Assembly (NCBI GenBank): GCA_964399195.1
Contig: CAYNPY010000008.1
Span: 2,260-66,259 of the forward strand
Reading direction: 5' to 3'
Length of the DNA: 64,000 nt
Origin: an uncultured Fibrobacteraceae bacterium
Lineage (GTDB): Bacteria; Krumholzibacteriota; Krumholzibacteriia; LZORAL124-64-63
Positions 1 through 64,000 of the stretch are shown in pieces (the first letter of the stretch is position 1; the number at the start of each line of letters is the position of its first letter). The position numbers were made by a program, and so were the translations under genes. The notes under the pieces are model-generated. The model searched no databases, was not told where the DNA came from, and was given only the letters and a program-made list of their open reading frames with translations.

Positions 1-869
1 AGCTGTGCGACGAATGCCTGGCCGCGCCGGCGGCGGCCGGCCGCCCGCTGGTCGGCATCGGCGTGGCCCTGCCCTGCCCGGTGGACCCGGCGCACCCGGG
101 CCGCCTGTCCACGCTGGTCATGCCCGACTGGGGCGGCCGCCACGGCCTGGAAGCGCTGGCCGCCAAACACGACGTACCGCTGATGGTCGACAACGACGCC
201 AACCTGGGCGCGCTGGCCGAGCACTGGTGGGGCGCCGGCCGCGGCGTCGATGACCTGGTCTACATCAAGGTGGCGATGGGCGTCGGCTCGGGGCACGTGA
301 TCGGCGGCGAGATCTACCGCGGCGCCACCGGCGTGGCGGGCGAGATCGGCCACCTGTCCATCGACCCGCAGGGCAAGCCCTGCCTGTGCGGCCTGCGCGG
401 CTGCCTGGTGACGCTGGTCGGCGGCCCGGCGCTGGTCGAGCGCGCGGCCGAACTGGCGCCGCGGTTCCCAGACAGTCCGCTGGCCGGCCGCGCCGTCACC
501 GTCGCCGACCTGGAGGACGCCGCCCTCGCCGGCGATCCCATGGCCCTGCAGGTCGCGCAGGAGGCGGCCGGCCACCTGGGCCGCGCCGTGGCCGGCCTGC
601 TGAACATCATGAACCCGTCGCTGGTCATCGTCGGCGGCATCCTGGCGCGCCTGGGCGACCTGCTGCTGGACCCGCTGCGCGAGACGGTGAAGGTGCGCAC
701 CCTGGTCAGCTCCGTGGCCGCGGCCGAGTTGCGCACGGGAGACCTGGGCGAGCTGGCCATCGCCGTCGGCGCCTCGACGCTGGTGCTGAAGGCGGCGCTG
801 GCCGATTCCCGGCTGTTCCCGCGCGTGAACGGCGACGCCGAGCCGGCGCGAGCGAGGATGGGAACATGA
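1..869 (+). CDS. ROK family protein (sugar kinase or transcriptional regulator), 5'-truncated by the window edge
   Basis: Frame open from the window start to TGA 867-869. Carries DNDANLGALAE, the MGVGSG glycine loop and the ROK zinc motif CLCGLRGC. The N-terminus, where an HTH would sit, lies outside the window. Confidence 0.85.
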   Translation, partial: LCDECLAAPAAAGRPLVGIGVALPCPVDPAHPGRLSTLVMPDWGGRHGLEALAAKHDVPLMVDNDANLGALAEHWWGAGRGVDDLVYIKVAMGVGSGHVIGGEIYRGATGVAGEIGHLSIDPQGKPCLCGLRGCLVTLVGGPALVERAAELAPRFPDSPLAGRAVTVADLEDAALAGDPMALQVAQEAAGHLGRAVAGLLNIMNPSLVIVGGILARLGDLLLDPLRETVKVRTLVSSVAAAELRTGDLGELAIAVGASTLVLKAALADSRLFPRVNGDAEPARARMGT

Positions 870-1678
870 GGGCCGCTGTCGCACTGATCGCCTGCGCGCT
901 GCTCGCGCTGGCCGCCGCCCCCGGCTGCGGCGGGGAAACGGAGCCCGAGGTGTACGGACTGATCTGGCAGGACGAGTTCGACGGGCCGGCCGGCCAGCTG
1001 CCCGACCCGGCCAAGTGGCAGTTCGACGTGGGCACCGACTGGGGCAATCTCCAACTCGAGTACGACACCAATCGCGCCGAGAACTGCAGCCTGGACGGCC
1101 AGGGCAACCTGGCGATCACCGCGCGCGAGGAGGAGTGGCAGGGGCAGCCCTACACCTCGGCGCGCATCAAGACCAAGGGCCTGTTCGAGCATGCCTACGG
1201 CCGTTTCGAGGCGCGCATCAAGCTGCCCATCGGGCAGGGCATCTGGCCGGCGTTCTGGATGCTGGGCAACGATTTTCCCGGCGTGAGCTGGCCCGCCTGC
1301 GGCGAGATCGACGTCATGGAGTACCGCGGCCAGGAGCCGCGGGTGCTGGTGGGCTCGGTGCACGGCCCCGGCTATTCCGGCAACGGCGCCCTGTCGCAGA
1401 CGCACACGCTGGCGCAGGGCGGCTTCCACCTGGACTACCACGTGTTCGCCATCGACTGGGAGCCCGGGTCGATCACCTGGAGCGTCGACGGCTACGTCTA
1501 CCACCGCATCACGCCGGCCAGCCTGCCCGCCGGCACCCGCTGGGTCTTCGACCACCCGTTCTTCATCCTGCTGAACGTGGCGGTGGGCGGCCGCTGGGTG
1601 GGCTCGCCGGACGCCTCGACGGTGTTCCCGCAGACGATGCTGGTGGACTACGTGCGGGTGTACGGGACGCTGCCGTAG
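866..1678 (+). CDS. Glycoside hydrolase family 16 beta-glucanase (laminarinase-like), secreted, possible lipoprotein
   Basis: ATG 866 overlaps the ROK stop (ATGA). Signal peptide ends in AAAPGC. GH16 catalytic motif ExDxxE is present as EIDVMEY, with WPAFWMLG just upstream. The real start is nested inside track ORF 386..1678. Confidence 0.9.
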   Translation: MRAAVALIACALLALAAAPGCGGETEPEVYGLIWQDEFDGPAGQLPDPAKWQFDVGTDWGNLQLEYDTNRAENCSLDGQGNLAITAREEEWQGQPYTSARIKTKGLFEHAYGRFEARIKLPIGQGIWPAFWMLGNDFPGVSWPACGEIDVMEYRGQEPRVLVGSVHGPGYSGNGALSQTHTLAQGGFHLDYHVFAIDWEPGSITWSVDGYVYHRITPASLPAGTRWVFDHPFFILLNVAVGGRWVGSPDASTVFPQTMLVDYVRVYGTLP

Positions 1679-1681
1679 GAC

Positions 1682-3031
1682 CTACGGCGCCAGCCGCGCC
1701 ACCGCCGCCTCGTCGACCCGCTCGCCGTACCGCCGCCGCAGCCCGTCCAGCGCCGCGCGCAGGCGCCGTTCGCATTCGGCGTCGAACCAGGCGCGGTCGA
1801 CCGCCTCGCGCGCCTCGGCGAACGGGCGCGGACGGCGTGGGCTGGCCTCCACCACCAGAGTCACGCGCCAGGCGTCGGCCGCCAGCGAATCCGGCCCCAC
1901 CACCCCGCGCGCGCCGGCGGCCAGGCAGCGGGCCACCAGCGCGCCCTCGACCCGCTCGTCGATCACGTCGGGCACGCGGTCCGGCTGCGCCCGGTCCAGC
2001 GCCAGCAGGCTGTCCGCCCCCGCGCGCGTGCGCAGGCGCGCCGCCAGGTCCGCGGCCTCCCCGCGCGCGGCCAGGTGCCGCCGCACGATCTCCGCGCGCG
2101 CCGGCAGGTCCCAGCGCGACGGGTCGCGGTCGTACTCGCGGCGCAGCGTGAGCGAGTCGCGCGGCACCTGCGAGAACACGTGACGCACGGCCCAGGCCGT
2201 GGCGGCGAACCCCTCGGCCTGGTCGCGCAGCCGCTGCCGGTCGGCGGGCCGCGCGAGCGCGCCGGCCGGGCGCGCCTGCGCGCGCAGCTGCCGCTGGTAG
2301 AGGGCGGTGCCGATGAAGTCCTTCACCTGCCGGGCGTCTTCCAGGCGCGGCCGGTCCAGCGTGCGCAGCTGCCGCCATTCGCCCAGCACGTCGCGCACCC
2401 GGAATGGGCGGTCCAGATGAGTGGCGACCACCAGGTCTGAATCGGCGGCCGCGACCGCGGGAAAGCGCGCCAGCTTGCGCGCGCGCTGCAGCAGGTCGTC
2501 GTCGGGCGCCGGCGCCGGCAGGGCCGCGAACGCCGCAACCAGGCGGCCCACCACGGCCTCGTCCCAGGCCGGCGGGCGGCGGGCCAGCTCGCGGTCGCGC
2601 ATCGCCGCGCCCAGGACGCCCGGGTGGGTCGTCGTGTCGCCCTGCGCCGCGCGGAGCGCTCGCTCCACCGCGTATGCCGAGTCCAGGGCCGCCTCGAAGG
2701 CGAGCTGCCGGCCCAGCTCCCTGTGCTGCGCGCTGTCGCCCGGCGTCCACGCGGGCGGCTCGGCGGCCGTGGCCAGGCGCAGGGCGCGACGGTCCAGCTG
2801 CGTGCCCAGCAGCTCTCGGACCTGCGCCGCGGTCAGCGCTGCGGGGACAAGCCCGCGCCGCCGGGCCGCGGCGCGCAGATCGGCCGCGGTGATCCGCTCG
2901 ATGCGCGCGCCGTCGGCCAGTTGCGCCAGCACGGTGTCCGGCCGGGCGCCGACAGCGCCCTCCGCGCGGGCAGAGCCCGGCGCCGACAGGACGCCGGCCA
3001 ACAGGATGGCCACCCTTGCCCACCGCGACAT
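1682..3031 (-). CDS. Hypothetical secreted protein (helical, Arg/Ala-rich)
   Basis: ATG 3031 gives the signal peptide MSRWARVAILLAGVLSAPGSARA. Amino-acid composition is diverse compared with the overlapping shadow ORFs. No domain recognised. Confidence 0.65.
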   Translation of the reverse strand: MSRWARVAILLAGVLSAPGSARAEGAVGARPDTVLAQLADGARIERITAADLRAAARRRGLVPAALTAAQVRELLGTQLDRRALRLATAAEPPAWTPGDSAQHRELGRQLAFEAALDSAYAVERALRAAQGDTTTHPGVLGAAMRDRELARRPPAWDEAVVGRLVAAFAALPAPAPDDDLLQRARKLARFPAVAAADSDLVVATHLDRPFRVRDVLGEWRQLRTLDRPRLEDARQVKDFIGTALYQRQLRAQARPAGALARPADRQRLRDQAEGFAATAWAVRHVFSQVPRDSLTLRREYDRDPSRWDLPARAEIVRRHLAARGEAADLAARLRTRAGADSLLALDRAQPDRVPDVIDERVEGALVARCLAAGARGVVGPDSLAADAWRVTLVVEASPRRPRPFAEAREAVDRAWFDAECERRLRAALDGLRRRYGERVDEAAVARLAP

Positions 3032-3143
3032 CCCCACGCGCCTTGCCGCAACCGGCATGTCCCGTCCTCCCCGCGCGTGCCCGCGCGAAGGAAAAGGGGC
3101 CGCCTCCCCGCCGGAAGACGGCCCCAAATCCGATCGATCGGTC

Positions 3144-3887
3144 CTACCGGAACTCGGCCTTGAGCGAGCCCCAGGTCAGCGACTCGTTCGGCACGACCGA
3201 CTGCATGGTCTGGAGCTGGTACTGCAGGTTGCTGAGCGTCTGGCCCGTGATCAGGTACCAGCCGGCCGGAGCCGTCGCGTGGCTCATGTAGAACGCATTG
3301 TTCGTCGCGCCGACGGCCGGGGCGTTCGCGTAGCTCACCACGGTGCCCATCCGGGTCGAGCCCACGACGTTGCTCAGCTGCTGGGTGACCAGGATGTCGG
3401 CCGAGGGCAGGTTGATCAGCAGGACACCCTCGATGCCCGTGATGGTGTAGATCGAGTAGTAGCCGCGCGCCAGGGCGCCCAGGTTGGCCGTGAAGCCGCC
3501 GATGTAGGCGCCGGCGTTGGCCAGGTCGTAGAACCGGATCGTCTCGGTGGCCGAGACCAGGTCCCCGGTCGACGAGGCGGAGCAGAACACGCCGAACTTC
3601 AGCGCGCTGACGTCCTCGCCGACGCCGCCGGCCAGGATCATCTCGTCGCCGTAGATCGCCGTCAAGTCGGTGGTCGACGTGGCGGCCGACACCGCGTGGT
3701 TCGTCGCATCGTAGACGACGGTCGGCACGATGGCGCTGGAGATCCCGTTGCCGCGCAGATCGATGGTCGGCTGGTCCTGGAGGCCCGCCACGGGCTCGTC
3801 CACGACGGCGGCGACCGCCGGGACGGCCAGCAGCGCGGCCGCCGCCAGGGCGCAGAACAGGCGGGATACGTTAGCGAACTTGTTCAT
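3144..3887 (-). CDS. Small secreted protein, member of the C-terminal-tail family (ends ...SLTWGSLKAEFR)
   Basis: ATG 3887 is preceded by AGGAG. Signal peptide MNKFANVSRLFCALAAAALLAVPAVAA. Gly/Ser/Thr/Val-rich body. The tail is shared with 21471..22121, 28067..28681, 28736..29422 and 56806..57387. Confidence 0.85.
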   Translation of the reverse strand: MNKFANVSRLFCALAAAALLAVPAVAAVVDEPVAGLQDQPTIDLRGNGISSAIVPTVVYDATNHAVSAATSTTDLTAIYGDEMILAGGVGEDVSALKFGVFCSASSTGDLVSATETIRFYDLANAGAYIGGFTANLGALARGYYSIYTITGIEGVLLINLPSADILVTQQLSNVVGSTRMGTVVSYANAPAVGATNNAFYMSHATAPAGWYLITGQTLSNLQYQLQTMQSVVPNESLTWGSLKAEFR

Positions 3888-4007
3888 AGGGAGCGCTCCT
3901 GAGTTGATGGCTTGTGACACGGAATCCCGCACGCGCGGCCGGGCCCAAAGAAACAGCGGCGCCTGCCGCCTCCCTGCCTCCGATGGGTGCAGATCCCCTC
4001 CGGCATG

Positions 4008-4037
4008 ACTGTACCGTGGCGGCGGACGAAAAGTCAA
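4008..4037 (-). promoter_or_regulatory. Candidate sigma70-type promoter for 3144..3887 (TTGACT-N18-TACAGT)
   Basis: On the minus strand, -35 TTGACT sits at 4037-4032 and -10 TACAGT at 4013-4008. It lies about 120 nt upstream of the ATG. Pattern match only. Confidence 0.4.
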
Positions 4038-4104
4038 CAACGGAGGCCCTCGATCATCAGCGTGTCGGCGCGCGGGCGCCCGACGTCGCGCCACCTCGCC
4101 CAGC

Positions 4105-4120
4105 CTTGCGCCGGCGCAAG
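4105..4120. repeat. Perfect 16-bp palindrome CTTGCGCCGGCGCAAG (intergenic repeat family)
   Basis: An identical 16-mer recurs at 57489..57504. GTTGCGCCGGCGCAAC occurs at 57455..57470, and a degenerate copy GTTGCGCCCGGCGGCAAC at 22424..22441. All copies are intergenic. Confidence 0.7.
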
Positions 4121-4202
4121 TCCGCAAACGCACAGCCGGCAACGAGATAGGGCCCCCGCAATCGCGGAGGCCCCACTCGTCACGGCGCGCCTTCCGGTGG
4201 CG

Positions 4203-7200
4203 TCAGATCGCCAGATGCAGGTACGTCCTGATCTCCCACTCGTTGCCCTTCTCCAGCCCGTCCGGGTACTTCTCGTTGCCGACCGGCACCGGCTCGCCCA
4301 CCGGGGCGTAGCGCGGCGACCAGCGATCCAGCGTGCGGTACATCGCGCGCACGCCCAGGCGGGTCTGCGGCAGGTCGAACCAGCGGGGCGAACCCAGCGT
4401 CGTCGAGACGTCCGCCATCAGCTGCAGCGGGTAGGTCAGGTTGAAGTCGCGGTGGTAGTCGTAGGGGCCGAAGTCGTTGATCTTCACGTGGCCCGCCACG
4501 ACAATCGCCGGCCAGGTGATGCGCGTGTCGGCGCCGAAGCGGTGCAGCAGGCGCTCGTCCTCGCCGTTGGGTTCGGCGTTGCCGAAGTACAGATGGCTGA
4601 CCGCGCGCGCCGAACCGCCCACGCGGCTGATGACGCGGCACTTCAGCTCCCAGAGATCGCGCGCGGGCGTCGCCCCCGCGAAGCCGTAGACCTGGCCCTC
4701 GGCCGACACGAACAGGGCGCCGTCGGCCGTCGTGTGGTGGCGGCGCACCGAGAGGCCGATGCTCGCGGCCAGGTCCGCGTCCTCGCGCAGGTCGCTGTCC
4801 CAGGCCCACATCCAGGTGGCGGGCGTCGGGTCGTAGACCAGCATCAGTTCGCCCGCGGTGGTCTCGCGGTTGCCGCGCACGGCGAACGGGTCGTCGATCA
4901 CGTTGCGCACGCGGCCGGCGGTCCCGTTCATGTACCGGCTGTTCGGCATGGGCCCGACGATGGGCTTCTGCCACAGGATGTTCGGCCCGATCTGCCAGTT
5001 GCCCATCGTGTAGGCCGCGCCGGTCAGCGCGTTGACCTGGTTGCCCGAGCCGCTGTCCTTCAGGTCCCAGCCCGTGAAGGTGGGGATCGCGGTGGGGCCG
5101 CCGTCGGCCACCAGGCCCATCCAGGCGCTCTGGCCGTACCAGTTCCAGCGGCCCTTCTGGTACGTGAGCTTGGCCTTGAGGCCGAACGTGTCCTGGTCCT
5201 TGACGGTGTCCTGCCGGACGTCGCCGGGCGCCAGCTGCGTCTCGGCGTCGACCAGGTCCTCGTCCACGATCTGGAACGTCTCGCCCACGCGCGGCTGGCC
5301 GGACCACAGCGCGCCGGCCTCCAGGTTGAACAACCCCACGCGGCGCGTCATCGACAGCGCGGCCTTGCGGGTGGTGCGCACGGGGATCGCCACCGAGCTG
5401 ACGACCTGGTTCTGCTCCGCGAAGTCCTCCTGGAACATCGCCGTCCACTGCGCGCCGGCGAACCCGCGCTGGTACTTGACCAGCACGGCCGGGTTGGCGC
5501 CCCACCACAACTGCGGGCCGAAGGCCACCTTCAGGCCGGCCAACTGGCGCTTGCCGGCGATCTCGAACCCGACCGGCGCCTCGCCGTTGTAGATGTCGAT
5601 GTTCTCGCCGTAGTAGGCGTCGCGGTAGAGGCCGAAGAAATCGCCCTCGTACTGCCAGTGCAGGTGGCCGGTGCGGTAGAAGCCCTCCAGCGCGAACCAG
5701 CGGTCGTCCCAGCTGACGGACGACTGGTAGACCTTGACGCGCTCGTTGTCCTCCAGCCGTACCGGGGTGCCGTCGTTGGCGACCACCAGGCGCGGCCGGC
5801 CGCGGTTCTCGTAGAAGATCTCGTCGATGGGATTCAGCGGCACGTCGCCCAGCACGTTGAGCGACAGCCGGCCGGTCACGTTGTCCGAGGGCATGGCCTC
5901 GAAATCGGCCCAGAACGACTGCAGGTTGTCCGTTCCCTGGAAGGCCGGATAGGCCTGACCCGGCTCGTCGGTCTCCGGCGTGGCGGTGTTCTTCGCGCCC
6001 GTGGCGTAGGTCTCGAACTCCAGGCGCAGCCCGGACAGGCGCACCTTGCTCAGCGCGTCGGTGCGCAGGGCGGCGGCGTCGCCGCGCGCCTCCAGCACGG
6101 CCGCTCCGCCGTGGATGCCCGCGAAGTGCCGACTGATCGCCGCCGCGTCGACGTTCTTCGCGTAGGGATCCAGCGCGAAGATGTCCCGCAACGCGTAGTA
6201 GGCCGCCCGCGGATAGACTTCGTAGAGGCCGCGCGAGTCGGGGAAGCCCTTGGCGGTGATGCCCCACCACTCCTCGTTCATGTTGTTCTCGCCCTCGCGG
6301 AAGTCCTCCGGGTAGCCGCCGTTGGGCCACGAGGCGTTGGTGTCGTGGATGTTCAGGCGGCTCTCCTGCAGATACTTCCACCAGCCGTCGCTCCACTGGA
6401 AGACCAGGCCGCCGGCCGCGTTGCCCACGCGGCCCTTGCCCGCCGACTGCTCGTAGATCTCCTGCCACTGGCCGATCAGGTAGCGCGCCTGCGTGGCCTG
6501 GTCCTCGCGGTTCGTGCGCGCGTTGAAGGCGTCGGCGCCGAACTCGGTGAAGATCGTCGGCACACCCAGCTTGTCCTTCACGACCTGGAAGAAGTCGCGC
6601 GCCGAGATGCCGCGATAGACGTTCGAGCCGAAGACGTCCATGCCCCGGCAGTGCTTGGCGATGAGGTCGACGTACTGCAGGTCGCCGTTGGCGATGGCGA
6701 CCAGGCCGCCGGGATCGCGCTGCTTGATGTCGCGGATGATCTCGCCGAACAGCGAGTAGAGGTACTCGGCGCGGGCGGCGTGGCGTTCGCCCTCGGGCAG
6801 CGCCTCGGTCTCGGCCGACTTCCAGGTCAGGCCGTAGTTGTTCTCGTTGCCCAGCAGCCACATCAGCAGGCCCGGCGTGCCCTTGTACTCGTCCACCAGC
6901 GCGGCCACCTCGGACTTCAGCAGCGAGCGCACCCGCGGGTCGCTGTAGTCGGTGTTCGGCAGCCAGGCGCCGTCGATGGTCAGGCCGTAGCGCCCCACCG
7001 TGTGGTTGAGCACGGTGAAGATGCCGTAATTCTCGTAGATGTAGCGCACCCAGCGCGGCGGCACGCCCACGTACTGCCGGATGGCGTTGACGTTCATCGC
7101 CTGCAGCAGCGGCATCTCGCGCGCCAGCACGTCGACGATCACGTCGTCCGGCTGCACCCACAGGCTGTAGTTGTAGTTCTGGCCGATGGGCACGTAGTCC

Positions 7201-7415
7201 CAGTTCAGGCCCAGCACCATGAAGTCGCGGCCGTCGACCTGCAGGCGCGAGCCCGACTCGTCGTTGACCACGGCCAGACGCGGCAGCGGCGCGGTCGCGG
7301 CCAGGGCCGGCAGCGCCGACGCCGCCAGCGCGGCCACGGCCAGCGCCAGAAGGAGGATGCACCGGGCCGGGTGGGCCGGGCTGCGGCGGGCGGTCCGTTC
7401 ACGCATCGAACGCAC
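4203..7415 (-). CDS. Secreted clan GH-A (GH2-like TIM barrel) glycosidase fused to a ~600-aa beta-rich, porin-like C-terminal domain
   Basis: GTG 7415 follows AAGGAGAA (an alternative ATG is at 7406). Signal peptide ends ...ALPALAA. Acid/base motif WLLGNENNYG, nucleophile motif TIFTEFGADAF and FGSNVYRG are present. The C-terminal half shows alternating aromatic/Gly patterning (WQYEGDFFGLYRDAYYGENIDIYNG ...) and ends EIRTYLHLAI. Confidence 0.8.
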   Translation of the reverse strand: MRSMRERTARRSPAHPARCILLLALAVAALAASALPALAATAPLPRLAVVNDESGSRLQVDGRDFMVLGLNWDYVPIGQNYNYSLWVQPDDVIVDVLAREMPLLQAMNVNAIRQYVGVPPRWVRYIYENYGIFTVLNHTVGRYGLTIDGAWLPNTDYSDPRVRSLLKSEVAALVDEYKGTPGLLMWLLGNENNYGLTWKSAETEALPEGERHAARAEYLYSLFGEIIRDIKQRDPGGLVAIANGDLQYVDLIAKHCRGMDVFGSNVYRGISARDFFQVVKDKLGVPTIFTEFGADAFNARTNREDQATQARYLIGQWQEIYEQSAGKGRVGNAAGGLVFQWSDGWWKYLQESRLNIHDTNASWPNGGYPEDFREGENNMNEEWWGITAKGFPDSRGLYEVYPRAAYYALRDIFALDPYAKNVDAAAISRHFAGIHGGAAVLEARGDAAALRTDALSKVRLSGLRLEFETYATGAKNTATPETDEPGQAYPAFQGTDNLQSFWADFEAMPSDNVTGRLSLNVLGDVPLNPIDEIFYENRGRPRLVVANDGTPVRLEDNERVKVYQSSVSWDDRWFALEGFYRTGHLHWQYEGDFFGLYRDAYYGENIDIYNGEAPVGFEIAGKRQLAGLKVAFGPQLWWGANPAVLVKYQRGFAGAQWTAMFQEDFAEQNQVVSSVAIPVRTTRKAALSMTRRVGLFNLEAGALWSGQPRVGETFQIVDEDLVDAETQLAPGDVRQDTVKDQDTFGLKAKLTYQKGRWNWYGQSAWMGLVADGGPTAIPTFTGWDLKDSGSGNQVNALTGAAYTMGNWQIGPNILWQKPIVGPMPNSRYMNGTAGRVRNVIDDPFAVRGNRETTAGELMLVYDPTPATWMWAWDSDLREDADLAASIGLSVRRHHTTADGALFVSAEGQVYGFAGATPARDLWELKCRVISRVGGSARAVSHLYFGNAEPNGEDERLLHRFGADTRITWPAIVVAGHVKINDFGPYDYHRDFNLTYPLQLMADVSTTLGSPRWFDLPQTRLGVRAMYRTLDRWSPRYAPVGEPVPVGNEKYPDGLEKGNEWEIRTYLHLAI

Positions 7416-8802
7416 GGGGTTCTCCTTCGCTGGTGGCCGGGTCCTCGTCGCCGACGACGTTCGTCGCCGCGACCTTCGCGTACCAATGGGCGCTGTCCTT
7501 CGGCACGCGTCGCTGGTCGACGGGGTCGACGGCGAAGAGGCCGAATTTCTTCGTGAACCCGTAGCCCCACTCGAAGTTGTCGAGCAGAGACCACAGGAAG
7601 TATCCCGCCAGGGGCACGCCCTCGTCCAGGGCGGCGGCCGCGGCCCGCAGGTGGCCCCGCAGGTAGGCGATGCGGCGGGTGTCGCGGATGCGGCCGTCCG
7701 GGCCGACGGGGTCGTCCCAGGCGGCGCCGTTCTCGGTGATGTAGAGGCGCCGCGGCGCGTAGTCGCGGTGCACGCGCAGCAGCGCCTGGCGCAGGCCGTC
7801 CGGGTAGACCTCCCAGCCCATGTCCGTGACGCCGGCGCCCGCCGGCGGCGGCCCGGCCACCGGCCGGCCGTCCGGATCGGTGGTCATCAGCGAGCGGCTG
7901 TAGTAATTCAGGCCCAGGAAGTCCAGCGGCGCCCGGATCGCCGCCAGGTCTCCGTCCTGGACGAACGTCAGGCCGCCGCCCGGCAGGTGGCCGCGGGCAA
8001 CCCTGTCCGCCACCGCGTCGGCCGGGTAGGCGCCGCGGAAGAGCGGGTCCAGGTACCAGCGATTGAAGAAGCCGTCGAACCAGCGCGCGGCGTCGCGGTC
8101 GCCGGGCGTGTCGCGCAGCGGGAACACGGGGTTGTGGATCAGCACGATCCCCAGCTCGGCCGCCGGGACCTGCGCGCGGATGGCGGCGCAGGCCCAGCCG
8201 TGCGACAGCAGCAGGTGGTGGGCCGCGCGCAGGCCCGTGGCCGGCTCGCACAGGCCGGGGGCGTGATGCCCTTCTTCGTAGCCGAGGGTGGCTGCGCACC
8301 AGGGCTCGTTGTGCGTGGTCCAGCGCCGGACGCGGTCGCCCAGGCGCGCGGTGACCGCCAGCGCGTAGTCGACGAACCGCGCCGCGGTGTCGCGCGCGGC
8401 CCAGCCGCCCTCGTCCTGCAGGGCCTGCGGCAGGTCCCAGTGGTAAAGCGTCGGGAACGGCTCGAGGCCAGCCGCCAGCAGCCCGTCGACCAGCTGTTCG
8501 TAGAAGTCCAGACCGCGCTCGTTCGCCGCGCCGCGCCCGGTCGGCTGGATCCGGGGCCAGGCGATGGAGAACCGGTAGGCGCCCAGCCCCATCGCCTTCA
8601 TCAGGCCGATGTCCTGCGCCCAACGATGGTAATGGTCGCAGGTTACGTCGGGGTTGGAGCCGTCGGTGATCCGGCCGGATCGGGCCGCGAAGTGGTCCCA
8701 GATGGACTCCCCCCGACCGCCCTCATGGCGGCCGCCCTCGACCTGCTGGGCGCTGGTCGCGACCCCCCAGGTGAAGCCGGCGGGGAAGGTGGTCGGGCTC
8801 AT
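7399..8802 (-). CDS. Glycoside hydrolase family 1 beta-glucosidase
   Basis: FTWGVATSAQQVEG at the N-terminus, TTHNEPW (acid/base) and YITENGAAW (nucleophile). No signal peptide. The 3' end overlaps the next gene's start. Confidence 0.95.
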   Translation of the reverse strand: MSPTTFPAGFTWGVATSAQQVEGGRHEGGRGESIWDHFAARSGRITDGSNPDVTCDHYHRWAQDIGLMKAMGLGAYRFSIAWPRIQPTGRGAANERGLDFYEQLVDGLLAAGLEPFPTLYHWDLPQALQDEGGWAARDTAARFVDYALAVTARLGDRVRRWTTHNEPWCAATLGYEEGHHAPGLCEPATGLRAAHHLLLSHGWACAAIRAQVPAAELGIVLIHNPVFPLRDTPGDRDAARWFDGFFNRWYLDPLFRGAYPADAVADRVARGHLPGGGLTFVQDGDLAAIRAPLDFLGLNYYSRSLMTTDPDGRPVAGPPPAGAGVTDMGWEVYPDGLRQALLRVHRDYAPRRLYITENGAAWDDPVGPDGRIRDTRRIAYLRGHLRAAAAALDEGVPLAGYFLWSLLDNFEWGYGFTKKFGLFAVDPVDQRRVPKDSAHWYAKVAATNVVGDEDPATSEGEPRAFDA

Positions 8803-8845
8803 CCGGCGGGGCCCCCCGGGACTGCGTTCCGCTCCGAAAAATAAC

Positions 8846-8876
8846 CTTTGTTCGGACGCCGAACATAGTGTATGAT
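8846..8876 (+). promoter_or_regulatory. Sigma70-like promoter TTGTTC-N17-TATGAT with an embedded palindromic operator CTTTGTTCGGacgCCGAACATAG
   Basis: -35 at 8848-8853 and -10 at 8871-8876. The perfect inverted repeat TGTTCGG/CCGAACA (8849-8865) fills the spacer. A divergent minus-strand -35 TTGACA (8893-8888) faces the GH1 operon, which would place the same palindrome just downstream of that promoter. Confidence 0.55.
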
Positions 8877-8950
8877 CGTGGTGGTCCTGTCAAGGGTTCT
8901 GTCCGTCCGCCCGCCCAGGCGCCGGCATCCAACAAAGTGAGGTCCACACC

Positions 8951-9922
8951 ATGCGTCGTTACGTCCTGCTGATCGTCGCGCTGGCCGCCGTGGCCGGGCT
9001 GGTGCCCGCTGCCGCGTTGGCCCTGACCCCCTACAGCCAGAACTTCGAGGGCCTGATCCAGACCAGCCCCACGGCCCTGTCGGCCGACGGCTGGCTCGTC
9101 TACGGCAACGTCTTCAGCCCGACGAACGTCTACCTCTACGGTTACGGCCCCTTCCCCGCGCCCAACGGCAGCGGCGCCTTCTCCGCCATCGACCTGAACC
9201 AGGGCGGCGTGCCGCAGGGCCTGCAGCAGTTGTCGGTCTACAGCGACTACAACAACGTCGACCACGCCGTCGGCAACCTGATCGAGTCGAACGTCTACCG
9301 CGAGCAGACCATCGTCGCCGGCGACGTCGGCAAGACCTGGGTCTTCGCCTTCGACGCCAAGCGCGGCAACCTGGCCGGCGCCTCGACCGCCAAGGCGTTC
9401 ATCAAGACGCTCAACCCGGCCGCCGGCTGGGCCCTGACCAACTTCGTCACCGCCGACATGACGACGATCCCCGAGACGTGGACGAACTACTCCATCTCGC
9501 TGACGATCGACGCCGGCCTGGTGGGCCAGATCTTCCAGATCGGCTTCCTGAACACGGCCACGTTCTACGAGCCGTCGGCCATCTTCTACGACAACGTCGA
9601 CCTGCACGAAGGGACCACCTCCAGCGTGCCGGTGGCGGCGCTGCCGGGCGCCGAGCTGCGCCAGAACTACCCGAACCCGTTCAACCCGTCGACGCGCATC
9701 GACTTCATGCTCGAGAAGGCGGGCAGCGTCGAGCTGTCCGTGTTCGATCTGGCCGGGCGCCGCGTGGCGACGCTGCGGCAGGGCGCGCTCGACGCCGGCG
9801 AGCACCACGTGATCTGGGACGGCCGCGCCGACGGCGGCGCCTCGCTCCCCGCCGGGCAGTACCGCTACGTGCTGCAGACCGCCGACGGCAGCGTCGCGCG
9901 CAGCATGGTGCTGGTGAAGTAG
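8951..9922 (+). CDS. Secreted protein: N-terminal beta-sandwich-like (putative glycan-binding) domain plus FlgD/T9SS-like C-terminal domain
   Basis: Signal peptide MRRYVLLIVALAAVAGLVPAAALA. The ~88-aa CTD starts LRQNYPNPFNPSTRIDF and ends SMVLVK. The N-domain (…AKAFIKTLNP…IFQIGFLN…) resembles the passenger of 21471..22121 (…AKAFIRDFAP…VQWGFEM…). Confidence 0.85.
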   Translation: MRRYVLLIVALAAVAGLVPAAALALTPYSQNFEGLIQTSPTALSADGWLVYGNVFSPTNVYLYGYGPFPAPNGSGAFSAIDLNQGGVPQGLQQLSVYSDYNNVDHAVGNLIESNVYREQTIVAGDVGKTWVFAFDAKRGNLAGASTAKAFIKTLNPAAGWALTNFVTADMTTIPETWTNYSISLTIDAGLVGQIFQIGFLNTATFYEPSAIFYDNVDLHEGTTSSVPVAALPGAELRQNYPNPFNPSTRIDFMLEKAGSVELSVFDLAGRRVATLRQGALDAGEHHVIWDGRADGGASLPAGQYRYVLQTADGSVARSMVLVK

Positions 9923-9935
9923 GAGAGCCGACGCG

Positions 9936-12900
9936 ATGAAGGGCAGGCTGGCGCCGAACCCCGCCACCACGCCGATCGGGGCCCCGAGACAAGGGGCCCC
10001 GGTCGGTGACTTCCTCGTGGACGACGGCGAGGAATGCCACCGCATCGCGGGCTACCACCGGCTGGCGCCGTTCCTGATGACGCTGGCCAGCGACACCGAC
10101 CTGTGGATGTTCATCACCTCCGGCGGCGGGCTGACCGCCGGGCGCGTCGACGCCGACGGCGCGCTCTTTCCCTACCGCACCGTCGACAAGCTGCACGACG
10201 CCCACCACCACGCCGGGCCGATCACGCTGATCCGCGTCGAGCGGCCGGGCACCGAGACGGTCCTCTGGGAACCGTTCGGGCGCGACGGCGACGACGACCC
10301 CGCGGTCGAACGCTTCCTGCTGAAGAACGTGGTCGGCAGCCGCCTGACGTTCGTCGAGACCGACCACGACCTGGGGCTGACCTTCCGCTACTCCTGGGCC
10401 GCCTGCGACGAGTTCGGCTGGGTGCGCACCGCCGCCGTCGAGGAGACGGGCGGCCGGCCGGCGCGACTGGAGATCCTGGACGGCCTGCGCGACGTGCTGC
10501 CGCACGGCGCGCCGCTGGGGCTGTACCAGACCGCTTCCACGCTGGTGGACGCCTACAAGCGCAGCGAGGTGGACGCGGCCACGGGCATGGGCCTGTTCAG
10601 CCTCTCGTCGGGCATCACCGACCGCGCCGAAGCCCTGGAGTCGCTGCGCGCGAACACCGTCTGGTGCTGCGGTCCGCAGGGCTTCCGCGTGCACCTGTCG
10701 GCCGCCGCCGTCAAGGCCTTCCGGCAGGGCCGGCAGCCGGCCGAGGAGGCCGAACTGTGCGGCGCGCGCGGCAACTACCTGGTGAGCTTCGGGCGCGACC
10801 TGCCGGCCGCCGGCCGCTGCGCCTGGCGCCTGGCCGCCGACGCCGGGCGCGACCACGTGCAGGTGGCCGCCCTGCGCGAGCGCCTGCGCCGCACGCCCGA
10901 CGACGCCTCGCCCGCGGGCCTGGCCGCGGTGGTCGACGAGGCGCTGCGCTCCGCGCGCGAGAGCCTGCGGCGCAATGTGGCCAGCGCCGACGGCATCCAG
11001 CTGACGGCGCGCCGCGAGGCGTGGACGCACCACTTCGCCAACGTCCTGTTCAACAACATGCGCGGCGGCGTCTTCTGGCGGAACCACGACGTGCCGGTCG
11101 ACGACCTGGCGCGCTTCCTGCGCCAGCGCCAGCCCGCGGTCGCCGAGCGGCACCAGGGGTGGCTGGCCTCGCTGCCGGCCGCGCCGACCATCGGCGAGAT
11201 CTACGAGGCGGCGAGCCGGACCGGGGATGCGGACCTGAAGCGCCTGTGCTTCGAGTACCTGCCGCTGCACTTCGGGCGCCGGCACGGCGACCCGAGCCGG
11301 CCCTGGAACCGGTTCGCCATCAAGGCCCGAGGCCAGAACGGCGACCGAGAGCTGAACTACGAGGGCAACTGGCGCGACATCTTCCAGAACTGGGAGGCCC
11401 TGGCCGCCTCGTTCCCGGCCTTCCTGCCCGGGCTGGTCGCCAAGTTCGTCAACGCCTCGACAGTCGACGGCTTCAACCCCTACCGCCTGACGCGCGACGG
11501 CGTGGACTGGGAAGTGGCCTCGCCGGACGATCCCTGGGCCAACATCGGCTACTGGGGCGACCACCAGATCATCTATCTGCTGAAGCTGCTCGAGGCGCTG
11601 GACCGCCACCAGCCCGGCGCGCTGGAGTCGCTGCTGGAAGCGGCGGTCTTCAGCTACGCCGAGGTGCCCTACCGCCTGCGCCCCTATGAGCGCATCGTCG
11701 CCGACCCGCGCGACACGATCGTCTTCGACGCAGAGCGACACGAACGCATCGCCGCGCGCGCGCAGGCGATGGGCGCCGACGGCAAGCTGGTGCAGGCGCC
11801 CGCCGGCGGCGTGCGCCACGCGACGCTGGCCGAGAAGCTGCTGGTGCCCACGCTCTCGAAGCTGTCGAACCTGGTGCCGGGCGGCGGCATCTGGATGAAC
11901 ACCCAGCGCCCCGAGTGGAATGACGCCAACAACGCCCTGGTCGGCGGCGGCGTCTCGGTGGTCACGCTGTGCTACCTGCGCCGGCACCTGGCGTTCCTGG
12001 CCGGTCTGTTCGCGCGGGCCGAGGGGACCAGCCCGGCCGTGGCGGTCGAGGTCGCCGACTGGCTGGACGCCGTGCTGGCCGCCCTGGCCGAGACCGCGCC
12101 CGAGGCCGCGGCCGTCGCCGGCGACCCGCGCGCGCGCCGGCGCCTGCTGGACCGCCTGGGCGCCGCTTTCACCGCCTACCGCGAGAAGGTGTACGACCAC
12201 GGCTTCGGCGGCAGCCGCCCGGTGCCGGCCGCGCGCATGGTGCAGCTGTGCGAGGCCGCGCTGCGGCACGTCGACGCGGGCATCGCCGCCAACCGGCGCG
12301 AGGACGGCCTCTACCACGCCTACAACCTGCTGGACCTGGGTGGCGACCTGGCGCAATTGGGCCGCCTGCCCGAGATGCTCGAAGGCCAGGTCGCGGTCCT
12401 CAGCGCGGGCGTGCTGGACGCCGCGGGCAGCCTGGCGGTGCTGGAGCGCCTGTTCGACAGCCCGCTCTACCGCCCCGACCAGCACAGCTTCCTGCTCTAT
12501 CCCGCGCGGCGCCTGCCCGGCTTCCTGGCCCGCAACGTCGTGCCCGAGGCGCCGGCGCTGGCGGTGCCTCTGCTGGCCGATCTGCTGGCGGCCGGCGAAA
12601 CGGCCGTGCTGGCCCGCGACGCGGACGGCGTGCTGCGCTTCCACGGCTCGTTCGGCAACGCGCGCGACCTGTCCGCCGCGCTGGACGCGCTGGCCGCGCA
12701 GGCGCGCTGGCGGGACGCGGTGGCCCGCGACCGGGACGCCGTGCTGGACCTGTTCGAGGCCGTGTTCCGCCACCGGGCTTTCACCGGCCGCTCGGGCGCG
12801 ATGTACGGTTACGAGGGCCTCGGCTGCATCTACTGGCACATGGTGGCCAAGCTGCTGCTGGCGACGCAGGAGGTCATCCTGCGCGCCGAGCGCGACGGCG

Positions 12901-13520
12901 TGCGGCCCGCGCTGCAGGCCGACCTGGCGGCCATGTACTTCCGCATCCGCGGCGGGCTGGGCTTCGCCAAGGACGTCGCCGAATACGGCGCCTTCCCGGC
13001 CGACCCCTATTCGCACACGCCGCTGGACGGAGGCGCCCGCCAGCCGGGCATGACCGGACAGGTCAAGGAGGAGATCCTCACCCGTCTGGGCGAGCTCGGC
13101 GTGCGCGTGGCGGCCGGCCGCGTCGCCTTCCGGCCCCTGCTGCTGCGTGACGACGAGTTCCTGGACCGCGGCGCCGTCCTGCGCGGCTACACGCCGGCCG
13201 GTGAAGACCTCTCGCTGCCGCTGGAGCCGGGCACGCTGGCCTTCACGCACTGCCAGGTGCCGGTGATCTACCGCCGCGTGGACGGGCCGGCGCGCGTGCG
13301 CGTGACCGATTGCGACAACAACGTGACCGAGGCGGGCGGCGACACGCTGGACGCGCGCGACAGCGCCGACCTTCTGGCCCGCGGCGGCCGCCTGCGCCGC
13401 ATCGACGTCGACGTTCCGGCCGCGATGCTGCTGGCCGCCACCACGCGGCCGCGCGGGGCGCGCGCGGCCTCGCCGCCGCCGCCGCCATCCCAGCCGACGC
13501 GATCCGGGCGGCGCCGCTGA
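9936..13520 (+). CDS. Large conserved cytoplasmic protein, possibly an (alpha/alpha)6 glycoside hydrolase/phosphorylase-like enzyme
   Basis: ATG 9936 follows AGGAGA, 14 nt after the previous stop. No signal peptide. RPEWNDANNAL resembles the xDWND catalytic-acid motif I associate with GH94-type phosphorylases. GYWGDHQIIYLLKLLE and YGYEGLGCIYWHM suggest helical-barrel repeats. The functional call is weak. Confidence 0.8.
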   Translation: MKGRLAPNPATTPIGAPRQGAPVGDFLVDDGEECHRIAGYHRLAPFLMTLASDTDLWMFITSGGGLTAGRVDADGALFPYRTVDKLHDAHHHAGPITLIRVERPGTETVLWEPFGRDGDDDPAVERFLLKNVVGSRLTFVETDHDLGLTFRYSWAACDEFGWVRTAAVEETGGRPARLEILDGLRDVLPHGAPLGLYQTASTLVDAYKRSEVDAATGMGLFSLSSGITDRAEALESLRANTVWCCGPQGFRVHLSAAAVKAFRQGRQPAEEAELCGARGNYLVSFGRDLPAAGRCAWRLAADAGRDHVQVAALRERLRRTPDDASPAGLAAVVDEALRSARESLRRNVASADGIQLTARREAWTHHFANVLFNNMRGGVFWRNHDVPVDDLARFLRQRQPAVAERHQGWLASLPAAPTIGEIYEAASRTGDADLKRLCFEYLPLHFGRRHGDPSRPWNRFAIKARGQNGDRELNYEGNWRDIFQNWEALAASFPAFLPGLVAKFVNASTVDGFNPYRLTRDGVDWEVASPDDPWANIGYWGDHQIIYLLKLLEALDRHQPGALESLLEAAVFSYAEVPYRLRPYERIVADPRDTIVFDAERHERIAARAQAMGADGKLVQAPAGGVRHATLAEKLLVPTLSKLSNLVPGGGIWMNTQRPEWNDANNALVGGGVSVVTLCYLRRHLAFLAGLFARAEGTSPAVAVEVADWLDAVLAALAETAPEAAAVAGDPRARRRLLDRLGAAFTAYREKVYDHGFGGSRPVPAARMVQLCEAALRHVDAGIAANRREDGLYHAYNLLDLGGDLAQLGRLPEMLEGQVAVLSAGVLDAAGSLAVLERLFDSPLYRPDQHSFLLYPARRLPGFLARNVVPEAPALAVPLLADLLAAGETAVLARDADGVLRFHGSFGNARDLSAALDALAAQARWRDAVARDRDAVLDLFEAVFRHRAFTGRSGAMYGYEGLGCIYWHMVAKLLLATQEVILRAERDGVRPALQADLAAMYFRIRGGLGFAKDVAEYGAFPADPYSHTPLDGGARQPGMTGQVKEEILTRLGELGVRVAAGRVAFRPLLLRDDEFLDRGAVLRGYTPAGEDLSLPLEPGTLAFTHCQVPVIYRRVDGPARVRVTDCDNNVTEAGGDTLDARDSADLLARGGRLRRIDVDVPAAMLLAATTRPRGARAASPPPPPSQPTRSGRRR

Positions 13521-15148
13521 TGCGCCCGCCGCTGCGCACACCCGGCGCGGCGTCGACGCTGCTGCTGGCGACCGTGATCCTGGCGACTCTGGCCACCGCC
13601 CTGCCCACGGCCGCGCAGTGCATCCTCGCCAACCCCAGCTTCGAATTGCTGGGCTCCGGCGGCGCCACGTTCGGCGGCTGGAACCAGTTCGGGCGCGTCG
13701 GCTCGACCACCATCGCCGACCACGGCGGCCGCGCGGCCCGCCTGCTGGGACCCAACCTGGGCGGCTGGGACGTGTCGGGCGTCTGGCAGGCGCGCACCTG
13801 CGCGCCGGGGCAGTCGTGGGCCATCACCGGGCACGTGCGGCACCCCTCCTGGAAGCCGCTCAGCGGCGACTGCGCGGCCATCGTCAACGTCGAGTGGCGC
13901 GACGCCGGCGACAACCTCATCAGCTACGAGTCCTTCGCGGTCGCCGGCCCCGCCTCCCCGACGGACCAGTGGCTCGCCTTCGCGCTGACCAGCCCCGGCG
14001 CGCCGGCCGGCGCGGCCACCGCCCGCCTGGTGCTGGGCCTGCTGCAGGCGCCCGGCGCGCCGGAGCCGGAGGCCTGGTTCGACCAGGTCACCTTCGACAG
14101 CGCCACGCCGCCCACGCTCGACCAACTGCAGTGGAACGACTTCCCCGGCGGCACCACCCTGCAGTTCAGCGGTCGCACCTGGCGCGTGAAGGGCCCCGGC
14201 TGGTACGGCCCGGGCGACAACTACTTCAGCAACCTCAGCGACCGCGTCTGGGTCGACGCCGGCGGCAATCTGCACCTGACGGTCAAGCGCTACGGCAGCA
14301 CCTGGAACTGCACCGAGGTGGTGACCCAGGAGGCGCTCGGGTACGGCGATTACATCGTGACGACCGTCGGGCGCCTGGATCTGCTGGACCCGCAGGTCGT
14401 GCTGGGCCTGTTCCTCTGGGAGTACGGCCCCTGCTGGAGCGACGGCTACCTGTGGTGGAACCCGTACAACGAGGTCGACATCGAATACAGCCGCTGGGGC
14501 AACCCGGCGCAGGACATCGGGCAGTTCGTGGCGCAGCCGTACGACTACCCGGGCAACCTCTCGCGCTTCGCCGCCGTGTTCGGCGTCGGCGAACAGGTCA
14601 GCCACGCCATGCGCTGGTCGCGCAACAAGGTCGAGTACCGCGTCTGGCGCGGCGGCCCCGCCGACGAGTCGCCCGGCACGCTGATCGCCACCTGGACCTA
14701 CAGCGGCCCGCACGTGCCGCGCCCCGAGTCGCCGCGCCTGCACCTGAACCTGTGGAAGCTGGGCGGCACGCCGGCCGCGAACCAGGAAGTGGTCATCAGC
14801 GGCTTCCGCTTCTATCCCCTGGGCGCGGTTGCCGCCGCCGAGGACCCCGCGCGTCCGCTGCCCGCCGCCCCGCCCGCCCGCCTGCTGGGCGTGGCGCCCA
14901 ACCCGTTCAACCCGCGCGTCACGGTGCGCTTCAGCACTGCGCACCCGCTGGAGGCGCGGCTCGAGATCTACGATCTGGCCGGGAGGCTGGTGCGCGCGCT
15001 GGCAGCCGGCGCCTTCGCCGCCGGCGAGCACGCCGCCGTGTGGGACGGGCGCGACGACGCCGGGCGCGACGCTCCGTCGGGCGTATACCTGGTGCAGCTG
15101 CGCGGGAACGGGTTCGCGGAGACTGTGGAAGCGACGCTGGTCAGATAG
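13520..15148 (+). CDS. Secreted CBM-like + GH16-like (ConA-like glucanase) protein with FlgD/T9SS-like C-terminal domain
   Basis: ATG 13520 overlaps the upstream stop (TGATG). Signal peptide ends ...ALPTAAQ. N-terminal ANPSFELLG...WFDQVTF resembles a CenC-type CBM. EVDIEY fits GH16 ExDxE. The CTD starts LLGVAPNPFNPRVTVRF and ends VEATLVR. Confidence 0.8.
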   Translation: MRPPLRTPGAASTLLLATVILATLATALPTAAQCILANPSFELLGSGGATFGGWNQFGRVGSTTIADHGGRAARLLGPNLGGWDVSGVWQARTCAPGQSWAITGHVRHPSWKPLSGDCAAIVNVEWRDAGDNLISYESFAVAGPASPTDQWLAFALTSPGAPAGAATARLVLGLLQAPGAPEPEAWFDQVTFDSATPPTLDQLQWNDFPGGTTLQFSGRTWRVKGPGWYGPGDNYFSNLSDRVWVDAGGNLHLTVKRYGSTWNCTEVVTQEALGYGDYIVTTVGRLDLLDPQVVLGLFLWEYGPCWSDGYLWWNPYNEVDIEYSRWGNPAQDIGQFVAQPYDYPGNLSRFAAVFGVGEQVSHAMRWSRNKVEYRVWRGGPADESPGTLIATWTYSGPHVPRPESPRLHLNLWKLGGTPAANQEVVISGFRFYPLGAVAAAEDPARPLPAAPPARLLGVAPNPFNPRVTVRFSTAHPLEARLEIYDLAGRLVRALAAGAFAAGEHAAVWDGRDDAGRDAPSGVYLVQLRGNGFAETVEATLVR

Positions 15149-15278
15149 ATCGCCTCCCGCGTGCCTCCGCTGCGCGCTTCCGCTATTGCCCCGCCGCCTT
15201 CTCCTCCGTAGTCTCAACAATCCCACCACGCATCGCGCCGACAGCCCTGATGACGAGCGCTGCCGCAAGACCGGGGGC

Positions 15279-18200
15279 ATGGTCATGAAGCGGACCTCGA
15301 TCTCGTTCCTCTGCCTGCAGATCCTTCTGGCCGCCGCCGGCGGCACGTGCCGCGCCGGCGCCTCGGGCGAGCCGCCCGCGCCATGGCGTGAGCCGGCGGA
15401 GCTGATCGCGTCGGGACGATTCGCGGCCGCCGACACGCTGGTGCAGCGGATCCTCGCGCAGGCGATCGAGGCGAACGACATCGACAACTGGACGCGCGCG
15501 CTGATCGAGCGGCGCACCCTGGGCACCGTGCTGGGGGCGCCAGAGACGGCGATCCGCCGGCTGCGCGCGACGCCATGGCCGGACGACGACCTGTCGCGGG
15601 CCGTGCTGGAACTGCACTACGCACAGAGCCTGGTCGAGTACCTGCGCCTTCACGCTTACGAGCTGCGGTCGCGCCAGCGCGTCGTGGCAAGCGATTCGCT
15701 GGTGCTCGAGACCTGGGATCACGCCCGCCTCGTGCGCGAGATCGACCGGGCGCTGCTGCGGGTCTGGCAGCGCCGCGAGGCGTTGGGCCGCCTCGCCCCG
15801 GAGGCCTGGCACGGATACATCGAGGCCAACACCTACCCCGACGGGATCCGTAGCACGTTGCGGGACGTCGTCACCTACCGCTGGGCCAGGCAACTTTCCG
15901 ACACCTCGCTCTGGTCGCCGGAGGCGTCCGAGGAGGCGCGCCGACTGGACCTGGAGGAATTGCTGGCTCTGGCGCGTGCCGACACCGCCGGCATCGCCGC
16001 GGCCATGGCCGACACCACGACGCATCCGCTGCGGCGACTCGGCCTGCTGCTGGCCGACCTGCGCGCCTGGCACACGGCCGGCGGCCGCGCCGGCGGCGCG
16101 CTGGAAGCGGAGTTGGCGTATCTGCGCAGCCTGCGGACGGCGGTGGACCGGCCCGCCATCCGGCGCCGGATGCGGGAGCATCTGGAGGGCATCCTGGCGA
16201 ACGTCGACCCGACCGAACCGTGGTGGTCGCAGGGCCAGGCGCAGCTCGCGGAATTCCTGGTCCGCGAAGAGCGACCCGACGGCCACCTCCTGGCCCGCGC
16301 CGCCTGCGCCCGTGGCGCCGCGCGCCATCCCGAGAGCATCGGCGGTCGCTTCTGCGCCTCGCTGCTCGAGCAGATCGAGCACCCCGAATGGCGTCTCGAG
16401 GCCATGGGCGCCGACGCCCCCGGGCGGCGCACCATTGCGATCATCCACCGCAACCTGCCGCGCCTGTACTTCCGGGCCTGGCGCCACGATCCCGGTGAGG
16501 ACTGGCCGCAGTCGACGCCGTGGCTCAATCCGAAGGACCTCGACAGGCACATCGACAGGCACGCGCCGGACCTGGCCTGGGAAGTGGCGCTGCCGCCGAC
16601 GCCCGACTACCGCGACCATCGGTCCTGGACCGGGCTGCCACCCTGTGCGCCCGGAACGTACGCGGTGGTCGCCTCGACGGGCCCCGGCTTCAAGGGCGGC
16701 AGCGACCGGATGATCGTCCAGGAGATTCTGGTGAGCAATCTGGTCGTGACGGCGCTGCCGTTGGAAGGCGGGCTGGACGTTCTCGTGCGTGACGCCGACA
16801 GCGGCCTGCCCGTCGAAGGGGCGACCGTCATGGCGGCCGGCAGCGGCGCGGCGGCGGCCGACGGCCAGCGCCTCACCGCCCTCACGGGGGCGGATGGGAG
16901 CGCGCGGCTCGGCGGAGAGATCGAGGGCGGCCTGCAGCTGCGCGTGTCCCACGAGGGACACCTGGCCCGCCTGTACCACGTCTGGCGGCCAGGCGCGTTG
17001 ACGGCGACGCCGAGCCTGCGGTCATTCGTCTACACCGACCGCGCCGCCTATCGGCCCGGCCAGACCGTGCACTGGAAGGTCGTGACCTACGCCACCGCGG
17101 AGCGGCTCATGGGCATGCACGCTGCGTCCGGCGAGCCGGTCACGGTCCGGCTGCGCGACGCCAACGGGGAAGTGGTCGCCGTGGCGAGGGACACGACCAA
17201 CGACTTCGGCTCGGCCTCGGGCTCGTTCGCGCTGCCGAAGGACAGGCTGCTCGGGCAGTGGTTCATCGCCGCCGAACCTCAGGGCGGCGCCCACATCCGG
17301 GTCGAGGAATACAAGCGCCCGACCTTCGACGTCACGCTGCCGGATCCGGCAGCCGCGCCGCAGCCGGGACGGCCCGCGCGACTGGAGGGCCTCGCCCGCT
17401 ACCTGCACGGACAGCCGGTGTCCGGCGGGCGCGTGCAATGGAGCCTGCGCCGCAATACGCAGGTGTGGCGGGGCTGGGACGGGCACGCGGCCGGCGGAGG
17501 CGCCGTGTTCGCGTCCGGCTCCGGTATCACCGGCGAAGACGGCTCCTTTGCCGCGGAGTTTGTGCCCGGGGAGATGCCCGCAGCCGACGACGGCCAGGCG
17601 CGCCTCGACAGCTACCACCTCCATGTCGACGTGACCGATCCCGGCGGCGAGACCCGCGGTGCCGATCTGCACTTCCGGATCGGCGCGGTCGAGCGCCTGG
17701 CTGCTTTCGAACCGCACGGCGCCCTGCTGGCCGCCGGGTGCGCCGACACGTTCACGGTCGCCTTGACCGATCTCAACCGCGTGCCGCGCGCAGGTGACGG
17801 ACGTTGGCGGCTCATGTCCCTGGTGGCGCCGGGCGCCGCGCGCCTGCCGGGGGATCTGCCCGGAAGCGGGTTGCTGCGGCCGGACGCCTTCTGCGTCACC
17901 GAGGGCGACACGCTGGCGCCGCGCTGGGATGCGGCGCCGCCCTGGCTAACCGCGGTGGGGACCTGGGCCGAGGGCGACACACTCGCCGCCGGCGCGGCGG
18001 TGCATGGCGACGATGGCCTGGCACGGATCGTCCTTCGTCCGGTGGTCAGCGGCGCCTGCCGACTGATCTACGATACGGCGGACGAGCAGGGCCGCCCCGT
18101 GAGCGCGAGCCGCCAGGTGTACGTCGCCGCGAGCGCGGGAGCCGCCGGAGAGCCGTCCGCCCTGCCGCTGCTGCTGGAATCCTCTGCCGAACAGGCGGCA

Positions 18201-21200
18201 GTGGGCGATACCGTGCGCTTCGTCGTCGCGTCGGGCCTGGCCGGGGCGCCGGTCCACGCGCGACTGCTGGTCGGTGAACGCCTGTGGCGCAGCTGGTTCG
18301 TCGACCCCGACAGCGCTGTGATCGAGATCCCGGTCACCGCGCCGATGCACGAGGGACTTACCCTGCAGGCCTGCGTGGTACGCGACCACCAGCTCGTCAG
18401 CGAGATGCGCCACGTGCGCGTGCCCTGGACCGAGAAGCGCTTGTCGGTGGCCCTCACCTCGTTTCGCGATCACCTGAGACCGGGCGAGGAGTCTTCGTTC
18501 CGGGTCGAGGTTCACGGCGCGGACCCCCGAACAGCGGCCGCCGAGGTGCTGGCGCTGATGTACGACCGCAGCCTCGACGCCGTGGCACCGCTGCTGTTGC
18601 CGGACCCGCTGACCGGCCTGGCCTTCAGCCGGCACGCGCGGACTCCGTACGCCACTGCCGGCGAACGCGCCCGCGGCTGGCATCGCCGCCCGCTGCGGCG
18701 TCCGCCCCGCTCGGAAGGCCTGCCCGACCTGGGGCCGGACTTCCTGCGGTGGTTCCCCGGCACGCGGCTGGACCACCAGCTGAACGAACGCGGCCAACTG
18801 CGGCTGACCGGCGTCGATCCGGCCCTGGCCCGGGACCTGGCGGCCCAGGGCATCCCGGTAGCCCAGCCGTTCGTCGTCCGCGGCGAGGAATACATGGTCG
18901 AGATCAAGTCGGCCGTGACCGAGCACACGGTTCGCGGCGAGACGTTCGAGAAGTACGCCATCGATTCCGTGGAGGATGCCCTGTCGAAACAGGCCGGCGT
19001 CGTCTACCGAGCCGGCGAGCTCTACGTGCGGGGCGGACGCAGCGGCGAGGACCTGATGAGCATCACCTCGTCGCTGGCCTGGGACGAAGTGTCGGCGCGG
19101 ACCGACTTCGCGGAGACGGGCTTCTTCCTGCCGCACGTCGAACTGGACGAGGCGGGCGGGGCGGTAATCGAGTTCCGCGCGCCCGAGTCGGCGACCGAAT
19201 GGAAGGTCCTGGTGGCCGCGCTCACGCGCGACCTGCGCGCGGGGCAGGCCGAACGCCGGCTGCGCACCGTCAAGGACCTGCTGGCGCGCCCGATCCTGCC
19301 GCGCTTCCTGCGCGAGGGCGACACCGCCGACCTGCGCGTTCTGGTCAGCAACGCCGGCGACGCCGTGCTTGCCGGCGAAGTGCGCCTCGAGATCGAGGAT
19401 CCGGCCGACGGCCGCGACCTCGGCCCCGCTTTCGGCCTGGAGCGGCCCGTGCGCCGCTTCCGCGTCGAGCCCGGCGGCACTGCCACCGTGACCTACGCCG
19501 TGAGGGCACCGACGGGCGCCGGTCCCGCCACCGTGCGCGCGCTGGCCCGCGCCGGCGACCGCGGCGACGGCGAGCAGCATCTGCTGCCCATCCTGCCGGA
19601 GCGCAAGCACCTGCTGCAATCGCGCTTCGTCGCCCTGGCCGACAGTTCGCGACGCGAGCTGCACTTCGCGTCCATGGCCGAGCCCGATCCCACGCGCCAC
19701 GACGAGCAGCTGACCGTGACGATCGACCAGCGCCTGTTGCCCGCGCTGCTGCGGGCGCTGCCCTACCTGGTGGAGTACCCGTATGAGAGCACCGACCTGA
19801 TCGTCGATCGCTTCCTGTGCAGCGGCATCATGTCGCGGCTGTTCGCCGGCCGGCCGCAGTTGGCTTCGCTTGCGGCCGGACTGGCCGATCGCGACACGCC
19901 GCTGCCGGCGTGGGACGCGAGCGATCCCAACCGCTGGCTCCGCTTCGAGGAGACGCCGTGGCTGCACCAGGCCGCGGGCCGGCCCACGGAATTGGCCGTC
20001 GTGCACCTGTTGGCCCCGGATGTGGCGAGCCGCCAGCGATACCTGTCGCTGTTCCGTCTGCGCGAACTGCAGCGCGGCGACGGCGGGTTCCCCTGGCACC
20101 CCGGCGGACCGTCATCGACGCACGTGACCCTGCAGGTCCTGCTGGCGCTGGCGCGGGCCGCCGAGTTCGGTCTCGGGGCGCCGGACGACGTGGTGGCGAA
20201 CGCGTGGCGGTATCTGGGCGATCAGTGCGGAGGCGATGGCCATCGTGACCCGTGGGGAAGGCTGGGACCGGACCTGTCGACGCTGCTCGGGCATCTTCTG
20301 TCGATCTGGCCGGAGACGGCCTGGCGTGGGTCAGGACTCACCGCCGGCGATCGCGACGCGCTCATCGAACAGGCCTGGAGCCGCCGCTTCGCCCTGCCGC
20401 GCCTGCTCAAGGCGTATCTGGCACTGACGCTCCACCGCGCGGGCCGCCCCGACGATGCCCGCGCATTGTACGAAGCGGTGCTGGACGGCGCTCGTATCGA
20501 CCCCGACCTGGGCGTCTATTGGCAGCCCGAGGACCGTTCGTGGCTCTGGCACAACGACCGCGTGGGATCGCACGCCGTCTTCCTGCGCGCGGCCACCGAG
20601 ATCCGCCCCGACGACCCGCGACGCCGCGGCCTGGCGCAGTGGCTGCTGCTGAATCGCCAACTGAGCCACTGGGGCTCGACGCGCGCGACCGCCGAGGCGA
20701 TCTACGCCCTGGCGCGCTACCTCGACGCCGAAGGTACCCTCGACGCGCGCGGCATCGTGCGCGTCGAGCTGGGAGCCCAGGAGCGACGCTTCGTCGCCGA
20801 TCCCGACGAGCCCCTTTCCGGGTCCGACGTGATCGTGCTGGAGGGCGACCGGATCGATCCGGCGACGATGCACACCATCGTCGTGCAACGCGAATCGCCG
20901 GGCCTGGCTTTTGCCACGGCCACGTGGACCTTCAGCACCGAGAGGATGCCGACGACCGGCGACGGCGATCTACTTGCCGTTTCCCGTGAGCTGTTCCGTC
21001 GCGAGTTGAAGGACGGACGCCCGCTGCTGACGCCGCTGCGCGACGGCGAGAGGGTGAAGATCGGCGACGAGATCGAAGTGCGGCTCACGGTCACCGCCCG
21101 GCAGTCCGCGGAGTACGTGCACATCCGCGACCCGCGCGCGGCCGGCTGCGAACCGGTCGACATGCGCTCAGGTCCGCGCTGGAACGAAGGGATCTACCAT

Positions 21201-21392
21201 CACCAGGAGGTCCGCGACGCGGCGACCAGCTTCTTCGTCCCGTGGCTGCCGGCCGGGCGCATCACGCTGGCCTACCGCGTGCGCGCGGCCGTGAGCGGCG
21301 TATTCGCCGCCCAACCGGCGGTGGTCCAGTCGGTGTACGCGCCGGAGTTCGGCGCCCATTCGGCGGGGAACGTCGTGAGGATCAGGGACTGA
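15279..21392 (+). CDS. Alpha-2-macroglobulin family protein (large extracellular helical + MG domains), thioester motif absent
   Basis: Nested start MVMKRTSISFLCLQILLAAAGG. MG-domain signature RVEEYKRPTFDV. The thioester-domain context reads LVEYPYESTDL where A2Ms have ...PYGCxEQ. Confidence 0.85.
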   Translation: MVMKRTSISFLCLQILLAAAGGTCRAGASGEPPAPWREPAELIASGRFAAADTLVQRILAQAIEANDIDNWTRALIERRTLGTVLGAPETAIRRLRATPWPDDDLSRAVLELHYAQSLVEYLRLHAYELRSRQRVVASDSLVLETWDHARLVREIDRALLRVWQRREALGRLAPEAWHGYIEANTYPDGIRSTLRDVVTYRWARQLSDTSLWSPEASEEARRLDLEELLALARADTAGIAAAMADTTTHPLRRLGLLLADLRAWHTAGGRAGGALEAELAYLRSLRTAVDRPAIRRRMREHLEGILANVDPTEPWWSQGQAQLAEFLVREERPDGHLLARAACARGAARHPESIGGRFCASLLEQIEHPEWRLEAMGADAPGRRTIAIIHRNLPRLYFRAWRHDPGEDWPQSTPWLNPKDLDRHIDRHAPDLAWEVALPPTPDYRDHRSWTGLPPCAPGTYAVVASTGPGFKGGSDRMIVQEILVSNLVVTALPLEGGLDVLVRDADSGLPVEGATVMAAGSGAAAADGQRLTALTGADGSARLGGEIEGGLQLRVSHEGHLARLYHVWRPGALTATPSLRSFVYTDRAAYRPGQTVHWKVVTYATAERLMGMHAASGEPVTVRLRDANGEVVAVARDTTNDFGSASGSFALPKDRLLGQWFIAAEPQGGAHIRVEEYKRPTFDVTLPDPAAAPQPGRPARLEGLARYLHGQPVSGGRVQWSLRRNTQVWRGWDGHAAGGGAVFASGSGITGEDGSFAAEFVPGEMPAADDGQARLDSYHLHVDVTDPGGETRGADLHFRIGAVERLAAFEPHGALLAAGCADTFTVALTDLNRVPRAGDGRWRLMSLVAPGAARLPGDLPGSGLLRPDAFCVTEGDTLAPRWDAAPPWLTAVGTWAEGDTLAAGAAVHGDDGLARIVLRPVVSGACRLIYDTADEQGRPVSASRQVYVAASAGAAGEPSALPLLLESSAEQAAVGDTVRFVVASGLAGAPVHARLLVGERLWRSWFVDPDSAVIEIPVTAPMHEGLTLQACVVRDHQLVSEMRHVRVPWTEKRLSVALTSFRDHLRPGEESSFRVEVHGADPRTAAAEVLALMYDRSLDAVAPLLLPDPLTGLAFSRHARTPYATAGERARGWHRRPLRRPPRSEGLPDLGPDFLRWFPGTRLDHQLNERGQLRLTGVDPALARDLAAQGIPVAQPFVVRGEEYMVEIKSAVTEHTVRGETFEKYAIDSVEDALSKQAGVVYRAGELYVRGGRSGEDLMSITSSLAWDEVSARTDFAETGFFLPHVELDEAGGAVIEFRAPESATEWKVLVAALTRDLRAGQAERRLRTVKDLLARPILPRFLREGDTADLRVLVSNAGDAVLAGEVRLEIEDPADGRDLGPAFGLERPVRRFRVEPGGTATVTYAVRAPTGAGPATVRALARAGDRGDGEQHLLPILPERKHLLQSRFVALADSSRRELHFASMAEPDPTRHDEQLTVTIDQRLLPALLRALPYLVEYPYESTDLIVDRFLCSGIMSRLFAGRPQLASLAAGLADRDTPLPAWDASDPNRWLRFEETPWLHQAAGRPTELAVVHLLAPDVASRQRYLSLFRLRELQRGDGGFPWHPGGPSSTHVTLQVLLALARAAEFGLGAPDDVVANAWRYLGDQCGGDGHRDPWGRLGPDLSTLLGHLLSIWPETAWRGSGLTAGDRDALIEQAWSRRFALPRLLKAYLALTLHRAGRPDDARALYEAVLDGARIDPDLGVYWQPEDRSWLWHNDRVGSHAVFLRAATEIRPDDPRRRGLAQWLLLNRQLSHWGSTRATAEAIYALARYLDAEGTLDARGIVRVELGAQERRFVADPDEPLSGSDVIVLEGDRIDPATMHTIVVQRESPGLAFATATWTFSTERMPTTGDGDLLAVSRELFRRELKDGRPLLTPLRDGERVKIGDEIEVRLTVTARQSAEYVHIRDPRAAGCEPVDMRSGPRWNEGIYHHQEVRDAATSFFVPWLPAGRITLAYRVRAAVSGVFAAQPAVVQSVYAPEFGAHSAGNVVRIRD

Positions 21393-21418
21393 GGCGCTTC
21401 GCGCGCCGGCGGAGCGAA

Positions 21419-21450
21419 ACCGGCCGCTCCTGGTGCAAGGAGCGGCCGGT
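21419..21450. terminator. Bidirectional intrinsic-terminator-like hairpin between convergent genes
   Basis: Perfect 12-bp stem ACCGGCCGCTCC / GGAGCGGCCGGT with an 8-nt loop. It lies between the stops at 21392 (+) and 21471 (-). Confidence 0.7.
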
Positions 21451-21470
21451 CCCGTTGCAGAACGCGCGAA

Positions 21471-22121
21471 CTAGCGGAACAGCGCCTTCACGCCGCCGAA
21501 GCTCTCGGTCTCGGTCGACACCGGGGTGTACGGCCCGATGACGATGTTGCCGTACGGCGCCACGTCGGTGATCCACACGCAGACGCCGATCATCTCGAAG
21601 CCCCACTGCACGTGGCGGGCGGGGTCGTTGAGCAGGGCCAGCGACAGCGTGAAGTCGCCGCTGCTCGGCAGGTCGATCATCGTCTGGTTGAACGACGAGA
21701 AGTCCGGCGCGAAGTCGCGGATGAAGGCCTTGGCGACGTGCGCCGTGGTCAGCGTGTTCGACAGCACGGTGCCGGTGAAGGTCAGGGTCTGGCCGGCGAA
21801 CGAGCCGTCATCGACCTGCGCGTACGAGTCCGCGAACATGATCTTCTGGCCCACGCTGCCGGGGCCGCCGCTGGGCAGGTACCAGTACGGATCGGGGTCG
21901 CCGATCGAGTTCGGGCTCAGGACCAGGTTCGGGCCCGAGAACGCGGCGACCAGGTCCGCGAAGCCCCAGCCGCTGCCCCACAGGTAGTTGTAGCCGAGGT
22001 CGTAGACGTTCATGTAGCCGTTGCTGATCTGGGGGCTGACGGTGACGTCAGCGGCGAGGGCGGAGCCGGCGCACAGGGCGCACACCAGCAGGATGACGAG
22101 CGCTTTCGCATTGCGGCGCAT
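21471..22121 (-). CDS. Small secreted protein, C-terminal-tail family (ends ...TESFGGVKALFR)
   Basis: Nested ATG 22121. Signal peptide MRRNAKALVILLVCALCAGSALA. The passenger is homologous by eye to the N-domain of 8951..9922. Confidence 0.85.
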   Translation of the reverse strand: MRRNAKALVILLVCALCAGSALAADVTVSPQISNGYMNVYDLGYNYLWGSGWGFADLVAAFSGPNLVLSPNSIGDPDPYWYLPSGGPGSVGQKIMFADSYAQVDDGSFAGQTLTFTGTVLSNTLTTAHVAKAFIRDFAPDFSSFNQTMIDLPSSGDFTLSLALLNDPARHVQWGFEMIGVCVWITDVAPYGNIVIGPYTPVSTETESFGGVKALFR

Positions 22122-22287
22122 GTCTGGGCCTTTCGTTGAGGGCTTGGTCGGCCGCTGCGGCCGTGGCCTGCATCGGCAACCGGACGGAATCGACGTACCG
22201 CTCCGGGCGATCATTCCGCCGGCGCGATGTCTCCCGGGACCGGCCACCGCAGAATCGGGCGCACGGCGGCAGCGCTCCCATGCTTCC

Positions 22288-22318
22288 ATCATAGACTATG
22301 TTCGGTTTCCGAATCAAG
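22288..22318 (-). promoter_or_regulatory. Sigma70-like promoter TTGATT-N18-TATGAT with an embedded operator (GTTCG-N5-CGAAT core)
   Basis: On the minus strand, -35 is at 22317-22312 and -10 at 22293-22288. The spacer contains CGGAAACCGAACATAGTC, near-identical to the 8846..8876 site (CCGAACATAGTsTATGAT is shared). Confidence 0.5.
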
Positions 22319-22461
22319 TTCAAAAGTGAGGGCGGCTCACACAAATTCCCGTGCGCCGGATGCCGTCCTCGGATGCAGGCGACAGAAAATCGCACCTTCA
22401 AGCAAGTGACTATTGTTCAATAAGTTGCGCCCGGCGGCAACCCGCTCGCAGCAGCGCCGGC

Positions 22462-23856
22462 TCAGGCCCCGGTCCGCGGGCCATGTGAAGTCTCGGCGTG
22501 GATGGCGCTCGCCAGCGCGCCCAGGCGCCCCGCCAGCGCCTCGAGCCGATACTCGTGGAGGTCGGCCAGCGTGTGGCGCAGCTCGCCCCCGAGCGGGGAC
22601 AGCCACCGTCCGTCCAACCCACGGGGACCGAACAGGCACCCGAGGATCATGCCCGCCGTGGCGCCGAAGCTGTCGGTGTCCGCGCCCTGGCTGACCTGCA
22701 GGCAGAAGCCGTGGTCCACCGAGCGCGCATGCTTCACCGTGTTGACCAGTGCGGCGACTTCCTGGAAGACCTGGCAGTGCCCGTGCCGCCCGAAGCGGGC
22801 GCAGACGGCATCGCTGGCCGCCTGCCAGTCGCGCGAGGCGGCGACGATGCCGAGCGCTTCGGTCACCGCCGCGGCGAACCGCGAGCGGGACGGCACGCGC
22901 TCGAGCGCGGCTTCCACCAGGTCCAGGCGATCGTTGCCGGGCGGCCCGGCCTCCGCGCCGAGGCAGATCGCGATCAGCGCCGCGACGAACATGGCGCCGT
23001 AGACGCCGGTGCGCGCGTGCGTGAACGAGGCGTCCTGCCACGCGAGCCGCGCGGCCAGGTCCGGATGGCCGGGACAGGCGCAGCCGTAGGCGTCGGCGCG
23101 GATGAGCGCGCCGCAGAGCTCGTCGCCCGGGTTCAGCCACAGCACGTCGTGGGGCGCCGGCGCGCGCTGCGCGCCCTCGGTGAACAGGTGGTGGCGGGCG
23201 ACGCCCAGCGCCAACAGAGCCGTGCGCTCGGGGCCCCAGGTCCACAGGTGCGGCAGGTTGCGGCCCCACAGGTCGTAGAGGTCGTCGTGCGTGAACGCGG
23301 TCCCGTGGCGCTCCAGCGCGAGCATCCCCAGCAGCGTGTAGTGAAGGTCGTCGTCGGCCACGGCGAAGCGCAGGTTTCCGCGCGTGGTCTGCGGCCAGGA
23401 GTCGTGGCGCCTTCCCAACGCCGCCAGGAACGCCTCGCTCACGTAGTCGCGCAGCGGCCACTCGCCCACCGCCTCGCCCGCGCGGCGCAGTTCCGCCGCC
23501 GTCGGGTCCACCTCCAGCGGCTTGCCGAGCAGGCAGCCGCACACCGACCCCAGGAATCCCGTGCGCACGGCGGCGGCGACGGCGGCGAAGTCGGGTTCCG
23601 GCCACCGCGCGCCGGGCGCCAGCCGGCCGGACGCGGCGACGATCGCGTCCCAGGCCAGCGGCTCCTCCCACGGCCAGTCCGCCCGCAGCGGCGGCTCGCG
23701 CAGCTCGGCAGCCAGCGCCGCCAGACCGTCATAGCTGCCGGCGGCGGCCTCCAGGCGCGCCAGCATCGCCCCCTCGTCCAGATCGGCGCCCTGCGCCAGA
23801 CGCTGGCGCATGACGTGGAGCACCAGCATCCGCAGATTTTCCAGGCTGATCAGCAT
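22462..23856 (-). CDS. ADP-ribosylglycohydrolase (ARH/DraG) family protein with an N-terminal extension
   Basis: Nested ATG 23856 (MLISLENL). C-terminal metal-site motif QGADTDSFGATAGMILG. DDDLHYTLLG in the N-terminal half. Confidence 0.8.
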   Translation of the reverse strand: MLISLENLRMLVLHVMRQRLAQGADLDEGAMLARLEAAAGSYDGLAALAAELREPPLRADWPWEEPLAWDAIVAASGRLAPGARWPEPDFAAVAAAVRTGFLGSVCGCLLGKPLEVDPTAAELRRAGEAVGEWPLRDYVSEAFLAALGRRHDSWPQTTRGNLRFAVADDDLHYTLLGMLALERHGTAFTHDDLYDLWGRNLPHLWTWGPERTALLALGVARHHLFTEGAQRAPAPHDVLWLNPGDELCGALIRADAYGCACPGHPDLAARLAWQDASFTHARTGVYGAMFVAALIAICLGAEAGPPGNDRLDLVEAALERVPSRSRFAAAVTEALGIVAASRDWQAASDAVCARFGRHGHCQVFQEVAALVNTVKHARSVDHGFCLQVSQGADTDSFGATAGMILGCLFGPRGLDGRWLSPLGGELRHTLADLHEYRLEALAGRLGALASAIHAETSHGPRTGA

Positions 23857-23901
23857 CGCGCCCTCCGGCCCGCTGGGCGAAGCACACCTTGGAGAATCCG
23901 C

Positions 23902-23949
23902 TTGACCCCTGTATGCTGTCAAGGTACTTTGTTCGGCGGTCGTACAAAG
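23902..23949 (+). promoter_or_regulatory. Sigma70-like promoter TTGACC-N17-TACTTT with an overlapping palindrome CTTTGTTCGGcggTCGTACAAAG
   Basis: -35 at 23902-23907 and -10 at 23925-23930. The 23-bp palindrome at 23927-23949 covers the -10/TSS. A minus-strand TTGACA (revcomp of 23917-23922) faces the ARH gene. Confidence 0.5.
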
Positions 23950-24019
23950 TCTCCGGCAGGGCACCCCGGGGCCGGACCGCCGCGCCGGGAGAGCCGCTCG
24001 CGAACCCGAAGGGGGCCCC

Positions 24020-25489
24020 ATGCACGCCGCCCAGCACGTCCGCACAGCGCCGGAAGACCGCATCGGCTTCGGCCAGCGTCTGGCCTACGGCACCGGGGCC
24101 TTCGTCAACAACCTCCTGGGCGCCGCCAGCGGCGGCATGATGATCGTGCTGAACCTGGGCTTCGGGATGAACCCGGCCCTGGTCGGCCTGCTGGGCGCGA
24201 TCCCCCGCTTCACCGACGCGCTCACCGATCCCATCATGGGCTTCATCAGCGACGGCACGCGCTCGCGCTGGGGGCGCCGGCGGCCGTGGATCTTCCTGGG
24301 CGCGCTCTTGACCGCCGTCCTGTTCGCCCTGCTCTGGCAGCTGCCGCGCGGGCAGAGCGAGATGTTCTACTTCTGGTACTTCATGATCGGGTCGATCCTC
24401 TTCTACATCGGCTACACGATGTTCGCCACGCCATGGGTGGCGCTCGGCTACGAGCTGACGCCGGACTACCACGAGCGCACGCGCCTGATGGGCACGCAGA
24501 ACTTCATCGGGCAGACCGCCTTCATGGTCTCGCCCTGGTTCCTGTGGATCATGACCTACAAGGGGTTCTTCCCCGACCAGATCGCGGGCGCCTCCGGACT
24601 GGCGATCATCCTGGCCGTGGTCGTGGCCGGGCTGGGCATCCTGCCGGCGATCTTCCTGCGCGAGCGAATGGCGGCGGTCGCCGCGGCCGAGTCCGCCGAA
24701 CGCCGCGAGACGGCCGCGAAGGGCGGCGCCTTCCGGCGCAACGTCGTCGAGTTCCTGCGCGGCTTCCGCATCACCATGTCTTCCGGCCCGTTCCTGAAGC
24801 TGAGCGCCGCCACGTTCCTGCTCTTCAACGGCTTCATGCTCATCTCGTCGTTCCAGAGCTACGTCATCATCTACTACGTCTGCGGCGGCGACCAGGAGCT
24901 GGGCGCGCGCTGGGCGGGGCTCGCGGGCACCGTCGGCGGCTTCGCCAACTTCGCCGTGGTGGCGTTCGTGGCCTGGCTGGGCACGCGCATCGGCAAGCGG
25001 CACGCGTTCTTCGTCTCGACCAGCGTGGCGATGGTCGGCTACGCGCTCAAGTGGGTCTGCTACAACCCGCAGGTGCCGTGGCTGGTGGTGCTGCCGGCGC
25101 CGCTGCTGGCGTTCAGCCTGGGCGGGCTGTTCACGCTGGTGCCGTCGATGATCGCCGACGTCGTCGACGCCGACGAACTGCAGACGCACCAGCGGCGCGA
25201 GGGCATGTTCGGGTCCATCTTCTGGTTCATGGTCAAGCTGGGCATGTCCGCGGCGCTGGCCGGCGGCGGTTACATGCTGAACGCTTCCGGCTTCGACGTG
25301 GCGCTGGGCGGCGCTCAGGCGCCGGGCACGATCCTGCTGCTGCGGCTGTTCGACGCCGGCGTGCCCCTGCTCTGCTCGGCGTTGGCCATCTGGGCCGTGG
25401 CGACGTTCCCGATCACCGAGGCGCGGGCGTACGAGGTGCGCCGCGAGCTGGAGCAGCGGCGCGGTCGCGCCGGCCCGGTGCAGGCGTGA
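24020..25489 (+). CDS. MFS transporter, glycoside-pentoside-hexuronide (GPH):cation symporter family
   Basis: GPH signature DALTDPIMGFISDGTRSRWGRRRPW. About 12 hydrophobic segments. Confidence 0.9.
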   Translation: MHAAQHVRTAPEDRIGFGQRLAYGTGAFVNNLLGAASGGMMIVLNLGFGMNPALVGLLGAIPRFTDALTDPIMGFISDGTRSRWGRRRPWIFLGALLTAVLFALLWQLPRGQSEMFYFWYFMIGSILFYIGYTMFATPWVALGYELTPDYHERTRLMGTQNFIGQTAFMVSPWFLWIMTYKGFFPDQIAGASGLAIILAVVVAGLGILPAIFLRERMAAVAAAESAERRETAAKGGAFRRNVVEFLRGFRITMSSGPFLKLSAATFLLFNGFMLISSFQSYVIIYYVCGGDQELGARWAGLAGTVGGFANFAVVAFVAWLGTRIGKRHAFFVSTSVAMVGYALKWVCYNPQVPWLVVLPAPLLAFSLGGLFTLVPSMIADVVDADELQTHQRREGMFGSIFWFMVKLGMSAALAGGGYMLNASGFDVALGGAQAPGTILLLRLFDAGVPLLCSALAIWAVATFPITEARAYEVRRELEQRRGRAGPVQA

Positions 25490-26466
25490 GGCGCGGGCGG
25501 GCCGCAGGGCCGCTGGCGGCGCTCGCGCTCGGCGCCGCGCTGCTCCTGGCCGCATCGGCCGCGGCCGCCGTCGCGCCCGGCGAGCGGCGCCCCTTCCCGC
25601 CCGCCGGCCTGCCCACGCCCAATGCGATCTGCTACGGCCCCCACCGCGACGGCCAGCGCCCCGGCGCCGTCGACCCGGACGCCGCCCAGCTGCGCGAGGA
25701 CGTTCGCCTGCTGCGCGACCACTGGCCCCTGCTGCGCATCTACGACGCCGGCGGTTTCGCCCGCACGCTGCTGGACGTGCTGCGCGAGGAGAGCGGCCGG
25801 CCGCTGGTCGTGCTGGGCGCGTGGATCGCGCCCGACGACAGCGTCGGCAACCGCGCCGAGATCGAGGCCGCCGTCGCGCTGGCCGCCGAATATCCGGACC
25901 TGGTGGCCGCCGTCTGCGTCGGCAACGAGACGCAGGTCTCGTGGTCGGCCCACCGCTGCGACCCGTCCGTCCTGCTGGCCGCGCTGCGGGAAGTGCGCGC
26001 CCGCGTGGCCGTGCCGGTGACGACCGCCGACGACTTCAACTTCTGGAACAAGCCCGAGAGCGCCGCCGTGGCGGCCGAGGTCGACTTCATCCTGCTGCAC
26101 GCGCATCCGCTGTGGAACGGCAAGCAACTGGACGAGGCCCTGCCCTGGCTGCAGGCGCAACTGGCCGACGCGCGGGCGCGGCACGCAGGCGTGCCGGTGT
26201 TCATCGGCGAGACGGGCTGGGCTACGCGCCGCCATACCGCGGGCGAGCAGGCCACCCTGATGAAGGGCGTCCTCGGCGAGCTGGAGCAGGCGCGCTTCCA
26301 CGCCGACCTGCGCGCCTGGGCCGACAGCGCCGGCGTAACCGCTTTCTTCTTCGAGGCCTTCGACGAGAACTGGAAGGGCGGCGACCACCCCGACGAGGTG
26401 GAAAAGCACTGGGGGCTGTGGCGGGCCGACCGGTCGCCCAAGCAGGGGGCGCCGCGCCGCGACTAG
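25486..26466 (+). CDS. Glycoside hydrolase family 17 beta-1,3-glucanase/transglycosylase, secreted
   Basis: GTG 25486 overlaps the MFS stop (GTGA). Signal peptide ...LLLAASAAAAVAP. GH17 motifs VCVGNETQVSW, FIGETGWAT and FFEAFDENWKG. The gene is nested at the end of track ORF 22498..26466. Confidence 0.85.
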   Translation: MRRGRAAGPLAALALGAALLLAASAAAAVAPGERRPFPPAGLPTPNAICYGPHRDGQRPGAVDPDAAQLREDVRLLRDHWPLLRIYDAGGFARTLLDVLREESGRPLVVLGAWIAPDDSVGNRAEIEAAVALAAEYPDLVAAVCVGNETQVSWSAHRCDPSVLLAALREVRARVAVPVTTADDFNFWNKPESAAVAAEVDFILLHAHPLWNGKQLDEALPWLQAQLADARARHAGVPVFIGETGWATRRHTAGEQATLMKGVLGELEQARFHADLRAWADSAGVTAFFFEAFDENWKGGDHPDEVEKHWGLWRADRSPKQGAPRRD

Positions 26467-26485
26467 GGCGCCGCGCGGGTGTTCT

Positions 26486-27322
26486 TCAAGGCAGGAAGGC
26501 GTCCGCCCAGTCGGCGGGCAGGCGTCCCGCGGGCGCCACCAGCGCCATCGCCAGGTCGCCGTCGATCCACACCCGCGCCTCGCGCTCCCAGCCTTGGCCG
26601 CTGAACACCCGCCATCCCTTCACCTGCGACGACGGGGCGCCCTCCAGATCGAGGTTCTGCGCCGGCACCGCGAACAGGACGAGGCGCTGGCCGTCGGCGA
26701 TCTCGTACGAGGCGAGCGCCGACAGGCGGCCGACCGTGTGCCAGACCCGGCCGCCCTGCAAGCGATAGCCGGCGCGTGGCGCCGGCAACTCGATGCGGAA
26801 GCTGAGCGACTCGCCGAGCCAATCGGACAGATCCCGCTGGTCCGTGATGAACACCTCGAGCGGACGCCCGATCCTCTCCAGCAGATAGTGGTCGTGGGTG
26901 ACGTCCTCGATGTACATGCCGACGTTGCGAGGCACCTCCGCGGACAGCCGCGTCGGCAGCAGGTCGGCGTAGCGGCCGAGAACCACGCCCAGCGTCAGTG
27001 AAGCCGCCAGCGCGAGCGGCAACGCTATCCGGCGCGGCGCAGACCAGCGGCGGGTTCCGGACCGCTCCTCGCCGGCTCCCGGGCGCGAAACGTCCCGCGG
27101 CGCACCCTCCAGCTCCGCCAGCATCCTGGCGCGCAGGGGCGCCGGCAGCGGAGCCGCCAGCAAAGGCAGTTCGCGCAATCGCGCCGCAAGGTCGGCCGCG
27201 CCACGACGCAAGGCGGCGCAATCCGGGCACTCGTCGGCATGGGCCCGCGTCGGTTCGTCCCACGTGATACCGTGCGGGTCCAGTTCGACCGCGCGGCAAT
27301 GCTGCCGTTCATCCAGGCTCAA
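26486..27322 (-). CDS. Anti-sigma factor (zf-HC2-like N-terminus, single TM, extracytoplasmic domain)
   Basis: TTG start overlaps the sigma-factor stop (TTGA). H..C...CPDC motif, TM segment IALPLALAASLTLGVVLG, and a C-terminal ~150-aa domain. Confidence 0.75.
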   Translation of the reverse strand: MSLDERQHCRAVELDPHGITWDEPTRAHADECPDCAALRRGAADLAARLRELPLLAAPLPAPLRARMLAELEGAPRDVSRPGAGEERSGTRRWSAPRRIALPLALAASLTLGVVLGRYADLLPTRLSAEVPRNVGMYIEDVTHDHYLLERIGRPLEVFITDQRDLSDWLGESLSFRIELPAPRAGYRLQGGRVWHTVGRLSALASYEIADGQRLVLFAVPAQNLDLEGAPSSQVKGWRVFSGQGWEREARVWIDGDLAMALVAPAGRLPADWADAFLP

Positions 27323-28023
27323 TCCGCGCTTCCCCCGGCAGCCGCGTCGCGCCTGCGGCGCGCGGCGCGCAGCCGCTCATACAGATTCCGTCGCGCCCGG
27401 TGCAGGCCCGAGCGAAGCGTCCCGGGCGCGATGTCCAGACCCGCCGCCGCCTCGTCGTAGCTCCAGCCCTCGACGTCAACCAGCAGCACTGAGGCCCGCC
27501 AGCGCGGCGGCAGCGCGCGCAGCGCCGCCTCCACCTCGTCGTCGAAGGCCTCGCGGATGACGGCCGGCTCCCAATCCGGCGCGGCCTCCGACAGTTCCGC
27601 CTCGGCGGCCAGGTCGTCGTCCCAGCCGGATTCGCCTCGACGCGCCCGCGCGCGCCAAAGGTCGCGACAGGTGTTGTGCACGATGCGCGCCAGCCAGCTG
27701 CGCCCATTGCTGCCCGGTCGCAAGCCGCCAAAGCCGCGGACGGCCTTCAGGAACGCCTCCTGCGCAACGTCGTCGGCCAGGTCCGCGTCACCGCACACGG
27801 CGCGGGCCATGCGGTACAGAACGTCCAGATGCGGCTCGATCTCCGCGGCGAAGCGACGGCGCTCGGCGGGCGACAGGCGAAGCGTCAACGCGTCGGGTCC
27901 TCGCGTCAGGTGTCCGGGACTCCCCCCGCCCCGATGATAACGCCTGACCAGCGTCAACCCAACCCCGATCGATGCGGCGCGGCCGGGACCCGGAGGCGTC
28001 CGAGAGGATCGTGCACCTGCCAA
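27319..28023 (-). CDS. ECF (group 4) sigma-70 family RNA polymerase sigma factor
   Basis: Region 2: LYRMARAVCGDADLADDVAQEAFLKAV. Region 4: WSYDEAAAGLDIAPGTLRSGLHRARRNL. The start is uncertain: the track start is a TTG at 28023, and another TTG is at 27957. Confidence 0.85.
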   Translation of the reverse strand: MAGARSSRTPPGPGRAASIGVGLTLVRRYHRGGGSPGHLTRGPDALTLRLSPAERRRFAAEIEPHLDVLYRMARAVCGDADLADDVAQEAFLKAVRGFGGLRPGSNGRSWLARIVHNTCRDLWRARARRGESGWDDDLAAEAELSEAAPDWEPAVIREAFDDEVEAALRALPPRWRASVLLVDVEGWSYDEAAAGLDIAPGTLRSGLHRARRNLYERLRAARRRRDAAAGGSAD

Positions 28024-28066
28024 GGCAGGGGATCCCGGCCGTTGCCGACCCGCTGGGCGGCATCCG

Positions 28067-28681
28067 CTAGCGGTACTCCGCCTTCAGCTCCGACCAGCTC
28101 CGCTGCTCCGTCGAAACGACGTCTTCCTGCGGCTCGACCTTGCCATCCCAGCGTTCCGAGTAGCCCGGCAGCACCTGCGTCGCGGCGCGCGAGACGGCCG
28201 TCAGCAGCGGCCAGCCGGTGCGGTCGGCGGGCGCCAGCAGATCCAGCAGCGACCCGCCCGACCAGTCGACGCTCCCGGCGCCGCTGCCGAGGCTGCTGGT
28301 GACCATCGTGCGCTGGAAGACGCCGAGGGTTCCGGCCAGCACGAGCGTGCCGTCGGCGAAAGTCGTTGGGCTCGCCCAATCGGCGGGCGTGGCCGCGTCC
28401 TCGTAGATCGCGACGGCGCCCCCTGCGAACAGGCTCGTGGCGCCGAGGGAGTCGAGCGTCAGGCCCGTGATCACCAGGGTGTACTGGTGGTTCGCGAAAT
28501 CGAGCGGCAGCGGCGCCGCCACGGCGTCACCGTTGACGATCTTGCCGTACACCGTCGCCGTGCCGCCAACCCCTTCGGGCATGACGACCTGGGCGTCGAA
28601 ATCGAACATCTGCGTGGCGAGCGCGGCCGTCGAGAGTATGGCCTGCCCGAGCAGAATCAGCGTGATCATTGTCTTCATCAT
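28067..28681 (-). CDS. Small secreted protein, C-terminal-tail family (ends ...QRSWSELKAEYR), paralog of 28736..29422
   Basis: ATGATG start after GGAGGAAGGA. Signal peptide MMKTMITLILLGQAILSTAALA. It shares ...TFADGTLVLAGTLGVF... with ...TFNDGDLVFSGVFNGF... in its neighbour. Confidence 0.85.
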   Translation of the reverse strand: MMKTMITLILLGQAILSTAALATQMFDFDAQVVMPEGVGGTATVYGKIVNGDAVAAPLPLDFANHQYTLVITGLTLDSLGATSLFAGGAVAIYEDAATPADWASPTTFADGTLVLAGTLGVFQRTMVTSSLGSGAGSVDWSGGSLLDLLAPADRTGWPLLTAVSRAATQVLPGYSERWDGKVEPQEDVVSTEQRSWSELKAEYR

Positions 28682-28735
28682 CCTGGTCCTTCCTCCACGT
28701 GGAAGTGTGTTCTGCCGGCGGCGCGGTGCGCGGCC

Positions 28736-29422
28736 CTACCGGCCAGGGTTGTACAGCTGCTTGAGCGAACCCCAGTTGACGTTCTCGACGGCGACGGCGG
28801 ACTCCACCTCGAGCACCCCGTCGACCTGCAGGTCGTAGCCGTCGGGGATCTGCGCGCCTGTGGACGCATTGAAGGTGCCGGCGAACGTGTAGGCGCAGTT
28901 CGAGCAGGGTCCGGCCAGGGCGCTGCCGCCGGTGCCGTCCACGTAGCCCTCGAAGACGCCGATGCCCGACGGCAGCAGCGTCAGCGCGAAGCCGTTGAAC
29001 ACGCCGGAAAAGACGAGATCGCCGTCGTTGAACGTGGCGGGCACCGTCGCGTTGACCGGATCCACGCCCCAGTCGTGGTTGCGCAGGTTGCCTGCGTGCA
29101 GGGCCAGCACGCCGCCGGCGTACGTGACCGTCGTGGCGCCGGACACCGGGTCGAAGACCGCACCCAGGCTGGACAGGCCGTCGATGAAGAGCGTTGCTTC
29201 CTGCGCGCCGAGATCCACGTCGAAGAGCGGGTCGATCTGCGTGACGACCGCCGCCAGGGCCAGTTGGTCGCCGGGCTGGCTCGAGGCCAGACCGCCGGTC
29301 TCCCAGCCGAAGCCGACGAAGTCGACCTCGGCGGCACGCGCGGGCGCGACGGCAGCCAACAGGGCCAGGATCAGGGCGCCGAGGCCCGAAGCGACGGCGG
29401 GACGAATCGTTCGAAACGACAT
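28736..29422 (-). CDS. Small secreted protein, C-terminal-tail family (ends ...NVNWGSLKQLYNPGR)
   Basis: Nested ATG 29422 after GAGGGGG. Signal peptide ...LALLAAVAPARA. Confidence 0.85.
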   Translation of the reverse strand: MSFRTIRPAVASGLGALILALLAAVAPARAAEVDFVGFGWETGGLASSQPGDQLALAAVVTQIDPLFDVDLGAQEATLFIDGLSSLGAVFDPVSGATTVTYAGGVLALHAGNLRNHDWGVDPVNATVPATFNDGDLVFSGVFNGFALTLLPSGIGVFEGYVDGTGGSALAGPCSNCAYTFAGTFNASTGAQIPDGYDLQVDGVLEVESAVAVENVNWGSLKQLYNPGR

Positions 29423-29740
29423 GCGGGCTACCCCCTCGTTGATTGCTGCTTCCGGATTGCCCCGGAGAAGCCGGCGCCGCCCGCTCGAACCTGATCTGCG
29501 GACGGCGCGTTCGCATGTCGGGACAACGGAAACGGGCGCCGCGAAAGTTCCCGGTCGGCAAAAAAAGGACGCGTCGTTCCGCGGCCATGACGGCAACCCA
29601 TTGTCGAAAAACAGGATAATGAGTCGATCGGCAGCTGCGGAAACCCGCTGGTCTGCGCGCCGTAGAAGCCCTATTGTGCCCCGGGGGCTTTCCCGGGCTC
29701 CCGCCGACTTCCGGCCCGATCAACCGACAGGAGCAACACG

Positions 29741-30937
29741 ATGCGCAATCCTCCGCTTGCCGGCGCCCTGGCGGCGCTGGCGCTGGGCCTGCTCGCCGGC
29801 GTGGCCGTGGCCGCCGACGGCGGCCCCGCCACCCTCGACGAGGCGCTGGCCCTGGCCCGCCAGCAGGACAAGGTCCTGATCATCGACTTCTACACGGATT
29901 GGTGACCCAGCTGCAAGGTGTTCGCCCGTGAGGCGAGCAGCAGCGACGTCATCAAGTCCGCCCTGGCCGAGGTCGTGTTCCTGAAGGTCGACTGCGAGAA
30001 GGGCGAAGGCCCGGCCGTCGCCAAGAAGTACGACGTCCGCGGCTACCCCACCTACTACGCCGTGAACGCCGACGGTCAGCCCATCGAGCGCTGGATCGGC
30101 TACGACGGCCCCGAGGCGTTCGCGCGCATGGTGGCCGCGGCGCGCCGCGACACGCGCACGCTGGCGCAGAAGCGCGAGGCCTTCGCCGCGGCGCCCACGG
30201 CCGCGCTGGCCGTCTCGCTGGCCAACGACGTGGCCACCGGCTACGACTGGGCCGGCGCGGTGAAGCACTTCCGCCAGGCCCGCGATCTGGATCCCGCCGG
30301 CGCCGACGACTACACGCGGAACATCTTCACCTACATGTTCTACGCCGACGAGGGCGGCTTCAGCTTCGAGGAGATGAAGCAGGAGGGCGACCGCGTGCTG
30401 GCCGCGGCCGGCACCACGGACGTCGACCGCGTGGAGCTGTCGGCGATGATGCTGCAGCTGGCCCGCCGGCACGAGCGGCCCGCCGACGGCGTGCCCTACC
30501 TGGAGGCCGGGCTGGCCGCGGCCGCCGGCCTGCCGGACGACTCGCCGGCCGCGCGCACCGTGCGCGGCCTGAAGGTCGACCACGCGCTGCTGGTGGAGAA
30601 GGACGTCGCCAAGGCGGTCGAGCTGCGCAAGGCCATGCTGCCGGAGAAATGGGAGCAGGAGCCGCGCCGCCTCAACCAGTTCGCCTGGTGGTGCCTGGAG
30701 AACGGCGTGAACCTCGAGGAGGCCGAGGCGCTGGCCATGCGGGCGGCGGAGCTGGCGGAGGAGCCGAGCGACCGCGCCGGCTACCTGGACACCGCGGCCG
30801 AGATCAGCCTCAAGCGCGGCGACGGCGAGCAGGCGATCGCCCGCATCAAGCAGGCGATCGAGCTGGATCCGGAGCGCGAGTACTTCAAGGAGCAGCTGGC
30901 GAAGTTCGAGGCGGCGCTGGCGCAGAAGAAGGGCTGA
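29741..30937 (+). CDS. Secreted thioredoxin-fold + TPR-like protein with an in-frame TGA (29903-29905) at the first Cys of WCxxC; candidate selenoprotein (UxxC)
   Basis: ATG 29741 follows AGGAG. Signal peptide MRNPPLAGALAALALGLLAGVAVAA. The frame reads ...KVLIIDFYTDW-TGA-PSCKVFAREA... and continues into track ORF 29918..30937 (YDVRGYPTYY follows, then TPR-like helices). The alternative reading is a pseudogene or sequencing error. Confidence 0.65.
29910..29944 (+). promoter_or_regulatory. SECIS-like stem-loop starting 5 nt after the in-frame TGA
   Basis: Lower stem GCTGC (29910-14) / GCAGC (29940-44). Upper stem GTTCGCC (29920-26) / GGCGAGC (29932-38), including one G-U pair. Apical loop CGUGA (29927-31) contains GU. 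Confidence 0.5.
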
Positions 30938-32735
30938 GCGGGCCGAACAGCGCGGCCAGTTCCGCGGCGCCCCCGCGCACGGCCTCGCTGATGCGCAGGC
31001 TCTGGCGCAGCGACCAGGCCGTGACCGCCAGACGGTCGTCCTGCGGCGGCCGCGCGTCACCCCGCGCGGCCGCCGCGGCCTTCTCGCCGACCAGCGCGTT
31101 GAGCAGGCGGGTGGCCCGGGTGCGCTCGCCGAGGGCGGCCTCGGCCGCGGACAGGCGGGGCAGCGTGCGCGCCAGACGCGCCGTCCGCCCCGCTTCCAGT
31201 TCCGCCAGGGCGCGCGCGGCCAGGTCCGCCGCCGTCCGCGCCGCGGCGGCGGCCGCCGCCAGTGCCGCCGTCTCGCGCGCGACCTCGCGCCACAGCGCCG
31301 CGGCATCGGGAGCGGCCCGGTCCGCGAGCGCCGCGACGAGGCGTTCGCGCGGCGCGGGTGCGCCGCCCGCCGGCAGCCGCCTCGCGAGCGCCGCCGGCAG
31401 ATCGTCGGGCTCCACTTCCGCCCAGCCGTGAATGCGCGCGCCGCCGCCGGTGGCGTTGATCAGCACGCGGTCGCGCGCCCAGGTGTCGGCAGCCGCCTCG
31501 AACCACAGACGATAGGCGTTGAACGCCGGCCGCGTCGGCACCGGCGCCGCGCCGCCCCAGGCCGGGGCCAGTTCGCCCTGCCACGAACCGCTGGCCGGCC
31601 GGTCCTCGGACGTGAAGACGAAGCGGCCGGTCTGCGCGTCGTACCGGCCCTGCCGCCGCCCCTGCGTGCTGCCGGCGGCGTGCGTGCGCCCGTCGGTCAG
31701 CGCCAGATCCATCCCCGCCAGCACGAGGGGATCGCAGCCCAGGCGGTGCAGCGCCGACAGCGCCAGGCAGGCGACGCTGCCGCCGCTCGGCAGCGGCCGG
31801 CAGCCCCAGGCGCTCGCCAGCCAGTCGCCGGCGGCCGTGCCTTGCACGGCCAGGGCCAGGCTGCGCGCGGGCGGGACCGTGAAGTGCGCCGGATGCCCTT
31901 GGGGGTCGGCCAGCAGCAGCATCCGCTCGAGGTGCGGCACGCCGGCGAAATGGGCCGAGTTGTCGTTCGCCTCGATGACCACGACCAGGTCGGGCACGAT
32001 GCCGGCGCGCGCCAGCGGCGGCAGGGCCGTGCTCACCGCGCAGATGACGGCGCGTCCCTGCAGGCGCCGCAGAGCGTCCAGCCCGCGGTCGAGCGAGGGC
32101 CCGGCGCCCACGACGACGCCGGGGCAGCCGGCGGCGACATCCTCCAGGACATCGAACGGAAGCTGCGTCGCCAGCCGCGGCAGGTTCGCCGCCAGGTGGC
32201 CCGACCAGACGCCCGCGGCGCGCGCCAGGGTGGCCCGGCGGATCCGCGCGGAGCTCAGCAGGCGCTTGACCCCGTCGACGAAGCGAGCGAACGCCTCGGG
32301 CGCCTGTTCCCGCAGTTCGGGAATCGCACCGACGGCCACCTGCCGCGAGGCGAGGTCGGTGATGGCGGAGGCCGCCTCGACCAGCGCGCCCAGGTTCGTG
32401 AACACCCGCACGCGCGGCGGCAGCGTCGACGGCGGCGGCGGCAAGGAGGCCGGGTCGGGCTCCCAGACCAGGACCGCCGCGTCGGTGCGGCGCCGGATCG
32501 CCTCGGCATGGGACCCGTCGCCGTGCCCGAGGAAGAAGACCACTTCGGGCGAGCGGCCGCCCAGGAAGGCGTCGATGCGCCGGGCGACCGCTTCCGGATC
32601 GCGCCGCGGCGCGCCGGCCAGTTCCCGGGCGGCGGCGGCGGCGGTCGCGCCGGACGCGTCCGCGTCGGCAGCCGCTTCCGCAGGTGCCGCGGTCGCGACC
32701 GCCCTTCCGGTCAATCCACTGTCCGGCAACGACAT
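30885..32735 (-). CDS. DUF115 / MptE-like (motility-accessory-factor Maf-like) protein
   Basis: Nested ATG 32735 after GGAGGA. Core motif VVVGAGPSLDRGLDALRRLQGRAVICAVSTALPPLARAGIVPDLVVVIE. Ala-rich helical C-terminus. The 3' end overlaps the convergent 29741..30937. Confidence 0.75.
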   Translation of the reverse strand: MSLPDSGLTGRAVATAAPAEAAADADASGATAAAAARELAGAPRRDPEAVARRIDAFLGGRSPEVVFFLGHGDGSHAEAIRRRTDAAVLVWEPDPASLPPPPSTLPPRVRVFTNLGALVEAASAITDLASRQVAVGAIPELREQAPEAFARFVDGVKRLLSSARIRRATLARAAGVWSGHLAANLPRLATQLPFDVLEDVAAGCPGVVVGAGPSLDRGLDALRRLQGRAVICAVSTALPPLARAGIVPDLVVVIEANDNSAHFAGVPHLERMLLLADPQGHPAHFTVPPARSLALAVQGTAAGDWLASAWGCRPLPSGGSVACLALSALHRLGCDPLVLAGMDLALTDGRTHAAGSTQGRRQGRYDAQTGRFVFTSEDRPASGSWQGELAPAWGGAAPVPTRPAFNAYRLWFEAAADTWARDRVLINATGGGARIHGWAEVEPDDLPAALARRLPAGGAPAPRERLVAALADRAAPDAAALWREVARETAALAAAAAAARTAADLAARALAELEAGRTARLARTLPRLSAAEAALGERTRATRLLNALVGEKAAAAARGDARPPQDDRLAVTAWSLRQSLRISEAVRGGAAELAALFGPLSPSSAPAPPRTSPAAP

Positions 32736-32868
32736 CCGTCCTCCGCGCGCAGGCCGCTGCAACGGGAGGCAACCGCCGGCCGTCCACGCCGGCGGTCTCC
32801 CGCGCAGTCTCGGTTCGCGTTTCGGGCGGAGTCGTTGCAACCGGCGTACCGGCGGGCGGCGCTGGCGG

Positions 32869-34197
32869 CTACTTGATGTAGCCGAGGGACCGCAGCTGGC
32901 GGCGGATCTCCTCCTCGACCTCGCTGTCGGCCTCGGGCGCCTCCCCGCCGACGGCCGGGCGCAGGGCCAGGTACGACTCGACGCGGTTCTTCTCGATGTG
33001 CGCCAGGCGGTCGCGCCCGCGCGCGGTGGTTCCGGCGGCCAGCACCTTGCCCGGCATGTCGCGCGCCGGCGGGAGGTCCAGCAGCGCCAGCACCGTCGGG
33101 CAGATGTCCAGCAGCTGCAGATGGCCGAAGGAGGCGCCGGCCTCGTAGAGCGGGCTGCGCACCATGAAGATGCCCCACTCGCTGTGCTCGACGGTGCCCT
33201 TGCCCTCGGGGCGCGGCCCGTAGAAGCCGTGGTCCGAGGCGATGACGGTCGGGTAGTCCGGCGGGAACCAGGAGAGCACCTCGCCGACGGCCTCGTCCGC
33301 CCAGTCGTAGTAGCGCTCGACGACCTCGCGGAACATGGCGTGCTCGGCGGGGTCGCCGCGCCACGCGGTCTCGTCGATGGCCAGGTAGTGGTAGAAGGCA
33401 TGGCTGATCGTGTCGGGGCCGCGCAGGTAGAAGAGGAACAGGTCGAAGTCGCCGGCGTGCCGCAGCGCGCGGGCCACCGCCAGGTAGCCGAGGTCGGCCG
33501 CCCAGTAGTCGCGCAGCTTCTGCATCTGCTGCGGCCAGGCCTTCTCCGCCGCGGCCGCGTCCGCGCCCGGCGGCAGGAAGCGCGACAGTTGCTGCGCGGT
33601 CAGCGACGCCGGGTCCACGCGGCAAGCGGTCACGGCCGCAGCCAGCGAATCGGGAGCGACGAGCCCGGCCAGCGGCCGCTTGCGCTCGGCCCCGTACGGC
33701 AGGTAGTCGCTGACCATCACGCCGTTGATCGGCCGCGCCGGGTATGTGGTCCACATGCCGCTGACGAAGGTGCTGCGCCCCGCGGCGCCCAAGATGTCCC
33801 ACAGCGCGGGCGCATGCCAGGCGCTGCCGGTCACCGGCTTCTGCGCCGCGCCCCTGACGAAGTCGAGCACGCCGTGCACCGACGGCTCGACGCCGGTGCA
33901 GATGCTCGCCCACAGCAGCGGCGACTTCTCCAGCGGGTAGAACGATTCCATGCGCCCGGAGGCCGCCTGCGCGCGGAACGCCTTCAGGACCGGCAGGCGG
34001 CCGGCGGCCATCATCGGATCCAGCAGACGCCAATCGGCCGAGTCGACGCCGATGAACAGCAGCCGCGACGACGCGCCGCGTCCCGAGGCCGGCGCGCCGC
34101 CCTGGGCGCTCCCGCCCCCCTTGTCCCCCGCGCCGCAGCCGCCCAGCGTGAGCAGGACCGCCAGAAGCGCCGCGGCGTTCGTCATGCGCACCCGCAT
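32869..34197 (-). CDS. Alkaline-phosphatase-superfamily (type I phosphodiesterase/nucleotide pyrophosphatase-like) lipoprotein
   Basis: Lipobox LTLGGC. LLFIGVDSADW, EKSPLLWASICTG...HGVLDF and VIASDHGF. C-terminal tail SEVEEEIRRQLRSLGYIK. Confidence 0.85.
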   Translation of the reverse strand: MRVRMTNAAALLAVLLTLGGCGAGDKGGGSAQGGAPASGRGASSRLLFIGVDSADWRLLDPMMAAGRLPVLKAFRAQAASGRMESFYPLEKSPLLWASICTGVEPSVHGVLDFVRGAAQKPVTGSAWHAPALWDILGAAGRSTFVSGMWTTYPARPINGVMVSDYLPYGAERKRPLAGLVAPDSLAAAVTACRVDPASLTAQQLSRFLPPGADAAAAEKAWPQQMQKLRDYWAADLGYLAVARALRHAGDFDLFLFYLRGPDTISHAFYHYLAIDETAWRGDPAEHAMFREVVERYYDWADEAVGEVLSWFPPDYPTVIASDHGFYGPRPEGKGTVEHSEWGIFMVRSPLYEAGASFGHLQLLDICPTVLALLDLPPARDMPGKVLAAGTTARGRDRLAHIEKNRVESYLALRPAVGGEAPEADSEVEEEIRRQLRSLGYIK

Positions 34198-34198
34198 C

Positions 34199-35020
34199 TC
34201 AGATCTCCACCTTCAGCGGCTTGCGGAGCACGAGCCCGGCCGCCAGCGATATCACCATGAAGGCCGCCAGCCAGTGCAGGTCCAGCCCCAGCCAGCGCAG
34301 CGTCCGCCCCGGATAGCGCAGCCGCGTCTCCAGCACGTCGCCGCCGCCCGCCAGCTGCCTTTCGCCGGGGTACAGCAGCGCGTGCGCCCAGCCCTGGCTG
34401 GCGGTTTCGGCCGTGCGCGGCAGGCCGCCGCCGGCGGCGACGATGCGCGTGGCCACGGGCCGGCCCTCGAGCGTCACCTGCACCTCGTGGCGGCCGGGCG
34501 CGCCCGCGCGCACGCGCCAGGCGGCGGCGCCGGCGGCGGGATCCCGCACGGGCCCGGCCTCGACCTGCACGCCGGGCGGCGCGCTGAGCGCCAACCCGTC
34601 CAGCCGCGCGGCCGCCGTCGGCGCCAGCGTCACGGCCAGCACCGCGCTCTCGCCCACCGCCAGCGGGCGGCGCGTGAAACGCGCCTCCAGCTGGCCCAGC
34701 GTCAGCAGCATCGGCACCAGCAGCGCCAGCAGCGCCGGCAGGCTGGCTCCCAGGTAGCGCAGGTTGGCCAGCGCCAGGTCGCGCTGGATGCGCCCCACCA
34801 CGCGCAGGTGGTCCTGGTAGAGCCCCATCTCCAGGATGTGCCCCAGCAGGCGGTCGCGCGCGGCGGCCAGCTTCGCCTGCGGCGTCACCACGCGGAACAG
34901 CAGCAGCGCCCAGACCGCCGTCAGCACCGACACGAACACCAGGCCCCAGGCCGGAGCCCCCGCGAAAGGCGCCAGCAACAGGTCGAACAGCCGCCCGACG
35001 ATGCCGTTGACGGCGTTCAC
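34199..35020 (-). CDS. Hypothetical membrane protein (3 TM segments flanking an Ig-like loop)
   Basis: GTG start 15 nt after the upstream stop. TM segments WGLVFVSVLTAVWALLLF, LPALLALLVPMLLTL and WLAAFMVISLAAGLVL. The stop lies 1 nt before the next start. Confidence 0.7.
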   Translation of the reverse strand: MNAVNGIVGRLFDLLLAPFAGAPAWGLVFVSVLTAVWALLLFRVVTPQAKLAAARDRLLGHILEMGLYQDHLRVVGRIQRDLALANLRYLGASLPALLALLVPMLLTLGQLEARFTRRPLAVGESAVLAVTLAPTAAARLDGLALSAPPGVQVEAGPVRDPAAGAAAWRVRAGAPGRHEVQVTLEGRPVATRIVAAGGGLPRTAETASQGWAHALLYPGERQLAGGGDVLETRLRYPGRTLRWLGLDLHWLAAFMVISLAAGLVLRKPLKVEI

Positions 35021-35034
35021 TCAGGCCCCGGCCG

Positions 35035-35232
35035 TCACGAGATGTACCCCAGCCCCTGCATGCGCCGCCGGATCTCCTCTTCGGATTCGCCGCCCGACTC
35101 GAACTTCGCGATCTCGCGCTCCAGCACGTGGCGCACGAACTCCTCGGGCGTGGCGTAGCCCGCGATGCCCGCGTACTTCCGCACTTTCGCCAGCAGGTCC
35201 TTGTCCAGCTTGACCGAAGATCCGCCGAACAT
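35035..35232 (-). CDS. 65-aa ribbon-helix-helix (CopG/Arc-like) protein with a C-terminal SEEEIRRRMQGLGYIS tail
   Basis: ATG 35232 after GAGGGGG. SVKLDKDLLAKVRKYAGIAGYATPEEFVRHVLEREI fits a strand-helix-helix pattern. The gene is hidden at the end of track ORF 35035..36867. Confidence 0.65.
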   Translation of the reverse strand: MFGGSSVKLDKDLLAKVRKYAGIAGYATPEEFVRHVLEREIAKFESGGESEEEIRRRMQGLGYIS

Positions 35233-35276
35233 CACCGCCCCCTCTCGTCGCGGCGCCCGCGGCGCCGTCGTGTTTC

Positions 35277-37247
35277 TCACTCGGCGAACAGGTCGCCGCC
35301 CACCATGTCGTCCGGCACCGGCACGCCGAACAGCGTCAGGATCGTCGGCGCCATGTCCACCAGCGCCGGGTCGGCGCGCCTGACCGGCCGGTTGACCAGC
35401 AGCACGCCGGGCACCTCGTCGGCGGCCATGCAGTGGTCGCCGCTCCACTTGAGCATGTTGTCGGAGAACTCGTGCTCCGGCAGGCGGCCCAGCGCCGACT
35501 CGTTGCTGCCTCGCCAGCCGCGGTGGTAGCCCACGACGATGTCCGGCCCGTCGTCGGCCAGCTCGCCGCGGTAGACCTGGTCGGCGCGGTAGGCGTACTT
35601 GATGGCGGGGCGGCCGTCGAGCGGGTCGGTGACGGCCTCCAGCCGGGCCTTCAGTTCGGCCAGCAGCGCCTGCTGCTCGGCGCCGGGCTGCACGACGCCC
35701 TCGCGCTCGCGCCCGGCCAGGTTCAGGTACAGACCGTTCAGCCCGACGGCGTAGGCGCGCGTCCGCGACCAGTCGACGTGGCGCAGCATGTCCACGTCGC
35801 CGGGCTGCGTCCCCTCCTCCAGCACCAGGTAGCCGTTGTTCAGCAGCCAGGTGTTGACGTGGAAGGCGCGGTTCCAGGGCGCGAACCCGTGGTCGCTCAT
35901 CACCATCACCAGGGCGTCGTCGCCGACGCGGTCCAGCGTCACGCCCAGCGCGCGGTCCAGGTCCCGGTACACGTCGCGGATGCGGCCGGCATGGGCCGGA
36001 TCGGCGTGCGCGTGCGTGGGCGAGCCCGCGTCCATGTTGCGCCACATCACGTGGCAGGTCTGGTCGGGCGAGTTGAAGTAGAAGAACAGAAGGCCGCGCC
36101 TGACCTTCGCGAACCGGTCCAGTTCGGCGCGCAGCTGGGCCAGGTGCTCGTCCATGACCAGGCGGCCCTGCTTGACGAAGTCCGCGTCGTCGAAGAAGCC
36201 GTTCTCCAGCGCGCTGGTGTCGTCGGGCAGGCCCTGCGTGTAGTAGCGGCCGGTCTGCTCGGCCAGTTCGCGGCTGTAGCCGCCGGGCGTGCTGATCGGC
36301 ATCTCCGGGTGCATGGGATCCAGCTGCACCGGCGTGACGTACAGCTTCAGGTGCGGAGAAGTGCTGATCAGGTAGTAGCGGCAGATGCCGCGGACGGATT
36401 TCAGCAGCGGGACCATCGGGAACTCGACGGGTTCCCATTCGCTCCACTCGCCCTCGTTCAGCACCACCTCGTGCGTGCCGGCGCGGAGCCAGACGGCGCG
36501 GCTGCGCGCGTCGACCACGCCCTCGACCGCGGCCAGCACCTCGGGGTCGCCGCGCCGCCAGGTGTTGCGGGGCCCGGCCAGCGTCGCGGTGAAGCGGCCG
36601 TCCTGCAGGTACACCGACTCGACGCGCCCGCCGGCCAGGTCGCGCTCGACGGGCGGGTCGGTCGTGATCAGCGTCGAGATGCCGTAGCTGCCGGTGATGT
36701 CGGGCGTGCCCATCCCCGACAGGCTGCGCACCTCGCAGTCGACGGGCGGAAAGTTGGACGGCACCTTGAAGATGGTGGCGTCGACGCCGGCGGCCGGCAG
36801 CAGCTCCCAGAACGCCGTCCCCTGCCGCAGGTTCTCCACCTTGCCGCTGCCGCGCGGGATCTTCCACCGGCCCAGCTTCCAGAACTTGTCCGGCGCCTTG
36901 GCCTCGCTGGCCGAGAAGCGCGGCAGCATCGTCCGCGGGTCGCGGTGGATGAAGTCGAAGATGCCGTGGCCGCCCGGGTCGCGCCCGGTGATGAAGTTCG
37001 ACCAGGCCACCGGCGACTGCGGCGGGATGGCGGTGCCGAACGGCAGCACCGTGGCCCCGCGGTCCAGGAAGCGGCGGAAGTTAGGCAGCTCGCCCTCGTC
37101 GAGGTATTGCCGCAACAACTGCGGGTCCATGCCGTCGAAACCGAGGATCACCACGCGCGGCCCCTCGTTCGCGGCCGCCGCGAAGCAGGCCGTCGGGACC
37201 AGCGCCCAGGCCAGCAGCAGCAAGGTCATCGCGCGCCTGGCGCTCAT
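35277..37247 (-). CDS. Alkaline-phosphatase-superfamily (phosphodiesterase/pyrophosphatase-like) secreted protein
   Basis: Nested ATG 37247 (MSARRAMTLLLLAWALVPTACFA). VVILGFDGMDPQLL, PPQSPVAWSNFITGRDPGGHGIFDF, MVMSDHGF and WSGDHC. Paralog of 37244..39352. Confidence 0.85.
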   Translation of the reverse strand: MSARRAMTLLLLAWALVPTACFAAAANEGPRVVILGFDGMDPQLLRQYLDEGELPNFRRFLDRGATVLPFGTAIPPQSPVAWSNFITGRDPGGHGIFDFIHRDPRTMLPRFSASEAKAPDKFWKLGRWKIPRGSGKVENLRQGTAFWELLPAAGVDATIFKVPSNFPPVDCEVRSLSGMGTPDITGSYGISTLITTDPPVERDLAGGRVESVYLQDGRFTATLAGPRNTWRRGDPEVLAAVEGVVDARSRAVWLRAGTHEVVLNEGEWSEWEPVEFPMVPLLKSVRGICRYYLISTSPHLKLYVTPVQLDPMHPEMPISTPGGYSRELAEQTGRYYTQGLPDDTSALENGFFDDADFVKQGRLVMDEHLAQLRAELDRFAKVRRGLLFFYFNSPDQTCHVMWRNMDAGSPTHAHADPAHAGRIRDVYRDLDRALGVTLDRVGDDALVMVMSDHGFAPWNRAFHVNTWLLNNGYLVLEEGTQPGDVDMLRHVDWSRTRAYAVGLNGLYLNLAGREREGVVQPGAEQQALLAELKARLEAVTDPLDGRPAIKYAYRADQVYRGELADDGPDIVVGYHRGWRGSNESALGRLPEHEFSDNMLKWSGDHCMAADEVPGVLLVNRPVRRADPALVDMAPTILTLFGVPVPDDMVGGDLFAE

Positions 37248-39352
37248 GCCGCCTCCCCGTCCGCGCTGAAGATGCTGCGCCCGGTCATGTGCGCCGGCCG
37301 CGGCAGGCCCAGCAGGTCCAGCACCGTGGGCGCCAGGTCCACCAGGCTCGGCTTGCCCGCCGCGAACGGCAGCGAGCTGAACAGGACGCCCGGCACCTGC
37401 CGGGGGTCCATGCAGTGGTCGCCCGACCAGCTGCGGGTGTTGTCGCTGATCACGTCGCCGCCGACGGCGCCGACCGCCGCGTCCCAGTCCGCGCGGTAGC
37501 CGGGCTTGTAGCCGACGATGACGTCGGGCCCGTTCTCGCGGTAGGGACCGCGGTAGATGTCCTCGCCGGCCCACAGCTCGGTGATGGCTTCCTGGCCGCC
37601 GCGGCCGGGGTCGGGCAGCCCGCGCAGGCGTTCGATGAGTTCGCGCTTGAGCGCGGGCGCGTCGGCCGGTTCCACGCAGCCGTCGTGCTCGCGTCCCTTG
37701 ACGTTCAGGTAGAAGCCGGCCAGCCCGTTGGTGTAGGCGCGCGTGCGCGGCCAGTCGATGTCGCCGACCTCGAAGCGCGTGCCCGGCGCGACGGCCGGCA
37801 GCGGTCCGCCGGCGGGATCGGACTTCAGGAACAGGTAACCGTTCTCGCGGAACCAGGCGTTGAGGTTCACCCCGCGCTGGAACTGCTTGAAGCCGTGGTC
37901 GCTGGCCACCAGCAGGACGTCGCCCGGGCGCAGCCGCGCGCGCGTCTCGCCGACCAGCGCGTCCGCGCGCCGGTACAGGTCCAGGATCGCGTCCTTGTGC
38001 CGCTCGGTGTCCTTGCCGCGGTTGGCCGGGTGCTCGGGGTCCAGGTAGCGGAAGAACATGTGCTGGATGCGGTCGGTGGCGTCGAAGACCACCGAGACCA
38101 CGCCCTCGGGCGTGCGGTCCAGCGCGTGCAGGAACTGCCGCCGGCGTTCCTCGTGGATGGCGTAGGCCTGCTCCAGGAAGGCCTGCTCGTCGATGACGCG
38201 CTCGTTCAGCGCCCAGGTGTCCTCCGCCAGCCCCAGGGTGGCGTAGGGCCCGTGCAGCTTCGCCAGCGTCAGCGCCAGGTGCGGCGGGTTGCTGATGGGC
38301 ACCGCCGGCTTGCCCGGATCGATGTGCAGCGGCGTGACGTAGAACGCAAAGCGCGGCGCGAACGAGGTCACGCGCAGGCGGCAGATCCCGTGCGCCTGCC
38401 GCGGGCCGCGGCCGAAGGCGACGGGGATCCAGTCGGAGTACTCGTCCGGGCCCAGCGTGAACGCGCGGCCGGCCAGCGTGAACGTCGCGCGCGCGCCGGC
38501 GCGGTCGAGCGTCACGGTCACGGGCGCGGTCAGCGGCCCGCGGCCGTCGGGAGCGTCCGGGCCCGGCAGCTCGCCGCGGAAGCGGTCGTTCCCGTCGCGC
38601 GTCAGGGTCAGTCGCACCCCGCCGGTGGTCGCCGGCCCGCCGGCGCCGCCGTCCGCGCCGGGCTCGCGGAACTCCGTGAACGTCCCCTGCGTGCCGCGCA
38701 GGTCGGGCACGCACATCGCCGACAGCAGCTTGCCGCCGAAGCGGTCGGGCGGGAACGTGATCGGCACGCGCAGGATGCTGCTGGCGATGCCGGCTTCGGC
38801 GCACGTCGTCCAGAACGGCTTGCTGCGCTTGAGCGACTCGAAGGGGTGGCCGCCGCCGGGCAGCTTCAGCGGGCCCAGGCGGCGCTGCGGCGCGCGGCGC
38901 AGGCGCGTCGACGACAGCGTGGGCAGGTGCGTCTGCCGGTCGCGCGTCAGGAAGTCGAAGATGTTGTGGCCGGAGGCGTCCACTCCCGTGGCAAAGGTGG
39001 ACCAGCCCACCGGCGACATCGCCGGCCAGGTGGTGCCCAGCGGCCGGAAGCCGCCCTCGCGCCGCAGCGCGTCCAGGTGGGGCAGGTGGCCCTCGTCCAT
39101 CCAGCGCCGCGCCAGGATCGGATCGAGCCCGTCCAGTCCGAGCACGACCACGCGGCGGGCCCGCGCGCCCTTGCGGCGGCCGCGCCCGCGCAGCGAACGC
39201 ACCGTCACGCGCGCCGGCCACAGCAGCAGCGCCAGCAGCGCCAGCGCGATGCCGGCCAAGGCGAACAGGAACGAGCCGCCCAGGGCGAAGCCGGCGCCCG
39301 GGCCGATGTAGGCCGGGACCGGGACCAGGCTGGCCAGGACGATGGGCGGCAT
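37244..39352 (-). CDS. Alkaline-phosphatase-superfamily protein with an N-terminal membrane anchor
   Basis: Nested ATG 39352. PAYIGPGAGFALGGSFLFALAGIALALLALLLW anchor. VVVLGLDGLDPIL, AMSPVGWSTFATGVDASGHNIFDF, LVASDHGF and WSGDHC. The stop overlaps the next start (ATGA). Confidence 0.85.
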   Translation of the reverse strand: MPPIVLASLVPVPAYIGPGAGFALGGSFLFALAGIALALLALLLWPARVTVRSLRGRGRRKGARARRVVVLGLDGLDPILARRWMDEGHLPHLDALRREGGFRPLGTTWPAMSPVGWSTFATGVDASGHNIFDFLTRDRQTHLPTLSSTRLRRAPQRRLGPLKLPGGGHPFESLKRSKPFWTTCAEAGIASSILRVPITFPPDRFGGKLLSAMCVPDLRGTQGTFTEFREPGADGGAGGPATTGGVRLTLTRDGNDRFRGELPGPDAPDGRGPLTAPVTVTLDRAGARATFTLAGRAFTLGPDEYSDWIPVAFGRGPRQAHGICRLRVTSFAPRFAFYVTPLHIDPGKPAVPISNPPHLALTLAKLHGPYATLGLAEDTWALNERVIDEQAFLEQAYAIHEERRRQFLHALDRTPEGVVSVVFDATDRIQHMFFRYLDPEHPANRGKDTERHKDAILDLYRRADALVGETRARLRPGDVLLVASDHGFKQFQRGVNLNAWFRENGYLFLKSDPAGGPLPAVAPGTRFEVGDIDWPRTRAYTNGLAGFYLNVKGREHDGCVEPADAPALKRELIERLRGLPDPGRGGQEAITELWAGEDIYRGPYRENGPDVIVGYKPGYRADWDAAVGAVGGDVISDNTRSWSGDHCMDPRQVPGVLFSSLPFAAGKPSLVDLAPTVLDLLGLPRPAHMTGRSIFSADGEAA

Positions 39353-39706
39353 CGGCGGCGGATTCCTCGTTGACGGGCAGTCGAAGGCGCGCGGTCGCTG
39401 CGACCGGCGCCGGATGGTAACCGGGGCCCGAAGGCGCGGCAACCCGGCGGCGACGAGACGGTTCCCGCGCCGCGGCGCCCTTCGCCAGTCCGGATCCGAT
39501 GGGACCGTTCGATAATGATAATCTTTTTTGAACAGCAGGGCGACAGAAAAAACGCCACCCAGACAACAACATCTTACAAAATAAGGAGATAGACTTTCAG
39601 ACGACCCTCAAGCCCGCCGGCAATCGGCCGATAGAACGCCCACGTAGCCGGACGGACGCCCCGCCCAGCGGGCCACCGCTTGGGCCCGAACCGGAAAGAC
39701 GCGGCG

Positions 39707-41632
39707 ATGACGATGTTCACGGTCGATCGCGACGAGCTGCTCGACAGCGCAGGACGCCCCGTGCGGCCGCACGTGAGCACGATCGTGCACGCGCTGGACC
39801 GGCTGCTGACGGTCGCCACCTACTACGCCGCCGAGCACGAGCAGTACCTGCGGGCGTCCGAGACCGCCGCCGCCATGCTGACGGAGGCGATGTGCCCGCG
39901 CCAGACCGTCGCGTTCGAGATCGCGGCTGACGGCCTGGTCGTCGACGGCGTCACGATCGATCCGCGGCAGAAACCGGCGCGCCAGCTGCACGCGCTGCTG
40001 GTCGGCCTTGACCTCGCGCGCCTGTCGATCTCGGCCCGCCTGAATGCGGCCGACCTGCGGCAGGCGCTGGCCGCGTTCCAGGAACACCGGCAGACACGGC
40101 TGCGCGCCCACAGCTTCCGCACGCTGGCCATCGCCGGGCTGCCGTCGACGGTCAGCGCCGACAGCCGCCGCGTCGGCGAGGCGTCCAAAGCGAACGAGGC
40201 CCGTCCGACCGGCAGCGGCGACGAACTGGACGTCCTGCTCGACGCCTGGAGCGAGACGACAGGCCCGGCGCCGGCCGGGAGCCCGGTGCGCGAAGAGTTC
40301 CTGCGCGAGCTGATGGCGGTGCTGGAGTCCGCCGCGGTGAATCTCGCGGATGAGGGCCAGACCGCCGACGACGCGGGCGACGCCGAGAGCCCGCGCATCA
40401 CGGCCGCCGAACTCGCCGAGATCCGCGCGGGCGTCGAGCGGCTGCTGGAGCGCGACCCCGGCGCCCAGGCGATCACGGCGTTGATGGATCTGGCGCGGCG
40501 CACGCTGGAGCTGAGCGGCGACCCCGACAAGGCGCGGCTCGTGTTCGAGCAGCTCCGCAAGCGCCTGGACGACCAGGACGTCGGCCCCGATGACGCGCCG
40601 CCGCCCGACCGCGGGCTGGCCGAGGACGTCTCGGCGCTCGAACGCCGCGTCCGCGAACTGGCGGAGCGCCCGGAGCCGTTGGCGGCGCCCCAGGTCTCGG
40701 CCCGGCGGGATCAGCTGGCCGTCTGCTTCCGGGTGCTCGGCGCCGGGCGTCGGGATGCCGCCCTGGCGGCGGCGGAATCGCTGCTGGTCGAAGCCTGCGG
40801 TTCGCCGGAGATCGGCGTCGCCGAGGTGGCCACGCTCGCGGACGCCCTGCAGGAGCTGGCCCGGCGCGGGCTCGGGGCGGAGATCGACCATGCGCTGCCG
40901 CCGCTGCTGGCGGCCCTGCGCGCCCAGCGGCCGGATCTGCTGGTGCACCTGTGGAACGGGCTCGACCCCGAGCTGGAAGCGCCGGCGCTGGAACTGCTCT
41001 GGCCGCACCTGGTCAACGACCTCGCCCTGGGACTGGACCCGGCGACCGAGCCGGCGGCCGCGCGCTGCTGCCAGGCGGCCGGCGCAGTGGACCTTGGGGC
41101 CGCCCTGCGCCTGGCGCCCCGTTTCCTGGTCCTTCCCGCCGCCGCGCGCGCGACGGTGTCCGACCAGGTGTTCCTGGTGCCGCCGTTGCGCGCCAGGGGA
41201 GTGCACGCGGTACTGCTCCAGGGCGCCGCCGCCGAACGCCACACCACCCGGCTGCGGCGCGAACTGCAACAGCGGCCGCCGGACCGCCTCACCGGGCTGA
41301 TCGTCGCCGCCTGCGCCGACGGCGACGTGGCCGACGCCGGCCTGCTCCTGGAGATCCTCCGCGAGGCCGGTTCCGCGCAGCCGTCCCCGGCCTACGGGGC
41401 CTTCGCGGCCGCGCTGCTGACCGACACGCTCGCGGCGCTGCCGCGCGAACGCCGCGACGAGCCGTGGACGGCCGACGCCGTGGCCTGGCTGGCGGCGAAC
41501 GAATCGGCGCGCGCGGCCGAACTGCTGCGCCGCATCGCGGGCGAGCGCCGCTGGCTCGTGAGCGCCGCCTGGCCGGAGTCCTGCCGGGCCGCCGCCCGGG
41601 GCGCGGCGCCGAACCCGCAGAAGGAGCGCTGA
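39707..41632 (+). CDS. Hypothetical cytoplasmic protein (helical, Ala/Leu/Arg-rich)
   Basis: ATG 39707 (or 39713). It ends 1 nt before the HD-GYP gene. No domain recognised. Confidence 0.6.
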   Translation: MTMFTVDRDELLDSAGRPVRPHVSTIVHALDRLLTVATYYAAEHEQYLRASETAAAMLTEAMCPRQTVAFEIAADGLVVDGVTIDPRQKPARQLHALLVGLDLARLSISARLNAADLRQALAAFQEHRQTRLRAHSFRTLAIAGLPSTVSADSRRVGEASKANEARPTGSGDELDVLLDAWSETTGPAPAGSPVREEFLRELMAVLESAAVNLADEGQTADDAGDAESPRITAAELAEIRAGVERLLERDPGAQAITALMDLARRTLELSGDPDKARLVFEQLRKRLDDQDVGPDDAPPPDRGLAEDVSALERRVRELAERPEPLAAPQVSARRDQLAVCFRVLGAGRRDAALAAAESLLVEACGSPEIGVAEVATLADALQELARRGLGAEIDHALPPLLAALRAQRPDLLVHLWNGLDPELEAPALELLWPHLVNDLALGLDPATEPAAARCCQAAGAVDLGAALRLAPRFLVLPAAARATVSDQVFLVPPLRARGVHAVLLQGAAAERHTTRLRRELQQRPPDRLTGLIVAACADGDVADAGLLLEILREAGSAQPSPAYGAFAAALLTDTLAALPRERRDEPWTADAVAWLAANESARAAELLRRIAGERRWLVSAAWPESCRAAARGAAPNPQKER

Positions 41633-41633
41633 C

Positions 41634-43037
41634 GTGGAACAGCGGTTCGGCGACCTGATCATCCGCCTGGCCAACGGCATCAGCCACCGGCGCATGTACT
41701 TCGACACGCACCCGCGCGTCGTCGCCGCCGCGCGCGAGGTTGCGGCCGAACTGGCCGCGCTGCTGCGCGACAGCGGCGAGGCCTCGTTCGCGTTCGGCGT
41801 CCACGGCGGCAAGTTCGTGCGCAACGGCCGCTACCTGGTGGGCCCGTCCATCGCCGGGCGGGCCCTGATCGACTTCGCCGAACGTCTCCGGTGCGGCGGC
41901 TTCTCCTTCGACGAGACGGTCACCGCCGGCGACCTGGTGGCGTTCTTCCGGCTGGGCGCCGACCGGACCGTCGCCTGCGGCGGTCTCGAGGAAGCCAGGG
42001 CCGCCTTCGCGCGGGAAGGGCTCGGCCGCATCGGACTGGCCGAGCTGTTGTCCGAGCAGGGCGATCTCGACGCCGACGGGCAGGACGATCCGCTGGCGAC
42101 GGTCTGCGGCGCCGACGACTTCGCGCCGCTGGTCGAGGTCTACCAGTCCATGTACGACGCCGTCTCGACGAACGCGCTGGCCGTCAGCGACAGTGGGGCG
42201 GTCGACGTGGACCGGGCGCGGGCGGCCGGGGCGGGCCTGGTCGGGTTGACCGCCAGCGCCTCGCTCGACGTCATGCAGTTCCTGCGCTACCCGGACTACG
42301 ACAGCTACACGATCGGGCACTCGGTGCGCGTGGCGGCCCTCTCGGCGCTGCTGGGACGCGCGCTCGGCTGGCCCGAGGCGCTGGTCACCGAACTGGCGGC
42401 CGCGGGCCTGCTGCACGACCTGGGCAAGGGACGCATCCCGCCGGAGATCCTCTTCAAGCCCGGGCGGCTGGACGCCGACGAGCGTCGCGTGGTGGAAACG
42501 CATCCGGAGGTCGGCGCGCACATCCTCCTGGAGAACGGCGAGCGGTCGGCGCTGGTCCTGGCGGCGACCTGGGGCCATCACCAGCGGCACGACCGCGGCG
42601 GCTACCCGCGCCTGCCGGGCTGGCACGAGCCGGGCGTCGTCGCCGAACTGGTGCACGTCTGCGACGTCTTCGAGGCCCTGACGGCGCGGCGACCCTACAA
42701 GCAGCCGCTGTCGCCGGCCCGCGCGTTCGAGATGATGCTGGGCGACGCCGCCGGCTTCCACCCGCGCCTGCTGGCGGCGCTGATCCGCACGCTGGGCCTG
42801 TACCCGCCCGGGAGCGAGGTGCGGCTGAGCGACGGCCGGCGGGCGGTCGTCGTCGCGCCCGGCGATGCCCTGGACCGGCCGCGGGTCCGCGCAACACACC
42901 TTCGCGGCGGTGCACCCGTCGCGCGCGAGGAGCAGCCCGCCCTGGATCTGGGCTGCGAGCCCGGACTGCGCGTCGCGGAACTGTTCACGGTCGGCACGGG
43001 CGACGAGCCCGTGGCAGCCCTGGGGGCCTCACGATGA
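41634..43037 (+). CDS. HD-GYP domain protein (putative c-di-GMP phosphodiesterase)
   Basis: GTG 41634 after AAGGAG. HSVRVA, LLHDLGK and HHQRHDRGGYP. Confidence 0.85.
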   Translation: MEQRFGDLIIRLANGISHRRMYFDTHPRVVAAAREVAAELAALLRDSGEASFAFGVHGGKFVRNGRYLVGPSIAGRALIDFAERLRCGGFSFDETVTAGDLVAFFRLGADRTVACGGLEEARAAFAREGLGRIGLAELLSEQGDLDADGQDDPLATVCGADDFAPLVEVYQSMYDAVSTNALAVSDSGAVDVDRARAAGAGLVGLTASASLDVMQFLRYPDYDSYTIGHSVRVAALSALLGRALGWPEALVTELAAAGLLHDLGKGRIPPEILFKPGRLDADERRVVETHPEVGAHILLENGERSALVLAATWGHHQRHDRGGYPRLPGWHEPGVVAELVHVCDVFEALTARRPYKQPLSPARAFEMMLGDAAGFHPRLLAALIRTLGLYPPGSEVRLSDGRRAVVVAPGDALDRPRVRATHLRGGAPVAREEQPALDLGCEPGLRVAELFTVGTGDEPVAALGASR

Positions 43038-43858
43038 ACATGCACACCGGTATGGGAGGCGTCGCCATCCTCGGCGCCGGCAACATCGGCACCGCGCTGG
43101 CCGAAGGACTCGTCCGTTCGGGCGGCCGTCGCCCCGGCGACGTGACGGTGACGCGGCGGCGCCCCGAGGCGCTGGCCGCCCTGGCCGCGCGCGGCTTCGC
43201 CGTGACGACGGACAACGCCGCGGCGGTGCGCAGCGCCGACGTGGTGGTCGTGGCCGTGCAGCCCGGCCAGCTCGACCCGCTCCTGGACGGCATCGCAGGC
43301 GCCCTGGACATCGACCGTCACGTCGTGGTCTCGGTGGTCTCGGGCGCCGGCATCGCGGCGATCCGCGCCCGGCTGCCCGTGGGCGTCCCGGTCGTGCGCG
43401 CCATGCCCAACACCGCGCTTTCGATCGGCGAATCGATGACGACGCTGGCGGCCGACCCGGGCAGCGACGCCGCGCTCGAGCGCGCCCGCGGCCTGTTCGC
43501 CCCGCTCGGGCAGACGCTGATCATCGGCGAGAGCCACATCGGCGCCGCCACCGCCCTGGCGGCCTGCGGCGTGGCGTTCTTCCTGCGCGCGATCCGCGCC
43601 GCCTCGCAGGGCGGCATCGAGATCGGCTTCCACCCCGAGGAAGCGCTGCTGATGGCGGCCCAGACCGCGCGCGGGGCGGCATCGCTTCTGCTGACCGGCG
43701 GCAACCACCCCGAGGCGGAGATCGACCGCGTGACGACGCCGCGCGGCTGCACCATCGCCGGCCTGAACCAGATGGAGCATGAGGGCTTCAGCTCGTCGCT
43801 GATCCGCGGCATCGTGCTGTCGGCGGAGAAGGCCGACCGGCTCTACGCGCTCGAGTAG
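43034..43858 (+). CDS. proC: Pyrroline-5-carboxylate reductase
   Basis: ATGA overlap with the HD-GYP stop. VAILGAGNIGTALAEGL Rossmann motif, VRAMPNTA and VTTPRGCTIAGL. Confidence 0.9.
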   Translation: MNMHTGMGGVAILGAGNIGTALAEGLVRSGGRRPGDVTVTRRRPEALAALAARGFAVTTDNAAAVRSADVVVVAVQPGQLDPLLDGIAGALDIDRHVVVSVVSGAGIAAIRARLPVGVPVVRAMPNTALSIGESMTTLAADPGSDAALERARGLFAPLGQTLIIGESHIGAATALAACGVAFFLRAIRAASQGGIEIGFHPEEALLMAAQTARGAASLLLTGGNHPEAEIDRVTTPRGCTIAGLNQMEHEGFSSSLIRGIVLSAEKADRLYALE

Positions 43859-43897
43859 GCCTCGTTCGCGCGGCGCCCCCGCCGTCCTGCCGAGCGC

Positions 43898-45637
43898 TCA
43901 GCGCACGAGCGAGACGCGAACCGTCGAGGCGCCCTGCGGCAGCGAGAGGCGGCACAGGTAGGCGCCGCTGGGCGCGGCGCGCCCGGCTTCATCCAGCCCG
44001 TCCCAGACGAACGCCTGCCGGCCCGCCGCCAGCGCGCCCGCGTGCAGCACGCGCACGCGCCGGCCCGCCAGATCGTGGACGGCCAGCTCGCCGGCGGCCG
44101 CGGCCGCCAGCGTGAAGCTCACCGTCACCCGCGGATTGAACGGGTTCGGCGCCGCCGCCAGCGCCGGCAGCGAAGCGGGAGCGACGTCGCCGGCCCCGGC
44201 GACGTAGGCCGGCTGCAGGCCGGCCACGTCCGCCAGCAGTCCGGCGCCGGCGCGCGCGACCTGCACCGACATCGCCGCCGTCGCGGCGATGGCCGCCCAG
44301 GTGTCCGCCGTGCTGTGGTAGGGCGTGTAGTCGTCCCAGTCGTAGTCGATGGCCAGGAACGCCGGGTAGCCCGCCTGCTGGAACGGCACGTGGTCGCTGC
44401 CGAAGCTGTAGTAGTCCTTCTGCCAGCCCAGGTCGGTCAGCGCGTCGACGTTGGCGGCCATCGCCGACATCAGGGTTTCCCACGCGGGCTGGCCCTCGAT
44501 GCGGATCGCGTAGTTGGCGGCGTAGAAGGCCACCATGTCGTGGATGAGCGCGCCGACGATCACCCGCCCGCCGGCCACCGCGTCGTCCACGAAGTACTCG
44601 CTGCCGATCAGCCCGCGCTCCTCGGCGTCGAAGAGCACGAACTGGAGCGAGCGGTCGAAGGTGCGCCCGGCGGCCAGGCGCGCCAGCTCCATCACCAGGG
44701 CCGTGCCGGAGGCGTTGTCGTCGGCGCCCGGCGCCAGCGAGGTCGGCGTCTGCGACGTGGAATCGTAGTGCCCGCCGACGACGAAGTATTCGCCGGGCGT
44801 CACGGCGCCCGGCAGCGTCGCGACGACGTTCCGGCAGGCGACGCGGTTGTAGGTGAACGACTGGAACGCCACGTCGTAGCCCCACGCGGCCAGCTGCGCC
44901 GCCAGGGCGTCGGCGACGAACGTCTTGTCGGCCGTGCTGTAGTAGCGCGTGGCGACGGTGCGCGTCTGGCCGGCGTGCGTCAGCGGCAGCGAGCCGCTCA
45001 GCCGGCGGATCGTCGTGAAGATGGAATCCGCGGCGACGCCGGCGGCGAACGCCGTCTTGAGGGCCAGATCCTTCGCGGCGTGGGGCGCGGGCTTCGTCGC
45101 CGCCGCCGCGACGCGCTCGCGCAGACCGTCCCAGCCGGCCGGCGGCGCGTCCAGGCGCAACCGCTGGCGGCCGGCTCCCAGCGCGGCGAAGGCCTCGGCC
45201 TTGGCCGGCGGCACCTCGACGACCCAGGCCCCGTCCAGCGCCAGGTGCACGCGGCCGACCGCGGCCAGGTCCGCCGTCGCGACCGGGCGGCCGTGCGCGC
45301 GGCCCTTCGCGCGCACCAGGAACCACTCCCCGTCCGGCCAGGCCGGCGCCAGCGGCTCGCCGAAGCGGTGCTGATCGGCGGGCGCGACGCGGTCGGCCAC
45401 CAGCACGCCGCCGGGCAGCTCCCAGACCAGCGTGCCGAGGTCCCCCGCCGCGGCGCGCGCGGCAGCGGCCTGCGGTCCGGTGACGAAGGCCAGACCGGAC
45501 GCGCGGGCGGCCGGCGCCGAGGCCAGCAGAGCCAGGACCGGCAGCGCCAGCACCAGCAGGATCGGCAGCGGGCGGCTGAGCGGAACGCGGAGAGCGGGCC
45601 GGGCGCGGCGGCCGGCGGGCGAAGGCAGGGGCGACAT
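43898..45637 (-). CDS. M28 family metallopeptidase with FlgD/T9SS-like C-terminal domain
   Basis: GADDNASGTALVMELAR and FDAEERGLIGSEYF. The CTD starts LAAAPNPFNPRVTVSF and ends VRVSLVR. The start is uncertain (ATG 45637 or an upstream in-frame ATG). Confidence 0.85.
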   Translation of the reverse strand: MSPLPSPAGRRARPALRVPLSRPLPILLVLALPVLALLASAPAARASGLAFVTGPQAAAARAAAGDLGTLVWELPGGVLVADRVAPADQHRFGEPLAPAWPDGEWFLVRAKGRAHGRPVATADLAAVGRVHLALDGAWVVEVPPAKAEAFAALGAGRQRLRLDAPPAGWDGLRERVAAAATKPAPHAAKDLALKTAFAAGVAADSIFTTIRRLSGSLPLTHAGQTRTVATRYYSTADKTFVADALAAQLAAWGYDVAFQSFTYNRVACRNVVATLPGAVTPGEYFVVGGHYDSTSQTPTSLAPGADDNASGTALVMELARLAAGRTFDRSLQFVLFDAEERGLIGSEYFVDDAVAGGRVIVGALIHDMVAFYAANYAIRIEGQPAWETLMSAMAANVDALTDLGWQKDYYSFGSDHVPFQQAGYPAFLAIDYDWDDYTPYHSTADTWAAIAATAAMSVQVARAGAGLLADVAGLQPAYVAGAGDVAPASLPALAAAPNPFNPRVTVSFTLAAAAAGELAVHDLAGRRVRVLHAGALAAGRQAFVWDGLDEAGRAAPSGAYLCRLSLPQGASTVRVSLVR

Positions 45638-45811
45638 GCCGGCACTCCCATGCGGGCCGGCGCCGGCTGGCGCCATCCCGGGTTGAAGACCATCGTTGCG
45701 GGGCATCCGGATGATCATAGCACGCCGCCCGCGGGCGGCGCCAGCGCGCCGGGGATCTCCCCCGCGCGCCTGCCGCGCCCGGCGGCGGACCACGTGACCT
45801 GGGAGCGCCGC

Positions 45812-46375
45812 ATGGGCCTCGCGCAGTACGTCGTCATCGCCTGCGGCCTTGCGATGGACGCCACCGCGGTGTGCCTGGGCGCCGGCGCCACCGGCCGCGC
45901 GCGGGGCGGCCGCGCCGCCTTCCGCCTGGTGTTCCACTTCGGGCTCTTCCAGATGCTGATGCCGGTGCTGGGCTGGCTGCTGGGCCGCGGCCTGGTCGGC
46001 ATCCTCCGCCACGTGGACCACTGGCTGGCGTTCGTCCTGCTGGCGTTCGTCGGCGGGCGCATGGTCCTGGCCGGCGCGCGGCCCCATGACCAGGAACAGC
46101 CGCGCGACGACCCGACGCGCGGGTGGTCGCTGGTGGCCCTCAGCGTGGCCACGAGCATCGACGCGCTGGCGGTGGGCCTGAGCCTGGCCGTGCTCGACGT
46201 CTCGATCTGGCTGCCCTGCCTGCTGATCGGCGTGATCACGGCGGCGATGTCGTGGGGCGGTCTCGCGCTGGGCGGGGTGCTGCACGCGCGCTGGGGCAGC
46301 CGCATGGAAGTGGCCGGCGGCGTGCTGCTGACCCTGATCGGATTGCAGATCCTGGTCACGCACCTGCGGGCGTGA
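45812..46375 (+). CDS. mntP: Manganese efflux pump MntP
   Basis: Nested ATG 45812 after GGGAG. 187 aa with about six TM segments. LAMDATAV and SIDALAVG duplicated motifs. Confidence 0.85.
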   Translation: MGLAQYVVIACGLAMDATAVCLGAGATGRARGGRAAFRLVFHFGLFQMLMPVLGWLLGRGLVGILRHVDHWLAFVLLAFVGGRMVLAGARPHDQEQPRDDPTRGWSLVALSVATSIDALAVGLSLAVLDVSIWLPCLLIGVITAAMSWGGLALGGVLHARWGSRMEVAGGVLLTLIGLQILVTHLRA

Positions 46376-46399
46376 GCCCGCGCCGGGGGCGGGCCGGCG

Positions 46400-46864
46400 C
46401 TAGCCGCGGCCGCCAGGCGCCTTCTCGCCGGACCCGCGCGCCTCGGTCGCGGCAGGCTCGCCCACGGCCGCGCCCGCCAGGCAGGCTCCGAACGCGCGGT
46501 CGTCGCGCAGGATGTGGTTCACCAGCCAGTAGCCAAGGAACTCGTGCAGCTCGGCGGTGATGCGCCGGCCGGCGGCGTTGTACTCGAACTGGAAGCGCTC
46601 GACCTTCTGCAGCAGCTGCCGGTGCTGGCTCTGGTGGAGCTTCAGCTGCGGGTAGCCGGCCTCGGCCATCAGGCGTTCCTCGGTGGCGAAGTGCTCCTGG
46701 GTGTAGCCGGTCAGGTCGTTGAGGATCTCGTTCGCGTGGCGGGAACCCTTGCCCTTCCGCAGGGCCTCGTCGAAGCGGTTGATAATCTCGACCAGGTGCC
46801 GGTGCTGTTCGTCCACCTCGGCGACGCCGGTTGCGAATTCGGGCTTCCATTCGATGCGCGCCAT
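46400..46864 (-). CDS. Bacteriohemerythrin (hemerythrin-like metal-binding protein)
   Basis: Nested ATG 46864. IEWKPEFATGVAEVDEQHRHLVEIIN, HFATEERLM and LVNHILRDD. Confidence 0.9.
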   Translation of the reverse strand: MARIEWKPEFATGVAEVDEQHRHLVEIINRFDEALRKGKGSRHANEILNDLTGYTQEHFATEERLMAEAGYPQLKLHQSQHRQLLQKVERFQFEYNAAGRRITAELHEFLGYWLVNHILRDDRAFGACLAGAAVGEPAATEARGSGEKAPGGRG

Positions 46865-47085
46865 CGTTGCCGGTCCCTTCAATCCATTGCGGCGTAGCGG
46901 TTTCTGGCGGCCGACGCGACCGGTCCCCCGATGCGCGGCGTCCCCGGAATGATCGGCCCGACCGGCCGGATCTTGACCACATTCGGCCGCTGGCCGCGCC
47001 GGCGCGGGACCGCGCGGGAACATCCGGGCCGCGGCGGCGTTTTCAGGCGTGATCCCCCCTTCACCGCATCCGAAAGGACGGCGCC

Positions 47086-48252
47086 ATGTTCGCGTTTCCG
47101 GCTGCCAGACGCCCCCTGGGCCTGGCTGCGTCCCTGTCCGCGATCCTCCTGTTGCTGACCGCCGCCGGCCCCGCCGCCGCCGACGGCTACCTGGGCGTCA
47201 TGCTCCAGGAGGTCTCCCCCAGCATGGGCAAGGCCCTGCAGCTGGGCGATCGCCCCGGCGTCCTGGTGAACGATGTCGTGGACGACAGCCCCGCCGCGAA
47301 GGCCGGCCTGCAGGACGGCGATGTCATCCTCGAGCTGAACGGCCGCCCGGCCACCGACCAGGCGGAGCTGACGAAGGCCGTGCGCGAATTGGCGCCCGGC
47401 GCCAAGGCCGAGCTGCTGGTGCTGCGCGACGGCCGCCAGGTGAAGCTCCCGGTCGAGATCGGCGAGCGCGCGGCCGGCGGCGAAGCGCTGGACCTCGCCC
47501 GCCTGCGCAGGCTCGAGGGGCTCGAGGCGCTCAAGGAGCTCAAGGATCTCAAGGAACTGAAGGAACTGAAGGAACTCGAGCATCTCGACGCTCTGAAGGA
47601 CTTCGAGTGGCTCGAGGACGGCGACACGAAGGTGATGATCCTGCCCAAGGGCGAGGGTCGCGCGCCGCGCGCGTTCTTCGAGGGCGAGGACGGCGACGGC
47701 CGGGAGCGCCGCTTCGTCATCCGCAGGTTCGACGAGGACCGCGGCTGGCTGGGCGTCCACCTCGACGCGCTGAACGGCCAGCTCGGCGAGTACTTCGGCG
47801 TCAAGGACGGCGCCGGCGTGCTGGTCACCGAGGTCGTCGACGGCAGCCCCGCCGCGGCGGCGGGCCTGCGCGCGGGCGACGTGATCGTCAAGGCGGGCGA
47901 CACGGAGGTCGCCTCGCCCGACGCCCTGCACGAGGCGATGGCGGGCACGAAGCCGGGCGAGAAGCTCGACCTGCAGCTCCTGCGCAAGGGCAACCGCCAG
48001 AAGGTGACCGCCACGCTGGGCGAGATGCCGAAGACCGCGATCGCGCCGCCGGCGCCGCCGGGCGTCGACGGGGACGTCAAGGTCCTGGCGCCCCGCATGC
48101 TGCGCCGGATGGGCCGCGACGGCGGCGACGGCGAGCGCGAGGTCATCATCGAGCGCAAGCGCCTGACCGACGACGAACTGGACGAGGTGCGCCAGGAGAT
48201 GAAGGTGCTGCGCGAGGAGCTCCAGCGGCTGCGCGAGGAACTGAAGCGCTGA
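47086..48252 (+). CDS. Secreted protein with two PDZ domains and coiled/repeat linkers (no protease domain)
   Basis: Signal peptide ...LLLLTAAGPAAA. The PDZ domains are GVLVNDVVDDSPAAKAGLQDGDVILELNG and GVLVTEVVDGSPAAAAGLRAGDVIVKAGD. Confidence 0.85.
   Translation: MFAFPAARRPLGLAASLSAILLLLTAAGPAAADGYLGVMLQEVSPSMGKALQLGDRPGVLVNDVVDDSPAAKAGLQDGDVILELNGRPATDQAELTKAVRELAPGAKAELLVLRDGRQVKLPVEIGERAAGGEALDLARLRRLEGLEALKELKDLKELKELKELEHLDALKDFEWLEDGDTKVMILPKGEGRAPRAFFEGEDGDGRERRFVIRRFDEDRGWLGVHLDALNGQLGEYFGVKDGAGVLVTEVVDGSPAAAAGLRAGDVIVKAGDTEVASPDALHEAMAGTKPGEKLDLQLLRKGNRQKVTATLGEMPKTAIAPPAPPGVDGDVKVLAPRMLRRMGRDGGDGEREVIIERKRLTDDELDEVRQEMKVLREELQRLREELKR
47512..47619 (+). repeat. Twelve tandem 9-nt units encoding (L-[EK]-x)n inside the PDZ protein
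   Basis: The units are ctcgagggg ctcgaggcg ctcaaggag ctcaaggat ctcaaggaa ctgaaggaa ctgaaggaa ctcgagcat ctcgacgct ctgaaggac ttcgagtgg ctcgaggac. They encode LEGLEALKELKDLKELKELKELEHLDALKDFEWLED. Confidence 0.8.
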
Positions 48253-48300
48253 GCACCAGCGACAGGCCGGCCCGCGGAGCAGGAGGCGAGGCGGAAAGGC

Positions 48301-48336
48301 AACCGGGGGTCACGCGACGGCGCGGGGCCCCCGGTT
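48301..48336 (+). terminator. Hairpin terminator candidate after the PDZ gene
   Basis: AACCGGGGG ... CCCCCGGTT forms a 9-bp outer stem with an inner CGCG/CGCG pairing, followed by CGTTCGTGTCC. It lies between convergent stops. Confidence 0.55.
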
Positions 48337-48370
48337 CGTTCGTGTCCTTGCCCAGGCCCAACCCGACGGC

Positions 48371-51300
48371 TCAGTCGACCGCCTGCAGCCGCGCGCCCGC
48401 CGGCACCGCCGGGTCCGTGAACAGCAGCCAGGTGCGCACCGGGCGGTCGCGGTACACCTGCGCCAGCACCTCGCGGTAGGCCTGCAGCTGGGGCCGGTAG
48501 TGGTCGACCAGCCAGGCGCGCTGCGCCGGCGCGGCCGCGCCGCGGTTGGTCTTGTAGTCCACGATGTCGACGCGATCCGCGTGCACCAACAGCCGGTCGA
48601 CGACGCCGGTGATGCGCTGCTCGGGCTCCTTGCCGTCGCCCGGCGGCGGCGGCGCGGCGCGCAACGCGATCACCGGCACCTCGCTGGCGGCCAGCACGGC
48701 GGCCGGCGGCCGGAACACCCAGGCCAGGTCCGGGTCGGCCAGCACGGCGGCCGCCTCCGCGTGCGCAGGGCCGCGGCCGGCCGGCAGCGCGCCCAGGTTG
48801 CAGGCGGCCTGCAGCAGGCGATGGACCTGGTCGCCGTGCGCGGCCGGATCGGTGCCCGGAGGCAGGTCGGTGGGCACGGCCGCGGGGGCCGCGGTCGCGT
48901 GGGTCAGGCCGTCTTCACGCGACGCGCCGTCGGCTCCGTCCTCTTCGCGGTCGGCGCGCGGGTCGTCGGCCGCCGCGGACGGGCGCACCAGCGTGAACCG
49001 CGGCCTTCTGACCGGCGGCTGCCACGGCGCCGGGGCCGGCGGCGGCTCGTGCGGCGCGCGCGGGGCGGCGCCGGGGGCGGCGGCCTCGAGGGCGTGCAGT
49101 TCGTCGTCTTCGGCTTCGGGCGCCGCGACCGGCGCGGCGCGGCCCTCGGCGGCGGCGCGCGCCGCCACCGCGGCCGCCGCCGCGCGCAGCGCCCGCAACG
49201 GGCTGTCGGGCTCGTCGCCGCCGGCGCGCGAACGATCGCCGCCGATGACGTGCAGGCGGTCGCGGGCCCGCGTCAGCGCGACGTAGAGCAGGTGCGCGCG
49301 CTCGGCCGCCGCCTCGGCGCGCCGCGCCGCCACCGCGGCGGCGAGCGGGTCCGGCGGCGGCGGCACGCCGTCGGGCAGCTCGAGACCCGCGCGCTGCTGC
49401 GCGTCCGTCCGCAGCAGCAGCGGCGGGCGCCGGTCCTCGCGCCCGAGGACGACGCGTGCGCCCTCGCGCCCGGGGCCGCGGTCGGCGTCCACCAGCAGCA
49501 CGACCGGCGCCTCCAGGCCCTTGGCGCCGTGGATGGTCAGGAAGCGCACGCGCCCCTCGGCGTCGCCCGGCAGCGGCGCCTCCTCCTGGTTGCCGCGGGC
49601 GGCGGCGCGCGCAATGGCCTCGGCCAGCCGGCGCGCGGTCGGCGTCGCGGGCACGTCGCCGCCCAGGGCCAGGTCGAACAGCCGTTCCAGGTTGAAGCGG
49701 GCCTGCTCGCCGAGCGCGACCTGGAAGCGCGTGGCCAGGTCGCCCTCGCGGACCAGGCGCCGCAGCAGGTCGTGGCAGGGCTCGAAGTCCAGCTTGCGGC
49801 GCCATTGCGCCAGCAGCGCCGCGAGCTCGGCGGCGCGCGGGTCGGCGGATTCGCGCAGCGCCCGCCACAGCGTCCGCGACGGCCCGCGCCGGCGGCCGTC
49901 CTCACCGCGTTCGGCGGGCCCGCGCGCCGCGAGCAGCGCCTGGAACGCCGCCTGGTCCAGGCGCGCGATCGGCGAGCGCAGCACCGTGGCCAGCGCCTCG
50001 TTGTCGTCGGGCCAGGCCAGCCAGCGCAGCAGCGCCAGCAGGTCCTGCACCTCGCGGCTGGCCGCCAGCATGCCGCGGCCCGGCGGCGTGAACGGGATGC
50101 CCGCGTCGCGGAACGCGCGCTCGTAAAGCGCGAACGCGGTCCTGGTCCCGGCCAGCACCAGCACGTCGCCCCAGCGCAACGGGCGCTCGCGGTCCAGCGC
50201 AGGGTCGAACACGGGCTCGCCCTCGTCGCGCAGGCGCCGCACCAGCGCCGCCGCCGCCCGCGCGGCGGCCGCCTCGCCGCCGCCGCCCCCACGCTCCGGA
50301 TCGTCGGGATCGGGGAACGGGGCGTGCACGACGAAGACGCCGGGCGCGTCCGTCCGCGCACAGTCCTGGCGCGCGCCCTGCTCCTGGCCGGGCTCCAGGC
50401 GTCCGGCCAGCGGCGGCGCGTTGAACAGCTCGCCCACGCCCTCGACCACGGCGCGCCGGCTGCGGAAGTTCGTCGGCAGCTGCAACACCGCGCCGCCGTA
50501 GCGCGCCATCTCCAGCGCGCGGTCGGCGAACAGCTGCGGCCAGGCGCCGCGGAACCCGTAGATGGACTGCTTGACGTCGCCGACCAGGAACACGGTGCGC
50601 AGGCGGTCGTCGCCGCCGGCGCGGAACTCCTCGACGAACGGCTGCAGCAGGTCCCACTGGTTGAGGTTCGTGTCCTGGAACTCGTCGACCAGCAGGTGCT
50701 GGATCGCCTCGTCGAGCCGGAACTGCAGCTCGGCCGCGCGCTCGGGATCGGCCAGGAGGCCGCTGGCCAGCTCTTCGAGGTCCTGGAAGTCGACCACGCG
50801 GTCGCGGCGCTTCAGCTCGTCGACGATGTCCAGCAGCCGCAGCCCCAACCGCAGCAGCGCCACGTTGTCCTCGAGCAGGTCCACGCGCGCAAGGTCGCGG
50901 GCCAGCGTCAGGACGGGCAGCGCCTGCGTGGCCACCAGCGCGTTGAACGCGGGCTTGAAGGCGGGATCGCGGCTCCTCGTGAACGACCGGACCTTGCCCT
51001 GCTGCGTCTGCAGCAGCGCGCGCGCGCCGGCGGCCAGTTCCAGCGCGGCGCCGGCGTCGCGGGCGCCGGCGGCGAACGTCTCCGCCAGGCCGGCCGCGGC
51101 GGCCGCCAGCTCACCGAGCGTCTCGCGCGACTTGCCGGGGAAGTCCGCGAACTCCGCGGCGGCCGCCGGGATCAGGTTACCGGCGAACCTCGCGAGGGCC
51201 TCGGCCAGCAGGGCGCCCAGCCGCGCGCGCGCGGCGTCGTAACCGCCGCGGCCGTCGTCGCCGTTTTCGACCTGATCCAGCCCGGGCAGCAGGGCGCGGC

Positions 51301-52000
51301 GCAGGTCGGCCGCCAGGCGGTCCAGTTCGCCGGCGCGCGGCCGCGGCCGCCGTCCGTCGGCGGCCAGCCAGCGCTCCAGGCGCATCGCGTCGTCCAGGCA
51401 GGGCTGCAGGCGACGGCGCAGGGTGTCCGGGTGCGCGCCCAGGCGCCGCGCCGCCTGTGCCAGTCGATCATCGCGCGCGATCTCGCCGACCAGGCGGTCG
51501 AAGGCCTCGTCGTGCAGGTCCTGCGGCTCCTCGAGCACGCCGAAGGTCGGGTCCAGGCCCGCCTCGCGCGCGAAGCGGCCGAGCACCACCTGGCAGAACG
51601 AGTGGATCGTGCCCAGCTGCAGCGCCGCGGTGTCGGCCAGGAGCTGTTCGTAGAGCGCGCCGGCGGCGGCGATCTCGCGCGCGTCCGGGGCGCGCCCGCC
51701 ACGCGGCCCGAAGAGGCGCGCCAGGCGATCGGCGCGCGCGGCGGGATCGGCCAGGGCCAGCGCGCGCGCCTCGCGCAGCAGGCGCTCCTGGATCTCGACG
51801 GCGGCCTTGCGCGTGAACGTGACCGCCAGGACGGTGCCGGGGTTGGCGCGCGCGGGCGTGTCCTCCAGGCACAGGCGCAGGAAGCGGTTGACCAGCGCGG
51901 TGGTCTTGCCGGAGCCGGCGGCGGCGCCCAGCACCACCGAGCGCAGCGGCGACGAGGCCTCCAGCTGCACGGCGCGCGACTGCTCGACCGGGTTCACCAC
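48371..52000 (-). CDS. addA: ATP-dependent helicase/nuclease AddA (UvrD/Rep-type helicase with C-terminal PD-(D/E)XK nuclease)
   Basis: Walker A GAAAGSGKTTALV. LVDEFQDTN. C-terminal nuclease motif VDIVDYKTN. The GTG start overlaps the addB stop. Confidence 0.9.
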   Translation of the reverse strand: MVNPVEQSRAVQLEASSPLRSVVLGAAAGSGKTTALVNRFLRLCLEDTPARANPGTVLAVTFTRKAAVEIQERLLREARALALADPAARADRLARLFGPRGGRAPDAREIAAAGALYEQLLADTAALQLGTIHSFCQVVLGRFAREAGLDPTFGVLEEPQDLHDEAFDRLVGEIARDDRLAQAARRLGAHPDTLRRRLQPCLDDAMRLERWLAADGRRPRPRAGELDRLAADLRRALLPGLDQVENGDDGRGGYDAARARLGALLAEALARFAGNLIPAAAAEFADFPGKSRETLGELAAAAAGLAETFAAGARDAGAALELAAGARALLQTQQGKVRSFTRSRDPAFKPAFNALVATQALPVLTLARDLARVDLLEDNVALLRLGLRLLDIVDELKRRDRVVDFQDLEELASGLLADPERAAELQFRLDEAIQHLLVDEFQDTNLNQWDLLQPFVEEFRAGGDDRLRTVFLVGDVKQSIYGFRGAWPQLFADRALEMARYGGAVLQLPTNFRSRRAVVEGVGELFNAPPLAGRLEPGQEQGARQDCARTDAPGVFVVHAPFPDPDDPERGGGGGEAAAARAAAALVRRLRDEGEPVFDPALDRERPLRWGDVLVLAGTRTAFALYERAFRDAGIPFTPPGRGMLAASREVQDLLALLRWLAWPDDNEALATVLRSPIARLDQAAFQALLAARGPAERGEDGRRRGPSRTLWRALRESADPRAAELAALLAQWRRKLDFEPCHDLLRRLVREGDLATRFQVALGEQARFNLERLFDLALGGDVPATPTARRLAEAIARAAARGNQEEAPLPGDAEGRVRFLTIHGAKGLEAPVVLLVDADRGPGREGARVVLGREDRRPPLLLRTDAQQRAGLELPDGVPPPPDPLAAAVAARRAEAAAERAHLLYVALTRARDRLHVIGGDRSRAGGDEPDSPLRALRAAAAAVAARAAAEGRAAPVAAPEAEDDELHALEAAAPGAAPRAPHEPPPAPAPWQPPVRRPRFTLVRPSAAADDPRADREEDGADGASREDGLTHATAAPAAVPTDLPPGTDPAAHGDQVHRLLQAACNLGALPAGRGPAHAEAAAVLADPDLAWVFRPPAAVLAASEVPVIALRAAPPPPGDGKEPEQRITGVVDRLLVHADRVDIVDYKTNRGAAAPAQRAWLVDHYRPQLQAYREVLAQVYRDRPVRTWLLFTDPAVPAGARLQAVD

Positions 52001-55000
52001 TGGTCCTCCTTCTGGTTGACCAGGGTCTCCACGCGGCGGCGAAGCGGCGCCGGCAGGTCGGCTTCCTCCAGGCGGCAGACGCCGCGCCAGTCGCAGCGGT
52101 CGCAGGGCAGGCGCGACAGCCGCTCGCCCCCCGCCGCGCGCGGCACCAGCGGGAAGGGCCCGTCGGGCGCCGCGGCCTCGCAGGCCAGGCGCACCAGGCG
52201 CGCGGCGCCCTCGCGCAGCAGCGGGCGGCCCTCGCCGTCGAGCGCGGGCAGGTCGACGCGCGCGCCGATCACGGCGCCGGGCGCCAGCGCGTAGTAGGCG
52301 CCCTCGGCGATGCCGGCCCCGGCCGGGAGCGCGCCGCCGCCGCCGGGGACCAGCTCGGCGCCGGCGGCCACGGCGGCGGCGTAGAGCAGGACCTGCAGCT
52401 CCTCGCCGCGCGCGACCTCCTTCTTCGCGTGCAGGTCGCCCGTCTTGAAGTCGAGGACGGCCAGGCGCGGCGCGCCGGCGGCGCCGGCGTCGAGGCGGTC
52501 GATCGAGCCCTCCAGCACGACGGCGGCCGCGGCGGCGGGCAGCTCGGCGGGCAGCGTGGCCAAAAGAGCGAGCGCCTCGTCGTCGGCGGCCGATTCAAGG
52601 TCCGTGCGCAGCCACTCCAGCAGGCGCGCCAGCGGCAGCTCGAACGGCACCTCGAAGCCGACGGGGCGCCAGATGGCGAATCGATCCAGCTCGTGCGCCA
52701 CCACCGGCTCGCCCAGCTGCAGGAAGGCCTCGCGCCACAGCGCGCGGTCGGGCTGGCGCGCGTCGCCGGGGCCGAAGGCAGCGTTCACAGCCATGGCGAA
52801 CGCCGCCAACGCGCCGCCGCGGTCGCCGGCGGCCAGCGCGGCGTGGCCGGGCGTTCCCGGTTCCAGGAAGCGCCGCAGCGCGTCGTGCGCCCGCTGGCCG
52901 TACTCGCGGCGGCCGAACTCGCGGCGGACGTCCTCGTCGCGGCGCAGCGCGAAGCGCCGCTCCAGCAGGAAGGCGTACGGACATTCGCGCCACTGTTTGA
53001 GGGACGACCAGCTGAGCCGCTCGACCGGGCGCGCGGGCGCCAGCAGCGGCGCCGGCTGCGGCTCGGCCAGGAACGCGCGCTGCGCCGCGACAGCCGCCTC
53101 CCGGCCCGCCGCCGGCCGCGCGCTCCAGGCGGCGGGCCGGCCGGCCAGCAGCGATGCGTCCGTCGCTGCGAGTCCGTGCACCAGCAGCAGCCTTTCGACC
53201 AGCGGCGACGGCAGCACCGGGGCGCGGTCGTCCTCGCCCGGCCAGGTGAGCACCACGCGCGGCGCGCCGTGCAGCAGGCGCAGGAACAGCTCGGCGTCGG
53301 CGTCCAGGCTGTCGCGGCGGCCGGGCAGGCCCAGCGCTTCGCGCGCGCGCGCGCCGAGGAAGGCCGGGCGCGCGGGCCGCCGCGGCAGGGCGCCGTCGGC
53401 CAGACCGCCGACGACCAGCAGGTCGAAGCGCTCCAGCCGCGCCTCGAGGTGGCCGGTCACCAGCAGCCCCAGGCCCGGGTCGCGGTGCGGCGGCGCCAGC
53501 GCCGCGGCCAGCGCGCGGCCCAGGTCGGCCGCGAAGTCGGCGGACGTCACCGGCGGCAGCAGGCCGGCGTCGGCCTCCAGTTCATCCAGCAGGCGCGCGG
53601 CGGCGATGACGTCGGCGCGTTCGGCGTTGCGACCGAGCGGCTGCTCCGGCGCCAGCGCCGCCCAGCAGCGGCGCAGGGCCGTCAGGTGCTCGGCCCAGGG
53701 CGCGGTCGGGCGCGCGCCGGCCGCAAGCAGCGGCGCCAGCGCCTCGCCGATCGCCGCGACGAAGGCCTCCATGCCGTCGGCGGCGCGGCGCAGCACGGCG
53801 CGCGCGGCCTCGTCGTGCTCGCGCGCGCGCAGCAGCAGCGAGGCCTGTCCGCCCTGGAACGCCTCGTCCGAGCGCAGCAATCTTTCCAAACGCAGCGTCC
53901 ACAGGCCGTGGTTGCCGCCGGGCGCCGGCAGCGCCACGTAGGGATGGGCCAGCAGCTCCAGCACCGCCTCGCCGCGCAGCCCCGTCAGCGCCGCGCGCAG
54001 CGCGAAGCGCAGCAGCAGGCCGGCCGGCTGCGCCGACAGCGGCTCGCCGTGCGTGTTGTCGACGTCGAGCCCCGCGTCGCGCAGGCGCGCCGACACGCGC
54101 GCAGCCAGCTTGCGGTCGGGCACCGCGACGGCCACGCGCGCGACGGCGCCGTCGGGTTCCTGCAGGCGCCGCACCACCACGTCCGCGATCACGGCCGCCT
54201 CGTGCTCGGCGGTGCCGCAGGCCAGGCACTGCAGCGCGGCGCCGGGGCCCGGCTTGGGCAACGGGGGCAGTTGTTCGTCCAGTTCGACGAGCCGCTCGCG
54301 CAGGGCGGGTATCGTCGCGTCGGCCGGCGCGCGCGCGTCGTCGACGGCGGCGCCCCCCCCTGCCGCGGGGTCCGCTCCCAGCAGCGCCGCGGCGCGACGC
54401 GCCGGACCCAGCGGACCGCCGCGCTCGTCCCGCGGGTCCCAGGTCGCGAGCAGGCGTCGCGTCAGCGCATCGTCGCCGGCGGGCACCACGACGAGCGACG
54501 TGGCGGCCGCGGCCAGCGCCGCGCGCATCGGGGCGGCCGTCACCGGGTCCAGGCGCGTGAAGCCGGCGGCCACCGCCAGGGCCGGCGCGGGCGCGGGCCA
54601 CCGGGCCGGCGCGTCGCCGCCGGCGGGCGTCTCCAGGCGCGCGGCCAGACTCACCAGCGTGTCGACCTCGTCGTGCGGCACGTTGTCACGGTAAAGGCGC
54701 CACGCCTCGCGCAGGCTCCGCAGCTCGGCGGCCGTCGCCTCGGCCTCGGCCGCGCGCACCGCCATGCGCGCCAGCGCCGCCTCCAGCGGCGCCGGCCCCA
54801 GCAGCAGGTCGGCCAGCCGCTGGCGCCGGATCTCGTCGAACGCGCGCACCAGTTCCTGCGCCAGGCCGGGCGCCGTCTCGGACGGGCCCTGCAGCCAGCC
54901 CCGCGCCACCAGTTCGTGCGAGAGGATCAGCGCGCGATTGGCGGCCGCCGGCGGCTTTGCCGACGGCTGCAGGCCCAGCGCGGTGACGGCTTCCGTCGCC

Positions 55001-55221
55001 AGCTGGGCGGGCGTCAGGATCCGCGGCAGCAGCACCGCGGGGAGGCCCGAGCGCTCGAACAGGAGCTGGCCCAGCGTGCGGCAGGCGCGCGTCGACGGCA
55101 GCAGCACCAGCGCGGCGGTGAAGTCGCCGGCCGGGGCGCCGGGCAGGCGGCGGCACAACTCGGCGGCGACGGCCGCCAGGGGCGATTCGGTCAGCGGCAG
55201 CGGCAGGACCTGCGGTCGCAC
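51994..55221 (-). CDS. addB: AddB-type PD-(D/E)XK nuclease subunit (no Walker A; Cys cluster)
   Basis: GTG 55221 after AAGGGAAG. Nuclease motif AVLDFKTG...LQVLLY. Cysteines at WRECPY and CDRCDWRGVC, consistent with an Fe-S staple. It sits immediately upstream of addA. Confidence 0.8.
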   Translation of the reverse strand: MRPQVLPLPLTESPLAAVAAELCRRLPGAPAGDFTAALVLLPSTRACRTLGQLLFERSGLPAVLLPRILTPAQLATEAVTALGLQPSAKPPAAANRALILSHELVARGWLQGPSETAPGLAQELVRAFDEIRRQRLADLLLGPAPLEAALARMAVRAAEAEATAAELRSLREAWRLYRDNVPHDEVDTLVSLAARLETPAGGDAPARWPAPAPALAVAAGFTRLDPVTAAPMRAALAAAATSLVVVPAGDDALTRRLLATWDPRDERGGPLGPARRAAALLGADPAAGGGAAVDDARAPADATIPALRERLVELDEQLPPLPKPGPGAALQCLACGTAEHEAAVIADVVVRRLQEPDGAVARVAVAVPDRKLAARVSARLRDAGLDVDNTHGEPLSAQPAGLLLRFALRAALTGLRGEAVLELLAHPYVALPAPGGNHGLWTLRLERLLRSDEAFQGGQASLLLRAREHDEAARAVLRRAADGMEAFVAAIGEALAPLLAAGARPTAPWAEHLTALRRCWAALAPEQPLGRNAERADVIAAARLLDELEADAGLLPPVTSADFAADLGRALAAALAPPHRDPGLGLLVTGHLEARLERFDLLVVGGLADGALPRRPARPAFLGARAREALGLPGRRDSLDADAELFLRLLHGAPRVVLTWPGEDDRAPVLPSPLVERLLLVHGLAATDASLLAGRPAAWSARPAAGREAAVAAQRAFLAEPQPAPLLAPARPVERLSWSSLKQWRECPYAFLLERRFALRRDEDVRREFGRREYGQRAHDALRRFLEPGTPGHAALAAGDRGGALAAFAMAVNAAFGPGDARQPDRALWREAFLQLGEPVVAHELDRFAIWRPVGFEVPFELPLARLLEWLRTDLESAADDEALALLATLPAELPAAAAAVVLEGSIDRLDAGAAGAPRLAVLDFKTGDLHAKKEVARGEELQVLLYAAAVAAGAELVPGGGGALPAGAGIAEGAYYALAPGAVIGARVDLPALDGEGRPLLREGAARLVRLACEAAAPDGPFPLVPRAAGGERLSRLPCDRCDWRGVCRLEEADLPAPLRRRVETLVNQKEDQW

Positions 55222-55405
55222 GGGCGGGACTTCCCTTGGCCGGGGCGGCGGACGCGGCGAGTCGGCATCATCGTGCGCGGGACCATAGCACGACGAGGGC
55301 TGGGGCGTCGAGGCAGCCCGGCGACGAATCCGGCCGGGTCATCCGGCGCTGCCGAACGGACGCCGACGACGTCGGAATTAGCAGGCGAAGCGGGCGACAG
55401 CCCGT

Positions 55406-56353
55406 TCATTCCGGTCCGAAGGCCGCCTTGTGCCCCTGCAGCCACTGCTCGAAGCTCTGGAGCTGCGGGTTCAGCCGCCGCGACGTCTCGACCTGTCGCA
55501 GCCCGGCGAACGTCTCCGCGAACTCCTGCTTGAACTGGAACATGTTGCCCAGGTCATCGGCGCCCGGGAAGCCCAGGCTGCGGTAGACGTCCAGGGCGAT
55601 ATCGCGGTACTTCACCGGCCGGCCCAGCACGCGGCTGAAGCCGGCGGCCATCTCGGCGCCGGTGAGGTGCTCGCCCGCGATACCCAGGGATTGCGGCACG
55701 CCATCGGGTCCCGCCTTGAAGACTCCCAGGGCGCAGCGACCGATGTCCTCCACCGCGATGCCCGGAAGACGCGACTCGCCCAACGGCAAGGTGATGGTCA
55801 ACTCACCGTCGGGTCCCGGCTGGGGCCCCATGCCGAAGGCGACGAAGTTGTCCCAGTAGAACGAGGTGTGCAGCAGCGTGACGGGAAGGCCGCGGTCCGT
55901 GAAGCACCGATTGGCCTCGCCCTTGGCGTCGAAGTGGGGCACGTTGTACTTCTCCATCAGCACCGGCATGCGGCCGCTGCCGACGGGCAACAGGACTCGG
56001 GTGTCCTCGAGCGTGGACCAGATGACGTGCTTCAGGCCGGCGTCCTTGGTGCACTTGGCCATGGCGTCGGCCTGGGCCCATTCCTTCGCGGGGGAGAAGT
56101 GCTCCCAGAAATTCGTGACGCAGAAGGCGCCCCACGCGCCATCGAGGGCGCGGGCGAGCGAAGCGGTGTCGTCGAGATCGGCGGCAACGACTTCGGCTCC
56201 GGCTTCCCTGAGGGCCACAGCGGCGTCCGATTCGGGTTTGCGGGTGACGGCGCGGACGCTGAAGGCGGCGGCGGGATCGGCCAGTATGGCCCGGGCCAGG
56301 CCGCCACCCTGGGCTCCGGTGGCGCCGAAGACGGTGATCAGGCGTTTGTTCAT
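55406..56353 (-). CDS. NmrA family NAD(P)-binding protein
   Basis: ATG after AAGGAG. ITVFGATGAQGG Rossmann motif. NmrA-like length and the HVIWSTLED / VPHFDAKG blocks. Confidence 0.9.
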   Translation of the reverse strand: MNKRLITVFGATGAQGGGLARAILADPAAAFSVRAVTRKPESDAAVALREAGAEVVAADLDDTASLARALDGAWGAFCVTNFWEHFSPAKEWAQADAMAKCTKDAGLKHVIWSTLEDTRVLLPVGSGRMPVLMEKYNVPHFDAKGEANRCFTDRGLPVTLLHTSFYWDNFVAFGMGPQPGPDGELTITLPLGESRLPGIAVEDIGRCALGVFKAGPDGVPQSLGIAGEHLTGAEMAAGFSRVLGRPVKYRDIALDVYRSLGFPGADDLGNMFQFKQEFAETFAGLRQVETSRRLNPQLQSFEQWLQGHKAAFGPE

Positions 56354-56805
56354 GGGTCGGGCTCCTTATGGCAAAGGCGCGGCGCGCCGGAAGATCGACA
56401 TCGCGGCCCGGTGGGGCCGTGGATGAACGAAGTCGCCACAGGATAATCGATGTCTGACTTCACGGCAGAGGATAGTCGAAACAGACCACCATTCCCCTCG
56501 CCAAACCCTCGCGATAGCCCCCTGGCACCCCCTGTGTCTCCCCCACCTGACCGCCGTTTCCACCCGACCGGCTCGGCGGGCGGCAACCCCATGATCGCGC
56601 GCCTGCTCGCGCCGTCGCAGCGTCGCCGCCGCCGGCCTGGCCGAGGCCGTCACCGCCGCGCGCCGCGCCGCGTTGGGCGCCAGCGCGACGGCACCGCGTC
56701 AGGCGTGGCCGCCACCGCCAATAATGCTCCCCAGGCCGACCCGGGCCTGGTGTACCATTGCCGGGTTCCACGATGCCGCATACCGAAAGCGCGCGGGAGG
56801 ATGTC

Positions 56806-57387
56806 ATGAAGGTGAAATCAATGGTCGTCGCCACGCTGTGTATGCTGCTGCCGGCCGGACAGGCGGCCGGCGACCTGGTTCCGGACCAGGACAGTTTCGG
56901 GGTCTATTTCGACACGGTCGGCAATGCCATGGAGACCAGTGTCGGGCCGTTCACGCCGTACAACGCCTACCTTCTGGTGCTGAACCCCTCGGCCCCCATC
57001 GATGCGTTCGAATGCACGGTCACGCGGGTCGGTGGGCCGTGCTACGTGCTCTCGCAGGACCTCGGCGAGGGAGCCGTCGATGCCGACGCCACGGCCGACG
57101 GCTTCCGCGTGACGCGCGCCACGCCGTATCCCGTGCTGTACGGCGCGGTCGTGCTGGCGAACTGGATGTGGATGCAGCAGTCCTGGCAGGGCATGTGGGT
57201 CTTCATCGGTCCCGGCTCGGACCCCCTGCTGCCCGGCGGCCTGCCGGTGCTCGGCAGCGGCGGCACCTATCGCCAGGGCGTCATCTGGACGGGCTCGGAC
57301 GGCTTTCCCGTGGCCTGCGTCAATGTGTACTGCGTGAGCGCCGACGAGCCCACCACCTTCGGCGCCCTCAAGAGCCTCTACCGCTGA
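56806..57387 (+). CDS. Small secreted protein, C-terminal-tail family (ends ...EPTTFGALKSLYR)
   Basis: Nested ATG 56806 after GGGAGGA. Signal peptide MKVKSMVVATLCMLLPAGQAAG. The passenger is unlike the other family members. Confidence 0.8.
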   Translation: MKVKSMVVATLCMLLPAGQAAGDLVPDQDSFGVYFDTVGNAMETSVGPFTPYNAYLLVLNPSAPIDAFECTVTRVGGPCYVLSQDLGEGAVDADATADGFRVTRATPYPVLYGAVVLANWMWMQQSWQGMWVFIGPGSDPLLPGGLPVLGSGGTYRQGVIWTGSDGFPVACVNVYCVSADEPTTFGALKSLYR

Positions 57388-57454
57388 TACCGCCGTCGCC
57401 CGGTCGAGTCCCCGCGCGCCTTGCGGCGGTGGGCAGCGGTAGGACCGGCAGGCT

Positions 57455-57504
57455 GTTGCGCCGGCGCAACTGTGGCGTCGTCGTGAGACTTGCGCCGGCG
57501 CAAG
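57455..57504. repeat. Two perfect 16-bp palindromes (GTTGCGCCGGCGCAAC, CTTGCGCCGGCGCAAG) 18 bp apart
   Basis: Copies at 57455-57470 and 57489-57504, in the convergent intergenic region. The second is identical to 4105..4120. Either stacked terminator hairpins or REP-like/operator elements. Confidence 0.7.
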
Positions 57505-57685
57505 TCGTTGCTCGTGACGAATCGTGATTCGCTCCGAAGGAAGTAGGAACGCAAGGCGGCGGCCGCCGACGGTCAGCCCGTCGCCGCAGTGCGTGCCGGT
57601 TCGTTGAACGAACTGGTCGTTCATGGCACCTGCCATGAAACATCGGATCACGGCGCACATTCACCACCACGCCGCGTGGCGCCGG

Positions 57686-58684
57686 CTACTTGACGAGCAC
57701 GAGCGTGCGCGTCTGCGCCACGCCCGACGACACGAGCCGGCAGGCGTACACGCCCGCGGCCACCGCCTGGCCGTCGGCGTCGCGTCCGTCCCAGGCGACG
57801 TCGCCCGGCCCGCCCGGCAGGAAGCCGTCCACGAGCGTGCGCACCAGGCGGCCGGCAGCGTCGTGGATGGAGATCCGGGCGCCCGCGCCGCCGGCGGGGA
57901 TCTCGAAACGGATCCGCGTCGACGGGTTGAACGGGTTCGGCGCGTTGCCCAGCAGCCGCGCCGCGGCCGCGGGAAGCGGCGCCGAGCTGGTGGCGCCGCC
58001 CACGGTGACGGTGAGGTTGTCGATGGCCCACGATTCGTCCGTGCCGCCCTGCCAGTTCTGCGCGGCGCCCCCCGAGACGGCGCCCAGCCGCCAGGTCACG
58101 GTCAGGGTCGAGGCCGTGTGCGGGATGCCGCTGAACGCCGGCTCCAGCGACAGGTCGTAGGCGCGGTCGCGGCCGTAGTACGAGCCCGCGGACCAGCCGA
58201 GGTTGGTGCCCGAGCTGAGCAGGGCGCCCGCCGGCGCCGCGTAGCTGGAGGCATCGCCGGTCGCCAGCTGGAACCAGTGCGAGAACAACAGCTGGCCGTC
58301 GACGAGGACCTCCATCAGCTCGGTCCCGTCCCACGAATCGATCAGCGCCAGCAGGAACGACAGCGAGACGTGCGTGTGCGGGGGCAGGTCCGCCAGCGTG
58401 AGGGTGGTCTCGTGCAGCGTCTGCGTGTGGTAGCGCAGCACGTTGCCGCCGAACTGGTTGCCCGGGGCGCCGAGCCCGGCCAGGCCCTGGGCGGTCTCGG
58501 TGCGCACGCCGGCGCCGGTCAGCTGGGCGGGGATGCCGGCTTCGAAATCGGTCGTGAAGACGACCTCGGCGGCGGCCGGCGCGGCCGCGGCCAGCAAGGC
58601 AGCCAATGACGGGACGGCCAGCGCCGGGACAGCCGGCGCGTGCCGGGCGCGGCCGGTCCGGTCCCGGGAACGGATGTGCCACAT
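57686..58684 (-). CDS. Secreted protein with FlgD/T9SS-like C-terminal domain (N-domain unknown, lectin/jelly-roll-like)
   Basis: ATG after GAGGAGAA. Signal peptide ...LLAAAAPAAA. The CTD starts LLGNAPNPFNPSTRIRF and ends RTLVLVK. Confidence 0.85.
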   Translation of the reverse strand: MWHIRSRDRTGRARHAPAVPALAVPSLAALLAAAAPAAAEVVFTTDFEAGIPAQLTGAGVRTETAQGLAGLGAPGNQFGGNVLRYHTQTLHETTLTLADLPPHTHVSLSFLLALIDSWDGTELMEVLVDGQLLFSHWFQLATGDASSYAAPAGALLSSGTNLGWSAGSYYGRDRAYDLSLEPAFSGIPHTASTLTVTWRLGAVSGGAAQNWQGGTDESWAIDNLTVTVGGATSSAPLPAAAARLLGNAPNPFNPSTRIRFEIPAGGAGARISIHDAAGRLVRTLVDGFLPGGPGDVAWDGRDADGQAVAAGVYACRLVSSGVAQTRTLVLVK

Positions 58685-58887
58685 GGTTGTTTCTCCTCGA
58701 ATTGGGCGTTCACGCGGCCAGGACTGCGTCTAAACAATAGAGAGTCACTCCGGAATCGATAATCACACCGGGCCGGCGCCGCCGCCCCCCGGCGCGGCCG
58801 TTGACCGCCGGGCGGCGTCGGTGCTAGAAGTCGACACCGAGCGCGGCCCCGGCCCGTGGCCGCCGCCCCCACCCGAAAGGACCTCCC

Positions 58888-61707
58888 ATGCCCCGACGTC
58901 TGCTGCCGGCGACCCTGCTGGTCGCGCTGCTGCTGCCCCTGCTGGTCGCGACCGCGCCCGCGCGCGCCGCCGACCCGGCCGCTCCCCTGCCGCTGGATGC
59001 GGCCGTGGTGACCGGCGCCCTGCCCAACGGCCTGCGCTACTACGTGCGCCCGAACGCGAAGCCGGAGCAGCGCGCCGCGCTGTGGCTGGTCGTCGGCGCC
59101 GGCGCCGTCGACGAGGACGACGACCAGAACGGCCTGGCGCACCTGATCGAGCACATGGCGTTCAACGGCACCGAGAACTTCCCGCGCCAGGCGCTGGTCA
59201 GCTACCTGGAGTCGATCGGGATGCAGTTCGGCCCGGAGGTCAACGCCTACACGAGCCAGAACGAGACCGTGTACCTGCTGCAGGTGCCCACCGACAAGCC
59301 CGAGCTGCTGGACACCGGACTGCGCATCCTGGAAGAGTGGGCGCACCGCATCAGCTTCGAGGACGCGGAGGTCGACAAGGAGCGCGGCGTCGTCATCGAG
59401 GAATGGCGCCTGGGCCGCGGCGCCGACGAGCGCATGAGCGACGCCCAGATGCCGATCCTCTACAAGGGCTCGCGCTACGCCGAGCGGAACGTGATCGGCG
59501 ACCCGGAGATCCTGCGGAACGCCTCCTACGAGACGATCAAGCGCTACTACCGCGACTGGTACCGGCCCGACCTGATGGCGGTGGTGGCGGTGGGCGACTT
59601 CGACGCCGCCGCGGTCGAGGCCCGCATCCGCGAGCTGTTCGGCGCCATCCCCGCCCGCGCCGAGCCGCGCCCCCGGCTGCAGCCCGAGGTGCCGGACCAC
59701 GCCGAGACGCTGTTCGCGATCACGACCGACCCGGAGGCCAGCGGCAGCGGCGTGTCGCTGGTGGTCAAGCACGCGCTGTGGCCGGAGGGCACCGTCGGCG
59801 ACTACCGCGACGGCCTGCGCGGCCTGCTGGCCAACGCGATGCTGCGCGCGCGGCTGGGCGAGCTGGCGCGGCAGGCCGACCCGCCCTTCAGCGGCGCCTT
59901 CGCCATGGACCGTCCTATGGCGCGCACGAAGGGCATGTTCATGCTGCGCGCCTCGGTCAAGGAGGACGGCATCGCGCGCGGGTTCGAGGCGCTGCTGACC
60001 GAGCTGGAGCGGGCGCGCCGGCACGGCTTCACCGAGGGCGAGCTGGCCCGCGCCAAGGCCGAGGCGCTGCGGCAGGCCGAGCAGGCCGCGGCAGAGGCGG
60101 ACAAGACCGAGTCGCAGCGCCACGCGCGCGCGCTGCAGGGGCACTTCCTGCGCGGCTCGCCGTACGTCGATGCCGCCGCGCGCCTGCAGCTGGCCCGCGA
60201 CCTGCTGCCGGGCATCACCGTCGACGAGGTCGAGGCGCGCCTGCGCGACATGGCCGACACCGGCAGCCGCGTCGTGACGGTCGAGGCGCCGCGCAAGGAC
60301 GGCCTGGCCGTGCCGACGGAGGCCGAGCTGGCCGCCGTCATGGCGGCGGTGCAGGCGCGGGAGATCCCGCCCTATGTCGACGCCGTGGTGGACGAGCCGC
60401 TGGTGGCGAACGTGCCGGCGCCGGCGGCCATCACCGCGCGCGAGACCGACCCGGAGCTGGGCACCACGACCTGGACGCTGGCCAACGGCGTGCGCGTGGT
60501 GCTGAAGCCGACGGACTTCAAGAACGACGAGATCCTGATGTCGGCGACCAGCCCCGGCGGCAGCTCCACGCTGCTGGACGACGCCGCCTGGGCGCGCGTG
60601 ACCGGCGCGGCGGGCATCGTCGGCGCCAGCGGCGCCGGCGCCTTCGACCAGACGGCGCTACAGAAGAAGCTGGCGGGCCGGCTGGTCAGGGTCATGCCGT
60701 TCGTGGGCGCCTACGAGGAGGGCCTGCGCGGCAGCGCCTCGCCGCAGGACCTCGAGACGATGCTGCAGCTGACCTGGCTGCTGGCGACCTCGCCGCGCCA
60801 GGACGAGACGGCCTTCCGCTCGCTGCTGGAGCGCCAGCGCGCGTTCCTGCAGAACCGCGCGGCCGATCCGGAGGCCGCGTTCCGCGACTCGGTCACCGTG
60901 GTCGTGACGGGGCACCACCCGCGCCGGCTGCCGCCGCGCCTGGAGGACCTGGACCGGCAGGACCTGGCGGCCTCGTACGCCTTCTACCGCGAGCGCTTCG
61001 GCGACTGCGGCGACTTCACGTTCTTCCTGGTCGGGGCCATCGACCCCGTGGCGGCCGAGCCGCTGGTGCGCACCTGGTTGGGCAACCTGCCGAGCGGCGG
61101 CCGGCGCGAGACCTGGCGCGACGAGGGCGTGATCCCGCCGCGCGGCGTGCAGGAGCGCGTGCTGCACCGCGGCGCCGAGCCCAAGGGCATGGTCGAGATG
61201 GTCTTCATGGCCAGGCGCGAATGGAGCTGGCCGGCCGAGGTCGCCATGGACGCCCTGGTCGACGTGCTGCGCATCAGGCTGCGCGAGACGATCCGCGAGG
61301 ACATGAGCGGCACCTACGGCGTGCGGGTCGGCGGCGGGCTCAGCCGCATCCCCTACGGGTACCACCAGCTGACCGTGGGCTGGGGCTGCGACCCCGGCCG
61401 CGTGGACGAGCTGACCGAGGCGGTGTGGACGCAGCTGCGCGACATCGCCGCCAACGGCCCGGACCCCGAGACGCTGGCCAAGGTCGCCGAGACCTGGCGG
61501 CGCGACGACGAGACCAACCTCAAGCGCAACGACTACTGGCTCGGCGAACTGGTCCGGCACCAGCGCGTGGGCACGGACCCGCGCCTGATCCTGCAGGGCG
61601 CCGCGCTGGCCGACGGCTTGAGCGCCGACGTGGTGAAGGAGGCCGCGCGCGCGGTGATCGACCCGCAGAACGTGGTCAAGGTGGTGCTGCTGCCGCAGGA
61701 GGGGTGA
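58888..61707 (+). CDS. M16 family (pitrilysin/insulinase-like) zinc peptidase, double-length, secreted
   Basis: Signal peptide ...LLVATAPARA. Inverted zinc motif HLIEHMAFNGTENF. Four M16-like half-domains, judged by length. Confidence 0.9.
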   Translation: MPRRLLPATLLVALLLPLLVATAPARAADPAAPLPLDAAVVTGALPNGLRYYVRPNAKPEQRAALWLVVGAGAVDEDDDQNGLAHLIEHMAFNGTENFPRQALVSYLESIGMQFGPEVNAYTSQNETVYLLQVPTDKPELLDTGLRILEEWAHRISFEDAEVDKERGVVIEEWRLGRGADERMSDAQMPILYKGSRYAERNVIGDPEILRNASYETIKRYYRDWYRPDLMAVVAVGDFDAAAVEARIRELFGAIPARAEPRPRLQPEVPDHAETLFAITTDPEASGSGVSLVVKHALWPEGTVGDYRDGLRGLLANAMLRARLGELARQADPPFSGAFAMDRPMARTKGMFMLRASVKEDGIARGFEALLTELERARRHGFTEGELARAKAEALRQAEQAAAEADKTESQRHARALQGHFLRGSPYVDAAARLQLARDLLPGITVDEVEARLRDMADTGSRVVTVEAPRKDGLAVPTEAELAAVMAAVQAREIPPYVDAVVDEPLVANVPAPAAITARETDPELGTTTWTLANGVRVVLKPTDFKNDEILMSATSPGGSSTLLDDAAWARVTGAAGIVGASGAGAFDQTALQKKLAGRLVRVMPFVGAYEEGLRGSASPQDLETMLQLTWLLATSPRQDETAFRSLLERQRAFLQNRAADPEAAFRDSVTVVVTGHHPRRLPPRLEDLDRQDLAASYAFYRERFGDCGDFTFFLVGAIDPVAAEPLVRTWLGNLPSGGRRETWRDEGVIPPRGVQERVLHRGAEPKGMVEMVFMARREWSWPAEVAMDALVDVLRIRLRETIREDMSGTYGVRVGGGLSRIPYGYHQLTVGWGCDPGRVDELTEAVWTQLRDIAANGPDPETLAKVAETWRRDDETNLKRNDYWLGELVRHQRVGTDPRLILQGAALADGLSADVVKEAARAVIDPQNVVKVVLLPQEG

Positions 61708-61745
61708 GCGGGGCGGCTCACGCCGCGGAATGTCGCTGTCGCAGC

Positions 61746-61771
61746 GGGAGCCCGGCTTCGGCCGGGCTCCC
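61746..61771 (+). terminator. Intrinsic terminator hairpin after the M16 gene
   Basis: Perfect 11-bp stem GGGAGCCCGGC / GCCGGGCTCCC with a TTCG loop, followed by TGTTGT. Confidence 0.75.
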
Positions 61772-61851
61772 TGTTGTAGCCGGCCCGCCGAAGCCGTACC
61801 ATGGCCCCTTCGCCCGGCCGACGGATACCCTCCCGATCCGACAGGACGGAC

Positions 61852-64000
61852 ATGTACCTGCTCTATCTGATCCCCGTGGCCGTGATCGTGGCCCTCTTCC
61901 TGATCACCCGCTCCGGGCGCCGGCGCCCCGTGGCGCAGCCCGCCGTCGCGCCGCCGGCGCCGGCCGACGCGCCGCCGGTCTCGATCTACGCGGCGATCGA
62001 CCCGCTGGGCCAGGTCTTCAGCATCGTGGCCCATCCCGCCGAGCTGGTCGCCCATCCGGCGATGGCCGCGACGCTGACCCTGCTGCGGGAGCACAGGTGG
62101 ACCGACCAGCGGCTGCTGGACCTGGCCTACGGCGACCACAACGGCCTGCGCTGCGCGGCGTTCCTGGCCATGGCCGAGCGGGGACCGGCGTTCACCGCCA
62201 CCGCGCGCGTGATCGCCGACGCCCCGGTGCTGCCGCCCTGGTACCTGTGGTTCGCGCTGCGCGCGATCGCCGCCTGCGCGCCGACGCAGGAACCGGTCAC
62301 CAGCCATCTCCTGGTCAACCTGAGCATCGACGCCGGCGGCCGCAGCTGGTCGAGCAACGCGTCGGCCGTCGAGCACCTGCGCGCGTTCGCGCGCGAGCGC
62401 CAGGCCGCCGGCGAACCGGCCCGGTTCACCGACGAGGACCTGCGGATCATCGACCGTCACGGACTGGCGTTCGACCTGCGGCGGCTGCTCGAGCGGATCG
62501 GCGGCGAGGACGTGGGCGGCTGGCTGGCCTCGCTGGACGCGCACGAAGCGGGCGGAACCGGCAAGGACGAAGCGCCGCCGGCCCCCGCGCGGCCCGACGC
62601 CGACAGGGTCGCGCTGTCGCAGCTCGGTCGCGTGTGGTCGCGCGTGCCGGCGACGGCCGGTCGCCGGCTGCTGGAGGCGCCCGGTTATCGCGAAGTGGTC
62701 GAGCGCCTGCGGCGCAACCTCGAGGCCTCGCCCCCGCGCCCCTGCCTGCTGGTGGGCGAACCGGGCGTGGGCAAGCGCGCGATCGTCGAGACGCTGGCCA
62801 GCCAGCTCCTGCGGTCGGGCTGGCGCGTGCTGGAGGCCGGCCACACCGACATCATCGCCAACCAGAAGTACGTGGGCGACCTGGAAGGCCGCCTGCAGCT
62901 GTATCTGCAGGAAATGGGAAAGCCGCGCCGGCTCTGGTTCATCCCCGACCTGGGCTCACTGCGCAGCACCGGCGCGCACGACCAGAAGCCGACCGGCGCG
63001 CTGCACCTGCTGCTGGACCGCTTCGAGGCGGGCGAGGTCCGCGTCGTCGGCACGATGACGCCGTCGGCGTGGGAATCGCTGCTGTCGGCGCTGCCGGCCG
63101 CGCGCGGCGTGTTCGACGTCATCAAGGTGGAGCCCATGGACGGCCCCGGCAGCCTGGCGCTGGCCGCGCGCTGGCTGGCCGACGGCGGCGAGCCCGCGCC
63201 GCCGCGGCCGCAGGACCAGCGCGTGCTGGACGAGGCCTGGCTGCTGGCGCAGCAGTTCCTGGGCGACCGCGCGGCGCCGGGCAACCTGCTGCAGCTGCTG
63301 GACCGCGCGGTGCGGCGCGCACAGGCCGCGGGAGACCGCGCCGACCTCGGGCGCGGCGACCTGATCGCCGCGCTGTCCGAGCTGACGGGCCTGCCCGCCT
63401 CGTTCCTGGACGACAGGCAGCGCTTCGACCTGCAGGCCGTGCGCGCCCATTTCCGCGAACGCGTGCTGGGCCAGGACGAGGCCGTCGAGTGCCTGGTCCA
63501 TCGCCTGGCCATGCTGCGGTCCGGGCTGGGCGACCCGTCGCGGCCGCAGGGCGTGTTCCTGTTCGCGGGGCCGACGGGCACGGGCAAGACGGAGATCGCG
63601 AAGGTTCTGGCCGAGTACCTGTTCGGGACGCCCGAGCGCCTGGTGCGGCTGGACATGAGCGAGTACAACGAGCGCGGCGCCGCGGCCAGGCTGCTGCGCG
63701 CGCAGGCGCCGCTGGCGGTCGGCAGCCGGTCGCTGGTCAGCCAGATCCGGCAGCGGCCGTTCTCGGTGGTCCTGCTCGACGAGTTCGAGAAGGCCGCGCC
63801 CGACGTCTGGGACCTGTTCCTGCAGGTGGCCGACGACGGCCGCCTGACCGACGACCAGGGCGAGACCGTCGACTTCCGGCACACGATCATCATCCTGACC
63901 TCGAACCTGGGCGCGCGCGTGGCGGCGGGCGCGGGCGTCGGCTTCGGCCGCGCCGCGGACGGCTTCCGCCCCCAGGACGTCGAGAAGGCGGTCGAGCGGA
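61852..64000 (+). CDS. Membrane-anchored Clp/Hsp100-like AAA+ ATPase (two AAA modules), 3'-truncated by the window edge
   Basis: Translated by hand because it is absent from the ORF track: the frame is open from ATG 61852 to the window end. N-terminal TM segment MYLLYLIPVAVIVALFLI. Module 1: LLVGEPGVGKRAIVETLA. Module 2: LGQDEAVECL...LFAGPTGTGKTEIAKVLA...VVLLDEFEKA...IIILTSNLG. Confidence 0.8.
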   Translation, partial: MYLLYLIPVAVIVALFLITRSGRRRPVAQPAVAPPAPADAPPVSIYAAIDPLGQVFSIVAHPAELVAHPAMAATLTLLREHRWTDQRLLDLAYGDHNGLRCAAFLAMAERGPAFTATARVIADAPVLPPWYLWFALRAIAACAPTQEPVTSHLLVNLSIDAGGRSWSSNASAVEHLRAFARERQAAGEPARFTDEDLRIIDRHGLAFDLRRLLERIGGEDVGGWLASLDAHEAGGTGKDEAPPAPARPDADRVALSQLGRVWSRVPATAGRRLLEAPGYREVVERLRRNLEASPPRPCLLVGEPGVGKRAIVETLASQLLRSGWRVLEAGHTDIIANQKYVGDLEGRLQLYLQEMGKPRRLWFIPDLGSLRSTGAHDQKPTGALHLLLDRFEAGEVRVVGTMTPSAWESLLSALPAARGVFDVIKVEPMDGPGSLALAARWLADGGEPAPPRPQDQRVLDEAWLLAQQFLGDRAAPGNLLQLLDRAVRRAQAAGDRADLGRGDLIAALSELTGLPASFLDDRQRFDLQAVRAHFRERVLGQDEAVECLVHRLAMLRSGLGDPSRPQGVFLFAGPTGTGKTEIAKVLAEYLFGTPERLVRLDMSEYNERGAAARLLRAQAPLAVGSRSLVSQIRQRPFSVVLLDEFEKAAPDVWDLFLQVADDGRLTDDQGETVDFRHTIIILTSNLGARVAAGAGVGFGRAADGFRPQDVEKAVER

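Follow-up and report, generated by a model that had tools for sequence, protein, structure and literature searches.

A shared C-terminal tail on unrelated exported proteins of Eisenbacteria and related phyla as a candidate sorting or anchoring tag

Five exported proteins and their common ending

Why should five small exported proteins, encoded at separate sites in one stretch of bacterial DNA and carrying largely unrelated bodies, all end in the same ten-residue tail? The stretch, referred to here as the window, is the whole 64,000-nucleotide segment that was analysed, from an uncultured Fibrobacteraceae bacterium. A preliminary description made from the sequence alone proposed that the tail is an undescribed sorting or anchoring signal shaped as a single amphipathic beta-strand. 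We find that the tail itself is real and occurs on all five proteins where it was first seen. The reading placed on it is only partly supported, because its behaviour as a modular C-terminal signal is borne out but the proposed strand structure is not.

All five open reading frames were confirmed (Table 1), and their shared ending can be summarised as [ST]-[WF]-[GS]-x-[LIV]-K-x-x-[YF]-R before the stop codon, although one of the five carries additional residues after the core. A six-frame regular-expression scan of the window finds the core [WF][GS]x[LIVM]Kxx[FY] exactly five times, each within 0-4 residues of a stop, whereas the reversed motif is found 0 times. The number expected from amino-acid frequencies is 0.012 anywhere in the window and 0.0006 next to a stop. 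In 200 local shuffles the mean was 0.025, and none of these matches was located at a C-terminus. Each of the five proteins has a basic N-terminus followed by a hydrophobic segment that looks like a Sec signal peptide, as judged by eye and by a heuristic.

Other statements of the preliminary description were also examined. The products of 28067-28681 and 28736-29422 are paralogs as claimed (BLASTP E=4e-15), and four other proteins of the window do carry FlgD_ig C-terminal domains (CTDs) of the type used by T9SS. However, the claimed resemblance of 21471-22121 to the N-domain of 8951-9922 is not supported by BLASTP (E=0.02 over 30 residues). The proposed consensus requires refinement, in that the conserved unit spans about 16 residues, [VT]-P-[VTA]-[ER]-x-x-[ST]-W-G-x-[IVL]-K-x-[LM]-[YF]-R, and the requirement for an Arg at the very end is not supported. 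This residue is preferred but not obligatory, being absent or followed by 1-8 residues in about 40% of one superfamily. The product of 4203-7415, which had been put forward as a possible partner, remains no more than a suggestion, and no partner was identified at all.

Table 1. Features of the window that bear on the C-terminal tail.
Coordinates	Strand	Feature	Tail	Tail core	Remarks
28067-28681	-	204-aa exported protein: signal peptide, beta-rich passenger, flexible linker, tail	SWSELKAEYR	28073-28096	R at 28070-28072, stop at 28067-28069
28736-29422	-	228-aa paralog of 28067-28681	NWGSLKQLYNPGR	28751-28774	Core followed by 4 extra residues
3144-3887	-	247-aa exported protein, unrelated passenger	TWGSLKAEFR	3150-3173	Singleton in the BLAST clustering; no Pfam or NCBIfam family
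21471-22121	-	216-aa exported protein, unrelated passenger	SFGGVKALFR	21477-21500	
56806-57387	+	193-aa exported protein, unrelated passenger	TFGALKSLYR	57358-57381	
27319-27888	-	ECF sigma factor			Immediately downstream of the two tail paralogs; Pfam Sigma70_r2 and r4_2
26486-27322	-	278-aa anti-sigma-like protein with H-x3-C-x2-C motif, one transmembrane segment and periplasmic domain			Fourth gene of the conserved cassette; no Pfam hit
8951-9922	+	Exported protein with T9SS-type FlgD_ig CTD			Comparator
13310-15148	+	Protein with FlgD_ig CTD			Comparator
43898-46363	-	Protein with FlgD_ig CTD			Comparator
57686-58684	-	Protein with FlgD_ig CTD			Comparator
47086-48252		Double-PDZ protein			

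Distribution and passengers of the tail

There are more than 200 loci matching the tail in two DNA-pattern scans of GTDB species genomes, and this is a lower bound. Nearly all come from the Fibrobacteres-Chlorobi-Bacteroidetes (FCB) group, namely Eisenbacteria, Krumholzibacteria, Gemmatimonadota, Latescibacterota, Zixibacteria, KSB1, Ignavibacteria and Hymenobacteraceae, and tandem arrays of up to 7 genes in 8 kb are present. All 122 matches returned by the first scan sit directly on a true stop codon, even though the pattern also allowed TGG at this position. Among 46 independent motif copies in the flanks, 30 end exactly at the C-terminus and 5 more lie within 2-6 residues of it, whereas the corresponding figures for a reversed-motif control are 0 of 9 and 1 of 9. 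An obvious signal peptide is present from an ATG start in 81 of 95 complete ORFs, and in several more from GTG or TTG starts, whereas only 4 of 108 have a lipobox-like site. Thus, the tail is confined to the extreme C-terminus of proteins that have N-terminal signal peptides. In addition, a 40-aa profile searched against a database of 5.8 billion proteins collected only 19 candidates and provided no census.

There are 65 BLAST clusters among 113 passengers, and the associated Pfam domains are unrelated. They include LTD, beta-helix/pectate lyase, NHL, a TolB-like propeller, plastocyanin, and choice-of-anchor C and Y. Profile-profile comparison with hhalign of two window families, those of 28067-28681 and 56806-57387, aligns only the 18-residue tail. 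Each of these families retains its ending, with 89 homologs of about 204 aa keeping the tail of the former and eleven homologs of the latter all keeping SFGxLKxLYR. A Foldseek search of PDB with the 28067-28681 passenger gave no significant match.

The tail is also exchanged with another C-terminal module. At one locus, designated L014, the adjacent paralogs L014:5761-6414 and L014:6363-7454 are 67% identical, yet the first carries the tail and the second carries a FlgD_ig CTD, and they diverge right after a shared P-[IV]-E-x-x-S linker. Moreover, 2 of 149 remote relatives of the 28067-28681 family carry a CTD instead of the tail. The possibility that the tail is a truncated first strand of the CTD was rejected because hhalign of the tail against the CTD profile gives a probability of only 0.2%.

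These observations bear on the possibility that the tail reflects ordinary conservation, wherein the passengers would be one very divergent family, or small outer-membrane beta-barrels whose last structural element or BAM beta-signal is the tail. Many carriers are indeed of similar size, with a median of about 220 aa, they are beta-rich, and an aromatic residue lies near the C-terminus. However, the range of passenger domains, sizes from about 130 to over 800 aa, the restriction of the profile alignment to the tail and the occurrence of the same passenger with a CTD all argue against this explanation. In addition, the tail is predicted to be a detached helix rather than a barrel strand, and its last residue is Arg rather than Phe or Trp. 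We consider this explanation to be largely refuted.

The picture differs in Ignavibacteria, Hymenobacteraceae and similar lineages, where all but three of the sampled motif hits with a real ORF fall in one conserved family of about 140 aa. There the tail looks more like a docking peptide of one protein than a general sorting signal.

No database that was searched contains a description of the tail. Pfam and NCBIfam models gave no named family with the full-length proteins or with isolated tails, for which no NCBIfam sorting-signal model hits any of 94 sequences even at E<=10, and a profile search of all PDB sequences at E<=10 gave 0 hits. RefSeq names for carriers are 'hypothetical protein'. 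Full-text literature searches of papers other than subscription-only ones, including searches for motif strings, found nothing relevant.

Conservation, predicted structure and gene neighbourhood

The conservation of individual residues was measured in a set chosen by passenger homology and not by the tail. In this set W is present in 90%, the Lys position is K in 96% versus R in 4%, and S/T precedes W in 92%, which argues for recognition by a protein or enzyme rather than by bulk lipid. All synonymous codons are used in both GC-rich and AT-rich genomes, so selection acts on the protein, and the possibility of a conserved DNA element translated by accident was rejected. However, tolerance of the loss of the final R and of 1-8 extra residues is unusual for tags that are read through a free carboxylate.

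AlphaFold2 predicts a short alpha-helix that is not docked on the passenger in two families, and not the beta-strand for strand complementation that had been proposed initially. For 28067-28681, the model consists of a beta domain at residues 24-182 with pLDDT >90, a low-confidence linker and a helix at 196-202, whereas for 56806-57387 a helix is predicted at 182-192 with low pLDDT. Confidence in the tail is modest to low, with pLDDT values of only 66 and 33. The conserved S/T just before W fits a helix N-cap. A helical-wheel reading of the sequence logo places W, I/V/L, L/M and Y/F on one arc with K and R beside it, and the mean hydrophobic moment is 0.46-0.53 at 100-110 degrees. However, the moment is equally high at 170-180 degrees, and therefore amphipathicity alone does not discriminate between helix and strand.

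Perhaps the tail is instead an autonomous in-plane anchor, wherein the short amphipathic helix with its aromatic and basic residues would bind the membrane interface or LPS/phospholipid head groups directly. Periplasmic or surface proteins would then be tethered peripherally without any dedicated partner, in the manner of the MinD/FtsA membrane-targeting sequences or the PBP5 C-terminal helix. The predicted free helix, its amphipathic pattern, the absence of an identified partner gene and the tolerance of extra or missing terminal residues are compatible with this possibility, which is the main rival explanation. However, identity-level conservation of W, G, K and S/T across phyla and unrelated passengers is far stricter than lipid-binding helices normally show. 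Also, we estimate from interfacial hydrophobicity scales that a helix of 9 residues by itself gives only weak membrane affinity. This alternative appears less likely than a dedicated tag, though it is the strongest of those considered.

The neighbourhoods of about 230 loci were clustered to look for partner genes, and no recurrent dedicated processing enzyme was found near the tail genes. The only large recurrent cluster is the set of FlgD_ig CTD proteins, and the other recurrent neighbours are histidine kinases, Ser/Thr kinases, ABC ATPases or housekeeping genes. Two loci have a neighbouring C25 peptidase. For the family of about 140 aa, the recurrent neighbours are maf and SpoIID-like genes.

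The two tail paralogs at 28067-29422 lie in a conserved cassette with genes for an ECF sigma factor and an anti-sigma-like protein, and the same gene order occurs in a 57%-identical relative. This is context for that family only and is not part of the general tag. Nevertheless, the arrangement, the extreme C-terminal position, the penultimate aromatic residue and the presence of a double-PDZ protein in the window raise the possibility that the tail is a recognition peptide for a periplasmic PDZ-domain or C-terminal-processing protease. By analogy with the OMP YxF C-termini that activate DegS, it would act as a degron or an envelope-stress signal that links the fate of these proteins to ECF sigma signalling. 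We consider this quite unlikely, because only this one family was seen next to sigma/anti-sigma genes and no sigma gene appears among the recurrent neighbour clusters of the other loci. Furthermore, PDZ recognition of a free C-terminus would not tolerate the added terminal residues, the 16-residue conserved unit is longer than a PDZ ligand, and the swap with a secretion CTD points to targeting rather than turnover.

An even weaker candidate function is covalent attachment to peptidoglycan or LPS through the conserved Lys, in analogy to the Lpp C-terminal YRK link made by L,D-transpeptidases. The strong preference for Lys over Arg and the resemblance of the Y/F-R ending to that of Lpp are consistent with this idea, and the conserved single-copy family in Ignavibacteria often sits beside a SpoIID-like peptidoglycan-remodelling gene. 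However, the Lys is internal rather than terminal, no transpeptidase was found nearby, and the proposal rests on analogy only.

A possible sorting tag and its closest known systems

We favour the interpretation that the tail is an undescribed extreme-C-terminal sorting or anchoring tag for Sec-exported proteins of the FCB-group phyla, massively expanded in Eisenbacteria and their relatives, with a probability of roughly 0.5. What the sequences demonstrate is the anatomy: an N-terminal signal peptide, any of dozens of unrelated and mostly beta-rich passengers of about 150-450 aa, a Pro/Val/Thr/Glu-rich flexible linker, and the core [ST]-W-G-x-[IVL]-K-x-[LM]-[YF]-(R) within a few residues of the C-terminus. 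The mechanism, including any effect of the tail on localisation, is inferred from sequence and structure prediction alone. In this view, after Sec export and removal of the signal peptide, the tail would form a 2-2.5-turn helix N-capped by the S/T, with W, I/V/L, L/M and Y/F on one face flanked by K and R. A conserved envelope component would recognize this helix and retain the passenger at, or deliver it to, a defined envelope location, as an alternative to the T9SS-type CTD route used by paralogs in the same genome. Because there is no transmembrane segment, recognition would have to be periplasmic or at the outer membrane, which in this respect would resemble a T9SS CTD and differ from sortase or exosortase signals.

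A more far-reaching but doubtful possibility is that the tail is the cargo tag of an entirely undescribed envelope sorting or secretion pathway of the FCB superphylum, in which a conserved receptor or enzyme would read a helical C-terminal peptide of about 10 residues. The tail would have been present ancestrally on one Fn3-like protein of about 140 aa, found in Ignavibacteria, Hymenobacteraceae, Zixibacteria and KSB1, and Eisenbacteria, Krumholzibacteria and Latescibacterota would then have co-opted it for a large share of their secretome.

C-terminal sorting tags such as LPXTG, PEP-CTERM and T9SS CTDs have each led to the discovery of a dedicated envelope machine, and they are also used to annotate surface proteomes. 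The present tail is carried by five of roughly 50 genes in the window, and by many unrelated 'hypothetical' proteins in several poorly known phyla that are common in soil, sediment and wastewater. A model for it would relabel those proteins as one cargo class and give a handle for finding the machine that reads the tag. It would also allow a direct comparison with T9SS, because paralogs differ only in which C-terminal module they carry. Cultured carriers exist in Hymenobacter, Adhaeribacter, Rosettibacter and Melioribacter, which makes the tag experimentally testable.

The closest known systems include the T9SS C-terminal domains (type A, TIGR04183/Por_Secre_tail, PF18962; here the FlgD_ig-like CTD, PF13860). 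Like these domains, the tail lacks a transmembrane segment, is attached to many unrelated passengers among Sec-exported proteins of FCB-group bacteria, and occurs in the same genomes and neighbourhoods, and the two modules are directly interchangeable between close paralogs. However, the tail has 9-16 residues and is predicted to be helical, whereas the CTD is an Ig-like beta-sandwich of 70-100 residues. The five proteins and 61 representatives have no hit to the CTD models, although true CTD proteins in the same window do match PF13860, and nothing shows that the tail uses T9SS.

Short sorting signals read by dedicated sortases (LPXTG/sortase, PEP-CTERM/exosortase, GlyGly-CTERM/rhombosortase, MYXO-CTERM/myxosortase) are likewise short conserved C-terminal tags on signal-peptide proteins, with many unrelated passengers per genome and lineage-restricted expansions, and the present tail is also found on 'choice-of-anchor' passenger families. 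Those signals are tripartite, with a motif, a hydrophobic transmembrane helix and a basic cluster. All classical short sorting signals have a transmembrane helix, and its absence here counts against reading the tail as a sorting tag. In contrast, proteins with the present tail end within 0-8 residues of the motif and have no hydrophobic stretch, and no sortase-like enzyme was found to be associated in the neighbourhoods examined.

The amphipathic-helix membrane-targeting sequences of MinD, FtsA and PBP5/DacA are similar in that a short C-terminal helix with aromatic, aliphatic and basic residues follows a flexible linker, and the MinD tail (...KGFLKRLFGG) even resembles the present tail in pattern. 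However, MinD and FtsA are cytoplasmic, and those sequences are conserved in pattern and not in identity, whereas the present tail is located on exported proteins and its W, G, K and S/T are nearly fixed across phyla. Finally, the outer-membrane-protein beta-signal and the DegS-activating YxF C-termini share the extreme C-terminal position with an aromatic residue near the end. The beta-signal is the last strand of a membrane beta-barrel ending in Phe or Trp, whereas the terminal residue here is Arg in most cases, the tail is predicted to be helical, the passengers are soluble domains, and the consensus does not fit polar-x-G-x-x-hydrophobic-x-hydrophobic.

The tail motif and its distribution

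There are five ORFs with the C-terminal tail in the window, which is 73% G+C, and all of them exist as the preliminary description claimed. Each begins with a basic and then hydrophobic, signal-peptide-like N-terminus. A six-frame scan finds the core [WF][GS]x[LIVM]Kxx[FY] five times, always within 0-4 residues of a stop, whereas the reversed motif is absent. The expectation from composition is 0.012 matches anywhere and 0.0006 next to a stop, and in 200 shuffles none fell at a C-terminus. Thus, the original observation is confirmed and lies far beyond chance.

Coordinates of the tail-bearing ORFs and of other features mentioned in the text (a prefix beginning with L denotes a locus recovered in this analysis; all other coordinates refer to the window)
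Feature	Coordinates	Strand	Details
Tail protein	3144-3887	-	ends ...TWGSLKAEFR
Tail protein	21471-22121	-	ends ...SFGGVKALFR
Tail protein	28067-28681	-	ends ...SWSELKAEYR
Tail paralog of 28067-28681	28736-29422	-	ends ...NWGSLKQLYNPGR
Tail protein	56806-57387	+	ends ...TFGALKSLYR
ECF sigma factor	27319-27888	-	third gene of the four-gene cassette
Anti-sigma-like protein	26486-27322	-	zf-HC2-type; H-x3-C-x2-C motif, one transmembrane segment, no Pfam hit
Four-gene cassette	26486-29422	-	28736-29422, 28067-28681, 27319-27888, 26486-27322
Four-gene cassette, relative	L230 4290-7150		same gene order
T9SS-type FlgD_ig CTD protein	8951-9922
T9SS-type FlgD_ig CTD protein	13310-15148
T9SS-type FlgD_ig CTD protein	43898-46363
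T9SS-type FlgD_ig CTD protein	57686-58684
Alpha-2-macroglobulin	14829-21392	+	2187 aa; MG2, A2M_BRD, A2M and bMG10 domains
Peptidase_C25 protein with FlgD_ig CTD	L040 2384-6784	-	about 1470 aa
Peptidase_C25 protein with FlgD_ig CTD	L100 1833-6278	+	about 1470 aa
VIT-VWA protein and sortase (PF04203) gene pair	L231/L232 1133-3738

None of the five proteins hits a relevant Pfam or NCBIfam family. The rest of the window encodes ordinary enzymes and four proteins with a T9SS-type FlgD_ig C-terminal domain (CTD), and these CTDs do not contain the tail motif. The longest ORF of a bacterial alpha-2-macroglobulin overlaps the 3' end of the CTD protein ORF 13310-15148, and therefore one of the two starts is probably mis-set. 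The preliminary description also claimed that the 21471-22121 protein resembles the N-domain of the CTD protein 8951-9922, but this is not supported by BLASTP (E=0.02 over 30 residues).

To examine distribution, the tail was back-translated into a DNA pattern ending in TRR, which stands for the three stop codons plus TGG, and one genome per GTDB species was scanned. There are at least 118 loci. Nearly all were labelled Eisenbacteria/Eiseniibacteriota, Krumholzibacteriia, Gemmatimonadota, Latescibacterota or unclassified MAGs, and a few were Hymenobacter, Ignavibacteria and 'Fibrobacteraceae'. All 122 matches are followed by a genuine stop (TAG 70, TGA 36, TAA 16, TGG 0). Positions that the pattern did not fix are also conserved, such that the unit is [VT]-P-[VTA]-[ER]-x-x-[ST]-W-G-x-[IVL]-K-x-[LM]-[YF]-R. 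A second, codon-neutral pattern with a TAA stop added Ignavibacteria, Melioribacter, the cultured Rosettibacter primus, Kapaibacterium, Chlorobiota, Calditrichaceae, KSB1, Zixibacteria, Cloacimonadota and Adhaeribacter. The tag is therefore a feature of the FCB group.

There is also evidence for enrichment at C-termini that is independent of the seed matches. In the 826 kb of flanks from the first scan, 46 further motif copies did not match the seed pattern, of which 30 end exactly at the C-terminus and 5 more lie within 2-6 residues of it. Of 9 reversed-motif controls, none ends at a C-terminus and one lies within 2-6 residues. Among the 11 internal copies, 9 look like chance. The other two, in L005 (+ strand frame 0) and L035 (+ strand frame 1), carry the full motif (SWGQIKALF, SWGKIKGLF) in ORFs that run on for 81 or 184 residues; they look like read-through of former stops and are possibly lost stops, pseudogenes or sequencing errors. 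In the second set, 377 kb of high-GC flanks gave 8 more exact copies and 8 near-terminal copies, whereas 408 kb of low-GC flanks gave none. Tail genes often sit in tandem, with 7 in the 8 kb of L035, 4 in L140 and 4 in L120, which suggests rapid local duplication of this cargo class.

There are two regimes of usage. In Ignavibacteria, Melioribacter, Kapaibacteria, Calditrichaceae, KSB1, Zixibacteria and Hymenobacteraceae, all but three of the sampled motif hits with a real ORF fall in one conserved family of 135-160 aa, which has a signal peptide and an Fn3-like body and ends ...S-x-V-K-R-T-W-G-S-I-K-A-M-F-R. Representatives of about 140-150 aa ending ...VKRTWGSIKAMFR are found in loci L126, L131, L145, L175, L181 and others, and in L055, L088, L117 and L169, and the family is also present in Rosettibacter. 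RefSeq names it 'hypothetical protein'. It is followed on the same strand by maf in 31 of 61 loci and by a SpoIID-like gene in 17 of 61, and no second tail gene was found in the 408 kb of flanks from these genomes. In Eisenbacteria and allied high-GC phyla, the tail is instead spread over dozens of families.

Carrier proteins and exchange of the C-terminal module

Of 95 complete ORFs, 81 have an obvious signal peptide from an ATG start, and several others do from GTG or TTG starts. A handful of short ORFs are probably chance hits. Only 4 of 108 have a lipobox-like site.

After removal of the signal peptide and tail, 113 carriers fall into 65 BLAST clusters at E<1e-5. The 3144, 21471 and 56806 proteins of the window are singletons, and 28067 and 28736 share one cluster. 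Pfam and NCBIfam scans of 61 representatives find unrelated domains in different members, namely lamin-tail domain, right-handed beta-helix/pectate lyase, NHL, a TolB-like PD40 propeller, DUF642 (choice-of-anchor C), choice-of-anchor Y, ScyE-like and plastocyanin-like, and no family is shared by more than three members. In addition, 94 isolated 40-residue tails hit no NCBIfam model even at E<=10. Profile-profile comparison of the 28067 family (63 sequences) with the 56806 family (12 sequences) aligns only the last 18 residues. The preliminary description had named a single divergent passenger family as grounds for rejecting its idea, and this condition does not hold. An explanation by ordinary family conservation, or by a beta-signal, is among the less likely ones.

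The tail is a swappable module. In locus L014, two adjacent genes encode passengers that are 67% identical over 181 residues, and these share a P-[IV]-E-x-x-S linker and then diverge. One ends WGKVKSLFR-stop, whereas the other continues into a ~98-residue FlgD_ig CTD. The window's own CTD protein 13205-15145 is a more distant relative of that passenger. A full HMM search with the 28067-family profile over 1.84 billion representatives gave 279 relatives. Among the best 149 of these, 111 match a strict tail regex, most others are fragments or carry mild variants such as K to R, and two carry a CTD instead of the tail. Tail and CTD profiles show no similarity, so the tail is not a decayed CTD. 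The only named homolog of the 28067-28681 protein (P0005) is labelled 'MAG: Lysobacterales bacterium'. However, all genome-scan relatives of this family with a phylum label are Eisenbacteria or Gemmatimonadota MAGs, so that label is probably a binning or classification error. The window itself most likely comes from an Eisenbacteria-like organism.

Residue conservation and predicted structure

Codons for G, I/V/L, A/S, R and K vary freely in both GC-rich and AT-rich genomes, so the conserved object is the peptide and not a DNA element. In 184 distinct relatives chosen by passenger homology, and therefore not biased by our pattern, W is kept in 90%, K in 96% (with R in only 4%), Y/F in 89%, and S/T before W in 92%. 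The residue after Y/F is R in 61% and absent in 11%, and up to 8 extra residues occur. The core is therefore residue-specific, but an exact free Arg carboxylate is not essential.

AlphaFold2 on the 28067 family gives a mean pLDDT of 89.8 and predicts a beta-rich domain at 24-182 (pLDDT >90), a low-confidence linker, and a helix at 196-202 (W-S-E-L-K-A-E) with pLDDT about 66 that is not packed on the domain. The 56806 family has a shallower alignment and a mean pLDDT of 69, and again gives a terminal helix, at 182-192, but at pLDDT about 33. The S/T before W is a typical helix N-cap, and in our reading of the conserved positions on a helical wheel, W, I/V/L, L/M and Y/F share one arc with K and R beside it. 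Unfortunately, the hydrophobic moment is about equal for helical and strand periodicity and does not decide between the two, and the helix itself is only modestly supported. The beta-strand or strand-complementation idea of the preliminary description has no support from these models. No PDB sequence carries the motif, and the passenger fold has no significant PDB match.

Genomic context and interpretation

Clustering of all ORFs in the first 118 loci reveals one large recurrent neighbour class, present in 32 loci, which consists of CTD-bearing proteins linked to each other only by their CTD. Two loci, L040 and L100, have a Peptidase_C25 (gingipain/PorU-family) protein with a CTD directly beside tail genes of one ~200-aa family. 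Other recurrent neighbours are generic. No dedicated enzyme emerged from these loci, which is normal for dispersed cargo genes but leaves the mechanism inferred. Next to a distant 28067-family member in L231/L232 there is a VIT-VWA protein and sortase gene pair, the known Gram-negative dedicated-sortase arrangement, but this is probably unrelated to the tail. The two tail paralogs of the window form a cassette with the ECF sigma factor and the anti-sigma-like membrane protein, which is kept in a 57%-identical relative on a 3.84-Mb contig. A more distant relative does not keep it.

The data establish a modular tag at the extreme C-terminus of Sec-exported proteins, as judged from their signal peptides, that is conserved at the protein level, lineage-restricted and interchangeable with a T9SS-type CTD. 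It is absent from Pfam-A (2025), NCBIfam 20.0, PDB and the literature open to searching. What we infer beyond this, with a probability of roughly 0.5, is that the tag is read as a short helix by a conserved envelope component that places or retains the passenger. The identity-level conservation, especially of K over R and of W, G and S/T, argues for protein recognition. The main alternative, which remains tentative, is an interfacial membrane or LPS anchor that needs no partner. Perhaps the tail is instead a PDZ/protease signal or a site of Lys-mediated covalent attachment, but these possibilities are less likely.

This real and widespread tag appears to be undescribed, although C-terminal sorting/anchoring signals as such are already known and we place it among them. 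The interpretation in the preliminary description is partly supported, in that its core idea of a C-terminal sorting or anchoring signal is supported and its structural detail is not. There is a substantial chance that the tag marks a new pathway. It lacks the defining features of T9SS CTDs, of tripartite sortase-type signals and of OMP beta-signals, and therefore should not be filed under any of them, although in logic it works most like a miniature CTD.

Follow-up and report, generated by a model that had tools for sequence, protein, structure and literature searches.

A probable selenocysteine codon in the gene of a predicted exported thioredoxin-fold protein with a TPR-like domain in Krumholzibacteriota

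The segment from 29741 to 30937 most probably forms a single gene for an exported selenoprotein of the UxxC type, in which an internal UGA would be read as selenocysteine (Sec). We put the probability of this reading at about 90%. Coordinates refer to the window, the whole stretch of 64,000 nucleotides that was analysed. An earlier note on this DNA had proposed the UxxC reading. It is supported here by the alternation of Sec and Cys among orthologues, by agreement with published rules for bacterial SECIS elements (bSECIS), by compensatory changes in a hairpin and by selection on a codon of its loop. The protein is almost certainly an unannotated but real member of a well-known bacterial selenoprotein class. 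The gene is laid out as follows.

29741-30937, + strand: predicted selenoprotein coding sequence, 398 codons plus stop, with Sec as codon 55 (translation and ORF list)
29729-29733, + strand: Shine-Dalgarno-like AGGAG, 7 nt before ATG 29741 (direct reading)
29903-29905, + strand: UGA predicted to encode Sec (residue U55), opening the redox motif (orthologue alignment; four assemblies)
29903-29914, + strand: redox motif U-P-S-C, from U55 to C58 (translation and orthologues)

Translation from ATG 29741 gives MRNPPLAGALAALALGLLAGVAVAADGG...KVLIIDFYTDW-TGA(29903-29905)-PSCKVFARE. The frame contains no other in-frame TGA and remains open until the stop TGA at 30935-30937. The ORF list splits the gene into 29741..29905 (54 aa) and 29918..30937 (339 aa, GTG start). 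GC3 is 0.96 both upstream and downstream of TGA 29903; no other TGA in the 64 kb window, on either of its strands, has coding-type GC3 on both flanks. Every statement previously made from the letters was found to be correct: the ATG is preceded by an AGGAG ribosome-binding site, a signal peptide follows and the frame runs uninterrupted across the TGA. This gene structure is established. The TGA was also said to stand at the first Cys of a thioredoxin CxxC motif; the Thioredoxin Pfam matches do span this codon. The three neighbouring stops named as ordinary uses of TGA (867-869, 13518-13520 and 25487-25489) were checked and are such. Genome-wide recoding of TGA was rejected, as had been argued: most GC3-supported frames in the window terminate at TGA, so that no change of the code is involved.

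Orthologues were collected from 80 species-level genomes, and 77 could be classified at the codon. TGA is found at the aligned position in 64 of the 77, and TGC or TGT in the other 13, the Sec state representing about 83% of the species sampled. The sequences span Krumholzibacteriota, Zixibacteria, Eisenbacteria, Gemmatimonadota and Acidobacteriota, which establishes that the alternation crosses phyla. L002, on the 4.7-Mb contig JADJQR010000001.1, has an 86% identical orthologue with TGA, and Sulfidibacter corallicola (NZ_CP071793) is one of the species with a Cys form. Peptide conservation extends to either side of the TGA codon. All orthologues carry, upstream of it and in frame, a signal peptide and the motif D-F-(Y/F)-x-(D/E)-W. 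Proteins that begin downstream of the redox motif and lack a signal peptide had been envisaged; the orthologues instead begin upstream of the motif, with a leader. In the Cys forms the redox motif is CGPC, CVYC, CSWC or similar, and WCGPC-type in most. On alignment evidence, the family thus presents both the Sec/Cys pair and the coding conservation around UGA by which a bacterial selenoprotein gene would be recognised. Approximately 90 homologues were found in databases, and all but one are shortened to about 340 aa, beginning just past the TGA. The sole full-length homologue, P0085 (394 aa), reads DFFADWCGPCKAF and has WCGPC at the redox motif. In P0062, P0084 and P0086 there is no start codon near the TGA and the called starts lie 10-25 residues further in.

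Just downstream of the UGA, the RNA can form a hairpin:

29920-29938, + strand: conserved putative SECIS hairpin, stem 29920-29926/29932-29938, 7 bp (RNAalifold consensus and pair counts)
29910-29944, + strand: extended two-tier hairpin, with the lower tier in the window and close relatives only

In the upper tier, GUUCGCC (29920-29926) pairs with GGCGAGC (29932-29938), and an extra pair, U29919-A29939, is present in the window. The apical loop, CGUGA (29927-29931), begins 21 nt past the UGA. The lower tier pairs GCUGC (29910-29914) with GCAGC (29940-29944). Folding of 29903-29960 gives a z-score of -3.05, and 3 of 200 shuffled sequences were equally stable. The core hairpin has a mean energy of -10.0 kcal/mol over 64 genes. 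Published bSECIS criteria are a loop of 3-9 nt, a stem of 4-16 bp and a minimum free energy of at most -7.5 kcal/mol (PMC13188914 Fig. 2), with a G at loop position 1 or 2, a G or U directly after it, and a UGA-loop spacing of 16-37 nt (PMC13188914). With a 5 nt loop CGUGA, a 7-8 bp stem, a 21 nt spacing and -24.7 kcal/mol for the fold of 29903-29960, the hairpin lies within each of these ranges, in agreement with its earlier description as a bacterial SECIS element.

An ungapped alignment of the hairpin in 65 sequences was analysed with RNAalifold and by counting pairs. In the upper stem 92.7% of cells are paired, against 51% in the lower tier. Five of the eight upper-stem pairs have changed on both sides. 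For instance, the pair of alignment columns 24 and 30 is C-G in 57 sequences and U-A in 8, and is never broken. None of 500 shuffles attained the observed covariation score, a signal to which base composition contributes since some of the compensatory U-A pairs come from low-GC genomes (GC 0.40-0.62). All 64 TGA forms retain 6-7 of the 7 pairs, whereas the Cys forms retain 3.4 of 7 on average. The expectation that the hairpin would co-vary was therefore borne out, with a stem kept in Sec forms and degraded in Cys forms, and a covarying, Sec-specific hairpin is established by these counts. The apical loops found across the family are CGUGA, CGUGC, CGGGA, CGGGC, GGUGC and CGGGU, all of which obey the G[G/U] rule. 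The Arg codon in the loop is CGT in 53 of 64 genes (83%) and CGC in none; over the rest of these genes CGT makes up 9% of Arg codons and CGC 53%. In the window gene, the loop codon is the sole CGT among 28 Arg codons. Because of the compensatory changes, the specificity for Sec forms and the CGT bias of the loop codon, the hairpin is judged to be under selection at the RNA level and tied to the Sec state. Of the two-tier structure first described, the position, the pairing and the conservation of the upper tier stand; the lower tier GCUGC/GCAGC does not belong to the conserved element. A search of the whole window against Rfam at gathering thresholds gave no match. To our knowledge, Rfam does not contain a general bacterial SECIS family.

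Could the TGA be a true stop, in a broken or split gene that yields only a 339-aa cytoplasmic TPR protein from GTG 29918? This is how the locus is presently annotated: every public gene call begins after the TGA, and in the window a GTG start at 29918 is possible. However, the 54 codons upstream are conserved as protein in five phyla, with a GC3 of 0.96, and the 339-aa ORF is devoid of thioredoxin strand 1, of the active-site motif and of the signal peptide, while the Pfam matches extend over the TGA. Many orthologues offer no start codon near the TGA, and callers then begin 10-25 residues further in. Moreover, a pseudogene would not hold a stop at one and the same codon in 64 species, with Cys in 13. 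We regard a true stop as very improbable. Still harder to credit is an error of sequencing or assembly, or a mutation of TGC confined to one strain. A single base change would be enough to turn TGC into TGA, and one isolated TGC/TGA instance was met elsewhere, in the cytochrome gene of locus L036. Yet four assemblies made independently, from separate sequencing runs and from strains that are 99.9% identical, all show the same TGA, and gene callers produced 54-aa and 339-aa ORFs there too. A base-calling error, raised at the outset as a possibility, is excluded by these four assemblies. Together with the 64 species that have TGA, always with the hairpin alongside, they already refute an artefact or a strain mutation.

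An unlikely alternative, to which we give slightly more room than to a true stop, is that the UGA is read through without Sec, by near-cognate Cys or Trp insertion or by Cys-tRNA(Sec), the hairpin being a general stimulator. In known Sec systems, tRNA(Sec) can insert Cys at UGA when selenium is limiting. The Sec machinery was also unseen in the available sequence, that is, the window and the flanks of the loci. The tRNA scan found only tRNA-Ala in the window and no tRNA-Sec in the window or in loci L001-L060, and a tblastn search in which E. coli SelA, SelB and SelD (NC_000913) were the queries gave no match in the window or in the 80 loci (+/-10 kb). This absence is silent on the matter since the 64 kb window and flanks of about +/-10 kb make up a small share of the genomes. 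Pfam annotation of about 40 window ORFs showed no selenium-related gene, and no second selenoprotein, which would be indirect proof of the Sec trait, was found in the window. Against read-through of this kind, the hairpin obeys SelB-type rules in its G[G/U] loop, its 21 nt spacing and its stem length. In addition, the codon alternates with Cys only, the classic signature of Sec, and insertion of Trp would destroy the redox motif. We know of no SelB-independent read-through element of such a form in bacteria.

Under the preferred reading, with Sec at codon 55, the product would be a precursor of 398 residues with three parts:

29741-29812, + strand: predicted Sec-type signal peptide, residues 1-24 (judged by eye)
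29831-30130, + strand: thioredoxin-fold domain of the Thioredoxin_7 / DsbD-gamma type, residues 31-130 (Pfam and PDB matches)
30143-30934, + strand: all-helical TPR-like superhelix domain, residues ~135-398 (P0085 model and Foldseek)

The signal peptide, as judged by eye, has a positively charged start, a hydrophobic core and a cleavage site AVA|A. An equivalent hydrophobic leader is found at the N-terminus of every orthologue, with a lipobox Cys instead in some (L051, L064, L057 and L073). With U entered as C, Pfam matches cover residues 31-130, across the TGA: Thioredoxin_7 (PF13899) with 51.8 bits (cut-off 27), Thioredoxin (PF00085) with 48.0 (cut-off 23.5) and Thioredoxin_2 (PF13098) with 42.7 (cut-off 27). 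The structure was examined on an AlphaFold model of P0085, the natural Cys orthologue, 34-36% identical to the window protein. This model has a pLDDT of 93 and a pTM of 0.85, and consists of a thioredoxin domain followed by 13 helices, all of high confidence. A strand (44-49) leads to WCGPC and to a helix (54-64), and among homologues the G-Y-P-T loop never varies at its Pro. Hence the domain shows what defines a thioredoxin fold: Pfam scores above gathering, a CxxC-type motif before helix 1 and a cis-Pro loop. The TPR region has the invariant motifs LNxFAWWC(F/L)EN..NLEEAE and LDTAAE. Its Pfam scores are below cut-off (TPR_11 21.8 versus 26.8; TPR_2 17.3 versus 27), and precomputed TPR matches exist for many homologues. 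Foldseek recognises in the P0085 model a Trx/DsbD-gamma domain and TPR superhelices, the best TPR matches being designed 8-repeat consensus TPR proteins (E = 2.9e-6, TMt 0.58) and the TPR domain of OGT. By structure, a two-domain fold is thereby established, the second domain being TPR-like.

During translation, SelB carrying Sec-tRNA(Sec) would bind the hairpin at 29920-29938, and UGA would be decoded as Sec instead of stop. The precursor, with its signal peptide, thioredoxin-fold domain and TPR superhelix of about 260 residues, would then be exported by the Sec translocon and its signal peptide cleaved. From its fold and motif, the mature protein is most likely a periplasmic thiol-disulfide oxidoreductase, with the Sec of U-P-S-C as the attacking residue of the thioredoxin-fold domain. 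Sec55 would attack disulfides or oxidised thiols of a substrate and Cys58 would resolve the selenenylsulfide, while the TPR domain may hold the client protein. A reductase or isomerase role seems more likely than that of an oxidase, because the Cys forms have mostly WCGPC, as in thioredoxin.

The protein resembles catalogued thioredoxin-fold selenoproteins in that Sec would replace the N-terminal Cys of CxxC, in having Cys homologues and a presumed redox role, and in a bSECIS that closely follows the UGA, within the coding sequence. What sets it apart is an extra TPR superhelix of about 260 residues at the C-terminus, together with the Thioredoxin_7 / DsbD-gamma type of its thioredoxin domain. 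Judged by the descriptions in selenoprotein catalogues, the Trx+TPR architecture has no entry there. None of the NCBIfam selenoprotein models reaches its cut-off, and besides NF041199 and NF045694 none was matched. The earlier suspicion that this secreted architecture may be unlisted is upheld as far as catalogues and models were checked. NF041199, the Trx7/PDZ (seleno)protein, likewise joins a Thioredoxin_7-type redox head with Sec in its motif to a protein-binding module. The partner there is a PDZ domain and the motif CxxU, in place of TPR and UxxC, and only the Cys orthologue matched it, with 16.9 bits against a cut-off of 300; the protein is no member of this family.

The best sequence relatives of the thioredoxin domain are the gamma domain of DsbD and TsoB, a rhodanese/DsbD-fusion selenoprotein (NF045694), both periplasmic. 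The match to DsbD (NF001419) has 58 bits and covers only profile positions 464-571, with 6dnl, 1vrs and 2fwe as PDB relatives. Membership was rejected in both cases: the DsbD score falls far short of the cut-off of 330, with neither membrane nor alpha domain present, and TsoB gave 43.5 bits against 805. Compared with both, the window protein is predicted to be soluble (a lipoprotein in some relatives) and has a stand-alone thioredoxin domain with a TPR tail. The chaperedoxin CnoX/YbbN from Salmonella (PDB 3qdn) is the sole solved structure with an N-terminal thioredoxin domain and a C-terminal TPR domain in this order. The two are plausibly analogous in function, each pairing a redox head with a TPR domain that would bind clients. 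Unlike the window protein, CnoX lacks a signal peptide and resides in the cytoplasm. E. coli CnoX has an SxxC motif and no Sec. The fit to 3qdn, a poor one (TMq 0.23, rmsd 22 A, 16% identity), shows a likeness of architecture only, and membership in the CnoX family was rejected. Among solved structures, the closest thioredoxin domain is 2kuc, a putative disulphide-isomerase of Bacteroides thetaiotaomicron (E = 1.7e-15 by sequence; TMt 0.73 and 33% identity by structure). Together with Bacteroidota Trx7 proteins, it has the (D/E)xEKGEG and GYPT motifs in common with the family, and P0092 and P0093 of the Bacteroidota also have long helical C-terminal regions. In contrast to the window family, 2kuc and these Trx7 proteins are Cys proteins; they too are functionally uncharacterised. 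P0092, P0093 and P0094 are 21, 20 and 23% identical to P0085, and 22, 22 and 27% to the window protein.

We propose tentatively, at a little less than even odds, that these proteins form an uncatalogued exported family with a Thioredoxin_7 UxxC domain and a TPR domain, mostly in the Sec form, with one origin of Sec and several reversions from Sec to Cys. A single origin with several reversions is suggested by the one SECIS sequence that is shared and by the scatter of Cys forms in the tree. Sec-to-Cys reversions have been called rare in bacteria (2026 review). Locus L055 appears to be a recent one, its SECIS being still intact. The 2017 tRNA-Sec survey, the 2026 review and BSepDB are silent on these phyla and on any TPR selenoprotein, and a single paper was found that mentions, in passing, both Krumholzibacteria and selenocysteine. 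If the proposal is true, the family would in effect carry the chaperedoxin design into the periplasm in a Sec-dependent form, and the catalogue would gain one further exported redox selenoprotein. The way in which Sec decoding and thioredoxin-fold enzymes are understood would not change.

Every public call for the family is some 59 residues short; the calls make up about 90 clusters, under the names 'hypothetical protein' or 'TPR repeat protein'. Both the signal peptide and the active site lie in the stretch they lack, so that the protein is wrongly described as a cytoplasmic TPR protein. With a family model that makes an exception for Sec, the annotation of at least 100 genomes would be put right, and the family would serve as a sign of selenium use in little-known candidate phyla of the FCB group. 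The SECIS (TTCGCC-CGTGA-GGCG) is unusually conserved across phyla. With 13 natural Cys controls and one apparent reversion, it would provide a clean data set for the requirements of SelB and for the exchange of Sec and Cys.

At the loci examined, the gene has no neighbour, of the DsbD or CcdA kind or any other, that would qualify as a conserved operon partner. The only other candidate Sec codon at these loci, CAA-TGA-H in the L036 cytochrome gene, was rejected as an error or a mutation: three orthologues have TGC, and no hairpin is shared. Upstream of the selenoprotein gene, a block with an ECF sigma factor is missing from the closest relatives, L001 and L002. Downstream, synteny is seen with genes convergent to it, for an MptE-like protein and a phosphodiesterase.

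The candidate selenoprotein gene occupies a single frame interrupted by one TGA. The frame and its ribosome binding site are laid out as follows:

29729-29733, forward strand: AGGAG, ahead of ATG 29741
ATG 29741 to the stop TGA 30935-30937, forward strand: selenoprotein frame, whose sole interruption is TGA 29903-29905

Translation bears out the earlier note, which had proposed a signal peptide, a TGA inside a thioredoxin motif and an otherwise uninterrupted frame up to 30937. The encoded N-terminus, MRNPPLAGALAALALGLLAGVAVA followed by ADGG..., begins with positive charge, continues into a hydrophobic core and carries an AxA cleavage site. The TGA is preceded by KVLIIDFYTDW and followed by PSCKVFARE. 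A mechanical ORF list divides the gene into 29741..29905 (54 aa) and 29918..30937 (339 aa). With Cys placed at the TGA, Pfam matches to Thioredoxin_7 (51.8 bits), Thioredoxin (48.0 bits) and Thioredoxin_2 (42.7 bits) each span residues ca 31-130, so that the domain crosses the stop codon uninterrupted. G+C of the window is 73%, and GC3 is 0.96 both in the 50 codons 5' of the TGA and in the 50 codons 3' of it. Among all TGAs in the six frames of the 64-kb window, no second one is flanked on both sides by coding-type composition. TGA is the usual stop of most well-supported window genes and therefore the standard genetic code is used; the three neighbours named in the earlier note as stopping at TGA all do so.

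The TGA recurs at the matching position in 4 of 4 assemblies compared, which come from four separate sequencing runs and match the window at 99.9% identity over 5-11 kb. The same 339-aa product is encoded on 13 contigs. A protein search returned about 90 homologues, with identity down to 36%. Nearly all are ca 340 aa long and cover 85% of the query, because gene callers start them just past the TGA. The sole full-length homologue in this search, P0085 (394 aa), is a natural Cys orthologue and reads DFFADWCGPCKAF. Scanning species-representative genomes gave 128 loci encoding a relative; 80 were retained and the upstream frame was read in all of them. The aligned codon is TGA in 64 and TGC or TGT in 13, the other three corresponding to a contig end, a frameshift and a Ser codon (locus L074). 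All orthologues have an in-frame signal peptide, with a lipobox in some, and a D-F-(Y/F)-x-(D/E)-W motif upstream of the codon. The carriers belong to Krumholzibacteriia, Zixibacteria, Eisenbacteria, Gemmatimonadota and Acidobacteriota. A stop codon alternating only with Cys at the catalytic residue of a redox motif, between conserved coding flanks, is the pattern by which comparative studies usually recognise selenoproteins.

A gap-free alignment of 65 sequences, 48 nt from the TGA onward, was used to study the putative SECIS. RNAalifold returns one helix only, pairing columns 18-24 with 30-36 (window 29920-29926 with 29932-29938) around loop 29927-29931. In this upper helix 92.7% of cells are paired. 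Two-sided changes occur in 5 of 8 upper-helix pairs, and none of 500 shuffles matches the observed pairing or covariation. The covariation score is 0.272 in the true register versus at most 0.157 in slid registers. Pair 24-30 is unbroken throughout, being C-G in 57 sequences and U-A in 8; the latter are found in genomes with G+C of 0.40-0.62, so base composition contributes to that covariation. Of the two-tier hairpin described in the earlier note, the upper stem and loop are conserved, whereas the lower tier (29910-29914 with 29940-29944; 51% of cells paired) is confined to close relatives of the window. All 64 Sec forms, carrying TGA at the codon, keep 6 or 7 of the 7 core pairs versus a mean of 3.4 in the 13 Cys forms.

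The loop always follows xG(U/G)Gx: CGUGA (33), CGUGC (20), CGGGA (4), CGGGC (3), GGUGC (3) and CGGGU (1). Of the 64 genes, 53 have CGT as the Arg codon of the loop and 8 have CGG; CGC does not occur there, and the remaining 3 have GGT (Gly). Outside the loop, Arg codons of the same 64 genes are CGC in 53% of cases and CGT in 9%. CGT represents 4% of Arg codons in the genes of the window, and of the window gene's 28 Arg codons only the one in the loop is CGT. This preference is explicable by selection on the RNA but not by protein conservation. The published bSECIS model (PMC13188914, Fig. 2) has a loop of 3-9 nt with G within its first two positions, then G or U, an upper stem of 4-16 bp, a UGA-loop spacing of 16-37 nt and an MFE of -7.5 kcal/mol or lower. 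The window hairpin agrees with this model on every point, with a 5-nt loop beginning C-G-U, an upper stem of 7-8 bp, a spacing of 21 nt and an MFE for 29903-29960 of -24.7 kcal/mol (z = -3.05); the core hairpin averages -10.0 kcal/mol over the 64 genes.

Taken as comparative evidence, these data strongly support the view that the window gene is a selenoprotein gene of a known class, currently mis-annotated. The search for Sec machinery has no bearing on this view, since the window and loci cover a few per cent of each genome. Within that share, no tRNA-Sec was found in the window, whose only tRNA is tRNA-Ala, or in 60 related loci, and neither the window nor any of the 80 loci matched E. coli SelA, SelB or SelD (NC_000913) in tblastn. 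Nor did Pfam reveal a selenium-related gene elsewhere in the window. Genes there include a ROK kinase, GH1, an alpha-2-macroglobulin, an MFS transporter, an ECF sigma factor, phosphodiesterases, an AddAB-like helicase-nuclease and peptidases.

The structure of P0085, modeled with a 45-sequence family alignment as input (pLDDT 93, pTM 0.85), shows a disordered leader, a thioredoxin fold and 13 helices. WCGPC lies between strand 44-49 and helix 54-64. In a Foldseek search of the PDB, 2kuc, DsbD-gamma and plant thioredoxin h match the N-terminal part; the C-terminal part matches designed 8-repeat TPR proteins (E = 2.9e-6) and the TPR domain of OGT. By sequence, PDB relatives cover the thioredoxin domain only (2kuc, 1.7e-15, then PDI and DsbD-gamma). 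Salmonella YbbN/CnoX (3qdn), the sole PDB match with both domains in the same order, fits poorly (TMq 0.23, rmsd 22 Å). Features invariant in the family include (D)xEKGEG, the cis-Pro loop GYPT and, in the TPR domain (within 30143-30934), LNxFAWWC(F/L)EN; the Cys of the latter is C318 of the full-length window protein. Many relatives have two extra Cys in the TPR domain (AEIC.ARGNC) that the window protein lacks.

The data establish the gene structure, the Sec/Cys alternation, the SECIS and the fold; the mechanism proposed from them runs as follows. SelB carrying Sec-tRNA(Sec) would bind hairpin 29920-29938 with the ribosome at UGA 29903, leading to insertion of Sec55. The precursor would be exported via the Sec pathway and its signal peptide cut after about residue 24. 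In the periplasm, U55-x-x-C58 would then exchange thiols and disulfides via a selenenylsulfide intermediate. Because the Cys forms mostly have a thioredoxin-type CGPC, motif comparison points to a reductase or isomerase role rather than that of an oxidase. By analogy with CnoX and the Trx7/PDZ selenoprotein, the TPR superhelix may bind client proteins.

Thioredoxin-fold UxxC selenoproteins with a SECIS within the coding sequence are the commonest bacterial kind. A 2026 review counts 119 selenoprotein families and subfamilies, mostly thioredoxin-like. Neither a Trx+TPR architecture nor PF13899 is named in the selenoprotein catalogue entries compared, and the BSepDB paper mentions neither TPR nor the carrier phyla. 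The family may already be filed under a generic entry ("thiol:disulfide interchange protein", PF13098), entries having been compared by description only. All NCBIfam matches are below cut-off: DsbD (58 bits versus 330), selenoprotein TsoB (43.5 versus 805) and Trx7/PDZ selenoprotein (16.9 versus 300). Public annotations are all of shortened "hypothetical" or "TPR repeat" proteins. The family offers a SECIS data set and is of use to annotators, but its mechanism is unsurprising.

Krumholzibacteriia make up a single all-Sec clade in a rough neighbour-joining tree built from 77 full-length sequences, and Cys forms are scattered through deeper Sec lineages. The SECIS sequence is common to all Sec forms. 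The simplest reading of this quick distance tree would be one Sec-form origin followed by several reversions to Cys. Documented Sec-to-Cys changes are rare in bacteria (2026 review). The lone outlier among Cys forms, L055, has TGC yet an intact hairpin (L055:2717-2764, TTTGCC-CGTGA-GGCAAA). It lies within an all-Sec Zixibacteria clade beside its close relative L063, which has TGA (L063:857-904), as if Cys had replaced Sec very recently and the SECIS had been left behind as a relic. L074 reads LEAEW-S-YSC-K, an SxxC motif, ca 20 codons upstream of locus position 10001. The E. coli CnoX/YbbN motif is a similar SxxC.

The selenoprotein gene appears to be monocistronic, its downstream neighbours being convergent. 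Other features of the window are:

26486-29596, reverse strand: four-gene block directly upstream of the selenoprotein gene, encoding unknowns of 278, 204 and ~228-286 aa and an ECF sigma factor
27319-28023, reverse strand: the ECF sigma factor inside this block
14829-21392: very large bacterial alpha-2-macroglobulin gene (~2,035-2,187 aa; MG2, A2M_BRD, A2M and bMG10 domains)
8951-9922, 13310-15148, 43898-46363 and 57686-58684: four predicted proteins with a C-terminal FlgD Ig-like domain (PF13860)

The nearest relatives, L001 and L002, lack the upstream block, and in them the selenoprotein gene adjoins the equivalent of gene 25315-26409; the block is probably an inserted sigma/anti-sigma module. 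The alpha-2-macroglobulin, another periplasmic defence or quality-control protein, encoded ca 8 kb upstream, is unconnected with the finding. One of the four FlgD-tailed proteins is an M28 peptidase, and the recurrent tail may mark proteins of this lineage for sorting or secretion. At another locus, a membrane protein with a C-terminal cytochrome c domain (L036:6870-8219, reverse strand) has a TGA at locus position 7091, replacing the second Cys of the haem motif CxxCH (FEGTCAA-TGA-HARDRVLVGPS). Its orthologues in L037, L038 and L039 have TGC (CAACH), and no downstream hairpin is shared. Misassembly or an inactivating mutation is the likeliest explanation of this TGA, rather than Sec.
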